64,000 bases of DNA from an uncultured Candidatus Saccharibacteria bacterium (lineage in GTDB: Bacteria > Patescibacteriota > Saccharimonadia > Saccharimonadales > JAGQNJ01): the NCBI GenBank assembly GCA_964491925.1, contig CAZBGZ010000001.1, positions 64,701-128,700 of the forward strand. Reading direction: 5' to 3'. Below the pieces are notes generated by a model that saw nothing but the letters and a program-made list of their open reading frames with translations, was not told the DNA's origin and did no database searches. Shown piece after piece: positions 1 to 64,000 of the stretch. The translations under genes were made by a program, and so were the position numbers. How positions within the stretch are numbered: position 1 is the first letter of the stretch; every line of letters starts with the position of its first letter.

Positions 1-148
1 TCTCAAAATTGGATTCAAATTTCCCGGATTCAATATTTCTGCTAACACCGATGACTTTTGCGCCACTTTCAGCTATTTTTTTTGCAACCTCCAACCCAAT
101 ACCTTCACTTGCCCCAGTAACTAAAACTACTTTGTCTTTAACAATCAT
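1..148 (-). CDS. short-chain dehydrogenase/reductase, N-terminal part (gene runs off the window start)
   Basis: Reverse translation from the ATG at 148-146 gives MIVKDKVVLVTGASEGIGLEVAKKIAESGAKVIGVSRN..., with the TGxxxGIG Rossmann/SDR motif. Absent from the ORF track because it is truncated below 60 aa. Confidence 0.6.
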   Translation of the reverse strand, partial: MIVKDKVVLVTGASEGIGLEVAKKIAESGAKVIGVSRNIESGKFESNFE

Positions 149-730
149 TCATTTATTCCCCTTCAGTGCTAGTTTAATTCTTGCTTCTGTGGATAGGTCT
201 TTGTCAATGTTTTGTAGGGCTAGCTGGGCATCTATTTCTTGGTAGCCTAGCGCTACTAGCGCTTGCACGGCTTCATCACTTTGGTTTACGCTACCACGGT
301 TTATGATGTCGTCCGCTCCACTGCCCACCATAATACCGACTTTATCCCGAAGCTCTACCACTATTTGTTCAGCAGCCCGCTTACCTACGCCTTTGGCGGT
401 CTGAAGTGTTTTGACTTCGCCAGATGCAATCGCCGATCGAACGTAATCACCAGATCCTATGTCTAAAACAGCCAGTGCAACTTTTGGGCCAACATTCTTA
501 ACGCCAAGTAGTTGCTCAAAAAGTTGTTTAGTCTCAATTCTGCTAAATCCAAAAAGGTCGTGTGATGCTTCTCGGATATGCTCGTAGACATATAGTTTTG
601 TTTTTTCGCCCTGAGATAATTTTGCGTAATCATCAGCCGTAACTAGCAGTCCGTATCCAACCCCGTTCACGTCAACTACGATAGAATCAAAAAATTTTTC
701 CGACACAGTTCCCTCTAAAGTCGCAATCAT
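149..730 (-). CDS. ruvA: Holliday junction DNA helicase subunit RuvA
   Basis: MIATLEGTVSEK... N-terminus, HhH region (GVGKRAAEQIV) and a typical length of about 193 aa. Start trimmed to the ATG at 730, which forms an ATGA overlap with the upstream stop. Confidence 0.85.
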   Translation of the reverse strand: MIATLEGTVSEKFFDSIVVDVNGVGYGLLVTADDYAKLSQGEKTKLYVYEHIREASHDLFGFSRIETKQLFEQLLGVKNVGPKVALAVLDIGSGDYVRSAIASGEVKTLQTAKGVGKRAAEQIVVELRDKVGIMVGSGADDIINRGSVNQSDEAVQALVALGYQEIDAQLALQNIDKDLSTEARIKLALKGNK

Positions 731-1131
731 AATTGTAGTGCCTCGATTTTCTGGGCTAGGTCTTTGTTGCTTTCCCAAACTATTGATTGATTGCCTATTG
801 ATGGGGCATAAGTCTTTGCATCTTCATGCACGGCAACAATAATGTGCTTTTTTTTAGCATATGCATAACCAATCTCCATCAACAAACCTTCGCTTTTATC
901 ATCGGATGCAATTACCACAAATACACCCTCGCTGTTATCGATTTTTCCAAATGCGATGTCCATAATCTCTTTTGCTCCGAATTTTGACTTTTGGTATTCT
1001 TTTTCATCAAATAAATTACAGAATCCATCTATTCCAACTTTTTTTAGAGAGCCCACAACCGTCGACATTCTCTCATGCAAAACATCCGGGTCCTCACCCG
1101 TAAATCTATATGCAACAAAATACTTTCTCAT
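727..1131 (-). CDS. nucleoside 2-deoxyribosyltransferase-like superfamily protein
   Basis: 134 aa with a small Rossmann-like pattern (VFVVIASDDKSEGLLMEIGYAYAKKKHIIV) reminiscent of the NDT/YtoQ-type fold. Motif-level call only. Confidence 0.4.
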   Translation of the reverse strand: MRKYFVAYRFTGEDPDVLHERMSTVVGSLKKVGIDGFCNLFDEKEYQKSKFGAKEIMDIAFGKIDNSEGVFVVIASDDKSEGLLMEIGYAYAKKKHIIVAVHEDAKTYAPSIGNQSIVWESNKDLAQKIEALQL

Positions 1132-1140
1132 ATACGTCTA

Positions 1141-1611
1141 TTATTGCATATTCATGCTGCAACAGATAGCTGCCGCTAGGGCATCTGCTGCATCATCGGG
1201 TTTTGGTATAGCTTTTAGTTTCAGGATTGTTCGTACCATTTCCTGGATCTGGGCTTTTTCGGCTTTGCCGTAGCCCGTCAGTGCTTGTTTTATTTGTTGT
1301 GGTGTATATTCGTGTAACTCCATTTTGTGTTGTTTGCCAATCAATAGAACAACCCCCCTTGCCTGCGAAACAGACATAGCTGTTGTAACATTTTGTGCAA
1401 AAAATAATTTTTCTACAGACATAACCGTTGGTTTACAATCTTTGATAATTTCACTAAGCTCAACGAAGATTGTCTCCAGACGATCCGAATCTGCCTGATG
1501 TACAGGTGTCTTAATCACCCCAGCGTCGACTAATGTCATAGAATTTTTTTCTACGTCAATAACCCCAAATCCTAAAATTCCTGTGCCTGGATCAATCCCA
1601 ATTATTCTCAT
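1141..1611 (-). CDS. ruvC: crossover junction endodeoxyribonuclease RuvC
   Basis: MRIIGIDPGTGILGFGVID N-terminus with the catalytic Asp, length 156 aa, adjacent to ruvA. Confidence 0.9.
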   Translation of the reverse strand: MRIIGIDPGTGILGFGVIDVEKNSMTLVDAGVIKTPVHQADSDRLETIFVELSEIIKDCKPTVMSVEKLFFAQNVTTAMSVSQARGVVLLIGKQHKMELHEYTPQQIKQALTGYGKAEKAQIQEMVRTILKLKAIPKPDDAADALAAAICCSMNMQ

Positions 1612-1626
1612 AATATGATTATACAG

Positions 1627-3381
1627 TTACATCTTTATTTTAAGTTTTGTAAGATGCTTGCGAATATCCTGCCTATACTCAAAGATACCGTAGCCAAGGG
1701 CTAATATTCCTACTACCCCAATCACAGGGTAACTAACGGGCTTAGATGCAACAGAAGCTACATCAGTAAGCGGATTATTGGCTAGCGCTGCTAAAACTTT
1801 TCGGCAGCGATTAGTTTCTTTATTGCGCTCGTACCCTTCTTTACAAGGGTTTGAGGCATTAGTAGAAGCAATTTTCCGACATCTGTTGGTGTCTAGATTA
1901 CGATATTGTCCGGCTTTGCACGCGACTAGAGTCGTCCCCGAACTACCGACTTTTCTACATCGGTTTGTTGCGGCATTCCGATATTGACCAGGTGCGCAAA
2001 CAGTCAGTAGCGTCGATGATGAGTCTATCTTACGGCAACGATTTGTCAATGCATTCCTATACTGACCAGCCTTGCACGGCATAAGACTAGTGGCCACTTC
2101 TATATTCCTACATCTATTTGTTTCTGGGTTGCGGTACTTCCCTGCTGGGCATGGCGTTAGTACATCATCATCTGCGCCTTTTCCGCTGGAGTCGGTTGGA
2201 GAAAAAACACTGGACATATTTTCTGCGTTGGGTGTTGGTTGGTTGGTCACTTGCCAGTTCGAGCCAATCAAAGCCCATGTTTCGTCTTCACCCACATCTT
2301 CATAGACTGGGCTTTCGCCCACAATTTCGCCGTTAGGTGCTAGGATTCGTGCTTTGCTAGTTGTATTGCCAAGGATTAAGCCCGTGTCGACAGAATAAAA
2401 GCTTTTGTATTCGTGTGCGCCCAGAGTAATTTCCGGCAACGTGTAGTGATACTGATTGTCGCCACCTGTTTGAATAACGTAATTTTTGAGATTTACTTGA
2501 TCATTATTTGGATTATAAAGTTCCACGAATTCATCTTCGTTATCTGTTTTTGGACTAGCAGGATTGGGTAAAAGTTCACTAATATAAACATTTGCGTAAG
2601 TTATCGCGGGCTCTGGGCTAGGATCGGGTATTGGCGTTGGGTCTGGGTCTGGTGCAGGGTCTGGTTCCGGGCCTGGATCAGGAATAGGCAGAGCCACACA
2701 GTCCCCTGCCTCATTTTTTACTAAGCCTTGAGGAATAGCACTTTGTGATCCATCTATATTCGGGCATTCATCTGGCGGAATTGGTAGTGGTACTGGACCG
2801 AGTCCACCACCCCGAGGCGAGACAATTGTTGATACTAGAAAATCCTGGGCATTATTGTCAGTATCTATCAAAGCATTTTGATCATTTTTGCGATTGAGGG
2901 AGCTACCTCCAACGGGGGCTGAAGTTGCCGTTGTTTCTGGCTGTGAGGCCGTGCCCCATCCAAGCTTGTCTATCACGGTTGCACTAGAGTCAAGTAACTT
3001 CAGGTGGCCGCCAGTACTAGCCAACCCGCTTGTATATTCGAACGCAAAGTCAGGCACCACCCCATTTGGAACGGGGTATGTTGGTGACACTAATAAAATA
3101 TAGCTGTTTGGTTTTATTACACCCGTAAAATTCGCTACATCTTTTGGTGAACTGTCGGTGCTGGTGCTATAAACAATTTTCCAGCCTGTTATGTTCACTT
3201 CTAGCGCAGAATTGTTATAAATCTCTATAAATTCTTGGGCTGCTGTTCCTGCTCCGAGACCCCCAGTTTGTAGTTCACTAAAAACAACGTTACTGCTCTG
3301 CGCATTGACTGTGGGCAAACTAGGCCATAATGAACAAAACAGTAAAAACGAGGCCAGGACTATTTTTAGTTTTTGTAACAT
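1627..3381 (-). CDS. secreted/anchored surface protein with two lamin-tail domains, a Pro-rich linker, Cys-repeat region and C-terminal TM
   Basis: Signal peptide, then two LTD-like segments (FSELQTGG...EFIEIYN and ISELLPNPAS...EFVELYNPN). A PxPDP linker follows, then five C-x2-G-x-Y-R-N-x2-T-N-R-C-R-K/N repeats and a terminal hydrophobic helix. Confidence 0.7.
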   Translation of the reverse strand: MLQKLKIVLASFLLFCSLWPSLPTVNAQSSNVVFSELQTGGLGAGTAAQEFIEIYNNSALEVNITGWKIVYSTSTDSSPKDVANFTGVIKPNSYILLVSPTYPVPNGVVPDFAFEYTSGLASTGGHLKLLDSSATVIDKLGWGTASQPETTATSAPVGGSSLNRKNDQNALIDTDNNAQDFLVSTIVSPRGGGLGPVPLPIPPDECPNIDGSQSAIPQGLVKNEAGDCVALPIPDPGPEPDPAPDPDPTPIPDPSPEPAITYANVYISELLPNPASPKTDNEDEFVELYNPNNDQVNLKNYVIQTGGDNQYHYTLPEITLGAHEYKSFYSVDTGLILGNTTSKARILAPNGEIVGESPVYEDVGEDETWALIGSNWQVTNQPTPNAENMSSVFSPTDSSGKGADDDVLTPCPAGKYRNPETNRCRNIEVATSLMPCKAGQYRNALTNRCRKIDSSSTLLTVCAPGQYRNAATNRCRKVGSSGTTLVACKAGQYRNLDTNRCRKIASTNASNPCKEGYERNKETNRCRKVLAALANNPLTDVASVASKPVSYPVIGVVGILALGYGIFEYRQDIRKHLTKLKIKM

Positions 3382-3462
3382 GTTTTTTGATTTTTATTCT
3401 TATGCTAATCAGCATTGTGGCCCTGGGCCTGGTCAATGTCAATAAAAATGCAAACAAAAATA

Positions 3463-4176
3463 CTAAGCTATGTCAAAATTTGTATGGGTGTTTGTTATAT
3501 CGTCCAAGCCCTCTAGGGCTTCCATTAAACGCATAACCTTACCTTGGGTCACTTCATCATTTATTTGTACCGTGTTATTTGGCACGAACGTCAGTTCGGC
3601 CTCGACCACCTCTATATCAGCATTCTGCAAATTGTCACGTACTTTTGCTAGTTCTTTTGGGTCGGTATAAACAATTGTCTCGCCCTCTTCTTCGATTGCG
3701 TCTTCAGCGCCAGCGTCCAGAACCTGTAGCAGCAGATCTTCACCGGCGCCTTTTATTCTAATTACTCCTTTGCGATCAAATTGAAAAGCCACAGCTCCTT
3801 TTTCAGCGATATTACCGCCGTGCTTGGAAAATGCTAGCCGTACCTCTGGATAAGTGCGATTAACATTATCAGTTGCACATTCAACCAATATTGCAACGCC
3901 CCCGGGACCATAACCCTCATACATAACTTCTTGTATCTGCTCCCCTCCTAGCTTGCCGCTGCCTCTATCTATCGAGCGTTGGATATTAGCATTTGGCATG
4001 TTGGCGGCTTTTGCTCTATCAATAGCTAGCCTTAGCGAAAAGTTCATTTCTGGGTCTGCACCGCCCCTTGCAGCAATAGCTATCATGTTACCGAGTTTAG
4101 TAAACACGGCCCCACGTGCTGCATCCTTTGCGCCTTTCTGTCTTTTGATTGTTGACCATTTACTATGCCCAGACAT
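3463..4176 (-). CDS. yebC: YebC/PmpR family DNA-binding transcriptional regulator
   Basis: MSGHSKWSTIKRQKGAKDAARG hallmark N-terminus. Start trimmed to the ATG at 4176. Confidence 0.9.
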   Translation of the reverse strand: MSGHSKWSTIKRQKGAKDAARGAVFTKLGNMIAIAARGGADPEMNFSLRLAIDRAKAANMPNANIQRSIDRGSGKLGGEQIQEVMYEGYGPGGVAILVECATDNVNRTYPEVRLAFSKHGGNIAEKGAVAFQFDRKGVIRIKGAGEDLLLQVLDAGAEDAIEEEGETIVYTDPKELAKVRDNLQNADIEVVEAELTFVPNNTVQINDEVTQGKVMRLMEALEGLDDITNTHTNFDIA

Positions 4177-4184
4177 TGAAAAAA

Positions 4185-5681
4185 TCACTCCTCTATATCT
4201 GTTATTATACCAGATTTTTTTGCTGTATTCGCATACATAACTAAAGCAAATACAATTATAGCCACGTAACCTACTATCATTTGATATACGTTTATTTTAA
4301 CTAAAATGTTGGCATAAGGGATCCGCGACAACAGGCTAGCAATAGATAACATATAGTCTAGGATAATTTGTGCAGGCAAAGCAAAAATTTTGGCAAAACT
4401 TAGCTGCATCATTCCGCTAATACCAGCTATTAGGCTGAAAAACATTCCCAGTGGAACGAAAGGGACCACCAGAACATTCGCTAATACACTGATGACTGAT
4501 AGCCGGCCAAACACAAACAAAATTATCGGTATTGTACACAGTTGGGCTGATATTGTTTCTATCAGAACTAATGGGACTACTTTTCCCCTAGATTTTTTAG
4601 TTAGTAGTCGTTTTTGTAGTAATGGTGCTATTATCAATATCCCGAAGAATGCCGTAAACGAAAGATACCAGCCTATATTAGACCAAAGATATAGTGGGTT
4701 TATGCCAGCGGTCAATGTAGCAACAAATGCTAGCAGGAGTATCGGGCGAAATTTTCTGCCAAAAAACCAAGCAATTAGACTCAGGCTACTGACTACCGCT
4801 GCACGAACAATCGATGGGCTGTAGCCAGTGAAAAGCAAAAATACACAAATGAGTAGCAAGGAAAAAACTAGTATTTGATAACGCGATCCCTTTCTAAAAA
4901 TTCGTCTCAGTGCATCTATTATTATTGTTAGGTTATAGCCTGAAACCGCAACTATATGAATTAGCCCGACTGCTATGAGAGTCTCTTCTAATTTTGGGTC
5001 TAGGGTTGTGCGCTGTCCTATCAATAGCCCCATTCCGAATGATGCCAGCGGTTCTGGCAAAACATTCTGCATGCCTGCAGCAAAATTTCGTCGAGTTATA
5101 TCGATAGGCGATTTTGAGCTACTAACCAATTTTAGTTTGGCAAAACTTATACCCGCCACTTGCCCACCACGTTTTTTGTATATTTTTCCGGTTACCAAAA
5201 CTTGGTCACCACGATAAACAATAGGCAAGCCCAGCCCTTTAATGCTCATTTCGCCTATCAGCTGCTCGGGAAACGGCTCTTGTAAATTTATTTTCCCTAC
5301 TGCAAAATCTAGCTGTCCATGATCAGCATATACAGCATCGTTCAACGCCATAGCTTTGATCGTAACTGTTTGCCCGACTATATCATTGTAGACTTCTAAT
5401 CTACGCATGGTTTGGCTACCACGCCACCAGCCAAGACTGAACATAGTGAAAGATAACAGAATTAACAACACAAACTTGTTGAACCTACTCAATCCATACC
5501 CGACCAATGCATTCATTGCCAAAAACCAAACCCAGCTACCATTAATAATCGGGGCAATTCTTGCGAACCCAAGTCCGAACAAAAAAATCAATAAAATAAT
5601 TGTAAAGAATGTGGTGGTTTTTATTGAAATTCTTTGTTTCATTTGCGTGCAACGCTTTTTATACAACATAACATAGGTCAT
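4185..5681 (-). CDS. comEC: ComEC/Rec2 family competence membrane protein
   Basis: Polytopic membrane protein with the ComEC core motif GLIHIVAVSGYNLTII. The start codon is uncertain (alternative ATG at 5642). Confidence 0.75.
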   Translation of the reverse strand: MTYVMLYKKRCTQMKQRISIKTTTFFTIILLIFLFGLGFARIAPIINGSWVWFLAMNALVGYGLSRFNKFVLLILLSFTMFSLGWWRGSQTMRRLEVYNDIVGQTVTIKAMALNDAVYADHGQLDFAVGKINLQEPFPEQLIGEMSIKGLGLPIVYRGDQVLVTGKIYKKRGGQVAGISFAKLKLVSSSKSPIDITRRNFAAGMQNVLPEPLASFGMGLLIGQRTTLDPKLEETLIAVGLIHIVAVSGYNLTIIIDALRRIFRKGSRYQILVFSLLLICVFLLFTGYSPSIVRAAVVSSLSLIAWFFGRKFRPILLLAFVATLTAGINPLYLWSNIGWYLSFTAFFGILIIAPLLQKRLLTKKSRGKVVPLVLIETISAQLCTIPIILFVFGRLSVISVLANVLVVPFVPLGMFFSLIAGISGMMQLSFAKIFALPAQIILDYMLSIASLLSRIPYANILVKINVYQMIVGYVAIIVFALVMYANTAKKSGIITDIEE

Positions 5682-5876
5682 TGACTTTTTGTCCGAAAAC
5701 AGAGATAATTCACTCTGTTTTACGCCCGTTTAGCTATAAGTTAATCTCGGGCCAGTGGCTCAGATGCATAGGTGAATCTCTGATTTACCGTCATAATCAA
5801 TAAGCACCTTCGTGCTCTAGCCATAAAACAATAAGCACTTTCACAAATAATTTCGTTCATAGAGCAATAAAAATAC

Positions 5877-5953
5877 GGGCCAGTAGCTCAGCTGGTTAGA
5901 GCACGGGCCTTTTAAGCCCGGTGTCGAGGGTTCGAGTCCCTCCTGGCCCTCCA
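5877..5953 (+). tRNA. tRNA-Lys (anticodon UUU), CCA encoded
   Basis: Cloverleaf read by eye: acceptor GGGCCAG/CTGGCCC, D arm GCTC..GAGC, anticodon loop CTTTTAA, T arm GAGGG-TTCGAGT-CCCTC, terminal CCA. Confidence 0.9.
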
Positions 5954-5961
5954 AATTAATG

Positions 5962-5984
5962 ACCCATCCTGGTGATGGGTTTTT
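5962..5984 (+). terminator. intrinsic terminator after tRNA-Lys
   Basis: ACCCATC-ctggt-GATGGGT stem-loop followed by a T run. Confidence 0.7.
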
Positions 5985-6041
5985 AATTTTGGCGTCCGGA
6001 TAGATGCGGTTCATCGACTTGTATTTTCTGCAAGAAAATAC

Positions 6042-6172
6042 GGTAGTCGAGGGTTCGGTCGACAAGCTCGCTCACAGAAGCTTGCTTCGAGAACGAGCGC
6101 GGTCGTGCTTTGCCCCTCCTGGCCCTCCAATACGCTTATGTTAAAACAGAGGTAATTTTGCCTCTGTTTTTT
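6042..6172 (+). repeat. degenerate copy of the tRNA-Lys 3' third, interrupted in the T-loop by a ~55 nt structured insert, plus a 43 nt flank repeat
   Basis: GTCGAGGGTTCG (6046-6057) and CCCCTCCTGGCCCTCCA (6113-6129) match tRNA positions 5925-5953. The flank TACGCTTATGTTAAAACAGAGG...CCTCTGTTTT recurs at 7270-7309. Confidence 0.8.
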
Positions 6173-6187
6173 GATACACTAATATCG

Positions 6188-7018
6188 ATGAAAAAACTTA
6201 AAGTATTGAGCATTAGCATACTCATAACTGGCCTCGTTGCTGTTATTGGGTTATTCACTTGGTTTTCATTGAGCTTTTCCGCATGCTTTGGAAAAAATTG
6301 TACAGGTACGAGCCTAGACACACTGCTTCCATACGTGATTTTGCTAATGTCGCTGATTATTGCTCCACAAGCAGGCTACATCTACTACAAATCAAGAACT
6401 GGTCGTCGTCCACAATCATTAAAATGGAACATCATAATTACAGTAAGTATACTTGTGTTTCTGCTTACTGGTGCTCTTTTTGCAGCACCACTACAATCTA
6501 GGATTCGAATTAACAATAGGGCAAGCGAACTAGAAAAGGTTAGCTTTGGTGTCTATGTAAGCCCCCTAGCTAAGAGTAACAATTATAGGTATTTAACCGA
6601 AGAAGAACATACATACCCGCATTACATTTCAATATATACGCCAGTTGAAGGCGAAATAGAAATTTCGGGCGGAGAATTTACTCTTGATTTGAGAAGCGTA
6701 ATAGGCGATCCTCCGTGCAATCTGCGAGAAGCTTCAAGTTATTTAACGGCAGGCTCAAAGAAGCGTACTGGACTTTATAGAAAAGAAGAAAAAGCTGTTA
6801 AATGTCTGAGGGTCAATGATTTTCTTATACTAACTGCTACCAGTCCGTACGACTCTAGAATTTACTACACAAGTCATGAGGTAAATGGGACAATCTTAAT
6901 TTTTAGATCCACAGCTATCTCCAACGACACCGTATTTGCAGATGCTGTAGATCGCTATGTGAATACATTAGAGCTTTTACCTAACAAAGGAATTATCAGA
7001 CAAGACCTAGGTCGATAA
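6188..7018 (+). CDS. hypothetical membrane-anchored protein (cargo between tRNA-Lys 3'-end repeats)
   Basis: ORF trimmed to MKKLKVLSISILITGL. It has three or more N-terminal TM helices, a soluble C-terminal domain and no recognised motif. Confidence 0.55.
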   Translation: MKKLKVLSISILITGLVAVIGLFTWFSLSFSACFGKNCTGTSLDTLLPYVILLMSLIIAPQAGYIYYKSRTGRRPQSLKWNIIITVSILVFLLTGALFAAPLQSRIRINNRASELEKVSFGVYVSPLAKSNNYRYLTEEEHTYPHYISIYTPVEGEIEISGGEFTLDLRSVIGDPPCNLREASSYLTAGSKKRTGLYRKEEKAVKCLRVNDFLILTATSPYDSRIYYTSHEVNGTILIFRSTAISNDTVFADAVDRYVNTLELLPNKGIIRQDLGR

Positions 7019-7050
7019 GTTATCGAGTTTAGTTGCTACAAAAAGCACTA

Positions 7051-7309
7051 TGGCCCTCCAACTAAATAATCCACCGCATTGGTGGGTTTTTTAGTTGGTG
7101 AGGTTTAGTGGGCTCGAAGCCTCGACACCTGTCGAGGGTGAAAACAGCCTGTGGCTTTTTGCAAGGAAACTTACTCCTCAAAACTTGTTTTGATGGATGT
7201 AATTTCGGGCCTGCGGAACGTAGGCAAGTCCCTCCTTTAGCCTGAGTCAGTCGAAGGCCTGGCCCTCCATTACGCTTATGTCTAAAACGGAGTCAAAAAC
7301 CTCTGTTTA
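7051..7309 (+). repeat. second set of tRNA-Lys 3'-end remnants (3' end plus terminator copy; split T-arm/acceptor copy; flank repeat)
   Basis: TGGCCCTCCA plus a CCACC-gcatt-GGTGG-T-run hairpin at 7051-7092. GTCGAGGGT at 7131, GTCCCTCCT at 7228, CCTGGCCCTCCA at 7258-7269, then TTACGCTTATGTCTAAAACGGAG...CCTCTGTTT. Confidence 0.8.
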
Positions 7310-7363
7310 CCGTTACAGCTAGCTTGTGAAGAGTAAAGGAGCGGATTAGTTTTAAATTTTGCT

Positions 7364-7849
7364 TCATTTTCTTCCTTTTTTACCGCTACGTTCCCCACGA
7401 TTCAGTAACCACAGGGCAACCAGCTGTACCAACACCACACCGCCAATAATTGCGTTACTCGTATCCAATAGGTCCTTACCGAAGGGGACAGTCACTGCCA
7501 AGGCCTGTACATCAGGCGGCAAGACTGGCAATATAAATGCCGCGTAAACCACGCTAGTTATTACCAGAGGAAATAGATTTAGTATGCTTTTGCTTTTCGA
7601 GACACTGCCTTTCAAAAATAATGCGGTCAAAATAACCGGCAAGGTTATAACAATTGCATGAGCATACTGCGTAAGGTTAGAATTTGTGAAAGTCTGGCTG
7701 ATAAAATGCTCAACATCATCTCCAAAATATCTACCCAACAGTTCGCCTGTCATGACGCTAAAAAATAAATGTGACGCACTAACCCTAAAGAATATGCCAA
7801 AAAAAACTGGCAACCCCAGAATAATTCCTACAATAATATAAGGCAGCAT
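7364..7849 (-). CDS. hypothetical integral membrane protein
   Basis: 161 aa with 4-5 predicted TM helices and a basic C-terminal tail. Confidence 0.5.
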   Translation of the reverse strand: MLPYIIVGIILGLPVFFGIFFRVSASHLFFSVMTGELLGRYFGDDVEHFISQTFTNSNLTQYAHAIVITLPVILTALFLKGSVSKSKSILNLFPLVITSVVYAAFILPVLPPDVQALAVTVPFGKDLLDTSNAIIGGVVLVQLVALWLLNRGERSGKKGRK

Positions 7850-7874
7850 AAGCTTAATAATACCAGAGGTCGGT

Positions 7875-8435
7875 CTAAAATTGTAACTGTTTGCCTTCTT
7901 CTATTTTTGCTTTTCGCGCAACTCCAGAATTTACCTCAATTACATACTGTGCTGCCTGGCCGGGGCAGAAATTATTTGGGTATGTCTTAGGTTCTACATT
8001 TTCTTCCAAATGAAGCACTTTTTTGTCTGTCGATAGCCAAATAATATCTATTGGAAATCTCATATCTTTCATCCAGAAACAATATCTACTCGATCGATCA
8101 AAAACAAATAACATACCTTGGTCTACGGGCATAGATATACGTCCTGACAACCCTTGTCTTAGCGCTCTTGGACTACTGACCTGTTCTAGTTTCAAGCATT
8201 TATGGTCAGCTAGCTTACTGCTAAAAATATTTTTTGGTGAGTTCTCCGGCGAACTAATATCAAAAATCCTGATTTTGCAATTATCATTTCTGTGCACGAT
8301 TAACTTTGTCGATATAGCAATCGGAACAAATAGAATAATGATAGCTACCACATAAATAAAACGCCTAGTCGATGATTTGGATTTATGCGCCGACGCGGTC
8401 TTTTCGGGTTGTTCGGTTTGCGTTTTGTTCGACAT
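7875..8435 (-). CDS. DUF192 domain protein with N-terminal membrane anchor
   Basis: GLSGR...MPVDQGMLFVF...CFWMKDMRFPIDIIWL matches the DUF192 (COG1430) signature as I recall it. Confidence 0.6.
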   Translation of the reverse strand: MSNKTQTEQPEKTASAHKSKSSTRRFIYVVAIIILFVPIAISTKLIVHRNDNCKIRIFDISSPENSPKNIFSSKLADHKCLKLEQVSSPRALRQGLSGRISMPVDQGMLFVFDRSSRYCFWMKDMRFPIDIIWLSTDKKVLHLEENVEPKTYPNNFCPGQAAQYVIEVNSGVARKAKIEEGKQLQF

Positions 8436-9285
8436 ACTCTATTATCTTACCCGCAACGTTATGTCCAGTCACTTTTTCTATGGTAAATCCAGGGCTAGCG
8501 TTCACTTCAAGAACTAAAGGCCCCCTATCAGAACGCATCATATCTACACCGCAGATAGGTAGACCCATAGCTTTGGCAGCTTTTTGTGCTGTCTTTCGTT
8601 CTTCGTCTGTTAGTTTTACAGAACTACCTTCACCGCCCTGGTGAATGTTTGAACGGAAATCATCATCTAGACTTTGGCGTTGCATACTAGCGACAACTTT
8701 GCCCCCTACCACAAACGCCCTAATATCAGTACCTGCCGATTCTTTTACAAATTCTTGAGCTAAAAAGTTCACACCTTCGACGTAAAAGGCTTGCATCACA
8801 GCCTCGGCAGCTTTTTTTGTTTCAGCCAATACTACGCCTTTGCCATGAGTACCACGAGCAACTTTGATAATTAATGGCGCACCGCCTGCTAGTTCTATTA
8901 AGTCTTCGACCTCGGTTGTTTCACGAGACACAACTGTTTTTGGGATGCCAACGCCAGATCTTGCCAAGATCTGCATGGATCGCAATTTATCGCGCGTTCT
9001 ATAAATAGCCAGAGAACCAGCAGTAGTAAATATTCCCTGCATTTCGAACTGGCGGACAATAGTGCCACCGTATTTAGTAAGATTTGTGGCGATCCTTGGG
9101 ATAATTGCATCGATATCTTTTAGCGGTTCTCCTTCGTAGCGAACTATTGGGTTGCTTTGCTCTAACGTCACATAGCATTTAGCATAGTTGATAATACGCA
9201 CATTGTGGCCGCGTAGCTCAGCTTCTTCCTTGAGACGCTTCGTAGAATAGTTACCCCGGCCTTTTGATAAAATTGCTATATTCAT
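8383..9285 (-). CDS. rimK: RimK family alpha-L-glutamate ligase (ATP-grasp)
   Basis: MNIAILS...YSTKRLKEEAELRGH N-terminus, ATP-grasp core (PLIIKVARGTHGKGVVL, GTDIRAFVVGG, ICGVDMM...GPLVLEVNASPG), 300 aa. Confidence 0.85.
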   Translation of the reverse strand: MNIAILSKGRGNYSTKRLKEEAELRGHNVRIINYAKCYVTLEQSNPIVRYEGEPLKDIDAIIPRIATNLTKYGGTIVRQFEMQGIFTTAGSLAIYRTRDKLRSMQILARSGVGIPKTVVSRETTEVEDLIELAGGAPLIIKVARGTHGKGVVLAETKKAAEAVMQAFYVEGVNFLAQEFVKESAGTDIRAFVVGGKVVASMQRQSLDDDFRSNIHQGGEGSSVKLTDEERKTAQKAAKAMGLPICGVDMMRSDRGPLVLEVNASPGFTIEKVTGHNVAGKIIEYVEQNANRTTRKDRVGA

Positions 9286-9288
9286 AAT

Positions 9289-9789
9289 TTACTCGTTATC
9301 TTCTTCTTCAGTTTCTGAAATATTAAACTGTTTCTTTAATTTTAGTCTATCAACCCCAACTTCCGAAACATCCACCATAAATCTACCTTTCAACGCTTTT
9401 CTACCAAGCAATACTGGGAACAAATTGTTCGCCCTATCTGCCAACGTAAACGGTGTAAAAAATATTTTCGAGCCAACTTTCAACTTTAGTTGTACCTCAT
9501 ATCTTTGTGCACGAACACCAAAAGAATTCTGCACCCAAACTTTTCCAAATTGTTCAGTTTCGAACTCAAACGAGTTCGGGTAAGTTTGGTGTCCAAGTAG
9601 ATTGCAAGTTAGTATTTTTTTACCATCTACAGACTTAATCTTGATATTATCCGCATGAATAGCAGACCTGAAAGCTCCTGAATCTATTTTTGCAGGAATA
9701 TCAGTAATATCTGGACTAATTATGTCAATTAGCTCAGACCTACCGATTAAAGCTTTTCTGTGAGGGCGTTTGTTCACCATGTTATTCAC
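9289..9789 (-). CDS. RimK-associated retropepsin-like protease (Zn_protease/DUF785, RimB-like)
   Basis: IPAKIDSGAFRSAIHA aspartic-protease D-S/T-G-A motif, length about 166 aa, immediately upstream of and co-oriented with rimK. Confidence 0.65.
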   Translation of the reverse strand: MNNMVNKRPHRKALIGRSELIDIISPDITDIPAKIDSGAFRSAIHADNIKIKSVDGKKILTCNLLGHQTYPNSFEFETEQFGKVWVQNSFGVRAQRYEVQLKLKVGSKIFFTPFTLADRANNLFPVLLGRKALKGRFMVDVSEVGVDRLKLKKQFNISETEEEDNE

Positions 9790-9858
9790 CTGGATTATAT
9801 AGTTAATAATTTAACAAAACCACTTTTATTTTAGCATAATTATGATATAATATCAACC

Positions 9859-11082
9859 ATGTCTTGTTTTTTAATAGTAGGCAAAAGTTTTAGTGGTTTA
9901 GAATCGAAAATTCGGGAACGCGGCGACTATTTTTTTGTTTTAAAAGACAATCCAAACAATTCTTACGTGACCAGAAAAAAGCCTGAAAATATCTACGTAG
10001 ACTTCTCTAATAAAACTGCTCTTGATAATATGGTCCGGTCTCTGCATCAGATAGACGGTGTAATTACAATTTATGAGAACTATATTGTTTCAGCTGCAAA
10101 AATAGCAAAGATGCTCAAGAAACCAGGCCTGACAATGGACTCTGCTATCGCCTGCTCGGACAAATATGAAATGCGAAGACGGATGAGTAAATCTAGTTTA
10201 AATCTGTGCCCTGATTTTGCAAGAGTAAAAAATATAAATGACATTGAAAAGTTTGCCACAAATCACCATTTTCCTCTGATTCTAAAGCCCACTAATCTTT
10301 CAAAAAGCTTATTAGTTACAAAAAATGACTCGCTTAGTCAACTACAAAATAACTACGAAAGGTCAATAAATTTAATTGGCAAAGCATATGCAAAATATGC
10401 CCCAGCATCGACACCTTCATTAATAATCGAGGAATTTCTGGAGGGCACAATACACTCTGTTGATGCCTTTATAGATAATAAGGGGGAACCAATCATACTA
10501 AAGCAAATCGTCGATTATCAAACTGGTCATGACATTGGACACGGCGACAACTTTCATTACAGTCGAAAGCTTCCGTCAACACTACCCCCAGAAAAACAAA
10601 AACAGTTAATTGAATGCGCCTATGCTGGGATTAAAGCACTGGAGATGAGAAACTCTGCTGCCCATGTAGAAATAATTATGACCGACAAGGGGCCAAAGAT
10701 TGTGGAAATCGGGGCACGAAACGGCGGCTATCGAGATAAAATGCATTTACTCGCTAACGGTATCGACGTGACCAGTGCTGCCCTGGACATTGCTGTTGGC
10801 ATAACGCCCGAGATAAATGCTACAAAAAATGAGCCTTGTGCTGTACTAGAAATTTTTCCGAAAAAAACTGGAAAATTTTATGGCATAACAAATGAAGACA
10901 AACTACGCTCACTGAAATCACTGGTTTACCTAAATATCAAGGCCAAGGAAGATCAAATCGTAGGCAAATCATCTGATGGTCACAAAATGTGTGCCGTTAT
11001 TATCTTGTATAACAGTGATAAAAAACAGTTTGCCAAAGATTTGTCTTTCGTAGACACTGAGGTCTCAGTAATTACAAAATAG
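9859..11082 (+). CDS. ATP-grasp domain protein (L-amino-acid ligase-like)
   Basis: FPLILKPTNLSKS, IIEEFLEGTIHSVDAF and HVEIIMTDKGPKIVEIGARNGG are ATP-grasp motifs. Divergent from rimK. Confidence 0.65.
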   Translation: MSCFLIVGKSFSGLESKIRERGDYFFVLKDNPNNSYVTRKKPENIYVDFSNKTALDNMVRSLHQIDGVITIYENYIVSAAKIAKMLKKPGLTMDSAIACSDKYEMRRRMSKSSLNLCPDFARVKNINDIEKFATNHHFPLILKPTNLSKSLLVTKNDSLSQLQNNYERSINLIGKAYAKYAPASTPSLIIEEFLEGTIHSVDAFIDNKGEPIILKQIVDYQTGHDIGHGDNFHYSRKLPSTLPPEKQKQLIECAYAGIKALEMRNSAAHVEIIMTDKGPKIVEIGARNGGYRDKMHLLANGIDVTSAALDIAVGITPEINATKNEPCAVLEIFPKKTGKFYGITNEDKLRSLKSLVYLNIKAKEDQIVGKSSDGHKMCAVIILYNSDKKQFAKDLSFVDTEVSVITK

Positions 11083-11288
11083 TTACTGTTAGCTCAGGAT
11101 TCAGCTCGCTTTGATAACCCTGAGATAGACCAACCCAATCACAAGAACCAATACAAGCAACAAGCCAACTATCATTGTTATGAAACCACTTTGGTCTTTG
11201 GACACGTTTTTCATTACCCTATTATAAACATAAGCGTAAGGCCAATGTTATATTGACTTTATCATACTTTTTATGCTATAATATACAT

Positions 11289-11921
11289 ATGTCTAATCCA
11301 GAATATCAAGAATTTGAACTGAAACGACACAGTGATCCGCCAATCGATAGCCATAAGGTCAGCGATGTTAGCCTTGTAATAGCGGCTCTTTTGGAAAGAA
11401 ATGCACAGCTCCAGGAAGCGGTGTCTAGAGATGATCTAACACAGTTGCCAAACAGAGCAGGCGCTCGATATGCGTTTGAAAGGCTAGAAATGGATAACGG
11501 CAGGGGCGTATTGGGAGTATTTGATCTAGATAGATTTAAAAGCGTTAACGACGGGCTAGGCCACGCAGTTGGAGATAAAGTCCTGATAAAAGCTGCCGAG
11601 GCGGCAACCAGCGCCTTAAGAACAGATGATATCGTAGCAAGGTTCGGTGGCGATGAGTTTATCGTGCTACTTCCCGATACCGACATGGCGGGCGCCGAAC
11701 TAGTAGGGACAAAAGTATGCTCTGCAATATCTGGGCTAAAGGAATCTGGTGAATTCGACTCGCCACTTCCTGATGATTTTGGGGCCACATTTGCTATCGC
11801 CCCTGTCCCGCTCGGGGGAACACTCGAAGAAAGCTTCGTAACAGCCGATTCACTACTCGTTTATACTAAAATGTACGGGCAGAGGGGTACAGTGGTAATG
11901 CCCCCTATTGAGACAAGCTAG
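11289..11921 (+). CDS. GGDEF-domain diguanylate cyclase
   Basis: DLTQLPNR, FDLDRFKSVNDGLGHAVGD and ARFGGDEFIVLL motifs. Start trimmed to MSNPEYQ. Confidence 0.8.
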   Translation: MSNPEYQEFELKRHSDPPIDSHKVSDVSLVIAALLERNAQLQEAVSRDDLTQLPNRAGARYAFERLEMDNGRGVLGVFDLDRFKSVNDGLGHAVGDKVLIKAAEAATSALRTDDIVARFGGDEFIVLLPDTDMAGAELVGTKVCSAISGLKESGEFDSPLPDDFGATFAIAPVPLGGTLEESFVTADSLLVYTKMYGQRGTVVMPPIETS

Positions 11922-11942
11922 ATTTTTTTACTCCGGGATAAC

Positions 11943-12602
11943 TTATAGCAAGGGGGAGCCTTCTTTGGGTGGGGCTGAGGTTTTTGCATCAAACAAGGGT
12001 TTTGCATCAATGACCACGCGGCCGTCAGCTTCGCCTTTTAGTGAACATGTATAGAGTGTCATTTTAGCTTCAGTTGTTTGTTTTTCTATCTCTACCGCAG
12101 TCCGGGCAACAGCGTAGTTTTTCGTTACTTCGTATTCATACCATTTTTTGTTATAAAAAACCTTAATTTTATCACCCGGCTGAACCTCGTTAAGGTTATA
12201 GAAAGGCGATTTTGCCCTTGTACCCTGCGGAGTTACGCCTAAATTAAATCTATGGGCACTAAGAATAAAGTTGCCACCTTTTTCTGGATTACCACGCTCT
12301 GGATATCGCCACCATGCACCTTTTTCTAAACTAGCTGGCGTATTTTCCTCAAAATAAGGGACTTCTAGGTTTAATTTTTCTATCTGTATTCGGTTTCGAA
12401 GATCTTTTGCATCATCAGATGTGTTGTAGTCGATTGGGGAACCAGGTAATTCTTTGACTTTTGGACTAAAAACAAGAACTAGTAGATATACGCCGACCAG
12501 AAACATTATTATAGAGACAACTAGTGCCACTATTTTCGGCCATCTTCGCGTCTTGATTGGCTTCTCGTTTGAAAGGGCTTTAATAGATGGGGCTGGTGAC
12601 AT
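11943..12602 (-). CDS. sortase family transpeptidase (class E-like)
   Basis: N-terminal TM, ILSAHR (catalytic His region) and TLYTCS (TLxTC catalytic Cys). Confidence 0.8.
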   Translation of the reverse strand: MSPAPSIKALSNEKPIKTRRWPKIVALVVSIIMFLVGVYLLVLVFSPKVKELPGSPIDYNTSDDAKDLRNRIQIEKLNLEVPYFEENTPASLEKGAWWRYPERGNPEKGGNFILSAHRFNLGVTPQGTRAKSPFYNLNEVQPGDKIKVFYNKKWYEYEVTKNYAVARTAVEIEKQTTEAKMTLYTCSLKGEADGRVVIDAKPLFDAKTSAPPKEGSPLL

Positions 12603-12644
12603 AGAACTTACATTGTATCAATTAGCCAGTTATTTATTCTAGTG

Positions 12645-13736
12645 CTAGAGACCGGTATTTTTTAATTCTTCGAGTAATTGTTTTTGTTTATGACTTAGTC
12701 TGTGGGGTGTATCTACAATTATTGTAACGATGTGAGAGCCACGGGTTTTAGACCGTATATGTGGAACACCGTGCTCAGACAGTTTGAAGTCAGTCCCACT
12801 CTGTGTACCAGCAGGGACTTTCATGGTTATAGGCCCATCAACAGTATCCACTTCAATTTCTGTGCCAAGTGTTGCTCCTATCAAACCTACATGCTCTTCC
12901 GATAGTATTATGTCGTCTTCGCGGGTAAAGTGCTTGTGGGCTTTTACTCGGACATTCACGTACAAGTCACCTTTTTGCCCCCGCGCAATTGCTTCGCCAC
13001 GCTCTTTCAAACGGATAGTTGCACCGTCATCAATCCCAGCCGGAATTTTCAACTTTACTTGTTGCTTTTGTCTGGTAACACCCTTGCCTTTGCAGACGCT
13101 GCAAACTTTTTCTGGTATTTTCCCAGTGCCCTTACATTCGTTGCAAACATTTGCTTGCTGAATATTGCCAAATACTGTTCGCATCACACGTGTTACCTGT
13201 CCAGAGCCCTGGCAGGTGGGGCAGGTCTTGAGTTCATAACCAGGTTCGACTGTACCGCCCTCGCAATGTTCACATGACGCGTTAAGCTGCATGTTTAAGT
13301 CAATCTCTGTGCCAAAGACTGCTTGTTCAAATGATAGTTCAATTTGGGTTTGGACATCGTTACCGCGACGTTCGCGTTGCCCGCGTGCTTGCTGGTGACC
13401 ACCACCAAAAAAGTCGCCAAATATATCGCCTAGGCCTAGATCACCGAAGTCAAAGTTTATATTTTGTCCTTGCCCGCCATACCCGCCTCCAGCAAACGGA
13501 TTACCATCACTAGCTGCACTAGACCCAACTCCAGCATGACCAAACTGATCATACCTCTGTCGTTTGCTGGGATCTTTTAGTACTTCATACGCTTCGTTAA
13601 TTTCCTTGAACTTTGCCTCGTCACCACCTTTGTCTGGATGATGCTCGACAGCAGCCCTGCGAAAAGCTTTCTTTAGCTCATCTGCGCTAGCATTTTTGCC
13701 TACTCCCAATATCTCGTAATAATCCCTCTTTGCCAT
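12645..13736 (-). CDS. dnaJ: molecular chaperone DnaJ
   Basis: J domain (DYYEILGV...HPDK), G/F-rich region and four CxxCxGxG zinc-finger repeats. Confidence 0.95.
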
Positions 13737-13743
13737 TTATATC

Positions 13744-14337
13744 CTAACCAAAATAATAGTCTTGGAATTTAAGTAAATACATGGCCAGCATCACAGTATA
13801 GACAACCACAATGATATTTATGTGGTTTTTCTGAACAAATGAACCGGCTTTCTGCAACGATTTATTTTTTGTAGCTACACTCCAATTTGCAAATGAATAA
13901 ACAAAAATAGGGATACTCACTACCCACCCAACAACACAAAATATACAAATTTTATTGATGATGTATAAGCTGACACTGAAGAACCAAACACTAAACCCTA
14001 ACAATATTGTGCTTAGAATCATGACAATATTCCTGTAAGCCTTATCAGGCTTTGTGCCGACCAACATAAACAAACCACTCAGAGACAACATGGCAAACAC
14101 TATCATCCCAATAAATGCGTTCGGGAATCCAAATAATGCAGATAGTTTATTGCCTAGCACCGTACCGCAATCAATAATGGGGTTTAGGTTGCAATTGAGG
14201 ATCACCCCAGGGTTTTTTAGCATTGCAATCCGTTCGCTAGCCTGCCAAGTCATGGCAACCATGCCTGCAAAACCACCAAGTGATAGAACCCAAGCCCATA
14301 TTCTTGGTGTTGTTGAAGAATTTTTCATATTACCCAA
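13744..14337 (-). CDS. vitamin K epoxide reductase (VKOR) family membrane protein
   Basis: 4-5 TM helices, loop cysteines CNLNPIIDC and a CIFC (CxxC) motif in a TM helix. Confidence 0.7.
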   Translation of the reverse strand: MGNMKNSSTTPRIWAWVLSLGGFAGMVAMTWQASERIAMLKNPGVILNCNLNPIIDCGTVLGNKLSALFGFPNAFIGMIVFAMLSLSGLFMLVGTKPDKAYRNIVMILSTILLGFSVWFFSVSLYIINKICIFCVVGWVVSIPIFVYSFANWSVATKNKSLQKAGSFVQKNHINIIVVVYTVMLAMYLLKFQDYYFG

Positions 14338-14345
14338 TCTTTCTT

Positions 14346-14528
14346 TTATTGTTCTTGTGTACTCGTCACCAAAATCACATTCGCATCAATGCATGGAGAA
14401 CAGCTCACAACAGCCTCTGATCCACAATATTTCGCGATAGCATCTTGCCTAGACCGAGCAGCAGCTTCCATTGAATCTATCAGTCCAAACCGTTCAGCTA
14501 CTAACTCTAGTCTATCAAGGAATCGCAT
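14346..14528 (-). CDS. hypothetical small protein
   Basis: 60-aa ORF filling the gap between dnaK and the VKOR gene on the same strand. No motif recognised. Confidence 0.3.
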   Translation of the reverse strand: MRFLDRLELVAERFGLIDSMEAAARSRQDAIAKYCGSEAVVSCSPCIDANVILVTSTQEQ

Positions 14529-16436
14529 CTAGTCCTCTTTTTTGTCGTCTACTACTTCGCCTTCTACTGGTTCGTCTTTGTCTTTTGGCTTCTCGTCTGA
14601 ATCATTATCTTCAGCTTTTTCGTCTTTTGCTGTTTGCTCATACATCTTTGCGCCGATTGGCATGATTTTGTCAGTTAGCTCCTTGGCGGCTTTTTCAATT
14701 TCTTCTTTATCGGCTTTTTCGTCAGCTAGTACTTTTTTGGCAACTTCTACTGCTTCATCCAACGTCTTTACGTCTTCTTCGGATAGTTTTTCCTTGTTGT
14801 CGTTCTTCATTTTCTCAGCCTGATAGACCGCGCTATCTAATTGGTTACGTACTTCGATTGCCTCTAGCTTTTTCTTGTCTTCCTCGGCGTGTGCCTCGGC
14901 ATCCTTGGCGGCTTTTTCAATTTCTTCCTTGTTAAGGTTGCCACTGTTCTGAATAGTAATACTCTGTTCTTTACCAGAACCTTTGTCCTTGGCGCTAACA
15001 TTCAAAATACCGTTAGCGTCGATATTAAATGTCACTTCAATTTGCGGTACACCGCGAGGCGCAGAAGGGATGCCGTCTAGCACAAATCGTCCCAATGACT
15101 TATTGTCAGCGACCATTTCCCGCTCACCCTGCACCACATGTATTTCTACTTGTGGCTGGTTGTCTGCAGCAGTACTAAATGTTTCGCTCTTAGATGTTGG
15201 TACGGTTGTGTTGCGCTCGATTAGTTTTGTAGCAACTCCTCCAAGTGTTTCGATCCCAAGACTTAACGGGGTTACGTCTAGCAATAAAACATCCTTGACG
15301 TCACCCTGCAATACTCCACCCTGAATGGCGGCACCAACGGCCACAACTTCATCAGGGTTAACACCTTTCAAGGGCTCTTTGCCAAAAATTTCTTTTACTT
15401 TTTCTATAACAGCCGGCATTCGGGTCATACCGCCCACTAGGATTACCTGGTTAATATCCTTGGCATCTAGCTTTGCGTCCTTTAGCGCTTTTTTGCATGG
15501 TTCGGCAGTTTTATTAATGTAGTCCTGGACTAGATCAACAAGTTTTGCGCGTGTTAGTTTATACTCGAAGTGCTTTGGTCCCTCTGCGTCAGCAGTTAGG
15601 AAAGGCAAGTTAATGTCAGCGACTTCTGTGGTAGACAGCTCTTTCTTGGCTTTTTCGGCTTCTTCTTTTAGGCGCTGCATAGCGGCTTTGTCTTTTTTGA
15701 CATCAATCCCGGACTCTTTTTTAAACTCGTCGACAAAGTGGTTGACGATCTTCAGGTCAAAGTCCTCTCCACCCAAGTGAGTATCACCATTTGTTGACAA
15801 CACCTCGAATACGCCATCACCTAATTGCAAGATAGAAACGTCAAATGTTCCCCCACCCAGATCAAATACTGCGACTTTTTCTTCTTTTTTCTGGTCTAAT
15901 CCATAAGCTAGCGCAGCTGCGGTCGGCTCGTTAATTATTCGTTTTACTTCTAGTCCAGCAATTTTACCAGCATCTTTCGTTGCTTGGCGCTGAGAATCAT
16001 CAAAGTAGGCGGGTACCGTTATGACTGCTTCTGTCACTGGCTCACCCAGGAATTTTTCGGCATCAGCTTTTAGTTTGCCTAGAATCATAGCACTAACTTC
16101 TTCTGCGCTGTATTCCTTGTCGCCCATTTTAACCTTAACGCCAGTACCACTCTTCACAATTTCGTATGGCATTAGTTCGATGTCTTTTTGCACTTCTTTG
16201 TCAGAAAATTTACGACCTATGAGGCGCTTGATTCCAAAAATTGTGTTTGTTGGGTTGGTTACGCGTTGACGGTTTGCAACCTGGCCAACTAGTCTTTCGC
16301 CATTTTTATTAATTGCTACGACTGATGGCGTAGTACGATTGCCTTCTGTGTTGGCAATAATTTCTGGCTTTCCAGACTGCATAACAGCCATTGCGCTGTT
16401 AGTTGTTCCTAAATCGATTCCTATTATTTTTCCCAT
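14529..16436 (-). CDS. dnaK: molecular chaperone DnaK (Hsp70)
   Basis: [17 protein letters not shown] and [11 protein letters not shown] signatures, 635 aa, acidic C-terminal tail. Confidence 0.97.
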
Positions 16437-16450
16437 AATTTATCTCCTTT

Positions 16451-16654
16451 TTATCCTTCTAAATATTGTTCAGGTGGAATACCCAAGTCAGCTGCTGCAT
16501 CATAGGCCGTCGGCCCTGTATATACGTCCGGTACATCAGTTACAGATAGGTCGTCAACCCCGACACCTGGCAAAACACCACCAGTTTGTTCGAGAATTTC
16601 CATTTCTCTTGCCCTGGCTTCGGGTTGTCCATCATCCCTTTTTTGCTTGTCCAT
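16451..16654 (-). CDS. hypothetical acidic small protein
   Basis: 67-aa ORF between grpE and dnaK on the same strand. No motif recognised. Confidence 0.35.
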   Translation of the reverse strand: MDKQKRDDGQPEARAREMEILEQTGGVLPGVGVDDLSVTDVPDVYTGPTAYDAAADLGIPPEQYLEG

Positions 16655-16670
16655 TTCAGTTCCTCCTTAT

Positions 16671-16937
16671 TTAATGTGATAATGATTTTAAATGATCAGT
16701 GTAAAATTGCCCTGGGTCTCTTGCATGAGCAGCAACTCGGTCATCTCGCTCCTGCCTGGTAATCCACCGCCCAAAAACTAGTTTAAGATTGTCTAGATGT
16801 AAAGCGGGCCCATTGGCCATCTCAATAACCTGAACCCCGTCATCTTTGCACTCATCGACTCGCGCTCGGTAATGTGCAATGACGACATGTTGATTGGGGT
16901 CAACCTCACTAATGCCTGGGATTATTTCTGCAGTCAT
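16671..16937 (-). CDS. hypothetical protein, translationally coupled to grpE
   Basis: 88-aa ORF whose start overlaps the grpE stop (ATGA at 16934-16937). No motif recognised. Confidence 0.45.
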   Translation of the reverse strand: MTAEIIPGISEVDPNQHVVIAHYRARVDECKDDGVQVIEMANGPALHLDNLKLVFGRWITRQERDDRVAAHARDPGQFYTDHLKSLSH

Positions 16938-17425
16938 TTCGGCTCCTTCTTAACTTTTACCATCGCGTGTCTGATGACATTTTCACCAAGACGATAACCA
17001 GGTTGAAGCTCCTCGCAAATAACTTCAACCTCGCCATCACCGTCCTCCACCCCAACTGCCTCATGGAGGTTAGGATCAAAGTGTTCTCCGGTTGTTTTTA
17101 TGCGCTCAACGCCCATTTGTTTGAGTGTATCCTCGAACTGCTTTACAACCCCACCAACACCCCTTACGTAATCATTGTTCGCTAAATCCTTTGGTACATG
17201 CTTTAGCGCACGTTCGAAGTTATCTATAACCGGCAACAAATCTTCAATTATCTGCGTCTTTACCAGGCTCTTTAGTCCAGTTATTTGCTCTTCGTGACGC
17301 CTACGAATATTTGTTGCGTCAGCGCGTTCACGCATTAATGCGTCTGTAAGCTCTGTGACCTGCTGTTCTAATTCTTGAACTCTGCTGGGGGTTCTCGGGA
17401 TTTTTGGACTAATCGGTTTACTCAT
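16934..17425 (-). CDS. grpE: nucleotide exchange factor GrpE
   Basis: Coiled-coil N-terminus, LLPVIDNFERAL and FDPNLHEAV motifs. Confidence 0.9.
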   Translation of the reverse strand: MSKPISPKIPRTPSRVQELEQQVTELTDALMRERADATNIRRRHEEQITGLKSLVKTQIIEDLLPVIDNFERALKHVPKDLANNDYVRGVGGVVKQFEDTLKQMGVERIKTTGEHFDPNLHEAVGVEDGDGEVEVICEELQPGYRLGENVIRHAMVKVKKEPK

Positions 17426-18125
17426 ACAGTGCCTCCTCTAACGCTTCGCCCGTTCTTTGAACTAACCCGATGACGCCTCTGTAACTTTGCCTGGTTGGGC
17501 CAAGAACTCCGATATAGCTATGGTCAGAATATGGGCTGCGAAAACGACTAATAATTAGGCTACACCCAGCTGAAGACCCGATTGGGTTTTCCCGGCCAAT
17601 ATATACGTTCATGGGCTCGTTTGGTGCGGCTTCGCGCAACCATGGTTGTAGATTATCTAGTAATTGCGCCACTTCACGAACCTGTCCTGGCTGCATAAAC
17701 TCTGGCTGCCCAAACAAGTTGCCAAGCCCACTCATGTACAGCTGATCTCCGATTGTTGCCAGCCCCAAATTGCTCGTCAAATCCACAAGTGTTTCAACAG
17801 CGTTACGAATCGTCTGTTCGTTAGCGCCGGCATTATTAACCCTAGCGGACAGCGCTCTTTGCTCTCGTTTGGACGGCTGAACTTCTTTTTGGCCCTGAAT
17901 CTCGTTAACATAGTGACGATATCCTTTGTCAGTAGGAATGCGTCCTGCAGAAGTATGCGGTTGTTTTATATAGCCTTTTCGTTCTAGTTCTGCCATTTCA
18001 GCACGAACAGTAGCCGAAGAAACGCCAAAGGCTTTTGTTAGCAGGCTAGAGCCAACTGGGCTAGCAACCTCTGCATATTGTTCGATAATTGCGGCTAGTA
18101 ATTTTTCTTGTCTATCTGTTAGCAT
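17418..18125 (-). CDS. hrcA: heat-inducible transcriptional repressor HrcA (short form)
   Basis: MLTDRQEKLLAAIIEQY...VGS..L....GVSSATVRAEMAELERKGYI..PHTSAGRIPTDKGYRHYV. Start trimmed to 18125 so that the CIRCE operator lies upstream. Confidence 0.85.
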   Translation of the reverse strand: MLTDRQEKLLAAIIEQYAEVASPVGSSLLTKAFGVSSATVRAEMAELERKGYIKQPHTSAGRIPTDKGYRHYVNEIQGQKEVQPSKREQRALSARVNNAGANEQTIRNAVETLVDLTSNLGLATIGDQLYMSGLGNLFGQPEFMQPGQVREVAQLLDNLQPWLREAAPNEPMNVYIGRENPIGSSAGCSLIISRFRSPYSDHSYIGVLGPTRQSYRGVIGLVQRTGEALEEALYE

Positions 18126-18136
18126 AATTTTATAAA

Positions 18137-18161
18137 TAGCACTCATTAAGTAATAGTGCTA
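18137..18161. promoter_or_regulatory. CIRCE-like HrcA operator 1
   Basis: TAGCACTC-N9-TAGTGCTA inverted repeat, compared with the consensus TTAGCACTC-N9-GAGTGCTAA. Confidence 0.75.
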
Positions 18162-18171
18162 GTTTATCTAA

Positions 18172-18198
18172 TTGGCAGTCTCATGTCAAGAGTGCCAA
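18172..18198. promoter_or_regulatory. CIRCE-like HrcA operator 2
   Basis: TTGGCAGTC-N9-GAGTGCCAA inverted repeat, 10 nt from operator 1. Confidence 0.65.
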
Positions 18199-18222
18199 TT
18201 TAGTCTCTTATGCGATGTTCTT

Positions 18223-18717
18223 TTATGCTCTAGCCTCTGCATGAACGAGAGCACTAGGCAATGCTGCAACCGAAAGAGCTCTTGCAACATGTAGCGGGGA
18301 CAGCTCGCCTACGACAAGTGTATCATTCGCACGGTCTGCATGTTTGTCTGTCTCAAGACGTCCCATTGGATCCATGCCAAAACGTTCTACGACATGCAAG
18401 TCATCCCTGGCCGTCGGCACAACACTTTCTGCAACAATTCGTGGCGATATAGCCCTATAATCAACTCTTACTGCCTTTTTTAGGGGCCAAATAAGGTTTG
18501 CATGAGCCCTAAAACCATCTTTACTAAATTCTACATATCCAAATGATCCAAAAACTGACTTTGTTTGGTGTGCTTTGTTAACCCCATCCGTTTCCCGCCT
18601 CATCACCCTGGTTACTAAATCGTCTAATTTTAGCCACCATGCATAATTAACTACTTCTAAACCTTGTCTTTCTGCTCGAAAAAACTCACCTTCTATTGCT
18701 TCTAATGCCATTTTCAC
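18223..18717 (-). CDS. hypothetical protein
   Basis: 164-aa ORF with no motif recognised. Its 3' half looks more G+C-rich than its surroundings. Confidence 0.45.
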   Translation of the reverse strand: MKMALEAIEGEFFRAERQGLEVVNYAWWLKLDDLVTRVMRRETDGVNKAHQTKSVFGSFGYVEFSKDGFRAHANLIWPLKKAVRVDYRAISPRIVAESVVPTARDDLHVVERFGMDPMGRLETDKHADRANDTLVVGELSPLHVARALSVAALPSALVHAEARA

Positions 18718-18770
18718 TCCTTATAAAATCAACTATAATTTGTTTTTATAGATTTGCAAGCTTATGCGTT

Positions 18771-19499
18771 TTATGATAAGGATTTCTCCATATCAACCAT
18801 TAGTTGTTGGGCGAGATTTTTAGCTTTTTGTTGATTTTTATTATTAACTTCACCAGACTTAGCTATTTTTTCAACCACTTGCACTGTTTCTTTTAAATCA
18901 TCGTTTATTACGAAGATGTAATGATCTGTATTCAATGCAATATTTAATTCATTTTGCGCAGACTTCAAACGACGTTTATATTCTGTTTTGCTCATTTTGC
19001 CCCTAGATGTAATCCGTCTCTTCCATTCGCTAAAACTTGGCGGCAAGAAAAATAAGCAAATAGCGTCTGGTTTGACTTTTATAACATTTTCAACCCCCAC
19101 AACCTCAATATCGCCAATGGCAATCTTTCCATCAGTCGATGCTATCTCTATTTCTCGCAGACTCATGCCAGAAACTTGTTGTTCGTGAATAATTGCCGCT
19201 TCGACTAACTTTCCGGCTTTTATGTCTGCTAACATCTCTGACTCGCTACGGAACCAATATTCTCGACCGTTTTGCTCTGGGACTCCGTCGTTAACACGTG
19301 GCTTTCTGGTAGTGTCTGATACAACAAAGTGATAGTGTTCAGTCTTTAATAACTCGCGGATTATAGTGTTGCGGCCAGTAGCAGATGGTGCGGTGAATAA
19401 TACTAATTTGTTTCTAGCCAATATAGTCTTGGCGTAGTCTGATATACGATAGTTTTTTAACGCTTTCTGAAAAGCCGGAAGTTGTTTTAGTTCATTCAT
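18771..19499 (-). CDS. guanylate kinase-like protein with N- and C-terminal extensions
   Basis: P-loop-like APSATGRNT and the SDTTRKPR...G.EYWF....F...I..G.L.E pattern typical of Gmk. Confidence 0.55.
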   Translation of the reverse strand: MNELKQLPAFQKALKNYRISDYAKTILARNKLVLFTAPSATGRNTIIRELLKTEHYHFVVSDTTRKPRVNDGVPEQNGREYWFRSESEMLADIKAGKLVEAAIIHEQQVSGMSLREIEIASTDGKIAIGDIEVVGVENVIKVKPDAICLFFLPPSFSEWKRRITSRGKMSKTEYKRRLKSAQNELNIALNTDHYIFVINDDLKETVQVVEKIAKSGEVNNKNQQKAKNLAQQLMVDMEKSLS

Positions 19500-19502
19500 A
19501 CT

Positions 19503-21290
19503 CTAATCTCTCTTTAACATTACGGTAAAAGCTTCTGGTGGAATCTCTACATTGCCAAATTTTTTCATACGAGCTTTACCACGCTTTTGTTTGGCCAATT
19601 GCTTCTTTTTCCTGGATACGTCACCACCGTATAACCCAATTGTAACATCTTTGCGAAAAGCGCTAATATCTTCACGCGCTATAAAATTAGCCCCAATGCC
19701 TGCTTGAAGCGCGACCTTGAACTGTTGCCTAGGGATAACATCCTTTAATTTCTTGACAACGTCACGACCCAACGCGACCGCTTCCGACCTATGCGTGACA
19801 ACCGCAAGCGCCTCTACTCGCTCGCCGGCGACGTAAAAATCTACTCTTACTAGATCTTCTGTTCGGTAGTTGTCGAGCTCGTAATTGAAAGACCCATACC
19901 CACTAGTGACAGATTTTAGGTGATCGTAGAAGTCAGTTAGCAAATTAGCCAAGGGGGCCTCGAAAGTCACGACCGTCAAGTCATCTACATATGACAGATT
20001 TTTTTGCTGTCCACGCTTGCTAGAGATAAGCTGAATGACTGCTCCAACAAAATCTTTAGGCACAACTATCTCGCCTTTTATCCATGGCTCACGAATCTCG
20101 GCGATGGTTGATGCATCAGGAACATCGGCAGCCGACCTAATGTCTAACTGCTGGCCATTTGTTAATACAACTTGATAGTCAGTTGAAGGATTCGTAACGA
20201 TTAACTCTAGGTTGTACTCTCGTTGCAAGCGCTCCTTTACGATGTCCATGTGCAGTAAACCCAAGAAACCAATGCGCAGGCCGAAACCTAAAACTGGTGA
20301 GTTTTCTGGGTCATAACGTAGTGCAGAATCAGACAAAGATAATTTTTCTACCGCTTCTTTTAACAGACTGAAGTCTTCGTTGCTATTTGGGAAAAATCCT
20401 GCATATACAAAAGGCTGGACGTCTTTGTACCCCGGCAATGAATGTTTGGCTTTACTTCTAGATAATGTAATTGTATCTCCAACCTTAGCTTCGCGGGTGC
20501 TCTTTAGGTTGGTTACGATGTAGCCAATTTCACCCGTACTCAACGCATCCATCTTTGTCATTTCAGGGGTTAGCCGCCCAACTTCTAGCGCAATTCCATC
20601 TGCCCCGGAGGCCATCATATGAATAACCTCATTTTTCTTTATAGCCCCGTCTATAACCCTCGCATAGAGAATTACCCCACGGTAATCGTCGTAGTAGCTA
20701 TCAAAAATCAAAGCTCTTGTTGCCGTATCGTCTTTTCCCTTGGGCGCGGGTACATCAGCTACTACTCGCTCTAATACACCATCAACCCCGACGCCAGTCT
20801 TTGCAGAGATATGCAAGATATCTTCTTTTTTACAGCCTAGTAGCGCAACTATTTCGGCGCCAACCCTATCAACATCAGCAGCAGGTAAATCAATTTTATT
20901 CAGCACGGGTATGATAGTTAAGTCTGCGGCAATAGCTAGATAGACATTTGCCAATGTCTGGGCTTGGATTCCCTGACTTGCATCAACAATCAGAATTGCA
21001 CCCTCACAGGCTTCCAGGCTTCTAGAAACTTCATAGCTAAAATCAACATGTCCTGGGGTATCGATAAGATTCAACTCGTAATCTTTGTACTTCATTCTTA
21101 CAGGTTGGAGTTTTATCGTAATTCCCTTTTCTCGCTCCAAATCCATGCGATCCAGTAGTTGCGCTTTCATATTTCGCATCTCGACGGTTCCAGTAATTTC
21201 TAGTAGTCGGTCAGCCAAAGTAGACTTGCCGTGATCGATATGGGCAATAATACAAAAGTTTCTTATATGGTCTTGTCTCATTGAAAACAC
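19503..21290 (-). CDS. lepA: translation elongation factor 4 (LepA)
   Basis: IRNFCIIAHIDHGKSTLADR, DTPGHVDF and NKIDLP GTPase motifs, plus the LepA C-terminal domain. 595 aa. Confidence 0.95.
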   Translation of the reverse strand: MFSMRQDHIRNFCIIAHIDHGKSTLADRLLEITGTVEMRNMKAQLLDRMDLEREKGITIKLQPVRMKYKDYELNLIDTPGHVDFSYEVSRSLEACEGAILIVDASQGIQAQTLANVYLAIAADLTIIPVLNKIDLPAADVDRVGAEIVALLGCKKEDILHISAKTGVGVDGVLERVVADVPAPKGKDDTATRALIFDSYYDDYRGVILYARVIDGAIKKNEVIHMMASGADGIALEVGRLTPEMTKMDALSTGEIGYIVTNLKSTREAKVGDTITLSRSKAKHSLPGYKDVQPFVYAGFFPNSNEDFSLLKEAVEKLSLSDSALRYDPENSPVLGFGLRIGFLGLLHMDIVKERLQREYNLELIVTNPSTDYQVVLTNGQQLDIRSAADVPDASTIAEIREPWIKGEIVVPKDFVGAVIQLISSKRGQQKNLSYVDDLTVVTFEAPLANLLTDFYDHLKSVTSGYGSFNYELDNYRTEDLVRVDFYVAGERVEALAVVTHRSEAVALGRDVVKKLKDVIPRQQFKVALQAGIGANFIAREDISAFRKDVTIGLYGGDVSRKKKQLAKQKRGKARMKKFGNVEIPPEAFTVMLKRD

Positions 21291-21313
21291 ATTATAACAG
21301 AGGTAGCTCTCTG

Positions 21314-22930
21314 TTACCAGTCGATGTTGATCGGCTTCAAAATAACTTTCTTGATTCTTTCAGTTACAGGTTTAACTTCTTCGATGTTGAATAAGGCCGA
21401 CATGGTTATATATATACTAAAAGTAACTGCACTAATCGCAGTGAGTTTTGTCCCCAGAGTAATTACCCCCGTATCATTTGCTTCTAGTGGGAAAAGTGAA
21501 ATCATTACAAATGTCCCGACTATTGCAAATCCCGTAACGGATAGTATCCGCACAAGATCACCGGCATATTTTAGACTGAATAATTTTCTATCTCGCTTAA
21601 TTATTATGGCCAGCAAAATAATAACTTCAATCATCGCAGACAGAGTCTGCGCCAACGCCAGACCAGCCACATTGTACACACCAGGACGAGCTAGGGTAAA
21701 AGCAAGATAAATGTTCAACCCAATTGTAATCAGAGAAATGATTAATGGCGTAACAGTATCCTTATGTGCATAAAAGTAGCGTGATAATATCTGGTAAATA
21801 GTTCTGAAAAACATAGCACCACACAAAAATCCTAGGATTAGGGCGATTTGCTGAGAATCCCTGGTAAAAATAATTCTAGCTAAGTAACCTCGTGCAAAGT
21901 AAGTCACTATCAATATCGGCATTGATATCCAAATCATAGCCTTTAGGACTTTCAAAAACTCCCTTCGGAAAAGATCGGGTCGTCCCTGGGACAGACGCTC
22001 GGTCATCCTAGGAAATGCTGCTGTTGAAATTGCCGTACCAATCAGAAGTATTGGGGTTGTATGAATAACGTAGGCATTTTCGTAATAGGTTATATTTCCC
22101 TCGCCTAATTGCCTTGCAAACCTAGTCTCAACAATACTGTTAATCGCATCTATCCCTTGATCGATAGATCTAGCTGGTAGTTGGCGCAGCACCCCACGAA
22201 GCGCCTTGTTTTCCCATCGGATCATTGTTTCGTAACGGAACTTTGTTCCCCACATACCAAGAAAGGCAATAAGTAGTTGAATGAATGCACCAACTGCTGC
22301 ACCTACTCCAAGCCCTACAATACCTAAATGACCTGGGCCACCGTCATGAGGAGCTACTGTGCTAAAGACTATCGCGCTGATAATTATACAAAGGTTATAA
22401 AATAATGGTGCGATTGCATAGAAAAAAAATCGTCCTATTGTCTGTTGGATACTCATAAGAACGCCAGAGATGGTGAAGAAAAGAGGATTCAGTGAAATAA
22501 GGCGCATTATCATAACAGCGTTATTGAGCTGTTCTCCATTGATTCCGGGCGCAACATGCTGTATCAAAGGCTTTGCAAAAATAATGATAGCCAAAGCAAT
22601 AAAGCCCATAACCATCATCATTATGTTTAGCAAGCTAGAAGATAATCGCCAAGCTCCTTTGCGATCATTATTTTCTAGTTTATCTGACAAATATGGTATA
22701 AAAGCAACCCCAAGTGCACCGGCAGCAATAGTAAGAAAAAAGAAATCGGGAATTTTAAACGCTGCAAAAAATGCATCCGTACTTTGTGGCCCGACCGCCG
22801 GGAAATTAGCATTAATGAGTTTTATTCTCAAAAATCCCAATATCTGACCAATCAAAGAAATACCAATCAAAAGAGAGGCGGCGCCACTCACAGACATACG
22901 TTTTGTAGCTCTGCGTAATAATCGATTCAT
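21314..22930 (-). CDS. murJ: lipid II flippase MurJ (MviN family)
   Basis: 538-aa, roughly 14-TM MOP-superfamily protein with a typical MurJ N-terminus (SGAASLLIGISLIGQILGFLR). Confidence 0.8.
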   Translation of the reverse strand: MNRLLRRATKRMSVSGAASLLIGISLIGQILGFLRIKLINANFPAVGPQSTDAFFAAFKIPDFFFLTIAAGALGVAFIPYLSDKLENNDRKGAWRLSSSLLNIMMMVMGFIALAIIIFAKPLIQHVAPGINGEQLNNAVMIMRLISLNPLFFTISGVLMSIQQTIGRFFFYAIAPLFYNLCIIISAIVFSTVAPHDGGPGHLGIVGLGVGAAVGAFIQLLIAFLGMWGTKFRYETMIRWENKALRGVLRQLPARSIDQGIDAINSIVETRFARQLGEGNITYYENAYVIHTTPILLIGTAISTAAFPRMTERLSQGRPDLFRREFLKVLKAMIWISMPILIVTYFARGYLARIIFTRDSQQIALILGFLCGAMFFRTIYQILSRYFYAHKDTVTPLIISLITIGLNIYLAFTLARPGVYNVAGLALAQTLSAMIEVIILLAIIIKRDRKLFSLKYAGDLVRILSVTGFAIVGTFVMISLFPLEANDTGVITLGTKLTAISAVTFSIYITMSALFNIEEVKPVTERIKKVILKPINIDW

Positions 22931-22985
22931 TTAAACCTATTATAGGAGTTGGAGGCTAAATTTGAAACAGCGAAATAGCTCGATT

Positions 22986-24854
22986 CTAGTAAAGTGCAGC
23001 TGTCTTGGGCATAACCGAGCCCTTGAGTATTTCTAGGACTTCTTCGGCTTCTACGGTTTCTTTTTCGATCAACGAATTCTTTAGTTGTTCGAGCTTGCTC
23101 TTGTTTGCTTTTATAACTTCCCGGGCACGTCTTGCAGCCTCACTTATTAGTGACTCTATTTCGTCGTCAATGACTTTGGCAGTCTCTTCAGAGTATTGCC
23201 TCTCGTGCATTAGTTTGTCCATCATAATGCCCTCGTCTGTATGGAAAACCTGATCACGGAGTTTTTTGCCCATTCCCTGATTTGTTACCATATCCCTAGC
23301 TAGTTCTGCGGCTTTTTGAAGATCGCTTCCAGCACCGGTAGTTACTCTCTCGGGGCCATATATAACTTCCTCTGCGACGCGACCGCCTAGCATTCTGGCT
23401 AATACGTCTTTGAACTCGATGATGCTATGATAGCTTTTATCTTCTGGCGGGATGAACCATGTCACCCCTCCTGTGCCACCACGCGGGATAATTGTAACCT
23501 TGTGAACCATGTCACTATCAGGCAAAACATGGCCGACTATTGCATGCCCAGCTTCGTGATATGCGGTTAAGTTCTTTTCTTCCAGGCTCATGACTTTGCT
23601 TTTGCGCTCCGGGCCAATGGCCACTTTTTCGAATGCCGCCGTTACGTCACTTTGGCTAATTTCTTTATGTCCATGTCGTGCTGCAATAATTGCGGCTTCA
23701 TTGATAATATTCGCTAGATCTGCACCTGATGTTCCTGCTGTTTTAGCTGCTAGTGCGTCCAGGTCAACTGACTTAGCCATTGGTTTTTTAGCGCTATGGA
23801 CTTCCAGGATCGCTTGGCGGTCCTTGCGATCTGGCAAATCAATAACAACACGTCGGTCAAAACGCCCAGGTCGAAGTAACGCTTTATCCAATACGTCTGC
23901 GCGGTTAGTAGCAGCCAAAACAATAACATTCTGCCCTTGCTCAAAACCGTCCATTTCCACAAGTATCTGGTTTAGTGTTTGTTCACGTTCATCGTGACCA
24001 CCACCCATTCCTGATCCACGCTTACGTCCTACTGCATCTATCTCATCAATAAAAATTATGCAAGGTGCATTCTTTTTAGCCTTTGCGAAAAGATCTCGGA
24101 CTCTGCTGGCCCCCACCCCAACGAACATTTCAACGAATTCTGAACCAGAAATACTAAAGAAGGGAACAGCTGCCTCGCCTGCAACAGCACGAGCCAGCAT
24201 AGTCTTACCTGTCCCCGGTGGCCCTACCAGAAGAACACCCTTCGGTATTTTAGCTCCGACATTCTCGAACTTTTTTGGAAACTTCAAAAACTCAACAACT
24301 TCTTCCAAGTCTTGCTTGGCTTCGTTGGTACCCGCAATATCCTTAAAGGCAACCTTGGTTTTTTCATTTCCGTAAAGCCTGGCTTTACTCTTGCCAAAGC
24401 TCATAGCTTGATTGCCTTGCCCCTGAGCGCTCCTCAGCATAAAAAATAAAAATCCACTAATAAAAATCACGGGCAATATAGATATGCCTACATTCAGCCA
24501 CATATTTGTGCTATCGCTGGCCGGTTTGTTGATTATTTCTACATCACGGTTAGTTAATCCTTGCTCGTAGATACTGGACCCTGCTTCTTTTCGAGATTTT
24601 TCAGTCGCCTTGTCCTCTCCTTTTTTAACCACCGTTAGGTCTTCGCCAGTTACAGTAATTGTTTTAATCTCTCCCTTGTTGGCTCTGTTAACAACGTCAT
24701 TAAAGGGAACGCTTTTTAAGTTATCCGTTGGCTTATAGGCAGCGAATATAACTAGGCCGATTAAAATTATTAGTGCAACGAACCCAAAATTTTTAAAACC
24801 GCGCTTGCGGTCGTAATTGCCACTACCTGGCTTCTTGAACGGTTTTTTATCCAT
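22986..24854 (-). CDS. ftsH: ATP-dependent zinc metalloprotease FtsH
   Basis: Two TM helices, Walker A GPPGTGKT, Walker [12 protein letters not shown] region and the HEAGHA zinc motif. Confidence 0.97.
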
Positions 24855-24883
24855 ATGTAGGGCTATTATACCTTAATCAATGA

Positions 24884-25783
24884 TTAATTTTGAATACTCG
24901 AAAATTTCTTCAGTAGTAGTTTTTGATCATGGATTTCTAAATTCAGATTTTTTGAAATTTCAATCTGTTTCCCAGATCTAAGTGTTTTAGCGCCTACGAC
25001 CAATTTGTTTATAGTTTTTTTATCAAAATCACTATAACTGTTTTCTCTCAGCCACTCAGCCATAACCTCAGTTGCAACCGAATGCGGAAGAGCTAATAGC
25101 TTTTTTCTGTCTACGCTATTGGCTTGTAACTGAATTGCGGACAGTTGTTTTTTGACTGCGGCATCCAGTTCCTTGTTTAACTTTTTCATTTCTGAATGAG
25201 TTTTTGTTAGTTGTTCTAGTTGGGCGGCAGAAAGTTTAGGCATCACGTTATGCCTAATCCAGTTGCGTGTATAAGCATCCGAATCGTTAGTGCTGTCTTC
25301 TCGCCATTCAAGATTGTGTTTTTTCGCATAATGAACAATTTCTAGTTTGGTTTTATCTATTAGTGGTCGACAAATTGACCCGCTACTAGATAGCGCTACA
25401 AAGCCTTTTCTGTTTGTTCCACGCAGAATATTAAAAACTGCTGTTTCCATTGCATCGTTGTGATGGTGGGCAGTCACTATTGCCTCTGCCTCATATTTTT
25501 TGCGAATTTTTTGCAAAAACTTATATCTTTGATTACGAGCCTCTTCTTCACTTACGCTGCTGCCCAAATTCCCTTCTTCGAACTCAAAAGGTAACATATA
25601 TTTTTGCGATAGAGTCGCAACAAATATTCTGTCGTCTGGTGAATCTGGTCTAATCCCATGATCAAAATGAGCCACAATCAAGTCTAGTTCTTTTTGTTTA
25701 GCCAACAAATCAAGCAAAACAACCGAATCGACCCCTCCTGACACAGCTACTACATATTTTCCTGGTTTAATATCAACAATCAC
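24884..25783 (-). CDS. tilS: tRNA(Ile)-lysidine synthase TilS
   Basis: N-terminal PP-loop SGGVDS, length about 300 aa, located next to ftsH as in many bacteria. Confidence 0.85.
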   Translation of the reverse strand: MIVDIKPGKYVVAVSGGVDSVVLLDLLAKQKELDLIVAHFDHGIRPDSPDDRIFVATLSQKYMLPFEFEEGNLGSSVSEEEARNQRYKFLQKIRKKYEAEAIVTAHHHNDAMETAVFNILRGTNRKGFVALSSSGSICRPLIDKTKLEIVHYAKKHNLEWREDSTNDSDAYTRNWIRHNVMPKLSAAQLEQLTKTHSEMKKLNKELDAAVKKQLSAIQLQANSVDRKKLLALPHSVATEVMAEWLRENSYSDFDKKTINKLVVGAKTLRSGKQIEISKNLNLEIHDQKLLLKKFSSIQN

Positions 25784-25816
25784 ACATGTATTCTACACAA
25801 ACCGACGTAGTTTTGT

Positions 25817-26089
25817 TTATTGACCGACAATTCTGTAGGCGGATTCTACGACAATAATTCGGGCCATATCCTCCCCGCCCCTTATCGCTCCGCGGCCTAG
25901 CTGAACCAATCTTGCGTGGTGTTCATCAAGGTCTTCGTGCCTCAAAGACTCTAAAAACCTAGTAGCCTCATCAACTGACATATTTATTGCTGGCCCCAAT
26001 TCTGGGTCTCTTGGCCGGAGTAGGTTTTGGTCAACAACCATTAAATCAATCGGTGAAGGTTGGTCAGCCTCGTAAAAAGAAGCCGACAT
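25817..26089 (-). CDS. hypothetical acidic small protein
   Basis: 90-aa ORF with no motif recognised. Confidence 0.35.
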   Translation of the reverse strand: MSASFYEADQPSPIDLMVVDQNLLRPRDPELGPAINMSVDEATRFLESLRHEDLDEHHARLVQLGRGAIRGGEDMARIIVVESAYRIVGQ

Positions 26090-26092
26090 AAG

Positions 26093-27106
26093 CTAAGCTC
26101 TCAATACTCCGTCTAATAATGCCATTCGGACGTATAGGCCGTTGCCAGCCTGTTCGAAGTATGTAGCTCTTGGATCTTTGTCTACATCTGGGTGAATCTC
26201 GTCTACTCTAGGCAGTGGGTGCATAATAATAGCTTTTTTCGGCATATGTTTTAGGGTATTAACGTCCATGACAAATCCCTTTTTAGGAATAGAAGCTAGG
26301 TTTTTAATTCTTTCTTTTTGAAGCCTTGTCCAGTAAACAACATCTGAATCTTTTACGGCTTTATTTATGTCTGAGGTTTCAACAAACTTAATTCCTTTTC
26401 GCTTCAAAATAGTTTTTATATCTTGCCCTATCTGTAGCTCAGGAACCGACACAAAGACAAATTCATTATTGCTAAACTTGGCCAGTAGTTTTGTTAGTGA
26501 CCTAACCGTCCTACCATTTTTTAGATCTCCACCGAGAACAATTTTTGTATTGTTCAGTCGTCCAAAGTTTTTATAAATCGTGTAAGCATCCAAGAGAGAC
26601 TGAGTCGGATGTTCTCCAGCGCCGTCCCCACCGTTAATAATAGGTGTCTTGCTTACCTTGGTAGCTCTTTTTGCGGCACCTTTTTCGTTATGCCTCATGA
26701 CTATGACATCATAGCCATAGTTATCTAGCACAGAGATAGAATCCTCCAAAGTTTCTCCTTTGATTGCAGATGAAAACTCGCCAGCGTTCTCTGTACTGAC
26801 TAGCCCCATGCCCAGTTTTACCGCTGCCGTTTCAAAACTCAGCCGAGTTCTAGTAGATGGTTCGTAAAACAAACTACATAGTTGTCGCCCAAGATGCATT
26901 GTGGCTATTTCGCGCCGTGATTCAAACGACCTATCCCACTCTCTGAATTGATCAGCTCTCTGGAAAAGCTCATCTAGTTGTTTTTTATTAAATTGGTTAA
27001 CGGTAATTACATGTGGGACTTTATCTTTTGTTGCAATTTTTTGCTTTAAAAAAACATCTCGCGCTGGAGATGTCGTGTGCCTAGTAGGTTTGGTTTTGAT
27101 TGCCAT
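26093..27106 (-). CDS. pyrB: aspartate carbamoyltransferase catalytic subunit
   Basis: EPSTRTRLSFE carbamoyl-phosphate site and HPLPR aspartate-site motif. Confidence 0.88.
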   Translation of the reverse strand: MAIKTKPTRHTTSPARDVFLKQKIATKDKVPHVITVNQFNKKQLDELFQRADQFREWDRSFESRREIATMHLGRQLCSLFYEPSTRTRLSFETAAVKLGMGLVSTENAGEFSSAIKGETLEDSISVLDNYGYDVIVMRHNEKGAAKRATKVSKTPIINGGDGAGEHPTQSLLDAYTIYKNFGRLNNTKIVLGGDLKNGRTVRSLTKLLAKFSNNEFVFVSVPELQIGQDIKTILKRKGIKFVETSDINKAVKDSDVVYWTRLQKERIKNLASIPKKGFVMDVNTLKHMPKKAIIMHPLPRVDEIHPDVDKDPRATYFEQAGNGLYVRMALLDGVLRA

Positions 27107-27208
27107 ACTAGGACTTAATTATAACAAGCCTTAAAACCATAAGCAAGTATTAATATAAACAACCTATTCAACAGAGGCAAAACATGATATATTTCACCAG
27201 TCACACAT

Positions 27209-27285
27209 GTCGGTGTAGCTCAGTTGGTTAGAGCGCAGGACTCATAAGCCTGAGGTCGTTGGTTCAATTCCAACCACCGACACCA
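27209..27285 (+). tRNA. tRNA with CAU anticodon (elongator Met or Ile2-lysidine), CCA encoded
   Basis: Acceptor GTCGGTG/CACCGAC, D arm GCTC-AGTTGGTTA-GAGC, anticodon loop CTCATAA, T arm GTTGG-TTCAATT-CCAAC, ACCA end. Confidence 0.88.
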
Positions 27286-27458
27286 TTAGATAAGCACTTC
27301 ACCTGAAGTGGTTTTTTTATGTAGACAGATATTTGGAATTGAACCTCGGTGGCAAATAGCCAGTTGGCTGTTTGCGTTTTACCTACTTGCTTGCATGCGC
27401 AATGACTTTAGTCATTTTGTCGCTAGCAGAGGATAAAGGATTCCAACCGCCGACACCA
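27286..27458 (+). repeat. ~155 nt structured non-coding element bounded by an 18 nt copy of the tRNA 3' end
   Basis: Terminator hairpin at 27295-27318. Inverted copy of the tRNA T-arm (TTGGAATTGAACC, 27333-27345). Hairpins AGCCA-gt-TGGCT and AATGAC-ttta-GTCATT. TTCCAACCgCCGACACCA at 27441-27458 matches the tRNA 3' end at 17 of 18 positions. A homologous element lies inverted at 52534-52691. Confidence 0.8.
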
Positions 27459-27533
27459 TAATGCTTATTCTTATTGTTCCTTCTATTTTACCGGCGTACA
27501 ATATGAATAAGTAATCTAAATTAAGGAATTCTA

Positions 27534-28160
27534 ATGAAAAAAATAAACCAAAAAGGCTTCGGACTAGTTGAAGGCTCACTCATTTTTGTAATTATAGCTC
27601 TCATTGGTGGTTTAGGTTTCTATGTTTATAACGCTCGAGGAACTGCCGGGAACAACGATATTTCTACAACTACACCTTACAACAAAAAAACTACCAAAAA
27701 AGATATTCCAGCCCCAAAACAAGAAGTGGATGCCACTATCACTGACGTTAATATTCAAATTACCTCTAAATCGGATATTAATAAGTTGCCCACAACTACG
27801 CCGGCGAGCTTCAAGGCTTACATAACCAACGAATTAAATACCGACAAACCTGACACCGACGGCTGCTTGGTTGCGTATTCAATTACCAAAATCAGTCAAG
27901 TAAATATTAAGGGTGGTGAGTTCAGAGTAAGTAGTAGTGGCAACGCTAGTGACCAAAATTGTATGACTGGCGGGGCACCCAACCTATGGGTACTTACACC
28001 GAGTGGGAACTGGGATCGCGTAACATTAAATGGCCCCATGTGTAAAAGCAAAAACGGAGGTTTAGTTTACAAAGAATTTGCTCCGGAATGTCATACAAAC
28101 ACTAATTCGTCATCTTTGGTTAAAAACCCTAACGGTTCAATAACCTCTTTGGCGAAATAG
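27534..28160 (+). CDS. type IV pilin-like protein (prepilin-type N-terminus)
   Basis: MKKINQKG|FGLVEGSLIFVIIALIGGL is a class III signal with Glu at +5 and a hydrophobic helix. Confidence 0.65.
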   Translation: MKKINQKGFGLVEGSLIFVIIALIGGLGFYVYNARGTAGNNDISTTTPYNKKTTKKDIPAPKQEVDATITDVNIQITSKSDINKLPTTTPASFKAYITNELNTDKPDTDGCLVAYSITKISQVNIKGGEFRVSSSGNASDQNCMTGGAPNLWVLTPSGNWDRVTLNGPMCKSKNGGLVYKEFAPECHTNTNSSSLVKNPNGSITSLAK

Positions 28161-28257
28161 ATACAAATTAATTCTAACCCGAGCTACTTCGTTACAATTT
28201 ATCTCTGTACTGACGCTTTTAAAGAGCTAAAGCTCGCAAGAGAAGTTGTTTGTGTCT

Positions 28258-28431
28258 TTAGCCTTCGAAATATTGGCCCATTTTATAGCCAACCCAAAGC
28301 CCTACTATTGTTCCAACAAATCCACCTAGCAAACTCCATCCTGAGAGCATATTAGTATCGCCAAATAGCACCGGGAGATATCCACCTATCATGCCACCGA
28401 CTGCTGCCCCTATATATAACAATAATTTCAT
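28258..28431 (-). CDS. small Gly-rich membrane protein (GlsB/YeaQ/YmgE-like)
   Basis: 57-aa ORF below the track cutoff: MKLLLYIGAAVGGMIGGYLPVLFGDTNMLSGWSLLGGFVGTIVGLWVGYKMGQYFEG, with two GxxxG-rich helices. Confidence 0.5.
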   Translation of the reverse strand: MKLLLYIGAAVGGMIGGYLPVLFGDTNMLSGWSLLGGFVGTIVGLWVGYKMGQYFEG

Positions 28432-28451
28432 TCGTTATTATTATACTCTTA

Positions 28452-28985
28452 CTAGGTTTCAAAAATATTTGGAGAGACTCGTTCCCATTTTGGCACGCAA
28501 ACAGTCATTGCATACTCGCAAATAGTACGATTATCAGAGAACATTTCTTTTTCTGGTAATGCCTTCATCTCTTCCACCGTAAATAGTCGCCGCTTTTTTG
28601 ATTCACCGTAGGCAACATTATTTTTTGGCTCTTGTTTTGTTACAAATACAAAGCCTAGATCGGTGTGCATATGATCATTAGTTATATTGTGGGTACTATG
28701 GACAAATGGCTGTGGGTGCAGCGTCGAGCGATCTATATTTTTTAATCTCTCTTTTGGCTGCAATAGTTCTAATTGGTCAAAATCGTAGCCTGTTTCTTCA
28801 CGCAGTTCGTGTTTCATGGCCTGCCATGGTGTTTCATCAAGCTCTATATGACCACCAAACTGCATAAAAACATGTAGTTTTTTATGCCTGTGTAATAAAA
28901 TTCTTGGCTTACTATCGTCGATCCTAATAATGTAAGCGCTAACGGTATGATCATGTTGGCCTGGCTCCGTATGAATATGTGGCAT
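28452..28985 (-). CDS. NUDIX hydrolase
   Basis: Nudix box GGHIELDETPWQAMKHELREETGY. Confidence 0.8.
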   Translation of the reverse strand: MPHIHTEPGQHDHTVSAYIIRIDDSKPRILLHRHKKLHVFMQFGGHIELDETPWQAMKHELREETGYDFDQLELLQPKERLKNIDRSTLHPQPFVHSTHNITNDHMHTDLGFVFVTKQEPKNNVAYGESKKRRLFTVEEMKALPEKEMFSDNRTICEYAMTVCVPKWERVSPNIFET

Positions 28986-29311
28986 AGTCCTACTATAAAC
29001 TATTCACGTGCACTATTAGGCGAGTATCGATAGGTCTTATCCTAATATAATTTCATCCAGTTCGAGTATGCGCTCGTCTGACGTTGTGGTTGCTTCGTAC
29101 GTTAATTCTAACATTTGGTGCCCTTTTTTAGTTTTTGTTATCGATTTACGATATTTATTATTATACACGTTTTTGCTATTTATGCAAGTATTTTGTTTCG
29201 TAATATATTATTGACAACTGCTACCCCTGTTTGCTAATATGTAGCTTGCTTACATTGCAACGGCGCCCTTCGATAAACTCAGGGTTGCTTCAGTCTCTAA
29301 CGAGACTTCGG

Positions 29312-29386
29312 CGCGGGATGGAGCAGCGGCAGCTCGCGTGGCTCATAACCACGAGGTCCCAGGTTCGAGTCCTGGTCCCGCAACCA
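29312..29386 (+). tRNA. initiator tRNA-fMet (CAU), CCA encoded
   Basis: CGCGGGA...TCCCGCA acceptor with the C1xA72 mismatch typical of bacterial initiators, anticodon loop CTCATAA, T arm CCAGG-TTCGAGT-CCTGG. Confidence 0.88.
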
Positions 29387-29453
29387 TAAAAAACGTCTCA
29401 ACATTCGTTGGGGCTTTTTTTATTGCTGTGGCCAAGACTTGGTTCTGGGACGC
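29381..29453 (+). repeat. direct repeat, left copy (tRNA-fMet 3' end plus downstream flank)
   Basis: CAACCATAAAAAACG...TTGGGGCTTTTTTTATTG...GGTTCTGGGACGC recurs at 30591-30663. Confidence 0.8.
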
Positions 29454-29545
29454 ATACTGCTTCAGCAGTATGCAAGTCCCTGGTACGGTCATCAAGCTCG
29501 AGCACAGGAGTTTACTCCGAGCACGAGTGCCGGATGTGCCATTGC

Positions 29546-29561
29546 CCTGGTCCCACAACCA
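29546..29561 (+). repeat. additional copy of the tRNA-fMet 3' end
   Basis: CCTGGTCCCaCAACCA against the tRNA's CCTGGTCCCGCAACCA. Preceded by split T-arm pieces (GGTTCT at 29441, GTCCCTGGT at 29476). Confidence 0.75.
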
Positions 29562-29640
29562 AGCACTTTGATTTTTGTATCTTTCTGTTGAGGTTTTTGA
29601 TGCCATAAATCCTAAGGAGTTATTAGGTTCGAGTCCTGCT

Positions 29641-30531
29641 ATGCCCAAAAGTGTTACTATTGATGTAATGGATTCCTTATACGCATGGATGGCGTCGCTT
29701 GCTTCTGGTATAACTCCGCTAGTTATCAAAAGGTCAAGCAAATCACTAATTAAAAGCCCGTGGCTCTTTAATGTCCTCTGGATAGCCTTTGGCATCCCAT
29801 TCGTTGTACTAATTGCGGTTTTCAAAGGTGGCGGTATGCCGTCTAATTGGCCTTCTATACTGCTCTTGGCTCTCAGTTCTGCTGGCTTCTATATCTTCTA
29901 TACTGTTTCGCTATACAAACTAGATGTGACAACGATAAGCCCCCTGTTTAGCCTGCGTATGGTTTTTGCAGCAGTTCTTGGCTTCTTAGTACTCGATGAA
30001 GCCGTCAGCCCCCTGAGCATAGCCCTTATTACGATAATTGTGCTGACTAGCCCTCTTGCAGCCTATAACGAGAAACTCAAAATTAGAGCATTCTTTCAAA
30101 GATACGTACTCTTGGCCATAATCGCAATGGCATCACTAGCCTTTATGGGTTACTTTACGAATTTATCAGTTTCAAAGAATGGTTATGCCACTACACTATT
30201 GTGGCAAGACTTTTTAACGTTGCTCATCTTACTTCCGACGCTAAAATTTGTTCGGCTTAGGAAAGGACAATTCTCACTTAAGAAACTCTGGCCTTTTGTG
30301 CTACTTGGAATTACTGGATTCGTATATACCGTGACTGCAACTGTTGCTTATGCACGTAATCTTGCCTTGAGCAGTGTTATTGTTTCACTTCCTTTATCAA
30401 TGATATTCGCCTACTTACTCTCGAAGAGGTATGACCATTTTCTTGAAAGCCACTCACAAAAAGTATATGCCGTTCGCTTTACGGGAGCGTTTATCATGAT
30501 TGTGTGTGCCATTTGGCTCAGCTTCTTATAG
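29641..30531 (+). CDS. EamA/DMT family transporter (cargo between tRNA-fMet repeats)
   Basis: About 10-TM protein with duplicated EamA-like halves. Start trimmed to the ATG at 29641, because the upstream ORF part covers tRNA-derived repeats. Confidence 0.65.
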   Translation: MPKSVTIDVMDSLYAWMASLASGITPLVIKRSSKSLIKSPWLFNVLWIAFGIPFVVLIAVFKGGGMPSNWPSILLLALSSAGFYIFYTVSLYKLDVTTISPLFSLRMVFAAVLGFLVLDEAVSPLSIALITIIVLTSPLAAYNEKLKIRAFFQRYVLLAIIAMASLAFMGYFTNLSVSKNGYATTLLWQDFLTLLILLPTLKFVRLRKGQFSLKKLWPFVLLGITGFVYTVTATVAYARNLALSSVIVSLPLSMIFAYLLSKRYDHFLESHSQKVYAVRFTGAFIMIVCAIWLSFL

Positions 30532-30590
30532 AAATCTCAGCCCACTAGCTAACTATGCTAGTATCTCATTCCAATTCGAATGCACTAGGG

Positions 30591-30663
30591 CAACCATGAA
30601 AAATACCTCAGCATTGGCTGGGGTCTTTTTCATTGTCGGGGCTAGACTCTGGTTCTGGGACGC
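30591..30663 (+). repeat. direct repeat, right copy (tRNA-fMet 3' end plus flank)
   Basis: CAACCATGAAAAATACC...CTGGGGTCTTTTTCATTG...GGTTCTGGGACGC matches most positions of 29381-29453 by eye. Confidence 0.8.
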
Positions 30664-30744
30664 GACAACAACTTAAAACATTATATTTGGTTTTTTTAGC
30701 TAACAGTTTTATGCTTAAGTTAAACATAATCGAGGGCACCCGTC

Positions 30745-31374
30745 ATGAAAAAGAAAAATTCCAAGAAGCCAGTTTTTAAGCCCGGTAAAATACTGATTGT
30801 CGTCGTAACGTTGATACTAATATCAGTGTCTCTGTTCGCTTATAAAAATCTGCGACGCGAATACATAACGGCTACCGACTCTACAGGTAGCTTCAGCTAT
30901 AAATATCCTGATGATTGGGTTATAGAGCCGTACGCATGGGTTGATTGTTGTGAAGGTCCTGCGAATACGGAGCCTGATTGGAACAAGCAGTCAAAACCGA
31001 TAACATTACATCCCGCCGACGACAACAAGGTAATAGTTACCATAAATTCTGATAAATACGGCGATATTTGGAAATCCTTTAAAGAACTGAAGGCTTCGGT
31101 AAAAGAGGATTATTTTGCAAAAATTCTTTTTGAGGGCAAAAGAATAGATGGTCATGAAGCATTATTTTCTCGCGTGGATTATCTTGGCCCGCCTGATGCA
31201 AAGGTAGAATCTTTTACTGATCATCGCTATTACTTTGATAACGAAAAAAGTGTTGTTCGAGTAGAGTTCCGGGAAAAATACCATCACGACTGGTCACCAG
31301 AAAACGAGATTGACTATGGTAAGTACAAAAATGACTTTGAGCACATAGCAAATTCAATAAAATTCTTAAATTAG
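30745..31374 (+). CDS. hypothetical membrane-anchored protein
   Basis: 209 aa with an N-terminal basic segment plus TM helix. No motif recognised. Confidence 0.5.
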   Translation: MKKKNSKKPVFKPGKILIVVVTLILISVSLFAYKNLRREYITATDSTGSFSYKYPDDWVIEPYAWVDCCEGPANTEPDWNKQSKPITLHPADDNKVIVTINSDKYGDIWKSFKELKASVKEDYFAKILFEGKRIDGHEALFSRVDYLGPPDAKVESFTDHRYYFDNEKSVVRVEFREKYHHDWSPENEIDYGKYKNDFEHIANSIKFLN

Positions 31375-31405
31375 TCTGTCGGTTTTGGTAACTGTAGGAT
31401 AGAGA

Positions 31406-31834
31406 CTATTCGCTATTTTTTTGCTTCATTTCAGAGAACGATTGTTTGATTAGATTTTCTAAAACTTTCTGGTCAACATCTACTAGCTTATTAATGTACA
31501 AACAACTGCCCTTGCTCGTTTTATGCTTGCCTAAGTTTTTTAGTAAATCCGAGTAATTTTCTGGACCAAGCATTAAATATAGAGTCAAGTTTTGCTTCCT
31601 GGGCGAAAATCCTGTTAGTGGCCAATCGCCTTCTTGCTTACTTCTCTCTGATTTGTAATGATACTGACCAAACCCGATAATGCTGGTGCCCCACATTTTG
31701 GGTTTCTCCCCTGTTATTCTGGTGAATATTCCAAGGAGTTTGAAGCTATCGTTCCTCTTTGTTTCGTCAGTTACAGAATTAATAAATTCCGTCACGCTAC
31801 TGTCATTTACTAAAGTTTTGATCGTACTACTCAC
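31406..31834 (-). CDS. DUF1801 (YdhG-like) domain protein
   Basis: KMWGTSIIGFGQYHYKSERSKQEGDWPLTGFSPRKQNLTLYL pattern typical of DUF1801. Confidence 0.6.
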   Translation of the reverse strand: MSSTIKTLVNDSSVTEFINSVTDETKRNDSFKLLGIFTRITGEKPKMWGTSIIGFGQYHYKSERSKQEGDWPLTGFSPRKQNLTLYLMLGPENYSDLLKNLGKHKTSKGSCLYINKLVDVDQKVLENLIKQSFSEMKQKNSE

Positions 31835-31881
31835 ATATTAATTATATCAGCAAGGGTCCCCCTATTTGATATCATGTAATA

Positions 31882-32343
31882 ATGGATGAAATAGTTAAGG
31901 CCTGGAAAAATTATGTTGAAAACCTCTCTAGCTGGCAATCAGTTGTGAAAGGAATCGTACCCAAAGAAACAGCTTGTGGCCCAGTCTACGAACCGCCTTC
32001 TCCACTTCCTGATAGAACTGAAACATTTGCAGTAAGTGATATGCGTAATGTCAAAGTTGCTTATCCGCACTATCATAAAAATGGTGAAACAGAGATTTAT
32101 TTTATTCTTCAAGGCTCTGGTCTAACTGTTGTTGGCGGGGAAGAAATCCTTATCAAAAAGGGTTCTGTGGTCATAACTCCGCCAAATACCACACACTATA
32201 CTATCCCGAAGGAAGATTTAGTTATGGTGGTCGTCAACACGCCTAGTTTCAATGCATCAAATATAGTAGAACCCCACGAAACCGATCCAAAAATAAAATT
32301 CGATAAATCCCAGTACGAAAGACTCGTAAATAAGCTCGGCTGA
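31882..32343 (+). CDS. cupin domain protein
   Basis: HYHKNGETEIYFILQGSG...VITPPNTTHY two-motif cupin pattern. Confidence 0.6.
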   Translation: MDEIVKAWKNYVENLSSWQSVVKGIVPKETACGPVYEPPSPLPDRTETFAVSDMRNVKVAYPHYHKNGETEIYFILQGSGLTVVGGEEILIKKGSVVITPPNTTHYTIPKEDLVMVVVNTPSFNASNIVEPHETDPKIKFDKSQYERLVNKLG

Positions 32344-32387
32344 TTATTGTTAGAAATTAAAAAGTGTGTCTCTGTTATTATGTGTGT

Positions 32388-33068
32388 ATGAAAACAATAA
32401 TTATATCTGGTGGTAGTGATGGGCTCGGGAAGGCGCTAGCAAAACATCTTACAGATTCGGGGAACAAAGTCATAATACTTGCCCCAAACGAAGAGAAAGT
32501 AAAAGCTGTAGCAAAAGAAATCGACTGCGCATTTAGAGTTTGCGATATATCAAGGTGGACACAAGTAGAATCAGCCGTGAAGTCGATAATATCTGAATAC
32601 AGGGTTATAGATGTACTAATTAATAATGCTGGGGTTACCTTTGCAGGCAAAATCGAAGATGCTGATCCAGAAGAAATAAAGCACATTTTCGACGTCAACG
32701 TTGTTGGTGCCCTTTTCCTAACCAAGACAGTTGTCCCGTCAATGAAAAACAAAGGCAATGGGTATATTATCAATATCAATTCGCAGGGCGGTATCTACAC
32801 AAAAGCCGAGAGAACATTATACAATGGGAGCAAATGGGCATTGACAGGCATCACAAAAGTACTCCAGGCTGAGCTGGCGCCAAGCAATATCAAGGTCACC
32901 GGTATCTACCCTGGCGCAATGGAACAAAGAATGAAAATCGATGGCAATAGAGGCCCACAGGACAATAGTTTTTCTTACCAGGAAATGGCCGATGCCGTAG
33001 ATTTTATTTTGAGCCGCGGCCCAAACACCTCTATCCCTGAACTAGGCATCAAAAACATAAACAATTAG
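32388..33068 (+). CDS. SDR family oxidoreductase
   Basis: ISGGSDGLGKALA (TGxxxGxG variant), NNAG and YNGSKWAL (YxxxK) motifs. Start trimmed to MKTIIISGG. Confidence 0.8.
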   Translation: MKTIIISGGSDGLGKALAKHLTDSGNKVIILAPNEEKVKAVAKEIDCAFRVCDISRWTQVESAVKSIISEYRVIDVLINNAGVTFAGKIEDADPEEIKHIFDVNVVGALFLTKTVVPSMKNKGNGYIININSQGGIYTKAERTLYNGSKWALTGITKVLQAELAPSNIKVTGIYPGAMEQRMKIDGNRGPQDNSFSYQEMADAVDFILSRGPNTSIPELGIKNINN

Positions 33069-33086
33069 TGTTGTATTATTAGTTCA

Positions 33087-33977
33087 ATGAGAAAGTCAAA
33101 AGCCCCACTTGGCGCCAGTTTAGTTGTTCTTTCGTCTATTTTTTACGCTAGTTACGGTATCTGGACCAAATTGATGGGCAATTATTTTGATGGTTACAGT
33201 GCTGCTATGTGGCGTAGCTTGATAGTTATTATAATCTTGGGGCCACTAGCTATTCACCTTCGTAAGTTAGAGCCAATAAAACTAAAACAGAACTGGCATT
33301 ACATTGTCGGTATGTTCACAGCGTCTCTATTCACCTGGGGCCCCTTATATTACGCAATTTTACATGCCGGTATTGGCATAACTTTGACGATTGCATATGC
33401 CAGCATCGTAATTGGTGCATTCTTTTTCGGTTGGTTATTTGCAGATGAGCGCCTTACCAAAGACAAGGTTATATCTGCATTGTTAGGTATTTTAGGGTTA
33501 GGTTTAATATTTTCGCCGAACGTATCTAGCCTGGGTTTAGTAGCATTGCTCGCTGCCCTGATTGGAGGACTGTCGAGTGCCGCAAATATGGTGTTTTCGA
33601 AACAGATTCGATATAACGCCACGCAATCTACTTTGGTGCTATGGACAATGTCATTATTTGCAAATCTAGCTATGGCTATCGTGTTTAGCGTTAGCAACCC
33701 TAGTATTGGTTTGCAGATTCAGTGGCTATATTTGGTTTTCTTTGCTATAGCTTCTGTTGTTGCTTCGTGGGCACTAGTAAAAGGATTAAAACTAATTGAT
33801 GCTGGAGCCGCGGGTATTCTAGGATTACTAGAAATAGTTTTTGGGGTTTTGTTTGGCGTACTATTCTTTAGCGAAAGACCAAGCATTATTGCGTTATTGG
33901 GCATGGGCGTAATTATCATTGCTGCAGCCATCCCCTACATAAAAGACTACAATTCCCAGCGCGGCAGCCTAGACTAA
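33087..33977 (+). CDS. EamA/DMT family transporter
   Basis: 296 aa, 10 TM helices, two EamA-like halves. Confidence 0.7.
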   Translation: MRKSKAPLGASLVVLSSIFYASYGIWTKLMGNYFDGYSAAMWRSLIVIIILGPLAIHLRKLEPIKLKQNWHYIVGMFTASLFTWGPLYYAILHAGIGITLTIAYASIVIGAFFFGWLFADERLTKDKVISALLGILGLGLIFSPNVSSLGLVALLAALIGGLSSAANMVFSKQIRYNATQSTLVLWTMSLFANLAMAIVFSVSNPSIGLQIQWLYLVFFAIASVVASWALVKGLKLIDAGAAGILGLLEIVFGVLFGVLFFSERPSIIALLGMGVIIIAAAIPYIKDYNSQRGSLD

Positions 33978-33996
33978 TATTTGTTACTATATATTA

Positions 33997-34740
33997 ATGC
34001 AGATAATTAAAACCAAGAGCTTTGAACTGTCAATTATTAGTGCTGGTGATGCCAATGCAGAAAAAATAGCTATCGTAATTCCTGGCAGGTTAGACACAAA
34101 AGACTATGCACAAAACCCAAGTCACATAAAGTTTCTGGCGAGCAAAGGCTACTACGCGATATCGTTCGACCCGCCTGGAACATGGGATAGTCCTGGCAGT
34201 ATAGACCTATTCAGTACGACCAATTACATCAAGGCCGTTAATGAACTGATTGAATATTTTGGCAACAGGCCAACTCTCGTCATGGGTCACAGCCGAGGCG
34301 GAACTGTGACAATGCTAGTAGGACCGCAGAATCCTAAGATTACTCATATGATATCTGTTAATTCGTCTTACGGTGGTCCTATTGATATAGACAAGCCAGT
34401 ACCAGATGAAGTAAATGTTTCGTACCGTGACATTCCACCAGGGAATACTCGCACCAAAGAACAGAAACGTTTTGACTTGCCCTACAACTACTTTGTTGAT
34501 GCCGAACAGTACGATGCGTTAGATGGATTGAGTAAATGCAAAAAACCAAAACTGTTTTTTTATGGCACTAAAGATATTTTGACAACCAAAGATATCGTCC
34601 AGAAAATGTATGAAACATCTGCAGAACCAAAAAAGATTCACGCATTAGACACCCAACACGACTATAGATTACACCCCGAGATTATTGACGAAGTGAACAA
34701 AGTTTTGGGCGAATTCTTGGACGAAAACCCTCTGACGTAA
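33997..34740 (+). CDS. alpha/beta hydrolase
   Basis: GHSRGG nucleophile elbow (GxSxG), length 247 aa. Confidence 0.65.
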   Translation: MQIIKTKSFELSIISAGDANAEKIAIVIPGRLDTKDYAQNPSHIKFLASKGYYAISFDPPGTWDSPGSIDLFSTTNYIKAVNELIEYFGNRPTLVMGHSRGGTVTMLVGPQNPKITHMISVNSSYGGPIDIDKPVPDEVNVSYRDIPPGNTRTKEQKRFDLPYNYFVDAEQYDALDGLSKCKKPKLFFYGTKDILTTKDIVQKMYETSAEPKKIHALDTQHDYRLHPEIIDEVNKVLGEFLDENPLT

Positions 34741-34784
34741 CCTAGAGGTTGGTAGATTGTTGGCCAAACTATATACTTCTTTTA

Positions 34785-35966
34785 ATGCCCAACCACGGAA
34801 AATCAGCTCTTCACCTAAAACCAACTCACGAGCTTGTCTCTACGAGAATGCTTTTTACCCTAGGCATGGCCGCCACGACTGTTGGCGTGCCGTTGTATTT
34901 GATTAGTTTGGGGATGGCAGACTCTCAGATTGGAATATTCATAGGGATATCTGCCTTTTTGATAGCTGTTGCATCGCTGTTTATGCCGCCGATTCTAGAA
35001 CGGTTCAATCAGTTTAGGTTGCTGATAATAAGCTCTATCTTGACTGGACTATCGTACGTTTTCTTTGGTTATACGAAAAATACTGCCCTAGCCATGGCTT
35101 TGGTGTTTATAACAAACCTTTGTATCACGATCAACATTAACTCACTGAGCATACTGTTTAAAGATTCAACTCGCAGTAAACAAGAGTTTACGCGAGACAC
35201 CGGCCTAATGGGTTCGTTGGTCAACTTCAGCTGGTTTATTGGGCCTTTGTTGGGGGGATTAGTTCTAAACTATGCCGGAGTAAACGGGTTATTTATCCTT
35301 TCAGGCTCACTGTGCATTATTAGCGCTATCTATTTGTTTATACTACCCATAAAAACAGTGGTGAAAAAACGCGACGAATTAGATATTAGCATTAAAGAAA
35401 ATTTGCGTTTTTATATATCTAAGCCAAATCTAAAAATCGCTTACATACAAAGAATGGGCATTACAATCTGGTGGGGGTTCATTTGGACATTCATGCCTAT
35501 TTTTATGGCCAGGCATGGCTACAGTGTCGCGAGCATTGGTCTATTCATGAGTCTGTCGCAGTTACCATTATTTTTATTGGAGTTTAAGACGGTTGGCATA
35601 GTCGCAAAAGTGGGGTACCGTGCTGTATTTGTAACATCCTACGCATTCCTGGCAATTATATGTCTCTTATCGTTTGTTACTGGTAATTTTTTATTGGTCA
35701 TCGCCGCGTTGCTTGTAGGCTCGCTGTCACTTAGTTTTATCGAACCGATTAGCGAACTATACTTTTTTGACCAGGTTTCCAGGCTGGAAGAGGAAAAAAC
35801 ATATCCTATTTTTGGAACGTCTAGCCTTGTCGGGAGCACTTTAGCGCGAGTGGGCGTTGGCATCAGTTTAGCTTTGGTGGCTGACCGAGTCGCGTTTTTA
35901 GTAATCGGATTTTTTATGATTTACGGTGCGTTCAAAGCTCTGGCCATAAGTTCGAATGATTCATAA
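34785..35966 (+). CDS. MFS transporter
   Basis: 12-TM profile in two six-helix halves. Start trimmed to MPNHGKS. Confidence 0.65.
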   Translation: MPNHGKSALHLKPTHELVSTRMLFTLGMAATTVGVPLYLISLGMADSQIGIFIGISAFLIAVASLFMPPILERFNQFRLLIISSILTGLSYVFFGYTKNTALAMALVFITNLCITININSLSILFKDSTRSKQEFTRDTGLMGSLVNFSWFIGPLLGGLVLNYAGVNGLFILSGSLCIISAIYLFILPIKTVVKKRDELDISIKENLRFYISKPNLKIAYIQRMGITIWWGFIWTFMPIFMARHGYSVASIGLFMSLSQLPLFLLEFKTVGIVAKVGYRAVFVTSYAFLAIICLLSFVTGNFLLVIAALLVGSLSLSFIEPISELYFFDQVSRLEEEKTYPIFGTSSLVGSTLARVGVGISLALVADRVAFLVIGFFMIYGAFKALAISSNDS

Positions 35967-35978
35967 ATTTTGAAAGAA

Positions 35979-38135
35979 TTAAACTTTTGTGACAGGAACA
36001 ATTGTGTGTTTTATGGGTATAGAAAACCCGAATGTTGATCCCTTGCTACTACTTTCAAAAATTATCTGGCCGTTTTGAGCATCGGTTACTCGTTTGACGA
36101 GGTATAGTCCGATTCCTGTGCCGTCGGGACGTTCATTTTTTGCGTTGCCAGCCCGGAAAAATTTAGTAAATAATTTCGCCTTTTCGCTCTCTGGTACCCC
36201 TATACCATTGTCCACCACTTTGAATATAATTTTGTCTAAATTGCGGTCAAGAAAGACATCGACTTTTCCGCCAGGGGTATATTGAATTGCGTTGTCGATT
36301 AGATTGATAATTGCCTGACGAGTTTTTTGTTCATCGATGTATGCCTCTGGCAGAGGCGTACTAGGAGCGTGATAAGTTAAAGTAACTTCGTTTTCTTTTG
36401 CCCGAAGTTCTAACCCATTTACTTCAGTGGGGACCAAGATGTTCAAGTCACAAGGTGCTTGGTCTATAGTGAACTTACCAGCAGTCATTTTGCTAATAGT
36501 CAGAAGATCAACCACCAATTGTTTCATGACTCGGGCTCGAGCCAGAGCCGAAGATAGCGGATGATTCAATTTGTCACTTACAGGTCCGTAGTAACCTTTG
36601 GTTGCCATATTCAGATAACCGTCAATGGCCGCCAGAGGCGTAGTTAATTGATGTGACGCCATAGATATAAAGTCATCTTTTACTTCATCTGCGTCTTTTA
36701 GTTTTTTGTTAAGCAATCGCAGTTCCTGAGTTGCATGGTCCACCCTTTGTTGGAGCAGAGTATTAAATTGTCTAACCAATGCGTATGACAAACTATTGTG
36801 AATAGCTACAGCAAGTTGACCTGATGCAATTTCTATTAGATTGGCATCTTGGGTGGAGTAGTTGGTTCCGCTGCTTTTTTCAGAAAATAACAAATAACCA
36901 ATTTTTTCATTATTTGCTACCAGCGGTGCAATGACGGCAAGCTCGTATCCCTCCATTGCAGCTTTTTGATCACCGGATGGTAGGTTGTCTTTAACATACA
37001 CACTATAGGTAAACTGTTTTAGATCGTTCGAAACCTTTTCATGGTTGTCACTAATTACACCGGCGGATTCAAAATAGATTTTTTCTTTATCCAGAACGAT
37101 AATGTCGACAGTTTTTACATGCATCTGGTTTTGTAGTAAGTTTGCCACTTTATTGGTTAATGTGCCTAAATCAATTTCAGAAGCCAGAATTCTACCCATT
37201 TCATTTACCAAAAGTTGTGGGTCATACTCGTCTCTAAAAAACAATTTATCAGTTAGCTTTTTTATCCACCTAATCAAAGGCCTAATTGTAAGGGCAAGAA
37301 TCACAGCAACAACGACAAAATAAACCTGTTGAAGTTCACTTAATTTCAGGTCTGGAAATAGAATCTTGCTTGTTCCAAAAATTATCGCACTATAACAAAG
37401 CGTAATCGCAACAGCCATAAGGACAAAGCCAAATGAACGAAAAATTACGGATCGGATATCAAACATTTTATGACGAAGTATAGCCACTCCAACAGCGCCT
37501 ACTAAAACCACGTTTGCGGGGTTCCCGATGACATTCCCTAGTGAGCTTTGTCCAAATGTTGGCAGCACTATTTGGGTGATCATGTTCACGCCAACAGATA
37601 TTCCAATTCCGAATGACATCAATTTGATTTGCGCCCTAACCACGGCATCTGATTTTTTGCTGTGGTTATACAGAATACTGAAACTGATAGTAAATAGCGC
37701 CACAAAATATAATAGCGTCGCCCATAGGCCAAACCCGACTTGGCTGAGAATAGTGCCGTACTGATGTCGTTGAACCTCGGCAATTGTTGAAGGCAAAAAG
37801 GCTAGGACAGAAAGTATTGGTAAGAATAATAAAGCAGCTATGGTTATCTTTTTGTATTTAATGCCCGAATCAGTGAATGAGAGTGCGAAGCTAAAGAAAA
37901 ACAGTGGTATAAAATTAGCAAAAAACAGGGCTATTCTAGATAGCAATAAGGCACCGTCCAAACTTTCTGGCAACTCTGCACAAAAAGATGCTGCCGAATA
38001 CAAAAAAACGGCTAATCCAAATAACAAAAATGCCCGATAAATCTTGGACTCGGTATTTTTCAATCCAACGAATAGTAGTATCGTGAATAATCCTACGAGC
38101 GTAAGAACATATGAAACAAGCTCAATAAGAGGCAT
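35979..38135 (-). CDS. sensor histidine kinase with polytopic N-terminal membrane domain (no adjacent response regulator)
   Basis: About 7 N-terminal TM helices, a central GAF-like region, H-box SMASHQLTTPL, N-box DNAIQYT, G-boxes DNGIGV and GTGIGLYL. Confidence 0.85.
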   Translation of the reverse strand: MPLIELVSYVLTLVGLFTILLFVGLKNTESKIYRAFLLFGLAVFLYSAASFCAELPESLDGALLLSRIALFFANFIPLFFFSFALSFTDSGIKYKKITIAALLFLPILSVLAFLPSTIAEVQRHQYGTILSQVGFGLWATLLYFVALFTISFSILYNHSKKSDAVVRAQIKLMSFGIGISVGVNMITQIVLPTFGQSSLGNVIGNPANVVLVGAVGVAILRHKMFDIRSVIFRSFGFVLMAVAITLCYSAIIFGTSKILFPDLKLSELQQVYFVVVAVILALTIRPLIRWIKKLTDKLFFRDEYDPQLLVNEMGRILASEIDLGTLTNKVANLLQNQMHVKTVDIIVLDKEKIYFESAGVISDNHEKVSNDLKQFTYSVYVKDNLPSGDQKAAMEGYELAVIAPLVANNEKIGYLLFSEKSSGTNYSTQDANLIEIASGQLAVAIHNSLSYALVRQFNTLLQQRVDHATQELRLLNKKLKDADEVKDDFISMASHQLTTPLAAIDGYLNMATKGYYGPVSDKLNHPLSSALARARVMKQLVVDLLTISKMTAGKFTIDQAPCDLNILVPTEVNGLELRAKENEVTLTYHAPSTPLPEAYIDEQKTRQAIINLIDNAIQYTPGGKVDVFLDRNLDKIIFKVVDNGIGVPESEKAKLFTKFFRAGNAKNERPDGTGIGLYLVKRVTDAQNGQIIFESSSKGSTFGFSIPIKHTIVPVTKV

Positions 38136-38308
38136 TTGCTGGCCTCCCTATAAATAGCGCGCAACCCTTGATTTGCATGCTAGGAAATGACGCTATTGTT
38201 TTTGTGCTACATGACCGCAACAATAATCCACCCCTTTTCATGTATAGATTATATATCATGATTGGACGTGTATTACGTTTTGCTTACTTTTTTGTACCCA
38301 CCGACGAT

Positions 38309-40066
38309 TTAGTCGTCTATGAAACCACCGTGCTGGTGTCCCCATAGCTCGGCATATAGACCTTCTCGTTCAAGTAATTCTTTATGTGTACCGTCTTCGA
38401 CCGCTTTTCCGTCTTTCAGCAAAATGATGCGGTCTAGTTTGCGAATTGTAGAAAGCCTATGAGCGATAACAATTGTGGTACGGTTTTCCATCAGACTGTT
38501 GAGTGCACCTGTAATTAGTTTCTCACTCTTACTGTCTAGGGCTGAGGTGGCTTCATCCAGCACAAGTATTGGAGCCTTTTTCAGCATAGCCCTGGCAATT
38601 GCTACGCGTTGTTTTTGCCCACCGGATAGTTTTACTCCACGTTCGCCGACAAGCGTCTCGTACCCATTTGGTAGTTTTTCGATGAACTCGTCCGCATGGG
38701 CCAACTCTGCGGCCTTAATTACTTCTTCCTTGCTAGCTTTGGGGTTTCCGTACGCAATGTTGTCGTAAATTGATCTATGAAATAATAGTGGCTCCTGCGG
38801 TACGTATGCGATATTTCGACGGAGGTCATCCTGAGTAATTTTCGAGATATCGTAACCATCTAATAAAATCTGGCCACTATTTGTATCCATAAATCTTAAC
38901 AGTAACTTTGTGAAAGTAGTTTTACCACCACCACTAGGACCGACCAGGCCAACTTTTTGGCCAACAGGGATGGTTAAGTCTAATTTCGTAAAAACATCTT
39001 TTTCGTTATCACCATCGTAACGGAAATCAACATCCTTGATTGTTATCACTCCCTTTATTTTATCGGTTATCTTTTTTGGTTTATCCGGGTCTTTTACTGA
39101 AGGCTCTAGTTCAAATATTTCTGACATTTCTGCGGCATCAGCAAAAGCCTCTTCTAGTTTTTCGACTAGCTTCCCGAACTCCCATAAGCCTGATATTAAC
39201 TGTCGTAAATATAACTGAACCAAAAGCATTTGCGCCAAACTGACAGTGCCATCAAGAACGAACTTTATTGATAGAATAATTATTAATACTTCGATAAATG
39301 TACTGGCTACAAATTTGTATATTCTTATGTATTCGTTTCCAAACAAGTTATGGATTCTCGCTTTGGCCCGTTGCCTGCTGACCGACTCGAAAGCCAGAAG
39401 TTCTTTACCGAAGCTGGAAAACATCTTTACTGGCAGGACATTCGTGTAAACATCGGCAACGACTCCGGTAACTTTTGAATCATATTCGGCAACTTTTTTT
39501 GCCCGCGGGTACTTTTTCTTTTGTAGGTAAACAAGACTTGAAGAATACAACAAAGTCCAGCCCATAAAGACAAATGCTATGGGCCGTGAAACATACAACA
39601 GTATTACAAATGGGAAAACAATTTGTACAATCAGAGCATTAATATCAAATATCAAGGCTCGCGAGAGAGTGTCAAACGAACGCGTAAAACGATTGAATTT
39701 TGTGACAAGCGATCCAGTAAAATTATTAGAGAAAAAATCACTGCTGTGAGACATCGTTGCTTTAAAACTACGCATGTCTACGTCCATTAGGCTGTACGAA
39801 TGTGCGTAAAACCAAAAGAATAATCCAACACGGCCTGATACTAGTTGTAATAAAAATATCAAAATCCAAGCCCAAACATAAACAGCAAAGTCTGCAAATG
39901 TCTTACCTGAAATATTTGCCAATTCGCCGAACAACTTGCTTAGAACCAATGGCTGGAAGAAAAATGAACATACAAAAACTATGGTGGTTAGCACAAACGC
40001 TACCAACCACCTCCATTTGCGTGGGCGGATTGCAGACCAATAGATAGATAGGGTTTTCCTTAACAT
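38309..40066 (-). CDS. ABC exporter, fused permease/ATPase (MsbA/MdlB-like)
   Basis: Six-TM domain, then Walker A GPSGGGKTT, signature LSGGQKQR and Walker B ILVLDEATSALD. Confidence 0.88.
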   Translation of the reverse strand: MLRKTLSIYWSAIRPRKWRWLVAFVLTTIVFVCSFFFQPLVLSKLFGELANISGKTFADFAVYVWAWILIFLLQLVSGRVGLFFWFYAHSYSLMDVDMRSFKATMSHSSDFFSNNFTGSLVTKFNRFTRSFDTLSRALIFDINALIVQIVFPFVILLYVSRPIAFVFMGWTLLYSSSLVYLQKKKYPRAKKVAEYDSKVTGVVADVYTNVLPVKMFSSFGKELLAFESVSRQRAKARIHNLFGNEYIRIYKFVASTFIEVLIIILSIKFVLDGTVSLAQMLLVQLYLRQLISGLWEFGKLVEKLEEAFADAAEMSEIFELEPSVKDPDKPKKITDKIKGVITIKDVDFRYDGDNEKDVFTKLDLTIPVGQKVGLVGPSGGGKTTFTKLLLRFMDTNSGQILLDGYDISKITQDDLRRNIAYVPQEPLLFHRSIYDNIAYGNPKASKEEVIKAAELAHADEFIEKLPNGYETLVGERGVKLSGGQKQRVAIARAMLKKAPILVLDEATSALDSKSEKLITGALNSLMENRTTIVIAHRLSTIRKLDRIILLKDGKAVEDGTHKELLEREGLYAELWGHQHGGFIDD

Positions 40067-40115
40067 TTAAGCCTTATATTACGCTAATTAAACTGTCTCG
40101 AGAAATAAAATAGTA

Positions 40116-41984
40116 TTATTCCCATTCTGTTGTACCTGGTGGCTTGCTACTGAGGTCGTAGATAACATTTGATATTCCTGGGACCTCGGCTAAGATTTTA
40201 TCTGCCATTGTTCTAACTGCTTCTTCTGTTAAGTCGACGCCTGGAATGCCAGCAATGCCAGTCATAAAATCTGGTGACTTGAACGGGCGGAGAACGATGG
40301 ACCTGTGCCCTTCTGGCCCGAAACTGACCGGTAACAATATCACTGGCATTTGGCTTATATTGCCCATCAGTTTGTTTTTATGTAGTAGGTCTGTGACAAT
40401 CCCATCTGCCTGGCGAAGTTGCTTTAGTACCTCTGGACTCAAAAATGTTTTTGTTAATGTCATCTCAGTAGTAATCGGCCCAAATGAATAACAAACCCTA
40501 TTAACCCCGTGGACCATATTAGGGATACGGCCAGATAACTCTAACAGCTGGGGCCACTCCATGGGTCCTTCGATGACAACAGGTGGCTTGTAGCTACGGC
40601 CATCTCCTTGCACGCCGACAGATTTTATTGGCAACACTTTGCCATAATATTTATTGCCGAATTCGGCTTTCAAAAACTTTTCCAGCTCGTTTTGCGCTTC
40701 CTGCTGTAAATAAATATCTTCGGTGGGCCGTGGCGAGCCATCATAACACAATGTTCTAATCGCCAACCCTGGGCCAGGGAAAGGATGTCTCTCGACTATT
40801 GACTCAGAAAACCCAAGTCGTCTACCGAGCTGCCTAACCTGGTCTTTATATATTGCCTGCAGTGGCTCGACAACCAGACCTTTTGCCCGTAATTCTCTAA
40901 CAAGCGGAGTGTCGTTATGATGTGTTTTTATAGTATCAGCATTAACGCTAGCCAAATGCGAACCGCTTTCAATCAAGTCGGGCCTCAATGAACCCTGCGC
41001 CAAAACAACATCTTCGCCTAACTCTAGTTGCTTTATAATTTCGTCTCTGACTTTTATAAAAGTGTCCCCAATTATCTTTCGTTTAACCTGTGGGTCAGTC
41101 ACTTTGTTCAAAGGTAGAGTCTCAACGCCATCGATAATTGTAGTGGCGTCATAAAACCTATCAACCCAATCCAACAATTCGACCCTGACACCGGCATCGG
41201 TTAGCGCCTGAATAACCATAGCGCTCTCACCCGAACGCATAAAACCGTTATCTATGTGGAATGCATGTATTCTCTCGGGGTCCTCAATCGCTTTTGCCAT
41301 AAGACCAGCCAGCACCGTAGAGTCCACCCCACCACTGAGAAATAAAATAACATCTTTATCACCAACAACTTCCTTAATATTGTCTATGGCCTCTTGTTCT
41401 TGGTCTTCTGTCGTATAATCTGCCTCAAGCCCAGCGATGTTTTTTAGGAAGTTTTGGAAAATATCTGGCCCGCACTCGGTCTGAAAAACTTCTGGATGAA
41501 ACTGTGTTGCATACAACCTTTGCCCGGGGTTTTCTATCGCTGATATCATGCCGCCAAGACCACCAATTACTTTGAACCCTGATGGTAGTTTTCGAACTTT
41601 GTCCCCGTGACTCATCAATACCTTTTGAGGACGACCTTCTAGCCCTGTAAACAGCATTGATCCTCCCGAAAACTCTGTAGGCATAGGACCATCTTCACGA
41701 ATATCGGATTTTACCACATCACCGCCCAAATGTTTTGCCATCAGCTGCATGCCGTAACACACTCCCAATACTGGTTTACCACTTTTAAAAATTGCTGGGT
41801 CACATTCAGGTGCATCGTCATCATTTACACTTTTTGGCCCACCAGAAATAATAATTGCGTCAAAATCTATCAGCTCGTCAACTGGCGTATCCAGCGGCAG
41901 CATAACGGACCTAATGCCAGATTCACGAACATTTCGATCGATAAGTCCACCAAACTGTGACCCTGCGTCCAGGATTGCAACCAT
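40116..41984 (-). CDS. guaA: GMP synthase (glutamine-hydrolysing), long form
   Basis: GATase motifs (GVCYGMQLM, QFHPEV), PP-loop LFLSGGVDSTV, C-terminus KPPGTTEWE. The start at 41984 has a GGAAGG Shine-Dalgarno; the ORF-track start at 42044 is possible. Confidence 0.9.
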   Translation of the reverse strand: MVAILDAGSQFGGLIDRNVRESGIRSVMLPLDTPVDELIDFDAIIISGGPKSVNDDDAPECDPAIFKSGKPVLGVCYGMQLMAKHLGGDVVKSDIREDGPMPTEFSGGSMLFTGLEGRPQKVLMSHGDKVRKLPSGFKVIGGLGGMISAIENPGQRLYATQFHPEVFQTECGPDIFQNFLKNIAGLEADYTTEDQEQEAIDNIKEVVGDKDVILFLSGGVDSTVLAGLMAKAIEDPERIHAFHIDNGFMRSGESAMVIQALTDAGVRVELLDWVDRFYDATTIIDGVETLPLNKVTDPQVKRKIIGDTFIKVRDEIIKQLELGEDVVLAQGSLRPDLIESGSHLASVNADTIKTHHNDTPLVRELRAKGLVVEPLQAIYKDQVRQLGRRLGFSESIVERHPFPGPGLAIRTLCYDGSPRPTEDIYLQQEAQNELEKFLKAEFGNKYYGKVLPIKSVGVQGDGRSYKPPVVIEGPMEWPQLLELSGRIPNMVHGVNRVCYSFGPITTEMTLTKTFLSPEVLKQLRQADGIVTDLLHKNKLMGNISQMPVILLPVSFGPEGHRSIVLRPFKSPDFMTGIAGIPGVDLTEEAVRTMADKILAEVPGISNVIYDLSSKPPGTTEWE

Positions 41985-42103
41985 ATTAGGCCTTCCCAAA
42001 ACTTCGCCCCCCCGTTCGATTTCTGCTGTTTCGCCTGTCATCAATAGTAATTATCAGACTTAAAAGCCCGAATGACAAGCATTAGTATTTGTTTGGCCTA
42101 CTC

Positions 42104-42559
42104 TTAGCTCTCTAGCATTTTGCTCTGAGATTTTCTGAAAAAGAAGTTTATCCAGGCTTCTAGGTTTTTTTGATATGCCGGCTGAGATATTTTTTTGTCT
42201 TCTTCTTTGTTTTTAGCTGATTTGGTTACAAATTTCATTGCAGTAGATTTTGGCACGACTAGTAGTTTTTCGCCTGGCGCACCTTTGCCGAACTGCCTAC
42301 GGGCGGCTAACTCTAAGAATTGGTCTGTCTCCAGATATTGGTTACTCAGTTTTAGGTTTTCGTTTTCGAGTTTTTGAATCTCTACTTCTTGTTGCAAGCG
42401 AACGATTTTCTTTTGTAATTCGTAGTTGGTTTGGATTGCTTTTACTCCACTCCAGCTGATTAGTAAAACTATAATTACAAAAAATACTTGGCCTAAAGTA
42501 CGAAGGTCCGAAAGTGATTTTATAAAGTCTAGTATTTTTGTTTTTACTATTTCATACAT
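42104..42559 (-). CDS. FtsB/DivIC-like septum formation initiator
   Basis: Single TM helix followed by a coiled coil (LQKKIVRLQQEVEIQKLENENLKLSNQYL) and a LELAARRQFG-type motif. Confidence 0.65.
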   Translation of the reverse strand: MYEIVKTKILDFIKSLSDLRTLGQVFFVIIVLLISWSGVKAIQTNYELQKKIVRLQQEVEIQKLENENLKLSNQYLETDQFLELAARRQFGKGAPGEKLLVVPKSTAMKFVTKSAKNKEEDKKISQPAYQKNLEAWINFFFRKSQSKMLES

Positions 42560-42674
42560 AGCTACTAATCTATTGTACCAGAGCAATCAGCGACATTTGC
42601 AACTAGTACAGATGAAAGACCCGCAGTCATTGCATTACGCTGGTTGATAGAGGATAATAAACATAACTATTTAG

Positions 42675-45203
42675 GTGCAAAGGGGTTTTATTCTGTTACA
42701 CAAAAACGTATTTCTAGATACAAGCCAGCGAAGAAAGATAACTATTGTAGCCGTTACGGCATCGATACTAATGATGGTCACAGGGGCAATACTTTATGCA
42801 CCAAAGGCAAATGCGGCGGCAGATACCTGTACATGGACAGGTTCAGGCGGTGATTCCAATATTAATACTGCTGCAAACTGGAGTGGGTGTGATAATGGTA
42901 CCGTTCCACAAAATGGTGACGACCTGGTTTTTCCAACTGGGCCCACCAATAAAACTGTGACGATTAACACAACTCTAGAATTTAACAACGTCACGTTCAG
43001 TGGTGATGATTACTCTGTAGAAACGAGCGATCCAGGCACGAATCAACTATACGTTGACAATAACCTGACTATCAGTGGCAATGATAATACATTCAACGCA
43101 TATGTCAGATTTTTTGACTCTTCTAGCGTGACCTTGGGTCATAGCGGTAGTGGAACTGTATTTAGCCATTATATAGTTATCCAGCCGACTGCGGATAATA
43201 CAGATATGGTTTTTGATATAGATAGCGATATGTCTGTCCCAATGATTGCCCAGACAGCAGTTGGAGTAGGAAGTTCAATAGACACAGTCACAAAGACGGG
43301 CGTTGGCACTCTGGATATTACTGGGGCTGGGATAACTGGTGTTACTACCAACAATGGGGTTCATATCGAAGAAGGTAGGTGGGAATGTGATTCAACTCAT
43401 TGCTTAGGCAATACTGCTAACGAAATTATTCTAGATGAAGGTGGGGGCCCAGATGGTGCAGAACTCGCGATTAATCATAGCGGAACGGTCAGTAACCCGA
43501 TAACTTCTTCTGCTACTACTGGAGAAGATGGGTCTGTTATCATTTCTGCAAACGCGACGCTGAACGGTGATATTACCGTTAACAATGACTTAAATATGTT
43601 TGTGACTGGTACTACTACCGCTAATATTGATTCGGATATAGCAATTGCAGATGGTAAAAATCTTGTAAGTTACGGGGTGGAAGGCTATACCACAAACGCT
43701 TACGATTACGATGGGGTGATCTCTGGTGATGGTGGCATGATAGTTGATGATGCTCATGTGACATTAACCGGCACTAATACTTATACTGGCGATACCGAAA
43801 TAACAGATACGGGCAGTGGCGGCCTTGTATCTGTTACTAATGAATCGGGGCTGGGAACAAATGCAGGCAAGACCATAGTAAATTCAGGGACAACGCTTAA
43901 CTTCAGTTCTGGTTCAGACCAATTTTACGACGAGCCATTGCAAATATCAGGGAGTGGAGTTGGTGGATCATACCCTGCCGCGATTGTTAACGACAACTCT
44001 TATCGTGCTCTAAATGGCAATATAATGTTAGCTGGCGATGCAACCGTACAAAATAATATCAACGAACTTGTAGTATTTGGCGGGCAGATCTCTGGTGATT
44101 TTGATCTTTCGTTGGTTGGGGGGGTTGAAAATGGAAGTTTTACAATGGGGCCATCTACGGATAATACCTACGGGGACACCATTGCTACCGGCACACAACT
44201 TCTTATTTACGGGGGTTCAGGGATAATAGCTATTCCTGGTAACCTTACGATGAACGCCGTAGATTCGCATACTAGCAGGATATGGATGCAGTACGATAAT
44301 ACTATTGCGAACAATTCTTTAATTACACTAAATAATAGTGATAGCCAAGTTGCGTATTTGTTAAATATGGGTGTCGCAGATACGGTTGGTACGATTGAGG
44401 GTGATGGGACTATTTCGATGACCGATTCAGATAGCCATCTATTGATTGGTGCCGGGGATACTGACGGCACTTTTGAGGGAGTTGTTGAGGGGTATACTAA
44501 TTCGCAGTTTGAAATTATTGACAGTGGAACATGGACTTTTTCTGGAGACAACACAGATGTCGGCAATGGCTTTAGTAGTTACTACGTTAATGGTGGTAAA
44601 TTTATTGCTAATGCAATCAATACGAGCTTGGGCTTCTCGCCATTTAGTATAAGTGGTGGTATTTTGGGTGGCACTGATGTGATCGGTCCTGTCAGTGTTT
44701 ATTCTGGTACGATTGCTCCTGGCAATAGCCCTGGCTGCTTAAACCCTGCAGGAGATGTGGCTTTTTCCGATGAACTTTCTACACTAACTGTCGAGCTCAA
44801 CGGCAACACTATTTGCAGCGAGTACGACAAACTTGCGGCAAGCGGAGTTGTTTATCTCAATGATGCAACGCTGAATGTAGACCTAGGTTTTGATCCATCC
44901 GACGGGGATGTGTTCACAATCGTTGAAGGCTCATCAATCGTCGGTACTTTTTCAGGCCTAGCCGACGGCGATACGTTTACAGCTGGTGATGGAGAATTTC
45001 GTATTAATTACAATGCAGAAAATGTAACCCTCACCTACATTGGGCCAGCCGCAGGCAGTGATTCTAGTGACTCTGATTCGAGCCTGGCAGATACTGGGAT
45101 GAATACTCAGGCACTTATAGTTATTGTACTGTTTCTAATATCTTCTGGTGGATTAGTTGGTATAAATCTACGCAAAGATTTTTTCCATTCGACACGACAA
45201 TAA
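42675..45203 (+). CDS. large beta-helical surface protein with autotransporter-associated beta-strand repeats and a C-terminal LAxTG sorting signal
   Basis: Signal peptide, repeated G-x-G-x-L-x-L-x-G-x-NTYTG-type segments (TLTGTNTYTGDTEITD). The C-terminus is SLADTG plus a hydrophobic helix plus RKD, the architecture of a sortase substrate. Confidence 0.75.
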   Translation: MQRGFILLHKNVFLDTSQRRKITIVAVTASILMMVTGAILYAPKANAAADTCTWTGSGGDSNINTAANWSGCDNGTVPQNGDDLVFPTGPTNKTVTINTTLEFNNVTFSGDDYSVETSDPGTNQLYVDNNLTISGNDNTFNAYVRFFDSSSVTLGHSGSGTVFSHYIVIQPTADNTDMVFDIDSDMSVPMIAQTAVGVGSSIDTVTKTGVGTLDITGAGITGVTTNNGVHIEEGRWECDSTHCLGNTANEIILDEGGGPDGAELAINHSGTVSNPITSSATTGEDGSVIISANATLNGDITVNNDLNMFVTGTTTANIDSDIAIADGKNLVSYGVEGYTTNAYDYDGVISGDGGMIVDDAHVTLTGTNTYTGDTEITDTGSGGLVSVTNESGLGTNAGKTIVNSGTTLNFSSGSDQFYDEPLQISGSGVGGSYPAAIVNDNSYRALNGNIMLAGDATVQNNINELVVFGGQISGDFDLSLVGGVENGSFTMGPSTDNTYGDTIATGTQLLIYGGSGIIAIPGNLTMNAVDSHTSRIWMQYDNTIANNSLITLNNSDSQVAYLLNMGVADTVGTIEGDGTISMTDSDSHLLIGAGDTDGTFEGVVEGYTNSQFEIIDSGTWTFSGDNTDVGNGFSSYYVNGGKFIANAINTSLGFSPFSISGGILGGTDVIGPVSVYSGTIAPGNSPGCLNPAGDVAFSDELSTLTVELNGNTICSEYDKLAASGVVYLNDATLNVDLGFDPSDGDVFTIVEGSSIVGTFSGLADGDTFTAGDGEFRINYNAENVTLTYIGPAAGSDSSDSDSSLADTGMNTQALIVIVLFLISSGGLVGINLRKDFFHSTRQ

Positions 45204-45217
45204 TCAAAAAAATAATC

Positions 45218-45380
45218 TGGTGGCGATAAAGCGAAGAGTTTTGAACCTTTGGATGTTATCGTTGAATGACTGATTTCTAATCCCAATCCTGATTGGAACT
45301 TACAACTGTAAAGGCTGAGAAAGTAGCTACTGAACAGATGTGGCGATACTAGAAAAGAGTAAGATAAAGTGTGTTGAAAC
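45218..45380 (+). repeat. array repeat copy C1 (degenerate: in-frame TGA and a frameshift)
   Basis: Starts TGGTGGCGATAAAGCGAAGAGTTTTGAACCTTTGG, ends GTGGCGATACTAG, plus the tail AAAAGAGTAAGATAAAGTGTGTTGAAAC. Confidence 0.95.
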
Positions 45381-45400
45381 TACTACTGTATGATGTGTGT

Positions 45401-46303
45401 ATGACAATTGAAGACCAACTTACTGAGAAATATGGCTTGCGTTATCCAAAATGCAAGAACCTGCATACTCTAGCTAATGATTCATTTGAAGTATTATGTC
45501 CTGACGGACACTTTGCTCTCAAAGTCTACAATGCAACCGCAAGAAAGCCTCAAGAAATACAGTGGGAAATAGATCTAACCCTTCACCTAACAGAGAATGG
45601 CGCGCCAGTCGCTCCAATTGTTGCTGCTAAGGACGGTAGTCACCTGAAGACGTTCAGTGTTGATGGGCAGGATCGTGTAGTAATTTTGTTCGAGTGGGCT
45701 GCAGGCGAGAAACCTAAACCAGAGCTCAGTACTTATACTCTAATTGGTGAGGCAGCTGCTCGTATACATGATGCGGCTGACTCCTTCGCGTCAGATTTGC
45801 CCCGTGAAGAATTTGACGCTTACGAACTGTTTGACGACCAACTGAAACGAATGAAAATACCACTTGAAGAAAGTGGTCAGTGGCAACGCGTCTTTGACCT
45901 AACCGAACGAATGAGGAAGATTGTTGCTAATCCTAGTCTCGACTATGGGATTATTCATAACGACCTAACGCTAGATAACATACACCTCGATAGCGGTAAG
46001 CTGGTTGTTTTTGATTTCGATAGTGCAGCAAAGTCTTGGCGAGCAGCCGAGCCGTGGGGAGTACTCAAGGCTTCTGAAGATAGGTTCAAGGCTTGGCTTG
46101 AAGGATACCGCTCAGTTCGTGAGTTTAGTAAAGAAGACGAACAAGCCGTCGCTGCTTTTGTGATCATCGAAGATATTAGGAACGTCACATGGAAACTGGG
46201 CTGTGCTCGCTCTTCACGTGGCAAGCCCCTCATAAAAACAAAGGATATACCTGCTGTTGTTGACGAGTGGCTAGAGTGGGAAGCACAAAAGGTCAGGAAC
46301 TAG
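45401..46303 (+). CDS. aminoglycoside/choline kinase-like phosphotransferase (APH family fold)
   Basis: IIHNDLTLDNIHL (HxDxxxxN catalytic loop) and VVFDFDSA (DFD metal site). Start trimmed to MTIEDQL. Confidence 0.7.
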   Translation: MTIEDQLTEKYGLRYPKCKNLHTLANDSFEVLCPDGHFALKVYNATARKPQEIQWEIDLTLHLTENGAPVAPIVAAKDGSHLKTFSVDGQDRVVILFEWAAGEKPKPELSTYTLIGEAAARIHDAADSFASDLPREEFDAYELFDDQLKRMKIPLEESGQWQRVFDLTERMRKIVANPSLDYGIIHNDLTLDNIHLDSGKLVVFDFDSAAKSWRAAEPWGVLKASEDRFKAWLEGYRSVREFSKEDEQAVAAFVIIEDIRNVTWKLGCARSSRGKPLIKTKDIPAVVDEWLEWEAQKVRN

Positions 46304-46781
46304 TTTTTCCAAATAGCTGCACCATAATTTCTTCTCGATCATCTTCAATCGCCAAGTAGATTCCTTCGTTTTGTAGACGCGTTTGCATAGACTCCTCAAT
46401 CTCTAGTGAGTCATTAAATACATCTAAAATCGTATGTTCAGGGTCATCTCGAAGAACTCTGTTTATCGACAGTTTGTTACAGCTGCAACAAAGATGAATG
46501 AACATGATTTCACCTTGTTTAGAAATGCCTTCGTGCTTGAAAGTAAGTCCAATTGGCTTCATGCCACCTAAACAAGTAGCTGTGCGATCACCTGGCTTCC
46601 CATCAATATGTTTAGACCAAAAACACATATTGCAGTGGTTCCGGTTCTTTGAACCCATAAGTTCGTTTATGACTACCCATTGCTTACAATGAGTGCACTT
46701 GAATCCACCTGCTTTGTTTTCTCTAAGTCGTTCTTGTTTTCTAAACTTTTCATAGTCAAATAGCTCACGTTTATAGTTCAC
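46293..46781 (-). CDS. zinc-ribbon protein with RNHCP-like motif
   Basis: CTHC...NRNHCNMC...CLGG...CCSC cysteine pattern. The RNHC motif recalls the RNHCP domain family. GTG start. Confidence 0.5.
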   Translation of the reverse strand: MNYKRELFDYEKFRKQERLRENKAGGFKCTHCKQWVVINELMGSKNRNHCNMCFWSKHIDGKPGDRTATCLGGMKPIGLTFKHEGISKQGEIMFIHLCCSCNKLSINRVLRDDPEHTILDVFNDSLEIEESMQTRLQNEGIYLAIEDDREEIMVQLFGKTSS

Positions 46782-46801
46782 GCAGAAAAATCCTATCCCA
46801 C

Positions 46802-46828
46802 AAAAAAAACCAGCTAGCTTAGCTGGTT
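46802..46828 (-). terminator. terminator-like hairpin inside the 5' leader of the RNHCP-like gene (possible attenuator)
   Basis: On the minus strand, AACCAGCTA-agc-TAGCTGGTT followed by T8, ending about 20 nt before the GTG start. Confidence 0.55.
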
Positions 46829-46986
46829 ACTGGATAGTCGGAAACTATTTTACTTTGTGATTACATTTACAGATTTTTGGCACCAGCCAAGCAGAACCCC
46901 ATCTGGGGCGTGACTTCTGCATATGTGGTGCTACTTCTGAAATGTAACATAAGCAATATAATACTAACTTTAGTACGGATTGTCAA

Positions 46987-47122
46987 TGGTGGCGGTAAAG
47001 CGAAGACTTTTGAACCTTTGGCTGAAGTTGTAGAGTGGCTGTTTGAGAACAAGGAAATGAGTTGCGCTAGTTGGTTAGCAGAGGCTTCATTGATCGATTC
47101 GATACAAGGGTGGCAATACTAG
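46987..47122 (+). repeat. array repeat copy C2 (frame intact, divergent 3' half)
   Basis: TGGTGGCGGTAAAGCGAAGACTTTTGAACCTTTGG... The frame reads GGGKAKTFEPLAEVVEWLFENK...GWQY*. Confidence 0.95.
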
Positions 47123-47641
47123 AGGTCCGTTCCCAAAGTTTAAGGGTGCAAGCATATAGGGCGACGGAACTTCTTTTTTTCGCTCAACTAGATCCACTTC
47201 TTCTACGTGCGCAATCGAATCCGTACCTACAGATCCCAAAACAAGCGCTTCATAAGGAAGAAGCGGCACAGTTACCACTTGATCGGCGCGTACTTTCAGC
47301 GTAGCTAATCTACCCCCTTCTCTCTGAGCATATCTTAAGGCTATGTCTCGTTCAGGTGTAGCAGAGACAAAGGGAGTGTACTCGCCCGATATAGTTGGAT
47401 CACTCGAGGCAGCATGGGTTGCTATAAGATTGATTAACATGTAATCCCTATCGCTGGCGACCTCTTTTATGACTTCATATAAGTTTTTTGGACGGTCGTG
47501 TAGAAGAGCTGCTGAAAGCATACCTCTCTCTGGGTCAACTTGATGTGGGGCAAAACCTCGATATAGCGTAACGACTTCGTCAGGAGACTGACCAAGTCTT
47601 ATTTCTGGAGATAAATTATGCCAATCAAAGTGATAAGACAT
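47087..47641 (-). CDS. hypothetical protein with ADP-ribosyltransferase-like R-S-E motif spacing
   Basis: 184 aa with TLYRG ... PFVSAT ... PYEALVLG in the order and approximate spacing of R-S-E ART toxins. Weak, motif-only. Its 3' end overlaps the tail of C2. Confidence 0.5.
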   Translation of the reverse strand: MSYHFDWHNLSPEIRLGQSPDEVVTLYRGFAPHQVDPERGMLSAALLHDRPKNLYEVIKEVASDRDYMLINLIATHAASSDPTISGEYTPFVSATPERDIALRYAQREGGRLATLKVRADQVVTVPLLPYEALVLGSVGTDSIAHVEEVDLVERKKEVPSPYMLAPLNFGNGPLVLPPLYRIDQ

Positions 47642-47678
47642 ATTTATATATTACCATAAGCTTAATAATAAGTCAATG

Positions 47679-47841
47679 TGGTGGCGATAAAGCGAAGACT
47701 TTTGAACCTTTAGAGTCTGTTGTGGAGTGGCTGATTGCGAACCCTAATCCTGCCTGGTCTTTCCAACTCAAAGAAACTGCGAAAGTTAAAATCGAACAGA
47801 GTTGGCGGTACTAGAAAAGAGTAAGATAAAGTGTGTTGAAC
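47679..47841 (+). repeat. array repeat copy C3 (frame intact)
   Basis: The frame reads GGDKAKTFEPLESVVEWLIANPNPAWSFQLKETAKVKIEQSWRY*, with the tail AAAAGAGTAAGATAAAGTGTGTTGAAC abutting the next gene's stop. Confidence 0.95.
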
Positions 47842-48387
47842 CTAGAGGACTGCGATAGCGGCTAAAAGGATACTTACATGTGACAAGAATATAAACGGTA
47901 ATTCGAAGTATAAGAAATGATCCCAATACTTGGCAGCAAACAAGCAGAGTATGCTCATAAGCCCAAAAATAAACCACTCGAGCAAGGCATATGTACCCGT
48001 CAGGGTTGTTGCAAATACGAAAGCTAGTGCCAACATCCCCATTCCCATTCCGTATGCTAGATAGTCATGTACTTTTCCAAGCCTACCTTTTCTGGCTGGG
48101 ATCATAGCAAGCAAGAGTTCGCAGCCGATGACTACCGTGTAAAACATTATCAGTAATGGTCCTGTACCGAGCCGAGGAATCACCAAAAAATACATCATCA
48201 CCGAAATCAGACTCCCGCATGTCCAAAGGATGATTCTAAACTCCCTTAGAGTCTTGCTATCTTTAGCCGCTAACTCACTGAGTGTACGGCGTTTTTCGAG
48301 CCTGTGTTCTCTGACTGCAAAAACTGTAACGCTAACTGAAGATAGGATGATTCCGAGCAAACCACAAATAAAAGCAAAGGCTGGCAT
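47842..48387 (-). CDS. hypothetical integral membrane protein
   Basis: 181 aa with 5-6 TM helices. Confidence 0.55.
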   Translation of the reverse strand: MPAFAFICGLLGIILSSVSVTVFAVREHRLEKRRTLSELAAKDSKTLREFRIILWTCGSLISVMMYFLVIPRLGTGPLLIMFYTVVIGCELLLAMIPARKGRLGKVHDYLAYGMGMGMLALAFVFATTLTGTYALLEWFIFGLMSILCLFAAKYWDHFLYFELPFIFLSHVSILLAAIAVL

Positions 48388-48422
48388 AATGATGATTATA
48401 GACTAAAAAGTTCTAACGTATT

Positions 48423-48586
48423 TGGTGGCGATAAAGCGAAGACTTTTGAACCTTTGAGTTCTGTCGTGGAATGGTTGATTGAAAACCCCTTACCTGACGG
48501 GGACTTGCAGATAAGACAGGCTGAAAAAGTCCAAGTTGAACAAGGATGGAGATACTAGAAAAAGAGTAAGGTAAAGAGCGTTGAAC
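48423..48586 (+). repeat. array repeat copy C4 (frame intact)
   Basis: The frame reads GGDKAKTFEPLSSVVEWLIENPLPDGDLQIRQAEKVQVEQGWRY*, plus the tail. Confidence 0.95.
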
Positions 48587-49075
48587 CTATTCCGCAAGGC
48601 TATGTACAGTAACCTTGTCGAATAGCTTCAGTTCGGCTTGAGTTAGTTTCTGAAAGACCTTGGCATATTCTCGGATTTGGTCTTCGCTAATAATCCCTAC
48701 TCCATGACCACCTTTTTTGTTACGTTTCTCTAGTCGTCTTATTAACTCCTCCAAGGGAATATCGAAGTAGTTTAGCTCAGTTATTGCTCCGACCTCTTTG
48801 GCTTTTCGACGAATAGTATCGCGCTCTTCCTTTGTCCATAACCCATCTTCAAATAGCAATGATTGACCCTCGGCTAGTGTTTGCCAAGCAGTCTCCCACA
48901 AGGCACGCCAGCTTTTCTCATGTAAGGCTTCATTTTGCAGGTCGAGCCCGCGATCAGCCATCCAGTCATCAGTACAAAACCGCAGTACACCTCGCTCTTT
49001 GGCAAGCTGTTTACCTAATGTTGTTTTGCCTGATCCTGGTAGTCCACAGAATAGTATTAAAGTTAGCTTATTCAT
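48587..49075 (-). CDS. P-loop kinase (AAA_33-like ATP-binding protein)
   Basis: Walker A GLPGSGKTT, 162 aa. Its start overlaps the stop of the upstream ABC-F gene (ATGA). Confidence 0.65.
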   Translation of the reverse strand: MNKLTLILFCGLPGSGKTTLGKQLAKERGVLRFCTDDWMADRGLDLQNEALHEKSWRALWETAWQTLAEGQSLLFEDGLWTKEERDTIRRKAKEVGAITELNYFDIPLEELIRRLEKRNKKGGHGVGIISEDQIREYAKVFQKLTQAELKLFDKVTVHSLAE

Positions 49076-50541
49076 GACTGCTCTAATTCTATAACTTTTG
49101 TAATACGCAGTGTATCAACAAAGTAGTTGTCGTGTGAGGCAACCAGTAATGCTCCTTCGTACTCCTGCAGCGCCACTTCTATTTGTTCACGGGTAGCAAT
49201 ATCGAGATGGTTTGTAGGTTCATCGAGAATTAAGAGTTGGTGAGCACCAAGTAGTAGTTTGGCAAAACCGAGTTTCGCCTGTTGGCCACGAGATAGTTCG
49301 CTCACCTTTTTCTTTAAGTCTTGTTTTGTCAGCCCTAAACTTCGTGTTTCCCTAAAAAGAGCAGTCGGATCAGATAGATAGTCCTGTAGATTCTCCAATG
49401 CAGTACGATTATGGTCTAAGCCGTCGACATCCTGCGAGAAATAGCCAATGCTGACGTCTGTCCCAATAGTAACCTGGCCTTTGGTGGGCTGTTCTATTCC
49501 TGCAGCAATCTTCAATAATGTGGTTTTTCCACTCCCGTTGTTACCAGCAATACGCAACCGTTCATTGCCACGGAGCTCAAAGCTAATACCATCTAACACT
49601 AATGCGGAGAAACTTTTATGGATGTCACTTAAACGAAGGAGAAGCTTTTGGCTAGACACCTCACCTGGCAAGACTACTTTGTAGCTCCGAAGCGTTTCGG
49701 GACGTTCAATATCTTCCAGTTGCTCCAGACGCTTCTCCAAAGCACGAGCTTGCTGACCAAACTTGTTTGTCACTCGATTCCTGAAGAAGTCCCGCTGATA
49801 TTTATCACCGTCCGCACGCTTAATGTGTTTATGCGTGTGTTGTCCTTGCTCACGTTGCTGATCAATAGCTTTGTTCAGCCTTTGACGCTCCTCGATATTC
49901 TTCTCATACCGTTCTAGCTCGCTACGGCGCTCTATGTCCCTCCGTTCAAGGTAGAAGTCGTAGTTACCGCCATACTGTCTCAGTTTACCGTCTTTAAGCT
50001 CGACCACTTTCGTAGCAACCTGGTTGATGAAAGCTCGATCATGACTAACCAGCAGCACCGCACCGCGATACGACTTAATGAAGTTTCTCAGCCAGTGTAG
50101 TCCGCTTGCATCCAGATTATTAGTTGGCTCATCTAAAAGCAGGGTAGTTGGTTCAGGTTTGCTAGACAATACAATAGCAAGTGCTAAACGTGTTCGTTGC
50201 CCGCCACTGAGGGACTTTGTCGACGTGTCTAGAACTACGTTTAAACCGACCCGAGAAAGGGCGTAGTTAACCTGCCACTCTTCAGCAGCCGAGCTAAAAC
50301 TTTCGTGGACTGTTCTACCCAAAGTCGCTTCCTGTGGCACATAGCCAATAACTTCCCCGTTGAGATCTAAGTGGCCACTATCTGGCTTGGTTGCGCCTAA
50401 CAGTACTTGAAGCAAGGTTGTTTTTCCAGCTCCGTTACCACCAATAAGAGCAACTACCTCACCAGTGTTTACTGACAGGCTAATGTCGTCCAAAACAGTC
50501 TTGCCTAAGAAAGACTTGTGTATATGACGAAATGTGAACAT
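49072..50541 (-). CDS. ABC-F ATPase, likely antibiotic-resistance (ARE) type ribosomal protection protein
   Basis: Two ABC cassettes (GGNGAGKTT/LSGGQRTR/LLLDEPTN and GNNGSGKTT/LSRGQQAK/LILDEPTN) with no TM domain. They are joined by a charged linker. Length is about 489 aa, and a leader peptide plus terminator lie upstream. Confidence 0.75.
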   Translation of the reverse strand: MFTFRHIHKSFLGKTVLDDISLSVNTGEVVALIGGNGAGKTTLLQVLLGATKPDSGHLDLNGEVIGYVPQEATLGRTVHESFSSAAEEWQVNYALSRVGLNVVLDTSTKSLSGGQRTRLALAIVLSSKPEPTTLLLDEPTNNLDASGLHWLRNFIKSYRGAVLLVSHDRAFINQVATKVVELKDGKLRQYGGNYDFYLERRDIERRSELERYEKNIEERQRLNKAIDQQREQGQHTHKHIKRADGDKYQRDFFRNRVTNKFGQQARALEKRLEQLEDIERPETLRSYKVVLPGEVSSQKLLLRLSDIHKSFSALVLDGISFELRGNERLRIAGNNGSGKTTLLKIAAGIEQPTKGQVTIGTDVSIGYFSQDVDGLDHNRTALENLQDYLSDPTALFRETRSLGLTKQDLKKKVSELSRGQQAKLGFAKLLLGAHQLLILDEPTNHLDIATREQIEVALQEYEGALLVASHDNYFVDTLRITKVIELEQS

Positions 50542-50554
50542 ATTTTCTCCTAAC

Positions 50555-50601
50555 AAAAAACCGAGCATGGCGGGTGGCGAAAGCGTCGCACTTATGCTCG
50601 G
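50555..50601 (-). terminator. leader terminator (attenuator) upstream of the ABC-F gene
   Basis: On the minus strand, CCGAGCAT-(25 nt)-ATGCTCGG followed by T6, ending 13 nt before the ABC-F start codon. Confidence 0.7.
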
Positions 50602-50665
50602 TTAATATCTAAGTTAAGAAATGAAATAATCAATAGCAAAGCTACAGCTCTCGGTGCGACACTTA

Positions 50666-50689
50666 TTAGCGATTGATTATATCTATCAT
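50666..50689 (-). promoter_or_regulatory. 7-codon leader peptide ORF (MIDIINR*) with Shine-Dalgarno AAGGAG
   Basis: ATGATAGATATAATCAATCGCTAA on the minus strand, with AAGGAG (50700-50705) about 10 nt upstream. It sits between the promoter and the terminator. Confidence 0.6.
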
Positions 50690-50717
50690 GTTCTATAAAC
50701 TCCTTTAAGTTTTCTGC

Positions 50718-50746
50718 ATATTACCATAACCGTATAGTTTCGTCAA
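50718..50746 (-). promoter_or_regulatory. sigma70-type promoter abutting repeat C5
   Basis: On the minus strand, TTGACG (50746-50741), a 17 nt spacer, then TAATAT (50723-50718). The -35 box starts immediately after the repeat core CCACCA. Confidence 0.65.
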
Positions 50747-50909
50747 TGGTGGCGATAAAGCGAAGAGTTTTGAACCTTTGTTTAATGTCGTAGAGTGGTT
50801 GATAACCAACCCTGATCCTGCCTGGTCAAAGCAACTCAAAGAAGCAAGCTCAGTGCAATTTGAACAGTGTTGGCGGTGCTAGAAAAGAGTAAGATAAAGG
50901 GCGTTGAAC
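50747..50909 (+). repeat. array repeat copy C5 (frame intact)
   Basis: The frame reads GGDKAKSFEPLFNVVEWLITNPDPAWSKQLKEASSVQFEQCWRC*, plus the tail. Confidence 0.95.
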
Positions 50910-51104
50910 CTATTTGATTGTAGCATTTGGTGTAGGTTGAACTTCTTGTAAACTAGACTGGTCTGGGAATAGAGGTAGTTGACGACCTTCTTCAAGACCT
51001 AGAAGCATTCTACGGGTTCTATTAAAAAGTTCATTGAGACCTTCTTGTGTTGCACCCTCCTCAAAGTGTGTTCCTGCTTCTGCTGAGTCGATAAATATGG
51101 GCAT
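50910..51104 (-). CDS. hypothetical small protein
   Basis: 64 aa, with AGGAG 6 nt upstream of the ATG. No motif recognised. Confidence 0.45.
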   Translation of the reverse strand: MPIFIDSAEAGTHFEEGATQEGLNELFNRTRRMLLGLEEGRQLPLFPDQSSLQEVQPTPNATIK

Positions 51105-51153
51105 TGTAAACTCCTTTTATACTAGGATTTTAACATATCCTCAAGACATTGTC

Positions 51154-51289
51154 TGGTGGCGATAAAGCGAAGAGTTTTGAACCTTTGGCGGGTGTTGTTG
51201 AATGGTTAATTTCTAACCCTATACTTGGCTGAAACTTGCAACTGAAAGAAGTTAAAGATGTTCAAATAAAACAGACTTGGCGCTACTAG
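51154..51289 (+). repeat. array repeat copy C6 (one in-frame TGA)
   Basis: The frame reads GGDKAKSFEPLAGVVEWLISNPILG*NLQLKEVKDVQIKQTWRY*. Confidence 0.95.
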
Positions 51290-51302
51290 ATAGGCCTAAA
51301 CC

Positions 51303-51878
51303 TTAATTGAACTCTGATGGAATATTGAACTGCTTGGTCATTTCTGGACTTGTCATTTGCCCACGGTAGAGGACTAGCCAAGTTTCATTAGCTTTCTTTA
51401 GATAGTATGCCGAGCCGCTGCCATCGGTTGTTCCGTCTTTGCTACATACTGCATTCACGTAGGCAAAGTTTTTATCAGATGAGTATAGAACTTGCTTCTG
51501 ACTTGCACCTGCTGTTCCGACTTTGAGAACTAAAGCCTGTTTAGTATCTGGATCAACAGTAGCATTACAGTACGACTTCACGGCGGCTAGTATTTGCTCG
51601 TCATTTGTCGGGGTTTTTGGGGCAGCAGCTGGCGTTTCTGAAACAGGCTGGGTAGTAGATTGTTGGAGCTTTGTGATTTCTGCCTTGCTAGCATCGAGTT
51701 GGCTTTGAAGGTCTTGGTTTTTACTATTTTGCCAATAGTATAGGCCTCCGAATGCAGCAAGTATCAAAAGAGCTATCCCGAAAGCTAGAATTATCTTCTT
51801 GCCCTTACGATTTGTCTGTGGCGGTTGACTTAAGTTGGTGTTTTGATCAGGTTGAGTTATGTTTTGTTGATTATCCAT
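51303..51878 (-). CDS. hypothetical membrane-anchored extracytoplasmic protein
   Basis: 191 aa with a Q/N-rich N-terminus, one TM helix, a short coiled coil and a C-terminal globular part. Confidence 0.55.
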   Translation of the reverse strand: MDNQQNITQPDQNTNLSQPPQTNRKGKKIILAFGIALLILAAFGGLYYWQNSKNQDLQSQLDASKAEITKLQQSTTQPVSETPAAAPKTPTNDEQILAAVKSYCNATVDPDTKQALVLKVGTAGASQKQVLYSSDKNFAYVNAVCSKDGTTDGSGSAYYLKKANETWLVLYRGQMTSPEMTKQFNIPSEFN

Positions 51879-51924
51879 ATTAGTTATACATTAGCATTTT
51901 ATGGATAAGACGAATAGTACTTTA

Positions 51925-52083
51925 TGTGGCGATAAAGCGAAGACTTTTGAACCTTTAGCTTGTGCCGTTGATTGGCTGATTGCTAACTCCCGCCCTAATT
52001 GTCTTCTATGGCTTGGGTATCAGACAACAACATCAAAAATAGCTGTCAATAATATTATGGCACCTAAGAACGAGGGTTCTTAA
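51925..52083 (+). repeat. array repeat copy C7 (core lacks one triplet; 3' half diverged)
   Basis: TGTGGCGATAAAGCGAAGACTTTTGAACCTTTAGC... The frame reads CGDKAKTFEPLACAVDWLIANS, then unrelated sequence up to a TAA. Confidence 0.9.
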
Positions 52084-52090
52084 TCCGGAC

Positions 52091-52483
52091 TTAGAAAGTG
52101 AAGCATTTTAAAAAGTGCATAGCGAATATAACCAGAAAAATCGATATCTCTACACCAATAACATAAAGAGATGAATAGACTATATTAACCCAAAAACTTT
52201 TTTTCTTAGAGTGATTTGTAAAAAAGAATCCCCCAACCAATATTGTAGAGATACCAATTATCATAGCTTGGTCTAATTTGTAGTAGTAGCTGTAGTCGTA
52301 GGTAACATAAGACCCATTCCTTAAAAACTCTAGTGGCCCCACGCTACATTTTTCAAAATAAATGAGCGTTAAAGGTATGAGTATACCAAAGGCTAATGAC
52401 AATTTTCTTATTAAGCCCATTCGACTCATTATACATAAGCCAATTGTTTTATAAATATATCCTACTATCAAAAAATCCTTCAT
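52091..52483 (-). CDS. hypothetical integral membrane protein
   Basis: ORF trimmed to MKDFLIVGYIYK because the N-terminal extension in the track reads through a tRNA 3'-end fragment. 3-4 TM helices. Confidence 0.5.
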   Translation of the reverse strand: MKDFLIVGYIYKTIGLCIMSRMGLIRKLSLAFGILIPLTLIYFEKCSVGPLEFLRNGSYVTYDYSYYYKLDQAMIIGISTILVGGFFFTNHSKKKSFWVNIVYSSLYVIGVEISIFLVIFAMHFLKCFTF

Positions 52484-52512
52484 AGCTCTAAACAAAGTAG
52501 AGCGACGAAGGA

Positions 52513-52533
52513 TGGTGGGGATGGTAGGATTTG
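52513..52533 (-). repeat. exact 21 nt copy of the tRNA(CAU) 3' end (T-loop to CCA)
   Basis: TGGTGGGGATGGTAGGATTTG is identical to 53773-53793. Confidence 0.95.
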
Positions 52534-52691
52534 CTTTATCTTCCATTAGCGACAAAATGACTAAAGTCATTGCGCATATGGGCAAGTACTTAAAACTCAA
52601 ACAGCCGTACTTGGCTGTTTTCACCTTTCGGTTCAAATCCACAATAACTCACTTCATAATAAAAACACCCAAAAAAGGAGTGATTTTATTA
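52534..52691 (-). repeat. second copy of the ~155 nt tRNA-flank element (inverted relative to 27286-27440)
   Basis: A 31 nt perfect match, 52547-52577 being the reverse complement of 27395-27425 (ATGCGCAATGACTTTAGTCATTTTGTCGCTA). The order of terminator hairpin, inverted T-arm piece and AGCC...GGCT hairpin is collinear with the first copy. Confidence 0.85.
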
Positions 52692-52827
52692 TGGTGGGGA
52701 TTAAGTGAAGACTTTTGAACCTTTCGTTTCTGTCGTTGATTGGCTGATTGCCAACCCCAATCCTGAATGGGGCTTACAGTTAGAAAATGCTTTGAAGGTC
52801 TATATTGACCAGAGTTGGCGGTACTAG
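52692..52827 (+). repeat. array repeat copy C8 (hybrid: exact tRNA acceptor core TGGTGGGGAT; in-frame TAA at codon 4)
   Basis: TGGTGGGGATTAAGTGAAGACTTTTGAACCTTTCG... The frame reads GGD*VKTFEPFVSVVDWLIANPNPEWGLQLENALKVYIDQSWRY*. Confidence 0.95.
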
Positions 52828-53432
52828 CTATTGGATTCTAGGCGATCAAGCTCTTTTTCGATAAGATTAACTGCATGCTCCCAGTCATCGGCACGCCATT
52901 CAATTGAATAGTTATGGCCTGTTTTGTTGTAGGGCTGGGGAATAAGAACCGCGGCCAACCCGTGCTTTGCAGCACTCTCGCAGTACTTTACTGCATCGTC
53001 TACCAGTACTTTTCCTCCAAGTTCCTTTGCAATTTCGCCTTTTTCTCTGTGCATGTCACTAGATGGTTGAGTCGTAAAGTAGACTTCCGATATTAAATCA
53101 CCGAACTGTTCTTCGATGACCCTCTTTGTAGACTCATGAAACATATCATAATTGCGAGATGTTAGAGCTACTATACGTGCTCTCTTTGATAAGCGTTCAA
53201 GTGCTTTCTTTACACCGCTAACCTGACGATATTGTTCTGTTGCGTGTTGGAACTTATGAAACTGGTCTTCTCCGTTGACGATAAACTTTGACTTATCATG
53301 TTCAGCATTAAAATTGAAGATGTCGGAGGCATCATAATTAGCTCCGTGTGTTTGGTTGTAGGCTTTTACTGCATCGACGGGTGTTTCAAATAGAACTCCG
53401 TCAATATCAACCACGACAACTGATTTCTTCAT
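52824..53432 (-). CDS. HAD-superfamily 5'(3')-deoxyribonucleotidase-like hydrolase
   Basis: VVVVDIDGVL (DxDxV/T motif I), ALTSR (motif II) and a VLVDD region. Start trimmed to MKKSVVVV. Confidence 0.65.
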   Translation of the reverse strand: MKKSVVVVDIDGVLFETPVDAVKAYNQTHGANYDASDIFNFNAEHDKSKFIVNGEDQFHKFQHATEQYRQVSGVKKALERLSKRARIVALTSRNYDMFHESTKRVIEEQFGDLISEVYFTTQPSSDMHREKGEIAKELGGKVLVDDAVKYCESAAKHGLAAVLIPQPYNKTGHNYSIEWRADDWEHAVNLIEKELDRLESNS

Positions 53433-53471
53433 AGACTCATCATACCAAAAATGCATCAACAGAGGTATTTA

Positions 53472-53492
53472 TGGTGGGGATGGTAGGATTTG
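53472..53492 (-). repeat. exact 21 nt copy of the tRNA(CAU) 3' end
   Basis: TGGTGGGGATGGTAGGATTTG is identical to 53773-53793 and diverges inside the T-loop. Confidence 0.95.
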
Positions 53493-53772
53493 GTCACATT
53501 CTGCTACCCCGAAACTTCGTGGTATGCAACAAGTTGCATCCAGAAGATTTCCTTGCGGACAGCCACTGGCTATTCTCCCAAAAGTTTCGCATTGCGAACT
53601 TTTCGGCATGCCTCGCCTCGGGCAATAATTTGCGCCGAGGCCCCGGCCTTGCAAAATGCCATTCTAGGCATTTCTCACCTCCGACTTGTTGGGCCCTTCG
53701 ACCTTGCTCAGGGTCATTCGACTAGAAATAGAATCGCCCATGGTTTACCATGAGCGAACGAAGTGAGTCGAA
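53493..53772 (-). other. 280 nt G+C-rich, hairpin-dense non-coding insert between the tRNA and its 3'-end copy
   Basis: Several strong hairpins (TGCAAC-aa-GTTGCA, CCTCGG-N-CCGAGG, AATGCC-attcta-GGCATT, AAAAGTTTCGC-att-GCGAACTTTT). Only short overlapping ORFs with no coding signature. Confidence 0.6.
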
Positions 53773-53848
53773 TGGTGGGGATGGTAGGATTTGAACCTAC
53801 GACCAATCAGTTATGAGCCGACTGCTCTAACCCCTGAGCTACATCCCC
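53773..53848 (-). tRNA. tRNA with CAU anticodon (elongator Met or Ile2-lysidine), CCA encoded; anchor of the cassette array
   Basis: On the minus strand: GGGGATG-TA-GCTC-AGGGGTTA-GAGC-A-GTCGG-CTCATAA-CTGAT-TGGTC-GTAGG-TTCAAAT-CCTAC-CATCCCC-A-CCA. Confidence 0.88.
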
Positions 53849-53906
53849 GCGTCGGTGGTTACTAACAGAGAGGAGTATACCAGACAGTGCGTATTTTGTA
53901 GAGTGT

Positions 53907-54473
53907 TTACTTGTCGCGGGCTCGTTTTAGCGTTGTGGCCCACCAAGTTAAGTTCTTGACCAGTCCTTCAATACTGCCCTTTACATATGTTTCGTCTACG
54001 TTACCTTCTTTGTCTATTGCTGACCATGGCTCTAAAACGCTAACGGTGTTCGCCGATAGCGGCATCATATTAATCTTTGCTGTAATGGCAGCAGTATGTT
54101 CTATTGATCTGGCAGCACCTAGCGTGCCATATCCCACAAAGGCAACTGGTTTTCGGGCCCACTCATGAAAAAGCGTATCTATTGCGTTCTTTAATGGTGC
54201 TGTGGGACCGTTATTATACTCGGCTGCAACAAATACAAAGCCATCGTAGCTATCTATCGTTTTGCTCCACTTCTTTACCACTGGGTTATCGTACTTTCCA
54301 CTCGACGGTGTTTCTGGCTCATTCAAAAAAGGCAAGTCAACTTCCTTCAAATCAACAATTTCAAAATCAATCTCTTTTACATCTTTAACTTTTTCCATAA
54401 ACCAATTTGCCACATGATGTCCGGAACGGGTAGGGCGGGTACTGCTAATTACGACTCCTATTTTTGCACTCAT
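53907..54473 (-). CDS. NADPH-dependent FMN reductase family protein
   Basis: IGVVISSTRPTRSG...FVFVAAEYNNGPTAPLKNAID pattern of the FMN_red family. Confidence 0.75.
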   Translation of the reverse strand: MSAKIGVVISSTRPTRSGHHVANWFMEKVKDVKEIDFEIVDLKEVDLPFLNEPETPSSGKYDNPVVKKWSKTIDSYDGFVFVAAEYNNGPTAPLKNAIDTLFHEWARKPVAFVGYGTLGAARSIEHTAAITAKINMMPLSANTVSVLEPWSAIDKEGNVDETYVKGSIEGLVKNLTWWATTLKRARDK

Positions 54474-54561
54474 ATATTCTCCTAAATCATTAAATTATCT
54501 CTCCAAAACTTCACCTCACTTTACTTAGTATAGTTACTGGCTATATTTTGTAAAGTCTTTT

Positions 54562-54909
54562 TTGTATAATAAATGTATGTTTATAAACAACCCTAGCCTC
54601 AGCACCAGTTGCATGAAGAACGCGCTAAGCATAATCGGAGACAAATGGACTGCCCTAATTCTGTGTGGCCTAAACGACAACTCCCGAACTTTTAGTGAGC
54701 TAGAGCTATCTCTAACATCTATCAGCCCGCGTACCCTTAGCCAGCGACTAGACAAGCTAGAGCGCGAGCAAATAGTAGCCAAAGAAATGTATTGCGAACA
54801 CCCACCGCGTTATCGCTACGGCCTAACTCCTAAAGGCAAAGAGCTAAACGATGTTCTAAACAAAATGAACGATTGGGGCGCAAAATACGCCTGTTTATCA
54901 GATAAATAA
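54562..54909 (+). CDS. HxlR family transcriptional regulator
   Basis: IIGDKWTALILCGL...RTFSELE....ISPRTLSQRLDKLEREQIV winged-helix pattern. Divergent from the reductase gene. Confidence 0.75.
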   Translation: MYNKCMFINNPSLSTSCMKNALSIIGDKWTALILCGLNDNSRTFSELELSLTSISPRTLSQRLDKLEREQIVAKEMYCEHPPRYRYGLTPKGKELNDVLNKMNDWGAKYACLSDK

Positions 54910-54963
54910 AAAAACAAGCCAAAAATCCTCTCAACTAGAGAATAGTTCTTTAGAAGAGAAGTG

Positions 54964-55929
54964 TTATTTTGTGATTGTTTGGTAATGGTCTAGTAAAGAT
55001 AGTAGTTCGGTAGGGCTGCTCGCATGCATTAGTTTGTCACGCAGTTCTTTGGCCCCAGGAAAATCGTTGACGTATATTTTGCAAAATTTATTAAGTGTAT
55101 ATATTTTTCGCTCATTATTTTTCCATGTGTCGCAAAATAACTGCACATGTTTCTGGTATAGTCCTAGTTTTTGCTCTGGGCTTTGCTCTTTCCAAGGGCT
55201 ATTCGGGCTAAAAATATATGGATCATGAAAAACGCCGCGGCCAATCATGATCCCATCCAGATTGTATTTTTTTGCTAGCTCAATCCCTTGTTCGCGCGTC
55301 ATTACATCACCGTTGCCAATGATTTTTGTAGTGGGGGAGAGGGAATCGCGCATTTCCCTAACCTGCCCTATTGTCTCCCACCGCGCAGGCACCTTTGACA
55401 TTTCTTTAGCCGTGCGTCCGTGAATAATTAGCGCATCTAGACCTTGTTTTAGCAAAAACTCAATCCAGGTTATATCTTCATGCCGATTCCCTAACCGAGT
55501 TTTCACACTAACAGGGAAGTTTTTGCCAGCAGCTCTCTTGACTTCGGCTATTATCTCCCCTGCCAGTCCCCTATTGTCTACCAGGGCCACGCAACAGCCA
55601 TTTTTTATCACCGCTTTGTCGGGACAACCCATATTGATATCGACGCCGTCATAGCCCATTTTTATTAGGTCTTTCGTGGTTTTGTAATAATTTCCATGTG
55701 TTTTCCCCCAAATTTGAGCAATTATTGGCTGCTCGACTCTACTAAACTGCAATTTTGGAAGTATTTTTGGCCGGCCAGGGCTTTGCAGACCATCGACATT
55801 CACAAATTCAGTAAAAAACAGGTCTGGCGCGGCTGTTTCTGCGATAATTTGACGAAATACAGAATCGGTCACATCGTCCATAGGCGCCAACACGAAAAAT
55901 GGCTTTGGTAGTTTGTCCCAAATATTCAT
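54964..55929 (-). CDS. dus: tRNA-dihydrouridine synthase
   Basis: LAPMDDVTDSVFR, DINMGCP and IHGRT motifs, 321 aa. Confidence 0.85.
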   Translation of the reverse strand: MNIWDKLPKPFFVLAPMDDVTDSVFRQIIAETAAPDLFFTEFVNVDGLQSPGRPKILPKLQFSRVEQPIIAQIWGKTHGNYYKTTKDLIKMGYDGVDINMGCPDKAVIKNGCCVALVDNRGLAGEIIAEVKRAAGKNFPVSVKTRLGNRHEDITWIEFLLKQGLDALIIHGRTAKEMSKVPARWETIGQVREMRDSLSPTTKIIGNGDVMTREQGIELAKKYNLDGIMIGRGVFHDPYIFSPNSPWKEQSPEQKLGLYQKHVQLFCDTWKNNERKIYTLNKFCKIYVNDFPGAKELRDKLMHASSPTELLSLLDHYQTITK

Positions 55930-55975
55930 CAGTTAGTCTATTGTACCTTTAAAAAATTATCGACGTGTATGTTTG

Positions 55976-56299
55976 TTAAACTCTTGGTCTATCGGTAGAC
56001 CTTTGTAAGGCAGCTCTTGTCTTAGCGAAAGCTTGTGAACCGGGGCCGGATCGTATGGGCACGAAACCAACGGATGGCCTAGCGCCTTGTTCGGCCGCAA
56101 GGTCTTCTCCATCTCGTAAATCAGCCATAGATTCACGACGCACATCCGTATCTGTGGGGGCTGGTCCATGTGGTCTTGCATCCGCAATTGCACCAATTCG
56201 TGCAGCAATCTCAGTAATGTCTACGGGTTCTGGTTGCGGTAGGAGCTCTAGTTGGCCGTCCATAATATGTATTATATCACGTTTGTGCTTAGTTGACAA
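55976..56299 (-). CDS. hypothetical protein (G+C-rich orphan ORF)
   Basis: 107-aa ORF rich in Asp, Glu, Arg, Pro and Ala, with no motif recognised. It overlaps the stop region of the prenyltransferase gene. Confidence 0.35.
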   Translation of the reverse strand: MSTKHKRDIIHIMDGQLELLPQPEPVDITEIAARIGAIADARPHGPAPTDTDVRRESMADLRDGEDLAAEQGARPSVGFVPIRSGPGSQAFAKTRAALQRSTDRPRV

Positions 56300-57110
56300 C
56301 TAGTTCTATCCAAAAAAACAATCCGGCACCCAAACCCAGGTTTATGTACGGGAACATCTTGTAAAGATTGAATATCTTTTTTTGCCGCAACAGAGATATT
56401 ATAACCATTAACCCGTATACTAACCCGGCAAAAATGCTGAAAACGCCAAGCCATTGATACGTCAAAATAGCAGAAGCAATATACGAACCGAAGCAGAAAA
56501 TCAATGTCAGCTTGCTACCTAAAACTGTAGCAATCGTAGAGATTTTGGCCTTTCTGTCAGATTCTATGTCTGGGACCGCCGAGTAAGCATGCATGGCCAT
56601 ACACCACAGAGTGGCACTAATAATTATCGCAAGTGAGGGAAATTCTCCTGTTACCAGACCGAAACTAACAAGAGCTGGGAAAATATACAGGATATTAAAA
56701 AACGAGTCCAAAAACGGCTTTGTCTTAGCTCGAATCGGAGGGCTAGAGTAAAAGATTCCAAAAAACCAGAACCCCAATAATGATAAAAAGGCTGCTAGCG
56801 GCATCAATGGCGCCAAGGCTAGTATAGGCAAATTGAGCAAGAGAATCAGTTTTGATAAGTTTTTTTGCTGTACGGGTTTTAGTAATGTTTCGTATGACTG
56901 TTTTTTGGGGTTTACCTTGTCTGTTTCATAATCAAAAATATCGTTTACGCCGTAAATTAAGAGATTTGCAGGCAGTAAAAAATACAAACCAAAAATGGTC
57001 AAGAGCCACCAATTCGAATAAATATTCGCAGATGTCAGCCCAATAATGAATGGACCGAACAGATACGGCCAGAATCTTGGTCTCGAAATTTTGAAAAATG
57101 GCACAAGCAC
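56289..57110 (-). CDS. UbiA-family prenyltransferase, lycopene elongase (LyeJ/CrtEb)-like
   Basis: 8-9 TM helices, first Asp-rich motif NDIFDYETDKVNPKK, length 273 aa. Adjacent to carotenoid genes. Confidence 0.7.
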   Translation of the reverse strand: MLVPFFKISRPRFWPYLFGPFIIGLTSANIYSNWWLLTIFGLYFLLPANLLIYGVNDIFDYETDKVNPKKQSYETLLKPVQQKNLSKLILLLNLPILALAPLMPLAAFLSLLGFWFFGIFYSSPPIRAKTKPFLDSFFNILYIFPALVSFGLVTGEFPSLAIIISATLWCMAMHAYSAVPDIESDRKAKISTIATVLGSKLTLIFCFGSYIASAILTYQWLGVFSIFAGLVYGLMVIISLLRQKKIFNLYKMFPYINLGLGAGLFFWIELVVN

Positions 57111-57125
57111 TTCATAATTGTACCA

Positions 57126-57803
57126 ATGAATTCGATAATATCGGCAGCCGCGCCTTTAGCTTCTGCAATATCAATAGTCTTGTTCGCATTGCCTAGCTAC
57201 ATCGGGGCCATTCGACAACGTGGTGTTGCTCGTGCAGTCATACTTATCGTGGCTCTGGGATTATTCGGAATCGCCTTTGAGTCAATTGCTGTAAAAACAG
57301 GCTACCCGTATGGACAGTTCGCTTACAGCGATACACTAGGTTACAAAATATTAGGGCTAACACCCTGGACAGTTGCATTTGCATACCCACCTCTTGTACT
57401 AGGTGCTTTTTGGCTTGCTAGTAAAATAACAAAAACAGGGATGCGAGTTATATTAACTGCCTTATTCGCCCTGGCGCTAGACGTCGTCCTGGACCCTGCC
57501 CTAACTCGAATGGGCATTTGGCAATGGGCAAAAGCCGGACCTTTTTACGGAGTGCCTCTAATGAACTTTGCCGGCTGGTTTGTCAGTGGGCTAATTTCCG
57601 GTTGGATTATTCACAAAATCTGGGGAAAAGAAAAATCTGTCCGTAGGTCTCTTGCCTACAGTGCTTTCGGACTCACCTGGTTTTGGGCCGGAGTAAACCT
57701 GGGCCTAAAACAATGGATACCGGGAGGAATCGGCGTTGCCATTGGGCTACTTACAATGTTTATCATGAGGATGGAGAAAAAGCGCGAACAGAAAAATGTC
57801 TAA
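57126..57803 (+). CDS. carotenoid biosynthesis membrane protein (CruF / PF04240-like)
   Basis: Polytopic protein of 225 aa. GYPYGQFAYSDTLGYKILGLTPW and PLMNFAGWF motifs fit my recollection of the Caroten_synth family. Confidence 0.6.
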   Translation: MNSIISAAAPLASAISIVLFALPSYIGAIRQRGVARAVILIVALGLFGIAFESIAVKTGYPYGQFAYSDTLGYKILGLTPWTVAFAYPPLVLGAFWLASKITKTGMRVILTALFALALDVVLDPALTRMGIWQWAKAGPFYGVPLMNFAGWFVSGLISGWIIHKIWGKEKSVRRSLAYSAFGLTWFWAGVNLGLKQWIPGGIGVAIGLLTMFIMRMEKKREQKNV

Positions 57804-59301
57804 ACCTACTGCAATAATTATAGGTGCCGGTTTTGGGGGCTTGGGTAGTGCATGCATACTGGGCAAGGCTGGGTACAAGGTTACTGTCATAGAAAAAAAC
57901 GAACAGATCGGTGGCCGCGCAGGAGTTTTTGAAACCAAGGGGTTTAGATTTGATGCTGGGCCCAGTTGGTACTTAATGCCCGATATATTTCAGCACTTTT
58001 TTGACCTTATGGGAGAAAAAGTCGAAAACCATCTAAAACTCAAAAAGCTGTCCCCGAGTTACCGAATATTTTATAAAGACTCTGACAATCATGTCGATAT
58101 ATATTCTGACCTAAAAAAAGATTTGCCGACAATAAGAAAAATTGAGCCCGGAGCTGACGAGGCACTTAAGCGATACCTAGATATCGCAGGGCAGCAGTAC
58201 GAAATAGCTAAAGCTAGTTTTTTATATAAAAACTACAATTCTATTCGCGATTTTTTAACCTGGGAGGTTGCAACAAAGGGTCGAAAGCTAAACGCACTTT
58301 CAAACATGGACAAATACGTTCGAAAATACTTCAAAACTGACGAAATGTACAAAATAATACAATATCCTTCGGTTTTTCTAGGATCTAGCCCATACAACAC
58401 CCCTGCCCTGTACAGTATGATGAACCACATAGATTTCAATATGGGGGTTTACTATCCAGACGGAGGTATCAACGAAATAGTAAAGAGCTTGGAACGAATT
58501 GCCAAGAAGTACGATGTCGTTTTTAGAAACAACTTGACCGTGAAGAAAATAATTATCAAGAACAAAAAAGCTGTTGGGGTAAAGCTAGAGAATGGAAGAG
58601 CAATATATGCAAACGTTGTTATCAGTAACGCGAATGTCTGGCACACCGAAACAAAACTACTGAGCGCTCAATACCGAACCAAGTCCACTAAATACTGGGA
58701 AAGCCGAGTTCTGGCGCCGAGTGCAGTAATAATATACTTAGGGGTCAAAGGAAGATACCCTGGCATTCAGCACCATAACTTGATATTCAGTAAAAATTGG
58801 AAAAAGAATTTCGGGCAGATTTTTGACAACCCAACCTGGCCCTCGGACCCTAGTATGTATGTTTGTGCTCCCAGCAAAACTGATGCCACAGTTGCACCAA
58901 AAGGACATGAGAACATGTTTGTTTTAGTCCCAATTGCACCTGGCTTGAAATACACAGACAAACAATTGGTGGCCTACGCTGATAAGATTCTGGAGACCAT
59001 GGAAGAAACCATGAAGCTCAAAAATTTGCGTAAAAATATTGTCTATCGGAGACAGTTTAGCGTGAAAGACTTTGCTAATCGTTATAATTCGCAGTCTGGA
59101 ACGGCTTTGGGTATGGCCCACATACTCAGACAATCTGCAATTTTCAGGCCTAACAACATTAGCAAAAAGGTATCTAACTTATACTATGTTGGTGCTGACG
59201 TTAACCCTGGGATTGGCATGCCCACGACTTTGATCAGTGCCGAGTTAATGTACAAAAGGATAATTGGCGACAATACTTCGGGACCACTTCAAAAAATATA
59301 A
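57796..59301 (+). CDS. phytoene desaturase family FAD oxidoreductase (CrtI/CrtD-like)
   Basis: N-terminal dinucleotide fold IIGAGFGGLGSACILGKAGYKVTVIEKNEQIGGRA, 501 aa, and a C-terminal motif typical of CrtI-family enzymes. There is an 8-nt overlap with the upstream gene. Confidence 0.85.
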   Translation: MSKPTAIIIGAGFGGLGSACILGKAGYKVTVIEKNEQIGGRAGVFETKGFRFDAGPSWYLMPDIFQHFFDLMGEKVENHLKLKKLSPSYRIFYKDSDNHVDIYSDLKKDLPTIRKIEPGADEALKRYLDIAGQQYEIAKASFLYKNYNSIRDFLTWEVATKGRKLNALSNMDKYVRKYFKTDEMYKIIQYPSVFLGSSPYNTPALYSMMNHIDFNMGVYYPDGGINEIVKSLERIAKKYDVVFRNNLTVKKIIIKNKKAVGVKLENGRAIYANVVISNANVWHTETKLLSAQYRTKSTKYWESRVLAPSAVIIYLGVKGRYPGIQHHNLIFSKNWKKNFGQIFDNPTWPSDPSMYVCAPSKTDATVAPKGHENMFVLVPIAPGLKYTDKQLVAYADKILETMEETMKLKNLRKNIVYRRQFSVKDFANRYNSQSGTALGMAHILRQSAIFRPNNISKKVSNLYYVGADVNPGIGMPTTLISAELMYKRIIGDNTSGPLQKI

Positions 59302-59331
59302 TCATCTTAGATAAATTTTTTATTGGAAATA

Positions 59332-59360
59332 AAAAACGCCCTTTTTAATAGGGCGTTTTT
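59332..59360. terminator. bidirectional intrinsic terminator
   Basis: AAAAACGCCC-tttttaata-GGGCGTTTTT between convergent genes. Confidence 0.75.
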
Positions 59361-59377
59361 GTAATATTCGTGTTTAT

Positions 59378-59575
59378 TTAGGCGGCTTTTTTTACTGTTA
59401 GGAAACCGTTTCGTGGGTTTTCTGTTACTACTTTACCTGATGGTAGGTCGCAAGCTTCTGGTCGTTCGTCTTTGCTGAAGTAGTAGATAGTCTGCAATTT
59501 GCCACCGCGGAGCGTAACGTCTTTGCTGTTTAGGTAGTATGTAACACCTTTACTGTTTGTATGATTGTAACCCAT
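59378..59575 (-). CDS. hypothetical small protein
   Basis: 65-aa ORF with AGGGAGA upstream. No motif recognised. Confidence 0.4.
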   Translation of the reverse strand: MGYNHTNSKGVTYYLNSKDVTLRGGKLQTIYYFSKDERPEACDLPSGKVVTENPRNGFLTVKKAA

Positions 59576-59668
59576 ATTATTAATTCTCCCTCTTTAGGTT
59601 TACCTTAGTACCACCACGATACTCCAGAGGCGAATTGTTTGTCAACCCTTTGAGCGGTACTTTTCACA

Positions 59669-60292
59669 TCAGTTGCGGGATACCTGTGGGTGTACAAATA
59701 CACTGCACGCCGAGGTTAACAGAGATTCTGGAGCTCTCTCAACCTGTAATCTGGTGCAAGCTTGTCGCTTGTCACCGGTAAATATAACTTTCCAGGTCCC
59801 CTCTTTTTTCTTCGAAATAAAAGTCTGTGTATTGTTTATATAACTGCATTTTCTATCGCCAATAGCAAAATTATCTGATACTTTCTCGATATAAATGTTA
59901 TCTGTTAATGAACCACCATCTGTGCCAATTGGGTAGCCAGATTCTAGTACCGTTATATTACAATTGCCGTCGACGGAGCGCTTGACCAATGAAACCGTTT
60001 CTTTGCTGGTTCCGAGTCTATCCGCCTCGCGTTGGTCTAGCCTAACAGCATGAACTATCAACAAGGTAATACCGACCACAAGAAGAATGGAGCCTAAAAT
60101 ATTTAATAGTATCGCCAGAATAGCCAGCCATGCGCCACGTTCTTGTGTTTTGCGTATCTGCACCAGACCAACGATAGCCAGAATGGGGGCAGTCAGTGGG
60201 AACCCCACAAAGACTAAGCTGAGAATTGCAGGCACATTCCACTTTTTGTTGTACTCTCTTTTCCCTGCTTTATTTCCATTTGTTGCTTTCAT
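59669..60292 (-). CDS. membrane protein with DUF4190-like N-terminal helices and an extracytoplasmic C-terminal domain
   Basis: Two to three TM helices of the pattern PAILSLVFVGF...LAIVGLV...AILAILLNILGSILLVVG. Confidence 0.5.
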   Translation of the reverse strand: MKATNGNKAGKREYNKKWNVPAILSLVFVGFPLTAPILAIVGLVQIRKTQERGAWLAILAILLNILGSILLVVGITLLIVHAVRLDQREADRLGTSKETVSLVKRSVDGNCNITVLESGYPIGTDGGSLTDNIYIEKVSDNFAIGDRKCSYINNTQTFISKKKEGTWKVIFTGDKRQACTRLQVERAPESLLTSACSVFVHPQVSRN

Positions 60293-60304
60293 AATTTTCT
60301 ACCC

Positions 60305-60919
60305 CTATTCGTGTTGTTTTAGTCTATGCTTAACCCATCGCTCCATAACAAACCATCCTAAAAACAGCACAAAAAATATCGCCGAAACAAGCAAGGCTAT
60401 TCCAGCGACGTCAGGCGACCAACGCGGTGATACAAAGTTAAATTTGTACAAAGCATCTGGGATATTTATGGCTTCTTTAGATTTGTGCTTATTGACGTAG
60501 TCTTTGATGCAGGGAATGCGTCCTCTCCCGGATAAACCCGCTGGAAACTTTTTCTCGCAAACAGCCTGGGCTTCTGTATATACTTGGCTGCTGCTTTTGC
60601 TGGCCTTAGCCTTTTCGGCCGCCACTAACCTATCGTATCGATACTTTAACTGCACCGGTTGTTGCACGCTACCTCCTGCAGACAGGTCAGCGTTCATGTG
60701 GCTATAAATATACTCTCTCAGCTCTCTCAGAGGCTTTTCGACGTTTTTGTTGGCCTTGTCTGCTTTTGCAACTACTTCGCGCAAACGCAAGGCCGTTAGG
60801 TTGTTTTGACGCATTGCATAAACGCCAAGCCCTAGTGAAAATACCGAAATAATTAGGAAAAACCACGATTTGATTGGTCGCGTTTTTCGCCATTTGTGAT
60901 GAAGCTCTTTATTGTCCAT
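60305..60919 (-). CDS. hypothetical bitopic membrane protein
   Basis: 204 aa with TM helices at both ends. No motif recognised. Confidence 0.45.
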   Translation of the reverse strand: MDNKELHHKWRKTRPIKSWFFLIISVFSLGLGVYAMRQNNLTALRLREVVAKADKANKNVEKPLRELREYIYSHMNADLSAGGSVQQPVQLKYRYDRLVAAEKAKASKSSSQVYTEAQAVCEKKFPAGLSGRGRIPCIKDYVNKHKSKEAINIPDALYKFNFVSPRWSPDVAGIALLVSAIFFVLFLGWFVMERWVKHRLKQHE

Positions 60920-61027
60920 ATTTTCCAGGGTTATTCTATAACTCTAATGTTAAACCGTTTTTATAGGCTTTACTAGAGTCAATTAGACTAATGGACTATT
61001 CGACCACTAGGCTGTTAGACTATTGCT

Positions 61028-62329
61028 ATGCACATATTCTTCTCCGGAATTGGCGGAACAGCTATTGGGCCATTGGCGTTAATTGCCAAACAAGCCGGCT
61101 ACTCCGTTTCTGGATCTGATAAACAAGACTCTCAGTACATAGAATACTTGCGAAAAAAAGGGATAACAGATATACATATCGGCCAAACGAAACAAGCTAT
61201 TGAATCTGTTCATGTAAAAAATCCTATAGACTGGTATGTTTACTCTTCGGCACTAGAGTTAGAAAACCCGAATCATCCAGAGATAACTTTTGTGAAGGAT
61301 AACAACATCAAAAAAAGTAAACGTGATGAGTTCTTGAATAAAATACTAACTGACAAAAACCTAAAAATGATTGCCATAGCTGGTACACATGGCAAGACAA
61401 CTACAACTGCCATGGTTATCTGGCTATTCAAACAGTTGGGTATTCCTATTAGTTATTCTGTAGGTGCAAAAATTAGTTTTGGCGAGATGGGGCAATATGA
61501 CTCTAAATCTCAGTTTTTCGCGTACGAAGCAGATGAATTTGATCATAATTTTTTGGCTTTTCACCCTGAAATTAGTTTGATAACAGGCATTAGTTGGGAC
61601 CATCACGAGATTTTCAAAACATACCAAGATTATTTAGACGCATTCAAAAAATTCATCGAGCAATCTAAATACACAGTTTTGTGGCATCAGGATTGGTGCA
61701 GTCTTGATTTTCCTAGCGAGTCTGACGAGGATAAAATATCAACAATTGGTGCAGACCAGATGATGTTTGCCCTTGATTTGCCTGGGTACACCAATAGACA
61801 AGATGCTCAGTTAGCCATCGAAGGTGTTCACAGAGCAACGGGTGAATCTATCGGAAAGTTAGTTGAACTAATGAATAAATTTCCTGGTTTACAGCGCAGA
61901 ATGGAAGAAATTATTCCCGGGCTTTACAGCGACTATGCACACACACCAGACAAAGTTCGCGGCGGTCTGAGTGTAGCCCTGGATATAGCCAAAACTAAAA
62001 ATAAAAAAGTTATTGTGGTTTACGAAGGCCTGACCAACCGCCGCCAACACTACATGATAGATGACTATAAAAACTGTTTTGACGGTGCTCAAAAAGTCTA
62101 CTGGGTCCCCAGCTACCTAGCGCGTGAAGACCCAGATCAACGCATTATTGACCCGGCGGAGATGATAAAACATTTGTCAAATCCAGAGATTGCCGAACCG
62201 ATGGAACGCGACACGCAACTGAAAGAAACAATTCAAAAGCATCTAGACGCCGGCGATATGGTGGTTGCGATGGCAGGTGGCGGCGGTGGCAGCCTGGACG
62301 AGTGGATCCGAAAGGAATTTTCTAAATGA
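61028..62329 (+). CDS. Mur ligase family protein (MurC/Mpl-like)
   Basis: N-terminal Rossmann segment FFSGIGGTAIGPLALIAKQAGYSVSGSD and the ATP site AIAGTHGKTTTTAM. Confidence 0.75.
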   Translation: MHIFFSGIGGTAIGPLALIAKQAGYSVSGSDKQDSQYIEYLRKKGITDIHIGQTKQAIESVHVKNPIDWYVYSSALELENPNHPEITFVKDNNIKKSKRDEFLNKILTDKNLKMIAIAGTHGKTTTTAMVIWLFKQLGIPISYSVGAKISFGEMGQYDSKSQFFAYEADEFDHNFLAFHPEISLITGISWDHHEIFKTYQDYLDAFKKFIEQSKYTVLWHQDWCSLDFPSESDEDKISTIGADQMMFALDLPGYTNRQDAQLAIEGVHRATGESIGKLVELMNKFPGLQRRMEEIIPGLYSDYAHTPDKVRGGLSVALDIAKTKNKKVIVVYEGLTNRRQHYMIDDYKNCFDGAQKVYWVPSYLAREDPDQRIIDPAEMIKHLSNPEIAEPMERDTQLKETIQKHLDAGDMVVAMAGGGGGSLDEWIRKEFSK

Positions 62330-63096
62330 AATTAATCCAAATTAACGGCTGGCTAGGCCGCCTTAATGGGCCGTTGGAAAGGTTCTTATTAGACCAAAAG
62401 CCAGATTTCATATGCATACAAGAAGCCTTTGACCCCGAGTCCAACGCACCAACTTTCAAAGACCAGTTTATGTATGTATCGGAAATAATCAAACAAGGAA
62501 ATTTCGAGCACTACTCATTTGCCCCTGCCTGGGGATTTGAGATGATAGGAACAAAAATTGATACAGGCAACATAATCATCAGCAAATACCCCCTGTCCGA
62601 TCTGATAAAAATTCACACAAATAATAACTATAATTTTCGAAAAGAAATCTCGAACTCGCAGCCTAACACAAGGGTTTGGCAAGCTTGCACAGCTGAAATT
62701 GGCAATGGGAAAAAGCTTTCTATTTCAACCCACCAGGGCTACCTACCGCGTCTACACCATGAAAAGGAAGATAACGATATAACAGTAGCTTCTATGCAAA
62801 AAGCAGTCGAGGGCTTAAATAAACTCGAGCATCCAATTATATTTTGTGGCGACCTCAATTCGCATCCTGCTACTCCACCAATAAAATTAGTGGAAGATAC
62901 GGGGCTAATAAACCTGACGACAAAATTTGGGGTAAAAACCACTCTGTCGCCTGCTCATAGAGCGCCGAAACACGAACGGGGTTCTGTAGTCTGTGATTTT
63001 GTTTTTGTCAGTAATGATATAAAAGTAGAAAAGTTTTCAGTCAGCGAAGAAGTCGTGTCCGACCACAAAGCACTAATCCTAGAATTCAGTCTTTGA
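62326..63096 (+). CDS. endonuclease/exonuclease/phosphatase (EEP) family protein
   Basis: DFICIQEA near the N-terminus, GDLNS and SDHKALILEF at the C-terminus. Confidence 0.75.
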   Translation: MKLIQINGWLGRLNGPLERFLLDQKPDFICIQEAFDPESNAPTFKDQFMYVSEIIKQGNFEHYSFAPAWGFEMIGTKIDTGNIIISKYPLSDLIKIHTNNNYNFRKEISNSQPNTRVWQACTAEIGNGKKLSISTHQGYLPRLHHEKEDNDITVASMQKAVEGLNKLEHPIIFCGDLNSHPATPPIKLVEDTGLINLTTKFGVKTTLSPAHRAPKHERGSVVCDFVFVSNDIKVEKFSVSEEVVSDHKALILEFSL

Positions 63097-63598
63097 TAAC
63101 TTTGTAGTGGTTTTGGATTATTCCATCCACTACCTTTTTAGTACTAATTAGTTCAAGTTTTAATTCTATATTTTTACTATCGCTAAACAAACCAATGCCA
63201 TCACCCATTACAAAGGGATAAATACTTACTACTATTTCATCTATGCATTTTGCACGGGCAAACCTAGCATTAGTTTCACCACCACCAGATAATATAACTG
63301 AATCAAACCCATGGTCTTTAACAACTTGCAGAATTTCTTCAGGTTCGCCTGAAACAAATATAATATTCTCGTTTGTAGATTTTAGACATTTGCTTGTACA
63401 AACAAATGTTACTCTTCCCTCTTCATCAAAATCTGACTTATACTGCTCGTAAGTCGTTCGACCAACGATTGCACAGCCAGCTTCTTTAATTGCTTGTTGA
63501 TATAATGCATCGTCAGCACCACTAACCCAATCCGAATCACCATCACTTTTTGCAATAAATCCATCTAGCGTAATCGCCGGATACAAAATAACTTTCAT
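63086..63598 (-). CDS. dihydrofolate reductase-like (RibD C-terminal domain) family protein
   Basis: MKVILYPAITLDGFIA...DW N-terminus and a GGGETN segment, 170 aa. Confidence 0.7.
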   Translation of the reverse strand: MKVILYPAITLDGFIAKSDGDSDWVSGADDALYQQAIKEAGCAIVGRTTYEQYKSDFDEEGRVTFVCTSKCLKSTNENIIFVSGEPEEILQVVKDHGFDSVILSGGGETNARFARAKCIDEIVVSIYPFVMGDGIGLFSDSKNIELKLELISTKKVVDGIIQNHYKVIKD

Positions 63599-63709
63599 TT
63601 TTTACCTATCATCGTCAAATGGTTCTATTATTTCAATTTGAGTTCCAAATTTATCTTGCACATATGCAAAACGCTTGCAAACTGTTCCATTAGTTATAGG
63701 TATAGAAAT

Positions 63710-63985
63710 TTAATAACCGGAGTTCGTGTATGATTTAATATCTTCTTCAAGGTTATCGGATGAAAAAGCAAAATGACGGGAAATTTTTTTGCTTAACTCA
63801 GAGTTGGGATCGACGAAAGTAAAAAGCTCGACATGGCTTTTGCCTTTTTTCATCATTACTGCTTGAAAACCCCTGGATGATCCGCCGAAACGTTTCATAA
63901 CAGAATAGCCTATTTTCTCATAAAATTTTATCGATTCCTCGAGACTTTCAACTCTAAATCCAAAATGATGTAGGCCAGTAATCAT
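63710..63985 (-). CDS. VOC (glyoxalase/bleomycin-resistance) family protein
   Basis: ITGLHHFGFRVESLEESIKFYEKIGY N-terminal VOC motif. An alternative start coincides with the window edge (64000). Confidence 0.7.
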   Translation of the reverse strand: MITGLHHFGFRVESLEESIKFYEKIGYSVMKRFGGSSRGFQAVMMKKGKSHVELFTFVDPNSELSKKISRHFAFSSDNLEEDIKSYTNSGY

Positions 63986-64000
63986 TTTGTCACACTCCAT

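What the first reader, a model, noticed from the sequence alone, without database searches (positions are those of the whole stretch)
52513..52701. Hybrid junction inside the array: exact tRNA 3'-end copy, a tRNA-flank element, then repeat C8 carrying the tRNA's own acceptor sequence
Reading the minus strand, repeat C8 ends in ...ATCCCCACCA, the exact acceptor plus CCA of the anchor tRNA. The other copies end ...ATCGCCACCA. After C8 come a structured element of about 158 nt and a perfect 21-nt tRNA 3' end (52533-52513).

This is the only place where the two repeat families of the array, tRNA-derived and C-type, are physically fused. That is what recombination between the tRNA site and a C-type site within the shared TGGTGG-GAT core would produce. 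It also shows that the 183-aa ORF in the track (52091-52642) is artificially extended through the tRNA fragment, translated as ANPTIPTIL.
Basis: seen in the sequence. Interest (0 to 1): 0.55.

Follow-up and report, generated by a model that had tools for sequence, protein, structure and literature searches.

The report
Serine-recombinase cassette junction at tRNA-Met
The "hybrid junction" is real: it marks where a one-gene cassette was spliced into the 3' end of a tRNA-Met gene in a Saccharibacteria genome, and the array's repeats turn out to be attachment-site arms of a large serine recombinase that carry a spare tail of that enzyme's own gene.

Summary
**Observation: confirmed.**
- C8 (52692-52857) ends ATCCCCACCA on the minus strand, which is the last 10 nt of the anchor tRNA-Met.
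- It is followed by a 158-nt structured element and an exact 21/22-nt tRNA 3' copy.

**What the parts are**
- The C-type repeats are not integron attC sites. They are the P arms (phage-type half-sites) of attP sites of tRNA-targeting large-serine-recombinase (LSR) elements of Saccharibacteria.
- Each repeat carries a start-less 44-codon ORF under purifying selection. In relatives that still hold the LSR gene, the LSR reading frame crosses the TGGTGG core in that same frame.
- A T-loop-like motif lies 5 bp further from the core in the repeats than in the tRNA. This is the known attP/attB offset.
- The 158-nt element belongs to a family found 3' of all four tRNA genes in the window.

**Best model:** every insertion occurred at the tRNA 3' end, and cassette 8 landed between the tRNA and an earlier e158 insertion.

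**The G/C base**
- The tRNA-type base recurs at the tRNA-proximal repeat in 3 of 3 comparable arrays and in 0 of 10 distal repeats.
- However, it lies just outside the inferred crossover dinucleotide, so it is not yet explained.

**Open points:** no recombinase gene is in the window, and how LSR-less cassettes stack is inferred.

**Novelty:** new variant of a known kind.

The parts
53773..53848 (-). Anchor tRNA-Met (CAT). Its last ~25 nt act as the attB-type (B) arm. Read as reverse complement on the + strand it is TGGTGGGGATGGTAGGATTTGAACC.
   Evidence: ARAGORN; Rfam tRNA 72.4 bits; half-site table.
53493..53772 (-). e280: a tRNA 3'-flank element. It begins with a terminator hairpin (53757-53734). 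It is the newest insertion in the stack.
   Evidence: Its core is 97% identical to L007 11606-11783, against ~85% identity for the genome backbone.
53471..53492 (-). frag1: an exact 22-nt copy of the tRNA 3' end. It is the left junction of cassette 8.
   Evidence: family D7.
52824..53459 (-). Cargo gene of cassette 8 (NT5C / HAD-type 5'-nucleotidase).
   Evidence: PF06941, E = 2e-9.
52692..52857 (+). Repeat C8, an attP-type (P) arm. The core TGGTGGGGAT is at 52692-52701. The T-loop-like motif TTTGAACC sits at positions 23-30. The remnant of the 44-codon tail ORF (52693-52827) has TAA at codon 4.
52534..52691 (-). e158: a tRNA 3'-flank element, with a terminator hairpin (52682-52666) followed by a structured module. 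It is the former downstream flank (B') of the tRNA site.
   Evidence: Homologue at 27286-27440.
52512..52533 (-). frag2: an exact 22-nt copy of the tRNA 3' end that closes e158.
52091..52482 (-). Cargo gene of cassette 7 (membrane protein). The annotated ORF up to 52642 is over-extended through frag2 and e158.
51924..52017 (+). Repeat C7. Its core is ATGTGGCGAT and the arm is truncated after ~23 codons.
51154..51319 (+). Repeat C6 (P arm, one in-frame stop). A promoter-like site abuts its core on the minus strand.
50747..50912 (+). Repeat C5 (intact tail ORF). The minus-strand promoter TTGACG-17-TAATAT starts at 50746.
48423..48589 (+). Repeat C4 (intact tail ORF).
47679..47844 (+). Repeat C3 (intact tail ORF). 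The minus-strand promoter TTGACT-17-TAATAT starts at 47676.
46987..47122 (+). Repeat C2 (core TGGTGGCGGT, divergent second half). The minus-strand promoter TTGACA-17-TATTAT starts at 46986.
45218..45382 (+). Repeat C1, the most distal and most decayed copy (stops and a frameshift). It marks the end of the array, next to the LPXTG-protein gene.
27286..27458 (+). Comparison copy: the e155 flank element plus a 17/19-nt copy of the 3' end of tRNA-Met 27209-27285.

Best explanation
The region 45218-53848 is a stack of insertions at the 3' end of one tRNA-Met gene in a Candidatus Saccharibacteria genome.

**What the repeats are.** The C-type repeats are the phage-type (P) arms of attP sites used by a family of large serine recombinases (LSRs) that integrate at tRNA 3' ends.
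- In the parent elements the LSR gene runs up to, and across, the crossover core.
- In the excised circle the enzyme therefore ends in the 44 residues encoded by the P arm (GGDKAKTFEPL...WRY).
- In the integrated state it ends a few codons into the antisense of the tRNA (predicted GGDGRI* here).
- This explains why each repeat holds a start-less but selected ORF that begins exactly at TGGTGG.

**How the sites are read.**
- The same enzyme reads the tRNA (B arm) and the repeat (P arm). Both carry a T-loop-like motif, 5 bp further out in the P arm.
- Exchange occurs inside TGGTGG, probably at the GG at positions 5-6, which corresponds to C71-C72 of the tRNA.
- The incoming DNA resupplies ACCA.

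**The eight units in this window.** They have no recombinase gene. Each is a P arm plus one or two cargo genes, often with their own promoter abutting the core.

**The junction in the finding.** It is the distal (attR-type) junction of cassette 8: C8 arm, then core, then e158, which was the tRNA's downstream flank at the time.

**Inferred order of events, oldest first:**
1. cassettes 1 to 7
2. e158, whose insertion displaced tRNA fragment 52512-52533
3. cassette 8
4. e280, whose insertion displaced fragment 53471-53492

**Shown:** the nature of the repeats, the frame relation to the LSR, the 5-bp offset, and a precise LSR insertion at a tRNA end in a relative.

**Inferred:** the order of events, the exact crossover dinucleotide, action of the recombinase in trans, and the mechanism behind e158.
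For: **1. The repeat ORF is real coding sequence without a start.**
- dN/dS is 0.35 in one + strand frame, against 0.54-1.6 in the other five. There are 2 stops in 16 x 44 codons, against 9-77 in the other frames.
- The 44 codons are open in 15 of 19 copies, yet 12 of 19 have no in-frame start.

**2. No longer protein ends in this peptide.** This holds for 5.8 billion proteins and 1.84 billion representatives. Only short junction ORFs match.

**3. Homologous tails sit at the left end of LSR elements.**
- L015 reads: core + tail, cargo, 140-aa HTH protein, LSR.
- L014 has the same layout with an internally deleted LSR whose last codons run in frame into the core at a tRNA-Leu.
- In L022 the full 609-aa LSR reads ...KISTG|RGDRI* into an antisense tRNA-Pro, in the same frame (T GGT ...) as the repeat ORFs.
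- The L015 and L022 LSRs are homologous (E = 1e-68).

**4. The link holds for the window's own repeat family.**
- L010 has a window-type repeat, cargo, then the start of an LSR gene on the same strand.
- L011 has an LSR whose ORF crosses a TGGTGG core into a P-type arm, followed by a window-type repeat and tRNA-Met.

**5. The 5-bp offset.** The motif YTNGAACC lies at positions 18-25 in tRNA arms and 23-30 in repeat arms in the window, L014/L015, L008 and L018 families (L016 by eye). This is the zinc-ribbon-domain motif shift described for LSR attB versus attP (PMC3783163).

**6. A filled versus empty site.** L008 and L005 are 99.97% identical in the flanks. A 3.7-kb element carrying a 532-aa LSR (Resolvase + Recombinase + Zn_ribbon_recom) sits exactly between tRNA-fMet and its flank element, with exchange at a GC dinucleotide. 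About 300 relatives of that LSR end in tRNA-antisense tails, and a few in an alternative tail.

**7. The layout recurs.** Repeats on one strand with tRNA-Met at the end on the other are seen in L003, L004, L005, L007, L011 and the divergent L016.

**8. Left-arm variation.** Variants at positions 1-4 of the core (C7 ATGT, L007 TCGT, L012 TGAT) occur only at internal junctions. This is expected if those bases belong to the exchangeable left arm.

**9. Precision of the C8 join.** e158 is complete from its first base after CCA.
Against: - No recombinase gene lies in the 64-kb window (tblastn with three LSRs; motif scan; Pfam on ten candidates).
- The left flanks of the cores are not conserved. Canonical LSR sites need two half-sites, and canonical attL sites are not substrates for a second integration. 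Tandem stacking is therefore not explained by textbook LSR behaviour.
- The tRNA-type base of C8 lies outside the inferred crossover and is present on both products.
- One relative (L001) has the array on the 5' side of the tRNA in the opposite relative orientation.
- No excised circle or empty site for cassette 8 was seen.
Confidence: 0.72

Rival explanations
1. The array is an integron-like system. A tyrosine recombinase of the IntI type would insert promoterless cassettes through folded single-stranded attC-like repeats, with the tRNA end serving as attI.
For: The array consists of mostly single-gene units, each followed by a ~165-nt repeat with one sharp boundary. New units appear to enter next to a fixed site.
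Against: - The repeats have no inverted repeats and no conserved fold. The consensus energy is -2.3 kcal/mol.
- They show coding-type conservation.
- Cassettes carry their own promoters.
- No tyrosine recombinase was found in the window or beside the arrays in the loci examined. Relatives carry serine recombinases instead.
Confidence: 0.04
2. The junction and the array arose by homologous recombination. Natural transformation and RecA-dependent exchange between the 165-nt repeats and between the 22-nt tRNA copies would be responsible, with no dedicated recombinase acting here. C8's tRNA-like base would then be a chance mutation.
For: - Saccharibacteria are naturally competent (own knowledge).
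- The repeats are long enough for homologous exchange.
- C8 carries two other private substitutions near the core.
- No recombinase gene is in the window.
Against: - Homologous exchange does not create boundaries that are sharp to the base at TGGTGG in ~31 copies.
- It does not place a complete flank element directly after CCA.
- It does not explain the frame continuity with LSR genes.
- The tRNA-type base recurs at tRNA-proximal repeats in three arrays (p = 0.0035).
- Homologous exchange may well reshuffle units once they are in place.
Confidence: 0.1
3. The units are not mobile cassettes. They would be decay products of complete LSR elements that integrated one after another and each lost its recombinase module by deletion. 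C8|e158 would then be only the outer end of one decayed element.
For: - L014 shows an element with an internal LSR deletion.
- The HTH-140 gene of these elements is often truncated.
- C1, C2 and C7 are decayed.
Against: - Every unit ends exactly at the core on its tRNA-proximal side. None keeps any remnant of the LSR 3' end, and promoters abut the core. Random deletions would not do that eight times.
- A canonical LSR cannot integrate again at an occupied site.
Confidence: 0.12
4. This rival concerns the 158-nt element only. It would be a functional structured RNA gene linked to tRNA genes, with an acceptor-like closing helix and a free NCCA end, rather than a miniature integrative element left by a tyrosine-integrase-type insertion.
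For: - Folds are very stable (z from -2.8 to -6.5).
- The closing helix pairs an internal segment with the tRNA-like 3' end and follows the local tRNA sequence.
- Homologous modules at tRNA-Lys and tRNA-fMet keep hairpins with different sequences.
- The e280 core is 97% identical between two genomes whose backbones are ~85% identical.
Against: - No Rfam family matches.
- Each module follows a terminator, and no promoter was identified.
- Presence and absence vary between relatives.
- The duplicated tRNA segment starts in or at the T-loop, as with displaced fragments of tRNA-integrating islands (PMC4383910, listed).
- Two modules are stacked at one tRNA.
Confidence: 0.3

Closest known systems
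Large serine integrase attP/attB sites (Listeria A118/LI integrase, phiC31, Bxb1)
   Same: - The recombinase has Resolvase, Recombinase and zinc-ribbon domains.
- Identity between the partner sites is very short, around a central dinucleotide.
- The outer binding motif sits 5 bp further from the centre in attP than in attB (PMC3783163).
   Different: - The targets are the CCA ends of tRNA genes.
- Only one arm of each site is conserved.
- The recombinase ORF itself crosses the crossover point, so its C-terminus changes with integration state.
- Sites are reused to build arrays.
Staphylococcal cassette chromosome (SCC/SCCmec) composite islands (own knowledge)
   Same: - Serine recombinases (CcrAB) insert elements at the 3' end of one conserved gene.
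- Tandem composites include recombinase-less units bounded by repeated attachment sequences that can be moved in trans.
- Cargo is often resistance genes.
   Different: - The target there is rlmH, not a tRNA.
- SCC units are kilobases to tens of kilobases, whereas these are 0.4-2.5 kb, mostly with one gene.
- SCC repeats are ~15-20 bp, not 165-nt arms holding a spare recombinase tail.
- There is no homology to ccr context genes.
Integrons
   Same: - An ordered array of small cassettes, each with a repeat at the 3' side of the cargo.
- Entry next to a fixed site.
- Cargo has an accessory or resistance flavour (APH, ABC-F, kinase).
   Different: - No IntI and no folded attC.
- Cassettes have their own promoters.
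- The associated recombinase family is serine, not tyrosine.
Recombinase or target genes that span the attachment site: SSV1-type integrases split by integration; phage 21/e14 carrying a substitute 3' end of icd (own knowledge)
   Same: A coding sequence crosses the crossover point, so the element carries an alternative in-frame 3' end that evolves under coding constraint.
   Different: - Those are tyrosine recombinase systems.
- Here the swapped piece is the recombinase's own C-terminal tail, and the alternative partner is the antisense of a tRNA.
tRNA-anchored island accretion (CIME/ICE accretion, Prochlorococcus tycheposons, Islander-type islands)
   Same: Repeated insertions at one tRNA gene, displaced tRNA 3' fragments marking the ends (frag1, frag2), and units without their own integrase.
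   Different: Those use tyrosine integrases and long tRNA-identical repeats. That description fits only the e158/e280 elements here, not the C-type cassettes.

Membership tests
Large serine recombinase (LSR) attP/attB system | An LSR gene (Resolvase + Recombinase + zinc-ribbon domains) is associated with the repeat family. | tested here: met
   - L010: window-type repeat, cargo, then the LSR start.
- L011: the LSR ORF runs into a core next to a window-type repeat.
- L015, L022 and L008 carry LSRs confirmed by Pfam domains.
Large serine recombinase (LSR) attP/attB system | A recombinase gene is present at this locus, making it an autonomous element. | tested here: not met
   No LSR, HTH-140 or tyrosine recombinase signal anywhere in the 64-kb window. 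The only hit is the antisense of a tRNA.
Large serine recombinase (LSR) attP/attB system | The outer (zinc-ribbon-domain) motif lies 5 bp further from the centre in attP than in attB. | tested here: met
   YTNGAACC lies at positions 18-25 in tRNA arms and 23-30 in repeat arms in four to five families. The rule is taken from PMC3783163.
Large serine recombinase (LSR) attP/attB system | Exchange occurs at a 2-bp central dinucleotide, and only a few bases are shared between the partners. | tested here: inconclusive
   - Shown for the related L008/L005 pair, where the dinucleotide is GC.
- For the window family the shared stretch is TGGTGG (10 nt for C8).
- The crossover is confined to positions 1-6 by comparing the arms, but the dinucleotide itself is not mapped.
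Large serine recombinase (LSR) attP/attB system | Each site has two recognisable half-sites in inverted orientation. | tested here: not met
   The left flanks of the cores are unrelated apart from TGGT and, in some, a promoter -35 box.
Large serine recombinase (LSR) attP/attB system | Catalysis of recombination between the tRNA site and the repeat site. | not testable with these tools
   This needs an in vitro or heterologous assay.
Integron | An IntI-type tyrosine recombinase with an adjacent attI and Pc promoter. | tested here: not met
   None was found in the window or the related loci examined. The genes next to the array are FMN reductase, HxlR, Dus, and an LPXTG-protein gene on the distal side.
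Integron | attC sites that are imperfect inverted repeats folding as single strands. | tested here: not met
   There are no inverted repeats. The consensus fold of 16 copies is -2.3 kcal/mol with almost no covariation.
tRNA-integrating island of the tyrosine-integrase type (for e158 and e280) | The tRNA gene is regenerated, and a displaced 3' fragment starting in the T-loop or anticodon loop marks the far end. | tested here: met
   Copies of 16-22 nt, starting in or at the end of the T-loop, are seen at five tRNAs. The concept is taken from PMC4383910.
tRNA-integrating island of the tyrosine-integrase type (for e158 and e280) | An integrase gene lies inside the element. | tested here: not met
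   The elements are 155-330 nt with no conserved ORF. They are not remnants of an LSR 3' end either.
Any described RNA family (for e158) | A match to an Rfam covariance model. | tested here: not met
   Only tRNA hits were found.

The most novel reading that the evidence does not exclude
Saccharibacteria would possess an integron-like gene-capture platform run by a large serine recombinase.
- A site is defined by one specific arm only: the tRNA arm behaves as attB-like and the repeat arm as attP-like.
- Each insertion therefore regenerates a usable tRNA site, and every repeat stays a usable partner.
- One forward reaction could then insert, excise and reorder single-gene cassettes in trans without a directionality factor.
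- The tRNA-type base at the proximal repeat would be a footprint of repeated cycling of the newest cassette.
Probability: 0.25. Interest if true: 0.8.

Novelty: new variant of a known kind. Interest (0 to 1): 0.55.

Why it matters
**Gene acquisition in ultra-small bacteria.** Saccharibacteria and other ultra-small episymbiotic bacteria have tiny genomes and few recognised mobile elements, so how they gain accessory genes is poorly understood. This locus shows a compact route:
- Cargo units of one or two genes, 0.4-2.5 kb, stacked at a tRNA-Met.
- Cargo here includes an APH-type phosphotransferase, an ABC-F ATPase, a zeta-like kinase and a nucleotidase.
- The attachment arms belong to a serine recombinase family that is widespread in the phylum.

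**Genome annotation.** It explains a class of conserved, start-less mini-ORFs, and recombinases with tRNA-antisense C-termini, that annotation pipelines mis-call.

**Recombinase engineering.** If the one-arm site definition holds, these enzymes would interest recombinase engineers. They would offer natural tRNA landing pads, reusable sites, and a dual-use hairpin that both terminates the tRNA transcript and encodes the enzyme's C-terminus.

**For the finding itself.** The junction is an expected product of this system rather than an oddity.

Tried and rejected
1. **A host gene whose 3' end the repeats would replace (phage 21/icd model).** No full-length protein with this C-terminus exists in either protein collection. 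The idea was replaced by the recombinase-tail model.
2. **A small independent protein encoded by each repeat.** Most copies lack any start codon.
3. **Coding on the cassette strand.** The best minus-strand frame gives dN/dS 0.54 and 9 stops, against 0.35 and 2 for the + strand frame.
4. **Integron attC or a structured RNA in the repeats.** No inverted repeats and no consensus fold.
5. **Rfam families for e158, e280 and e155.** None matched.
6. **e-elements as decayed LSR 3' ends.**
   - A tblastn hit proved to be driven by the tRNA antisense.
   - A profile of 118 LSR C-termini finds nothing in any e-element, while the positive control scores 1.6e-40.
7. **A joint alignment of the two e-element subfamilies** was uninformative.
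8. **G-type cores as one young lineage.** The arms do not cluster together.
9. **Cassette 8 cargo as a homologue of the cargo in the LSR-bearing L010 element.** It is not.
10. **Viral contig scans** with the tail profile and with the L015 LSR found nothing.
11. **Seven literature searches** found no description of such arrays in Saccharibacteria or Patescibacteria.
12. **A crossover at positions 6-7, as in the L008 family.** This was rejected for the window family because the arms differ at position 7 in five loci.
Full report
**1. The observation**

On the minus strand the anchor tRNA-Met (53848-53773) ends ...GGTTCAAATCCTACCATCCCCACCA. Exact 22-nt copies of its 3' end lie at 53492-53471 and 52533-52512 (family D7).

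Eight ~165-nt C-type repeats start on the + strand at 45218, 46987, 47679, 48423, 50747, 51154, 51924 and 52692.
- C8 alone starts TGGTGGGGAT, the reverse complement of the tRNA's last 10 nt.
- The others start TGGTGGCGAT, with variants CGGT in C2 and ATGT.. in C7.

Between C8 and the next tRNA copy lie 158 nt that fold strongly (z = -4.4). They are 79% identical to the stretch between another tRNA-Met (27209-27285) and a copy of that tRNA's own 3' end.

The 183-aa ORF 52091-52642 reads through this non-coding material. The 27-kb homologue has stops in the matching frame.

**2. What the C repeats are**

Read on the + strand, each repeat starts exactly at the core with a 44-codon frame, GGDKAKTFEPLxxVVEWLIxNPxPxWxxQLKEAxxVxxEQSWRY*, and its differences are synonymous in type.
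- Across 16 ungapped copies from six loci this frame has dN/dS 0.35 and 2 stops. The other five frames have 0.54-1.6 and 9-77 stops.
- The 44 codons are open in 15 of 19 copies, but 12 of 19 have no in-frame start.
- A profile search of 5.8 billion proteins, and an exhaustive search of 1.84 billion representatives, returned only short junction ORFs. No longer protein has this C-terminus.
- The repeats have no inverted repeats and no conserved fold.

They are therefore neither attC-like sites nor RNA genes, nor fragments of a host gene.

**3. The link to a serine recombinase**

*More distant relatives of the tail peptide.* These relatives were found.
- L015 reads: core + tail, cargo, a 140-aa HTH protein, then a large serine recombinase on the same strand.
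- L014 has the same layout next to a tRNA-Leu. Its recombinase is internally deleted, and the remaining last codons run in frame into the core.
- In L022 the complete 609-aa recombinase ends ...KISTG|RGDRI*, five codons into an antisense tRNA-Pro. It does so in the frame T GGT ... used by all the repeat ORFs.
- The L015 and L022 enzymes are homologous (E = 1e-68).

*The window's own repeat family.*
- L010 carries a window-type repeat, three cargo genes, and then the start of such a recombinase.
- L011 carries the recombinase reading across a TGGTGG core into a P-type arm, followed by a window-type repeat and tRNA-Met.

*Conclusion.* The repeat ORF is thus the alternative C-terminal tail of the recombinase in the excised (attP) state. 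For the window's tRNA the integrated-state tail would be GGDGRI*.

**4. A second, better-sampled recombinase family in the same bacteria**

- L008 and L005 are 99.97% identical except for a 3.7-kb insertion in L008. It sits exactly between tRNA-fMet and its flank element.
- The insertion carries a 532-aa recombinase with Resolvase, Recombinase and zinc-ribbon domains. Exchange is at a GC dinucleotide two bases inside the acceptor stem.
- 295 homologues were found. Almost all of the 120 listed end in ...KSFLVAGxGxEPxTxWL*, which is tRNA antisense. A few end in a different conserved tail, as expected for the excised state.

**5. Site architecture**

- Counting from the T of TGG, a T-loop-like motif (YTNGAACC) lies at 18-25 in every tRNA arm and at 23-30 in the repeat arms of the window, L014/L015, L008, L016 and L018 families.
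- Rutherford et al. 2013 showed that the zinc-ribbon-domain motif of serine integrases is shifted 5 bp towards the centre in attB relative to attP (PMC3783163).
- This explains why the repeat looks like a stretched tRNA 3' end.
- The tRNA and repeat arms differ at position 7 in L003, L004, L005, L014 and L016. Variants at positions 1-4 occur only at internal junctions. The exchange point therefore lies within TGGTGG.
- I infer the GG at positions 5-6, one base from the position mapped in the L008 family. The reading frame also differs by one base between the two families.

**6. The 158-nt element**

- All four tRNA genes in the window, and one in L005, are followed by the same arrangement: a terminator hairpin, a ~120-nt highly structured module, and a 16-22-nt copy of that tRNA's own 3' end starting in or at the T-loop.
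- There are two sequence subfamilies. One is at tRNA-Lys and tRNA-fMet. The other is at the two elongator tRNA-Met genes.
- L007 has a longer version at the anchor tRNA, and the orthologous tRNA in L005 has none.
- The modules match no Rfam family and are not remnants of the recombinase 3' end.
- A regenerated tRNA plus a displaced fragment is the signature of tyrosine-integrase islands (PMC4383910). I therefore read them as miniature, integrase-less elements of that kind.
- A functional RNA with an acceptor-like end is not excluded.

**7. The junction explained**

If every insertion occurred at the real tRNA end, the order from distal to proximal is the order in time:
1. cassettes 1-7
2. e158, which displaced fragment 52512-52533
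3. cassette 8
4. e280, which displaced fragment 53471-53492

This reproduces the observed order exactly. L007 shows the same logic, and L008 shows a recombinase element inserted between a tRNA and its flank element.

C8|e158 is then the outer junction of cassette 8: P arm, core, and the tRNA's downstream flank at the time. e158 is complete from its first base after CCA.

**8. The G/C base**

- Among about 31 repeats, the tRNA-type base at position 7 occurs in C8, L007:10914 and L011:2645. Each of these is the tRNA-proximal repeat of an array whose tRNA ends ATCCCCACCA.
- It also occurs in L010:887, on an element that still holds its recombinase.
- All ten distal repeats of the three comparable arrays have the other base (Fisher p = 0.0035).
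- The four arms do not cluster together, so the association is probably not descent.
- Position 7 nevertheless lies outside the inferred crossover, and both products of the cassette-8 event carry the tRNA base. In L003, L004, L005 and L016 the proximal repeat keeps its own base.
I leave it unexplained.

**9. What remains inferred**

- No recombinase gene is in the window.
- The units have unrelated left flanks, four of them with a sigma-70-type promoter whose -35 box abuts the core.
- Canonical serine integrases need two half-sites and do not reuse an occupied site.
- Either these enzymes define a site by one arm only, which would give an integron-like platform, or the units are products of repeated precise deletions.
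- L001 has the array 5' of the tRNA in the opposite relative orientation, and no model here accounts for it.

**10. Verdict**

- The finding is real and its core reading, recombination between the tRNA site and a C-type site, is right.
- The system behind it is a serine-recombinase variant of tRNA-anchored cassette accretion. In function it is closest to SCC composite islands and to integrons.
- Seven literature searches found no description of it in these bacteria.

Noticed in passing
window 5877-6129, 27209-27458, 29312-29561, 52512-53848; L005 6784-7026: Every tRNA gene in the window (Lys, two elongator Met, initiator Met) is followed by a terminator, a ~120-nt strongly structured module and a near-copy of its own last 16-22 nt. 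There are two sequence subfamilies. The closing helix pairs an internal segment with the tRNA-like 3' end.
   Followed up: partly
L008 337-4027 versus L005 6951-6958: A polymorphic 3.7-kb insertion carries a large serine recombinase plus two cargo genes, exactly at the 3' end of tRNA-fMet. The flanks are 99.97% identical, exchange is at a GC dinucleotide, and the discriminator base changes from A to T.
   Followed up: yes
proteins P0022-P0141: In a family of 295 Saccharibacteria/Patescibacteria serine recombinases, almost all of the 120 listed have their last ~13 residues (VAGxGxEPxTxWL) encoded by the antisense of the target tRNA. The conserved KKDLPEPEKSF just before that is encoded by a hairpin that reads as the tRNA's terminator on the other strand.
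   Followed up: partly
L007 11898-12506; also L002 ~3502-3779, L003 ~12404-12667, L011 ~3596-3866: The anchor tRNA-Met is interrupted at the anticodon loop in several relatives. In L007 the insert is a group I intron (Rfam 66 bits, above gathering) containing an HNH-type ORF, and the exons are 100% identical to the window's intron-less gene.
   Followed up: partly
L001 7849-10837: Here the array lies between the FMN-reductase gene and the promoter of tRNA-Met, on the 5' side of the tRNA, with the repeats on the same strand as the tRNA. Its first unit starts TGGTGGGGAT followed by a second arm type (ATGGAACC at positions 23-30), which also follows the recombinase gene in L011 (~1310).
   Followed up: partly
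window 47812-47844 and the same part of most repeats: Beyond the stop of the tail ORF the repeats keep ~33 conserved nt (AAAAGAGTAAGATAAAGAGCGTTGAACCTA) holding a second T-loop-like motif. The stop codon TAG of the convergent cargo gene falls at its end in many cassettes. A partial direct copy of the core (TGGCGRTA) sits at the tail ORF's end.
   Followed up: no
window 45371-50568: Cargo includes an APH-family phosphotransferase, an RNHCP-domain protein, an ABC-F ATPase next to an AAA_33/zeta-like kinase, and several small membrane or secreted proteins. This content could relate to antibiotic tolerance.
   Followed up: no
window 53508-53685 versus L007 11606-11783: The core of the e280 element is 97% identical between two genomes whose flanking genes are about 85% identical, while the two ends of the element differ. 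This suggests either recent exchange or strong constraint.
   Followed up: no
L014 8001-8423, L015 2727-3149, L021, L022; proteins P0142-P0162: A 140-aa HTH protein (weak HTH_23/HTH_7 matches) always precedes this recombinase family and is often truncated in databases. It is a candidate regulator or directionality factor. One truncation point is a repeat insertion (P0007).
   Followed up: partly
L016 4728-8764: A divergent lineage (tail peptide ~41-43% identical) has the same design: four repeats on one strand and tRNA-Met at the end on the other. Here it lies next to the DivIC gene, and the cargo includes a HATPase_c_2/DUF4325 pair.
   Followed up: partly

Follow-up and report, generated by a model that had tools for sequence, protein, structure and literature searches.

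A predicted bacterioruberin-type C50 carotenoid gene triad of Saccharimonadales and the source of its phytoene

How does a reduced-genome bacterium come to carry a compact set of carotenoid genes, and what would these genes make where no phytoene synthase (PSY) gene lies beside them? The question is raised by three genes in a 64-kb stretch of DNA (the window), which a first-pass annotation had described as a tailoring-only cluster in what might be a CPR-type genome. The guess about the genome was right: it belongs to Saccharimonadales, and the closest named genome by the UbiA prenyltransferase is an uncultured Candidatus Saccharibacteria MAG (92% identity). We consider it likely that the triad is the Saccharimonadales version of a bacterioruberin-type C50 carotenoid module and that it was vertically inherited, with the activities and product assigned by homology.

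Layout of the locus and its divergent spacer

The minus-strand gene at 56289-57110 encodes a LyeJ-like UbiA prenyltransferase of 273 aa with a GTG start, a predicted lycopene elongase/1,2-hydratase. A divergent spacer of 15 bp (TTCATAATTGTACCA, 57111-57125) separates it from the plus-strand gene of a CruF-like PF04240 membrane protein (57126-57803, 225 aa), a predicted carotenoid hydratase. This gene overlaps by 8 nt (57796-57803) the plus-strand gene of a CrtI-family desaturase, predicted to be of the CrtI/CrtD bifunctional type (57796-59301, 501 aa). The ORF coordinates and a reading of the sequence bear out the three adjacent ORFs, the divergent gap and the overlap as originally described. 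The UbiA and CruF-like proteins each contain several hydrophobic, transmembrane-like segments.

Promoters for such closely spaced genes had been thought to be buried in coding sequence, which need not be the case: the spacer contains two -10-like boxes, back to back, at positions that would suit leaderless transcripts. On the plus strand, a -10-like CATAAT lies 7 nt before the CruF ATG and is reported by a promoter scan as the site TTGAAA-16-CATAAT. On the minus strand, TGgTACAAT lies 6 nt before the UbiA GTG, and the two boxes overlap. Relatives with UbiA proteins of only 57-62% identity keep the spacer core ATAATTGTA unchanged, and leaderless-type starts are common across the window. The two boxes appear to be putative promoters.

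Directly downstream of the UbiA gene lies a small GC-rich ORF on the minus strand (55976-56263, 95 aa from an ATG at 56263). It is called as a gene on related contigs; in four lineages its indels keep the reading frame and TGATATAAT is conserved 7 nt ahead of it. It is only 64% identical to its counterpart in the related locus L005, where the neighbouring genes are 92-95% identical. The ORF had no Pfam match, and the GC-rich stretch downstream of the UbiA gene had no Rfam match, tRNAs being the only matches in the window. Its membership in the carotenoid cluster is uncertain.

Protein families and the haloarchaeal counterpart

All three family assignments made at the outset were right. The UbiA protein matches PF01040 (E = 6.7e-25), the CruF-like protein matches PF04240 (Caroten_synth; 152.6 bits, cutoff 25, E = 1.8e-44) over 204 of 209 profile positions, and the desaturase matches PF01593, PF13450 and PF01266; these matches represent strong homology, far beyond chance. 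As the haloarchaeal reference we used the cluster on the Halocatena salina plasmid NZ_CP096020 (crtI-lyeJ-cruF-PSY). The window proteins are 37% (E = 5e-54), 28% (E = 1e-18) and 45% (E = 3e-152) identical to its LyeJ, CruF and CrtI, respectively, in agreement with the equivalence to the haloarchaeal lyeJ-cruF-crtD set that had been proposed. The bacterioruberin cluster of Haloarcula japonica has the arrangement crtI/crtD(c0507)-lyeJ(c0506)-cruF(c0505). In haloarchaea and in the window the same three families are tightly clustered, LyeJ passes the same NF009516 model, and the desaturase is nearest to the CrtI/CrtD model. The haloarchaeal genes, however, form one co-directional operon with PSY next door, whereas the window lyeJ is divergent from cruF-crtI without a PSY gene, its CruF and CrtI do not reach the cutoffs of the haloarchaeal equivalog models, and the host is a reduced-genome bacterium. 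Judged by homology, the triad is the bacterial counterpart of the haloarchaeal bacterioruberin (C50 carotenoid) genes.

The UbiA protein carries the expected NDxxDxxxD motif at N56, D57, D60 and D64 and a second Asp motif at D181 and D185. All six residues are invariant across 20 homologues, and this invariance of the catalytic motifs suggests purifying selection. The protein passes the LyeJ-type model NF009516/PRK12875 with 243 bits (cutoff 205), on which the Halocatena cluster LyeJ reaches 426 bits and an Arthrobacter CrtEb-type enzyme 136 bits. On PRK13105, the model for actinobacterial CrtEb-type enzymes, it stays under the cutoff (131 bits against 217), the opposite of the elongase of Arthrobacter sp. 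StoSoilB13, which scores 418 bits on PRK13105 and 136 on NF009516. Actinobacterial C50 clusters, the Arthrobacter bacterioruberin genes among them, have the order crtE-crtB-crtI-crtEb with C50 cyclases and likewise pair a UbiA-type lycopene elongase with CrtI; the Arthrobacter locus, unlike the window, has PSY adjacent and no CruF match. The window UbiA gene adjoins cruF and crtI, and this linkage recurs in more than 80 related loci. We predict a LyeJ-type lycopene elongase/hydratase, which would add C5 units and carry out 1,2-hydration.

The CruF-like protein scored 136.7 bits on TIGR03460 (cutoff 154.7) and 100.1 bits on CruF_Halo (NF041333; cutoff 300), on which the Halocatena CruF reaches 167 and 356 bits, respectively. 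Because these scores fall under the haloarchaeal hydratase equivalog cutoffs, the protein is, by its profile matches, a PF04240 relative without confirmed status as a bisanhydrobacterioruberin hydratase equivalog. Bacterial CruF homologues act as C-1',2' hydratases, for which the model NF045693 exists.

The desaturase has an N-terminal FAD-binding GxGxxG motif (IIGAGFGGLG, residues 8-17) and scored 505 bits on TIGR02734 for the CrtI family (cutoff 238). Its best-scoring model by far was NF058655, the bifunctional phytoene desaturase/3,4-desaturase CrtID, at 612.5 bits, narrowly under the cutoff of 640; an Acidobacteriota orthologue reaches 630 bits and the Halocatena enzyme 749.5 bits on this model. 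CrtD-only models gave 220-274 bits (cutoffs 500-580). In the sister clusters of Acidobacteriota, the orthologous desaturase is the only desaturase adjoining PSY. A haloarchaeal cluster enzyme was demonstrated in 2024 to be both CrtI and CrtD, a bifunctionality for which Ha. japonica C0507 and D1086 are the only proven cases (PMC11946383). Because the best model is CrtID and the haloarchaeal cluster enzyme is proven as CrtI plus CrtD, phytoene desaturation is probably encoded in the triad, so that the idea of a tailoring-only cluster is not borne out. The desaturase is probably a backbone enzyme as well as a tailoring enzyme, and the gap would probably be confined to crtB and a GGPP synthase.

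The scores of CruF and CrtID below their equivalog cutoffs, the C-1',2' hydratase activity of bacterial CruF homologues and the absence of one partner from the locus in some relatives would also fit a role outside C50 synthesis, in which UbiA prenylates a quinone or lipid and CruF and CrtI together form a hydroxylated C40 pigment in the manner of CruF and CrtD from Deinococcus or cyanobacteria. We regard this as quite improbable. The UbiA protein passes the LyeJ-type model and scores at most 41 bits on quinone, haem and chlorophyll prenyltransferase models (UbiA/MqnP/ChlG; cutoffs >180), so that an assignment to an unrelated family, a possibility the first-pass annotation had allowed for, did not emerge. 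The CruF-like protein reaches only 76 bits on the gamma-carotene hydroxylase CruF model (cutoff 400), the three genes are tightly linked in the >80 loci, and a type-1 IPP isomerase (IDI), the supplier of DMAPP, is fused or linked to them. Since CruF and CrtI score under the haloarchaeal equivalog cutoffs, the substrate and product of the triad may differ from the haloarchaeal ones, for example in being C45 or hydroxylated C40.

Inheritance within Saccharimonadales

Among related loci, UbiA was found in 85, CruF in 83 and CrtI in 81, with CruF and UbiA together in 83 of the 85. Every Saccharibacteria triad is flanked by Dus on one side and the Mur-ligase/MazG/Sua5 genes on the other, including those with protein identities as low as 50-60%. 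Each of the three proteins forms one Saccharibacteria clade in outgroup-rooted neighbour-joining trees, which were built without bootstrap support; a midpoint version without outgroup put one Saccharibacteria UbiA (L026) outside the clade, and outgroup rooting resolved its placement.

The cluster had also been suspected to be a recent acquisition, which would mean that this one genome had obtained it horizontally from a donor among the haloarchaea, Actinobacteria or Acidobacteriota. Its compactness, the related clusters in several phyla and the slightly raised GC content at 56-58 kb (0.444 vs ~0.42) would be compatible with such a transfer. The identical insertion site and gene order in Saccharimonadales lineages that share only 50-60% protein identity, and the single clade for all three proteins, contradict it, and the identities to Acidobacteriota (36-56%) and haloarchaea (28-45%) are far too low. 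Synteny and phylogeny effectively refute recent transfer, to which we give almost no credence. As these comparisons read, the triad is an old, inherited feature of the Saccharimonadales lineage.

Partial loci also occur among the relatives: L003 has only CruF, and L010, L018 and L033 have only UbiA and CrtI. Two unannotated L003 genes were ruled out as UbiA relatives.

The nearest homologues outside CPR are in Acidobacteriota (Pyrinomonadaceae, Blastocatellia and 'Chloracidobacterium' MAGs), with identities of 47-57% for UbiA, ~56% for CrtI and ~36% for CruF. Their arrangement, cruF::idi divergent from lyeJ-like, crtI and crtB, shares the divergent cruF/lyeJ pair with the window. It differs in that the clusters include PSY (adjacent in 48 of ~58 loci), often a polyprenyl synthase, and an IDI fused to CruF. 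Compared with this arrangement, the Saccharibacteria locus has crtI relocated behind cruF and lacks PSY, and IDI stands as a gene of its own.

The genes lyeJ, crtD and cruF were reported in 2023 in Lake Baikal Ca. Saccharibacteria and 'Baikalibacteria', and were read there as serving bacterioruberin synthesis and possibly membrane adaptation (PMC9948471). The presence of bacterioruberin-type genes in Saccharibacteria is thus already in the literature, and the window adds one more genome with the same three genes in the same phylum. In the Baikal bins the genes were described as dispersed or on separate reads, whereas in the window they sit together as a compact triad whose position is conserved; that study does not treat crtB, a CrtI role for the desaturase, a linked IDI or conserved synteny (PMC9948471). 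What the present comparison adds is the great age of the module and its conserved synteny across Saccharimonadales.

Phytoene supply, proposed pathway and meaning

The reported absence of crtE, crtB and isoprenoid-precursor genes from the window was confirmed. No PF00494 or PF00348 match was found in 61 window ORFs, which included the triad and every other ORF longer than ~150 aa, and neither tblastn searches using PSY, polyprenyl synthase and IDI as queries nor six-frame HMM searches for these families found anything in the 64 kb. A PSY hidden among unannotated window ORFs was likewise rejected by Pfam at E <= 1, tblastn and six-frame HMM searches with filters off. A NUDIX gene of the window (28452-28985) was discarded as an IDI candidate, as it matches only a MutT-like model, and weakly. 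In other Saccharibacteria loci, unannotated genes of 270-300 aa adjoining UbiA were dismissed as cryptic PSY (HHalign probability <1%).

In close relatives, a type-1 IDI lies 6.7-8 kb from the triad, that is, past the window end; in those with 85-86% nucleotide identity to the window it lies 6.7-6.9 kb past crtI. The Saccharibacteria IDI is a stand-alone gene within 0-8 kb of the triad (204-231 bits, cutoff 127). A search of 393 kb of triad loci from Saccharibacteria gave no phytoene synthase, nor did a metagenome scan that covered 607 kb of contigs with a Saccharibacteria-type IDI at their centre; GGPP synthase was equally absent from this ~1 Mb of related DNA, as from the window. The survey covered ~20 kb per genome (2-3%), within +/-10 kb of the matches.

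Two sources of phytoene can be weighed against these results. We lean towards a crtB elsewhere in the genome, a source we hold to be somewhat probable and likelier than uptake from a host, which we rate as unlikely although still appreciable. Actinobacteria are known hosts of Saccharibacteria. An epibiont whose genome has neither crtB nor a C5 pathway might obtain phytoene or lycopene, together with membrane lipids, from its actinobacterial host and remodel this precursor into its own C50 pigment. This possibility, too, we think improbable but worth serious attention. The missing PSY in ~1 Mb around triad and IDI, where the Acidobacteriota sister clusters have PSY adjacent, argues for it, as does the rejection of the unannotated flanking genes as cryptic PSY. 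A C5 isoprenoid pathway is reportedly missing from Saccharimonadia (PMC9166423), which are also reported to be limited to C10-C20 chain synthesis with no lipid synthesis, and the dependence of Saccharibacteria on host-made retinal provides a precedent (bioRxiv 10.1101/2022.02.13.480300). However, with only 2-3% of each genome sampled, crtB could sit unlinked; in hosts, phytoene and lycopene are intermediates of low abundance; and the elongase needs DMAPP, with the linked IDI and polyprenyl synthases pointing to an isoprenoid diphosphate metabolism of the bacterium's own. The annotation of one Saccharimonas MAG lists crtB and crtE, possibly through contamination (PMC11484240). The stronger version, that triad-bearing Saccharimonadales have no PSY anywhere and finish host phytoene or lycopene to a C50 membrane pigment with DMAPP from their own IDI, seems doubtful to us.

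With phytoene supplied from outside the triad locus, by our preferred reading from an unlinked crtB, the CrtI/CrtD-type flavoenzyme would convert phytoene to lycopene and later introduce the 3,4-double bonds. The LyeJ-like UbiA would attach a C5 unit from DMAPP at C-2 on both ends of lycopene and hydrate the 1,2 bond, and the CruF-like membrane protein would hydrate the added C5 units. DMAPP would probably come from the linked IDI. The two transcription units, lyeJ-like and cruF-crtI, would start as leaderless mRNAs from the -10 boxes of the spacer. The expected end product is a hydroxylated C50 (or C45) pigment that would resemble bacterioruberin and reside in the cell membrane. Gene identities, linkage, synteny and phylogeny are observed; the activities and product are assigned by homology to haloarchaeal enzymes, those characterised so far coming from outside this bacterial clade, and the promoter function and phytoene source are proposals.

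The absence of phytoene synthase sets an ordinary, scattered pathway against a carotenoid pathway that host and symbiont would share. If the genome indeed has no PSY, pigment synthesis would be divided between host and epibiont. The module is kept in genomes that discarded most biosynthesis, and because it was retained despite this loss, the pigment must matter to Saccharimonadales; its possible roles include membrane rigidity, cold adaptation and protection against oxidation and light.

Composition and enzyme type of the carotenoid gene triad

The positions of the three adjacent ORFs claimed in the first-pass annotation were exact, and Pfam bore out all three families: a UbiA-family protein of 273 aa with a GTG start (56289-57110, minus strand; PF01040, 6.7e-25), a CruF-like PF04240 protein of 225 aa (57126-57803, plus strand; 1.8e-44), and a CrtI-family flavoprotein of 501 aa (57796-59301, plus strand; PF01593/PF13450), the last two genes overlapping by 8 nt. 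The NDxxDxxxD motif of the UbiA protein (N56, D57, D60, D64) and its second Asp motif (D181, D185) showed no variation among 20 aligned homologues.

NCBIfam models were used to assign the enzyme types. The prenyltransferase scored 243 bits on NF009516 / PRK12875 (cutoff 205), and the CruF-like protein 136.7 bits on TIGR03460 (cutoff 154.7) and 100 bits on CruF_Halo (cutoff 300). The desaturase scored 612.5 bits on NF058655, 'bifunctional phytoene desaturase/3,4-desaturase CrtID' (cutoff 640), and 220-274 bits on the CrtD-only models (cutoffs 500-580). Because the name of NF009516 says only 'prenyltransferase', this model was calibrated with proteins of the textbook crtI-prenyltransferase-cruF-phytoene synthase cluster on a Halocatena salina plasmid and with one Arthrobacter CrtEb-type elongase. 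The Halocatena proteins scored 426 bits on NF009516, 356 on CruF_Halo and 749.5 on CrtID, and the Arthrobacter elongase scored 418 on PRK13105 but just 136 on NF009516. The window prenyltransferase showed the reverse of the Arthrobacter pattern (131 on PRK13105 against 243 on NF009516), and is thus predicted from the profile scores to be of the LyeJ type, not the CrtEb type. Identities between the Halocatena and window proteins were 37% for LyeJ, 45% for CrtI and 28% for CruF.

[quoted passage not shown] The earlier description as a carotenoid-tailoring cluster therefore stands as to the families and the LyeJ-type elongase, but 'tailoring-only' is too narrow a label, CrtID being the best model of the desaturase; the triad would plausibly cover all steps from phytoene to the C50 product.

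The 15-bp divergent spacer between the UbiA and CruF-like start codons (57111-57125, TTCATAATTGTACCA) carries a pair of -10-like boxes. On the plus strand, CATAAT precedes the CruF ATG by 7 nt and has a TTGAAA -35 box 16 nt upstream; on the minus strand, an extended -10, TGgTACAAT, could be read 6 nt ahead of the UbiA GTG. Relatives whose UbiA identity is 57-62% keep the spacer core ATAATTGTA unchanged. The promoters had been expected to be embedded in coding sequence, which would apply to the putative -35 box inside the UbiA gene but not to the two -10-like boxes. Across the window, 23 of 61 genes (38%; background 10%) had a TAnnnT box whose end lies 5-9 nt ahead of the start codon, and just 11 of 61 (18%; background 10%) had a Shine-Dalgarno-like motif. 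Leaderless transcription seems to be normal in this organism, so that the tight divergent arrangement would need no special explanation.

Directly downstream of the UbiA gene is a small minus-strand ORF (55976-56263; 95 aa from the ATG at 56263), for which a family match was sought and none was found. It is GC-rich (53% versus 42% in the window) and fast-evolving, with 64% identity to the copy in the related locus L005, where the neighbouring genes are 92-95% identical. Across the four lineages compared, all its indels preserve the frame, and an extended -10 (TGATATAAT) is kept 7 nt upstream.

Gene order and phylogeny in Saccharimonadales and Acidobacteriota

Pfam annotation of 58 further ORFs described a reduced bacterial gene set, including RuvABC, ComEC, a sortase, a lamin-tail protein, the DnaK operon, MurJ, FtsH, TilS and Mur ligases. 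Named protein homologues came from Saccharibacteria or Patescibacteria, and the nearest named genome, an uncultured Candidatus Saccharibacteria MAG (L011), was collinear in gene order with 92% UbiA identity, confirming the guess of a CPR genome. Three CAT-anticodon tRNA genes were also observed within the 64 kb (27209-27285, 29312-29386 and 53773-53848), alongside the TilS gene (24884-25783). The three probably represent the initiator, elongator and lysidine-modified Ile tRNAs.

Species-representative genomes were scanned with a UbiA alignment, which gave 243 relatives. The best 80 of the 243 were classified as ~15 Saccharimonadales, ~58 Acidobacteriota (Pyrinomonadaceae, Blastocatellia and 'Chloracidobacterium' MAGs), 3 Actinomycetota and a few others. 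When all ORFs of the related loci were clustered, there were 85 loci with UbiA, 83 with CruF and 81 with CrtI, and the three are therefore co-located nearly everywhere. Gene order splits cleanly between the two main groups: CrtI< CruF< UbiA> in Saccharibacteria and CruF< UbiA> CrtI< PSY< (phytoene synthase) in Acidobacteriota, in both cases divergent between CruF and UbiA. The Saccharibacteria triad always has Dus at one end and Mur ligase-MazG-Sua5 at the other, a placement kept at merely 50-60% protein identity, including on contigs of 784 kb (Ga0500593_000001), 804 kb (Ga0643546_0000001) and 1.05 Mb (Ga0526548_000001). JBFIJL010000001 (283 kb) is another long relative. Neighbour-joining trees of UbiA, CruF and CrtI, rooted on Halocatena, each resolved Saccharibacteria as one clade and Acidobacteriota as another; mean identity within Saccharibacteria was 72% for CrtI, 55% for UbiA and 50% for CruF. 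The conserved synteny and single clades argue for an old module that Saccharimonadales have inherited vertically. A recent acquisition, which had been considered earlier, is excluded by the shared site at 50-60% identity and the single Saccharibacteria clade of each protein.

Partial versions of the module were also seen at the syntenic site: CruF alone is retained on the 784-kb contig (L003), and UbiA and CrtI without CruF in three loci (L010, L018, L033). In L028 and L083, cruF and the lyeJ-like gene are separated by a GT2 glycosyltransferase-like gene, recognised by eye only, whose translated start reads ...ISVIIPTLNEEKHIGTLLDCVKSQTF...; it may encode a carotenoid glycosyltransferase.

Phytoene synthase and the linked IPP isomerase

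The first-pass annotation had noted that crtE, crtB and isoprenoid-precursor genes were missing from the window, and this holds for PF00494, PF00348 and type-1 IPP isomerase (IDI), none of which was found there by Pfam scan of ORFs, tblastn or six-frame HMM search. Acidobacteriota loci carry PSY (PF00494, 231 bits) in 48 cases, with an adjoining polyprenyl synthase in ~10. With filters off, the PSY HMM found none in the window or in Saccharibacteria triad loci totalling 393 kb, nor in another 607 kb of metagenome contigs surrounding the Saccharibacteria-type IDI, where a polyprenyl synthase adjoins IDI five times. Unannotated flanking genes were considered as cryptic PSYs and rejected, as they are not PSY. 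The contrast between Saccharibacteria and Acidobacteriota is real, but the DNA searched amounts to only 2-3% of each genome.

In some bacteria carotenoid genes are dispersed, and a crtB unlinked to the triad is, in our judgement, a fairly probable source of phytoene. One Saccharimonas MAG has been annotated with crtB and crtE, with contamination possible (PMC11484240). Alternatively, the precursor would be host-derived, which we consider rather unlikely. Saccharimonadia are described as having only C10-C20 prenyl chain synthesis, without the C5 pathway (PMC9166423), and rhodopsin-bearing Saccharibacteria appear to depend on host-made retinal (bioRxiv 10.1101/2022.02.13.480300).

In Acidobacteriota, CruF reaches ~430 aa, its C-terminal part being a type-1 IPP isomerase domain (NF002995, 211 bits versus cutoff 127). 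Such fusions were observed at L082:8667-9956 and in ~45 other Acidobacteriota loci (L019-L090), the fusion gene being divergent from the LyeJ-like gene, with crtI, crtB and often a polyprenyl synthase coming after the latter; no description of this CruF-IDI C50-type cluster was found in the literature searched. Saccharibacteria have a stand-alone homologue (204-231 bits), which immediately adjoins crtI in L015 and L017 and lies 6.7-8 kb off, beyond Mur ligase-MazG-Sua5, in L008, L034, L038, L005 and L094. Linkage or fusion of IDI to the elongase cluster is biochemically sensible, because LyeJ takes DMAPP as its C5 donor.

At the nucleotide level, L005 and L094 match the window collinearly (85-86% identity over 7-9 kb) up to position 63165, and the window stops 4.7 kb past crtI, short of their IDI position; this comparison makes it likely that an IDI gene lies just beyond the window end. 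At 63165, within a RibD_C gene, homology to both loci breaks off abruptly, and the partial gene at 63710-64000 was not found in them, which means that the genes downstream differ locally. On metagenome contigs, the Saccharibacteria-type IDI often adjoins a polyprenyl synthase (L110:886-2499; L102:10001-11598; L142; L161; L105), and in L110 the two are apparently fused in a single open frame of 538 aa.

Lycopene elongase, crtD and cruF were reported in 2023 in Ca. Saccharibacteria and 'Baikalibacteria' and read as bacterioruberin synthesis (PMC9948471); the window triad is another member of that kind. Added here are the conserved synteny and single origin of the triad, the interpretation of the desaturase as CrtI/CrtD, the IDI linkage, and the fact that crtB is systematically missing locally, unlike in the Acidobacteriota sister clusters. 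The significance is modest, unless complete genomes turn out to be without crtB.
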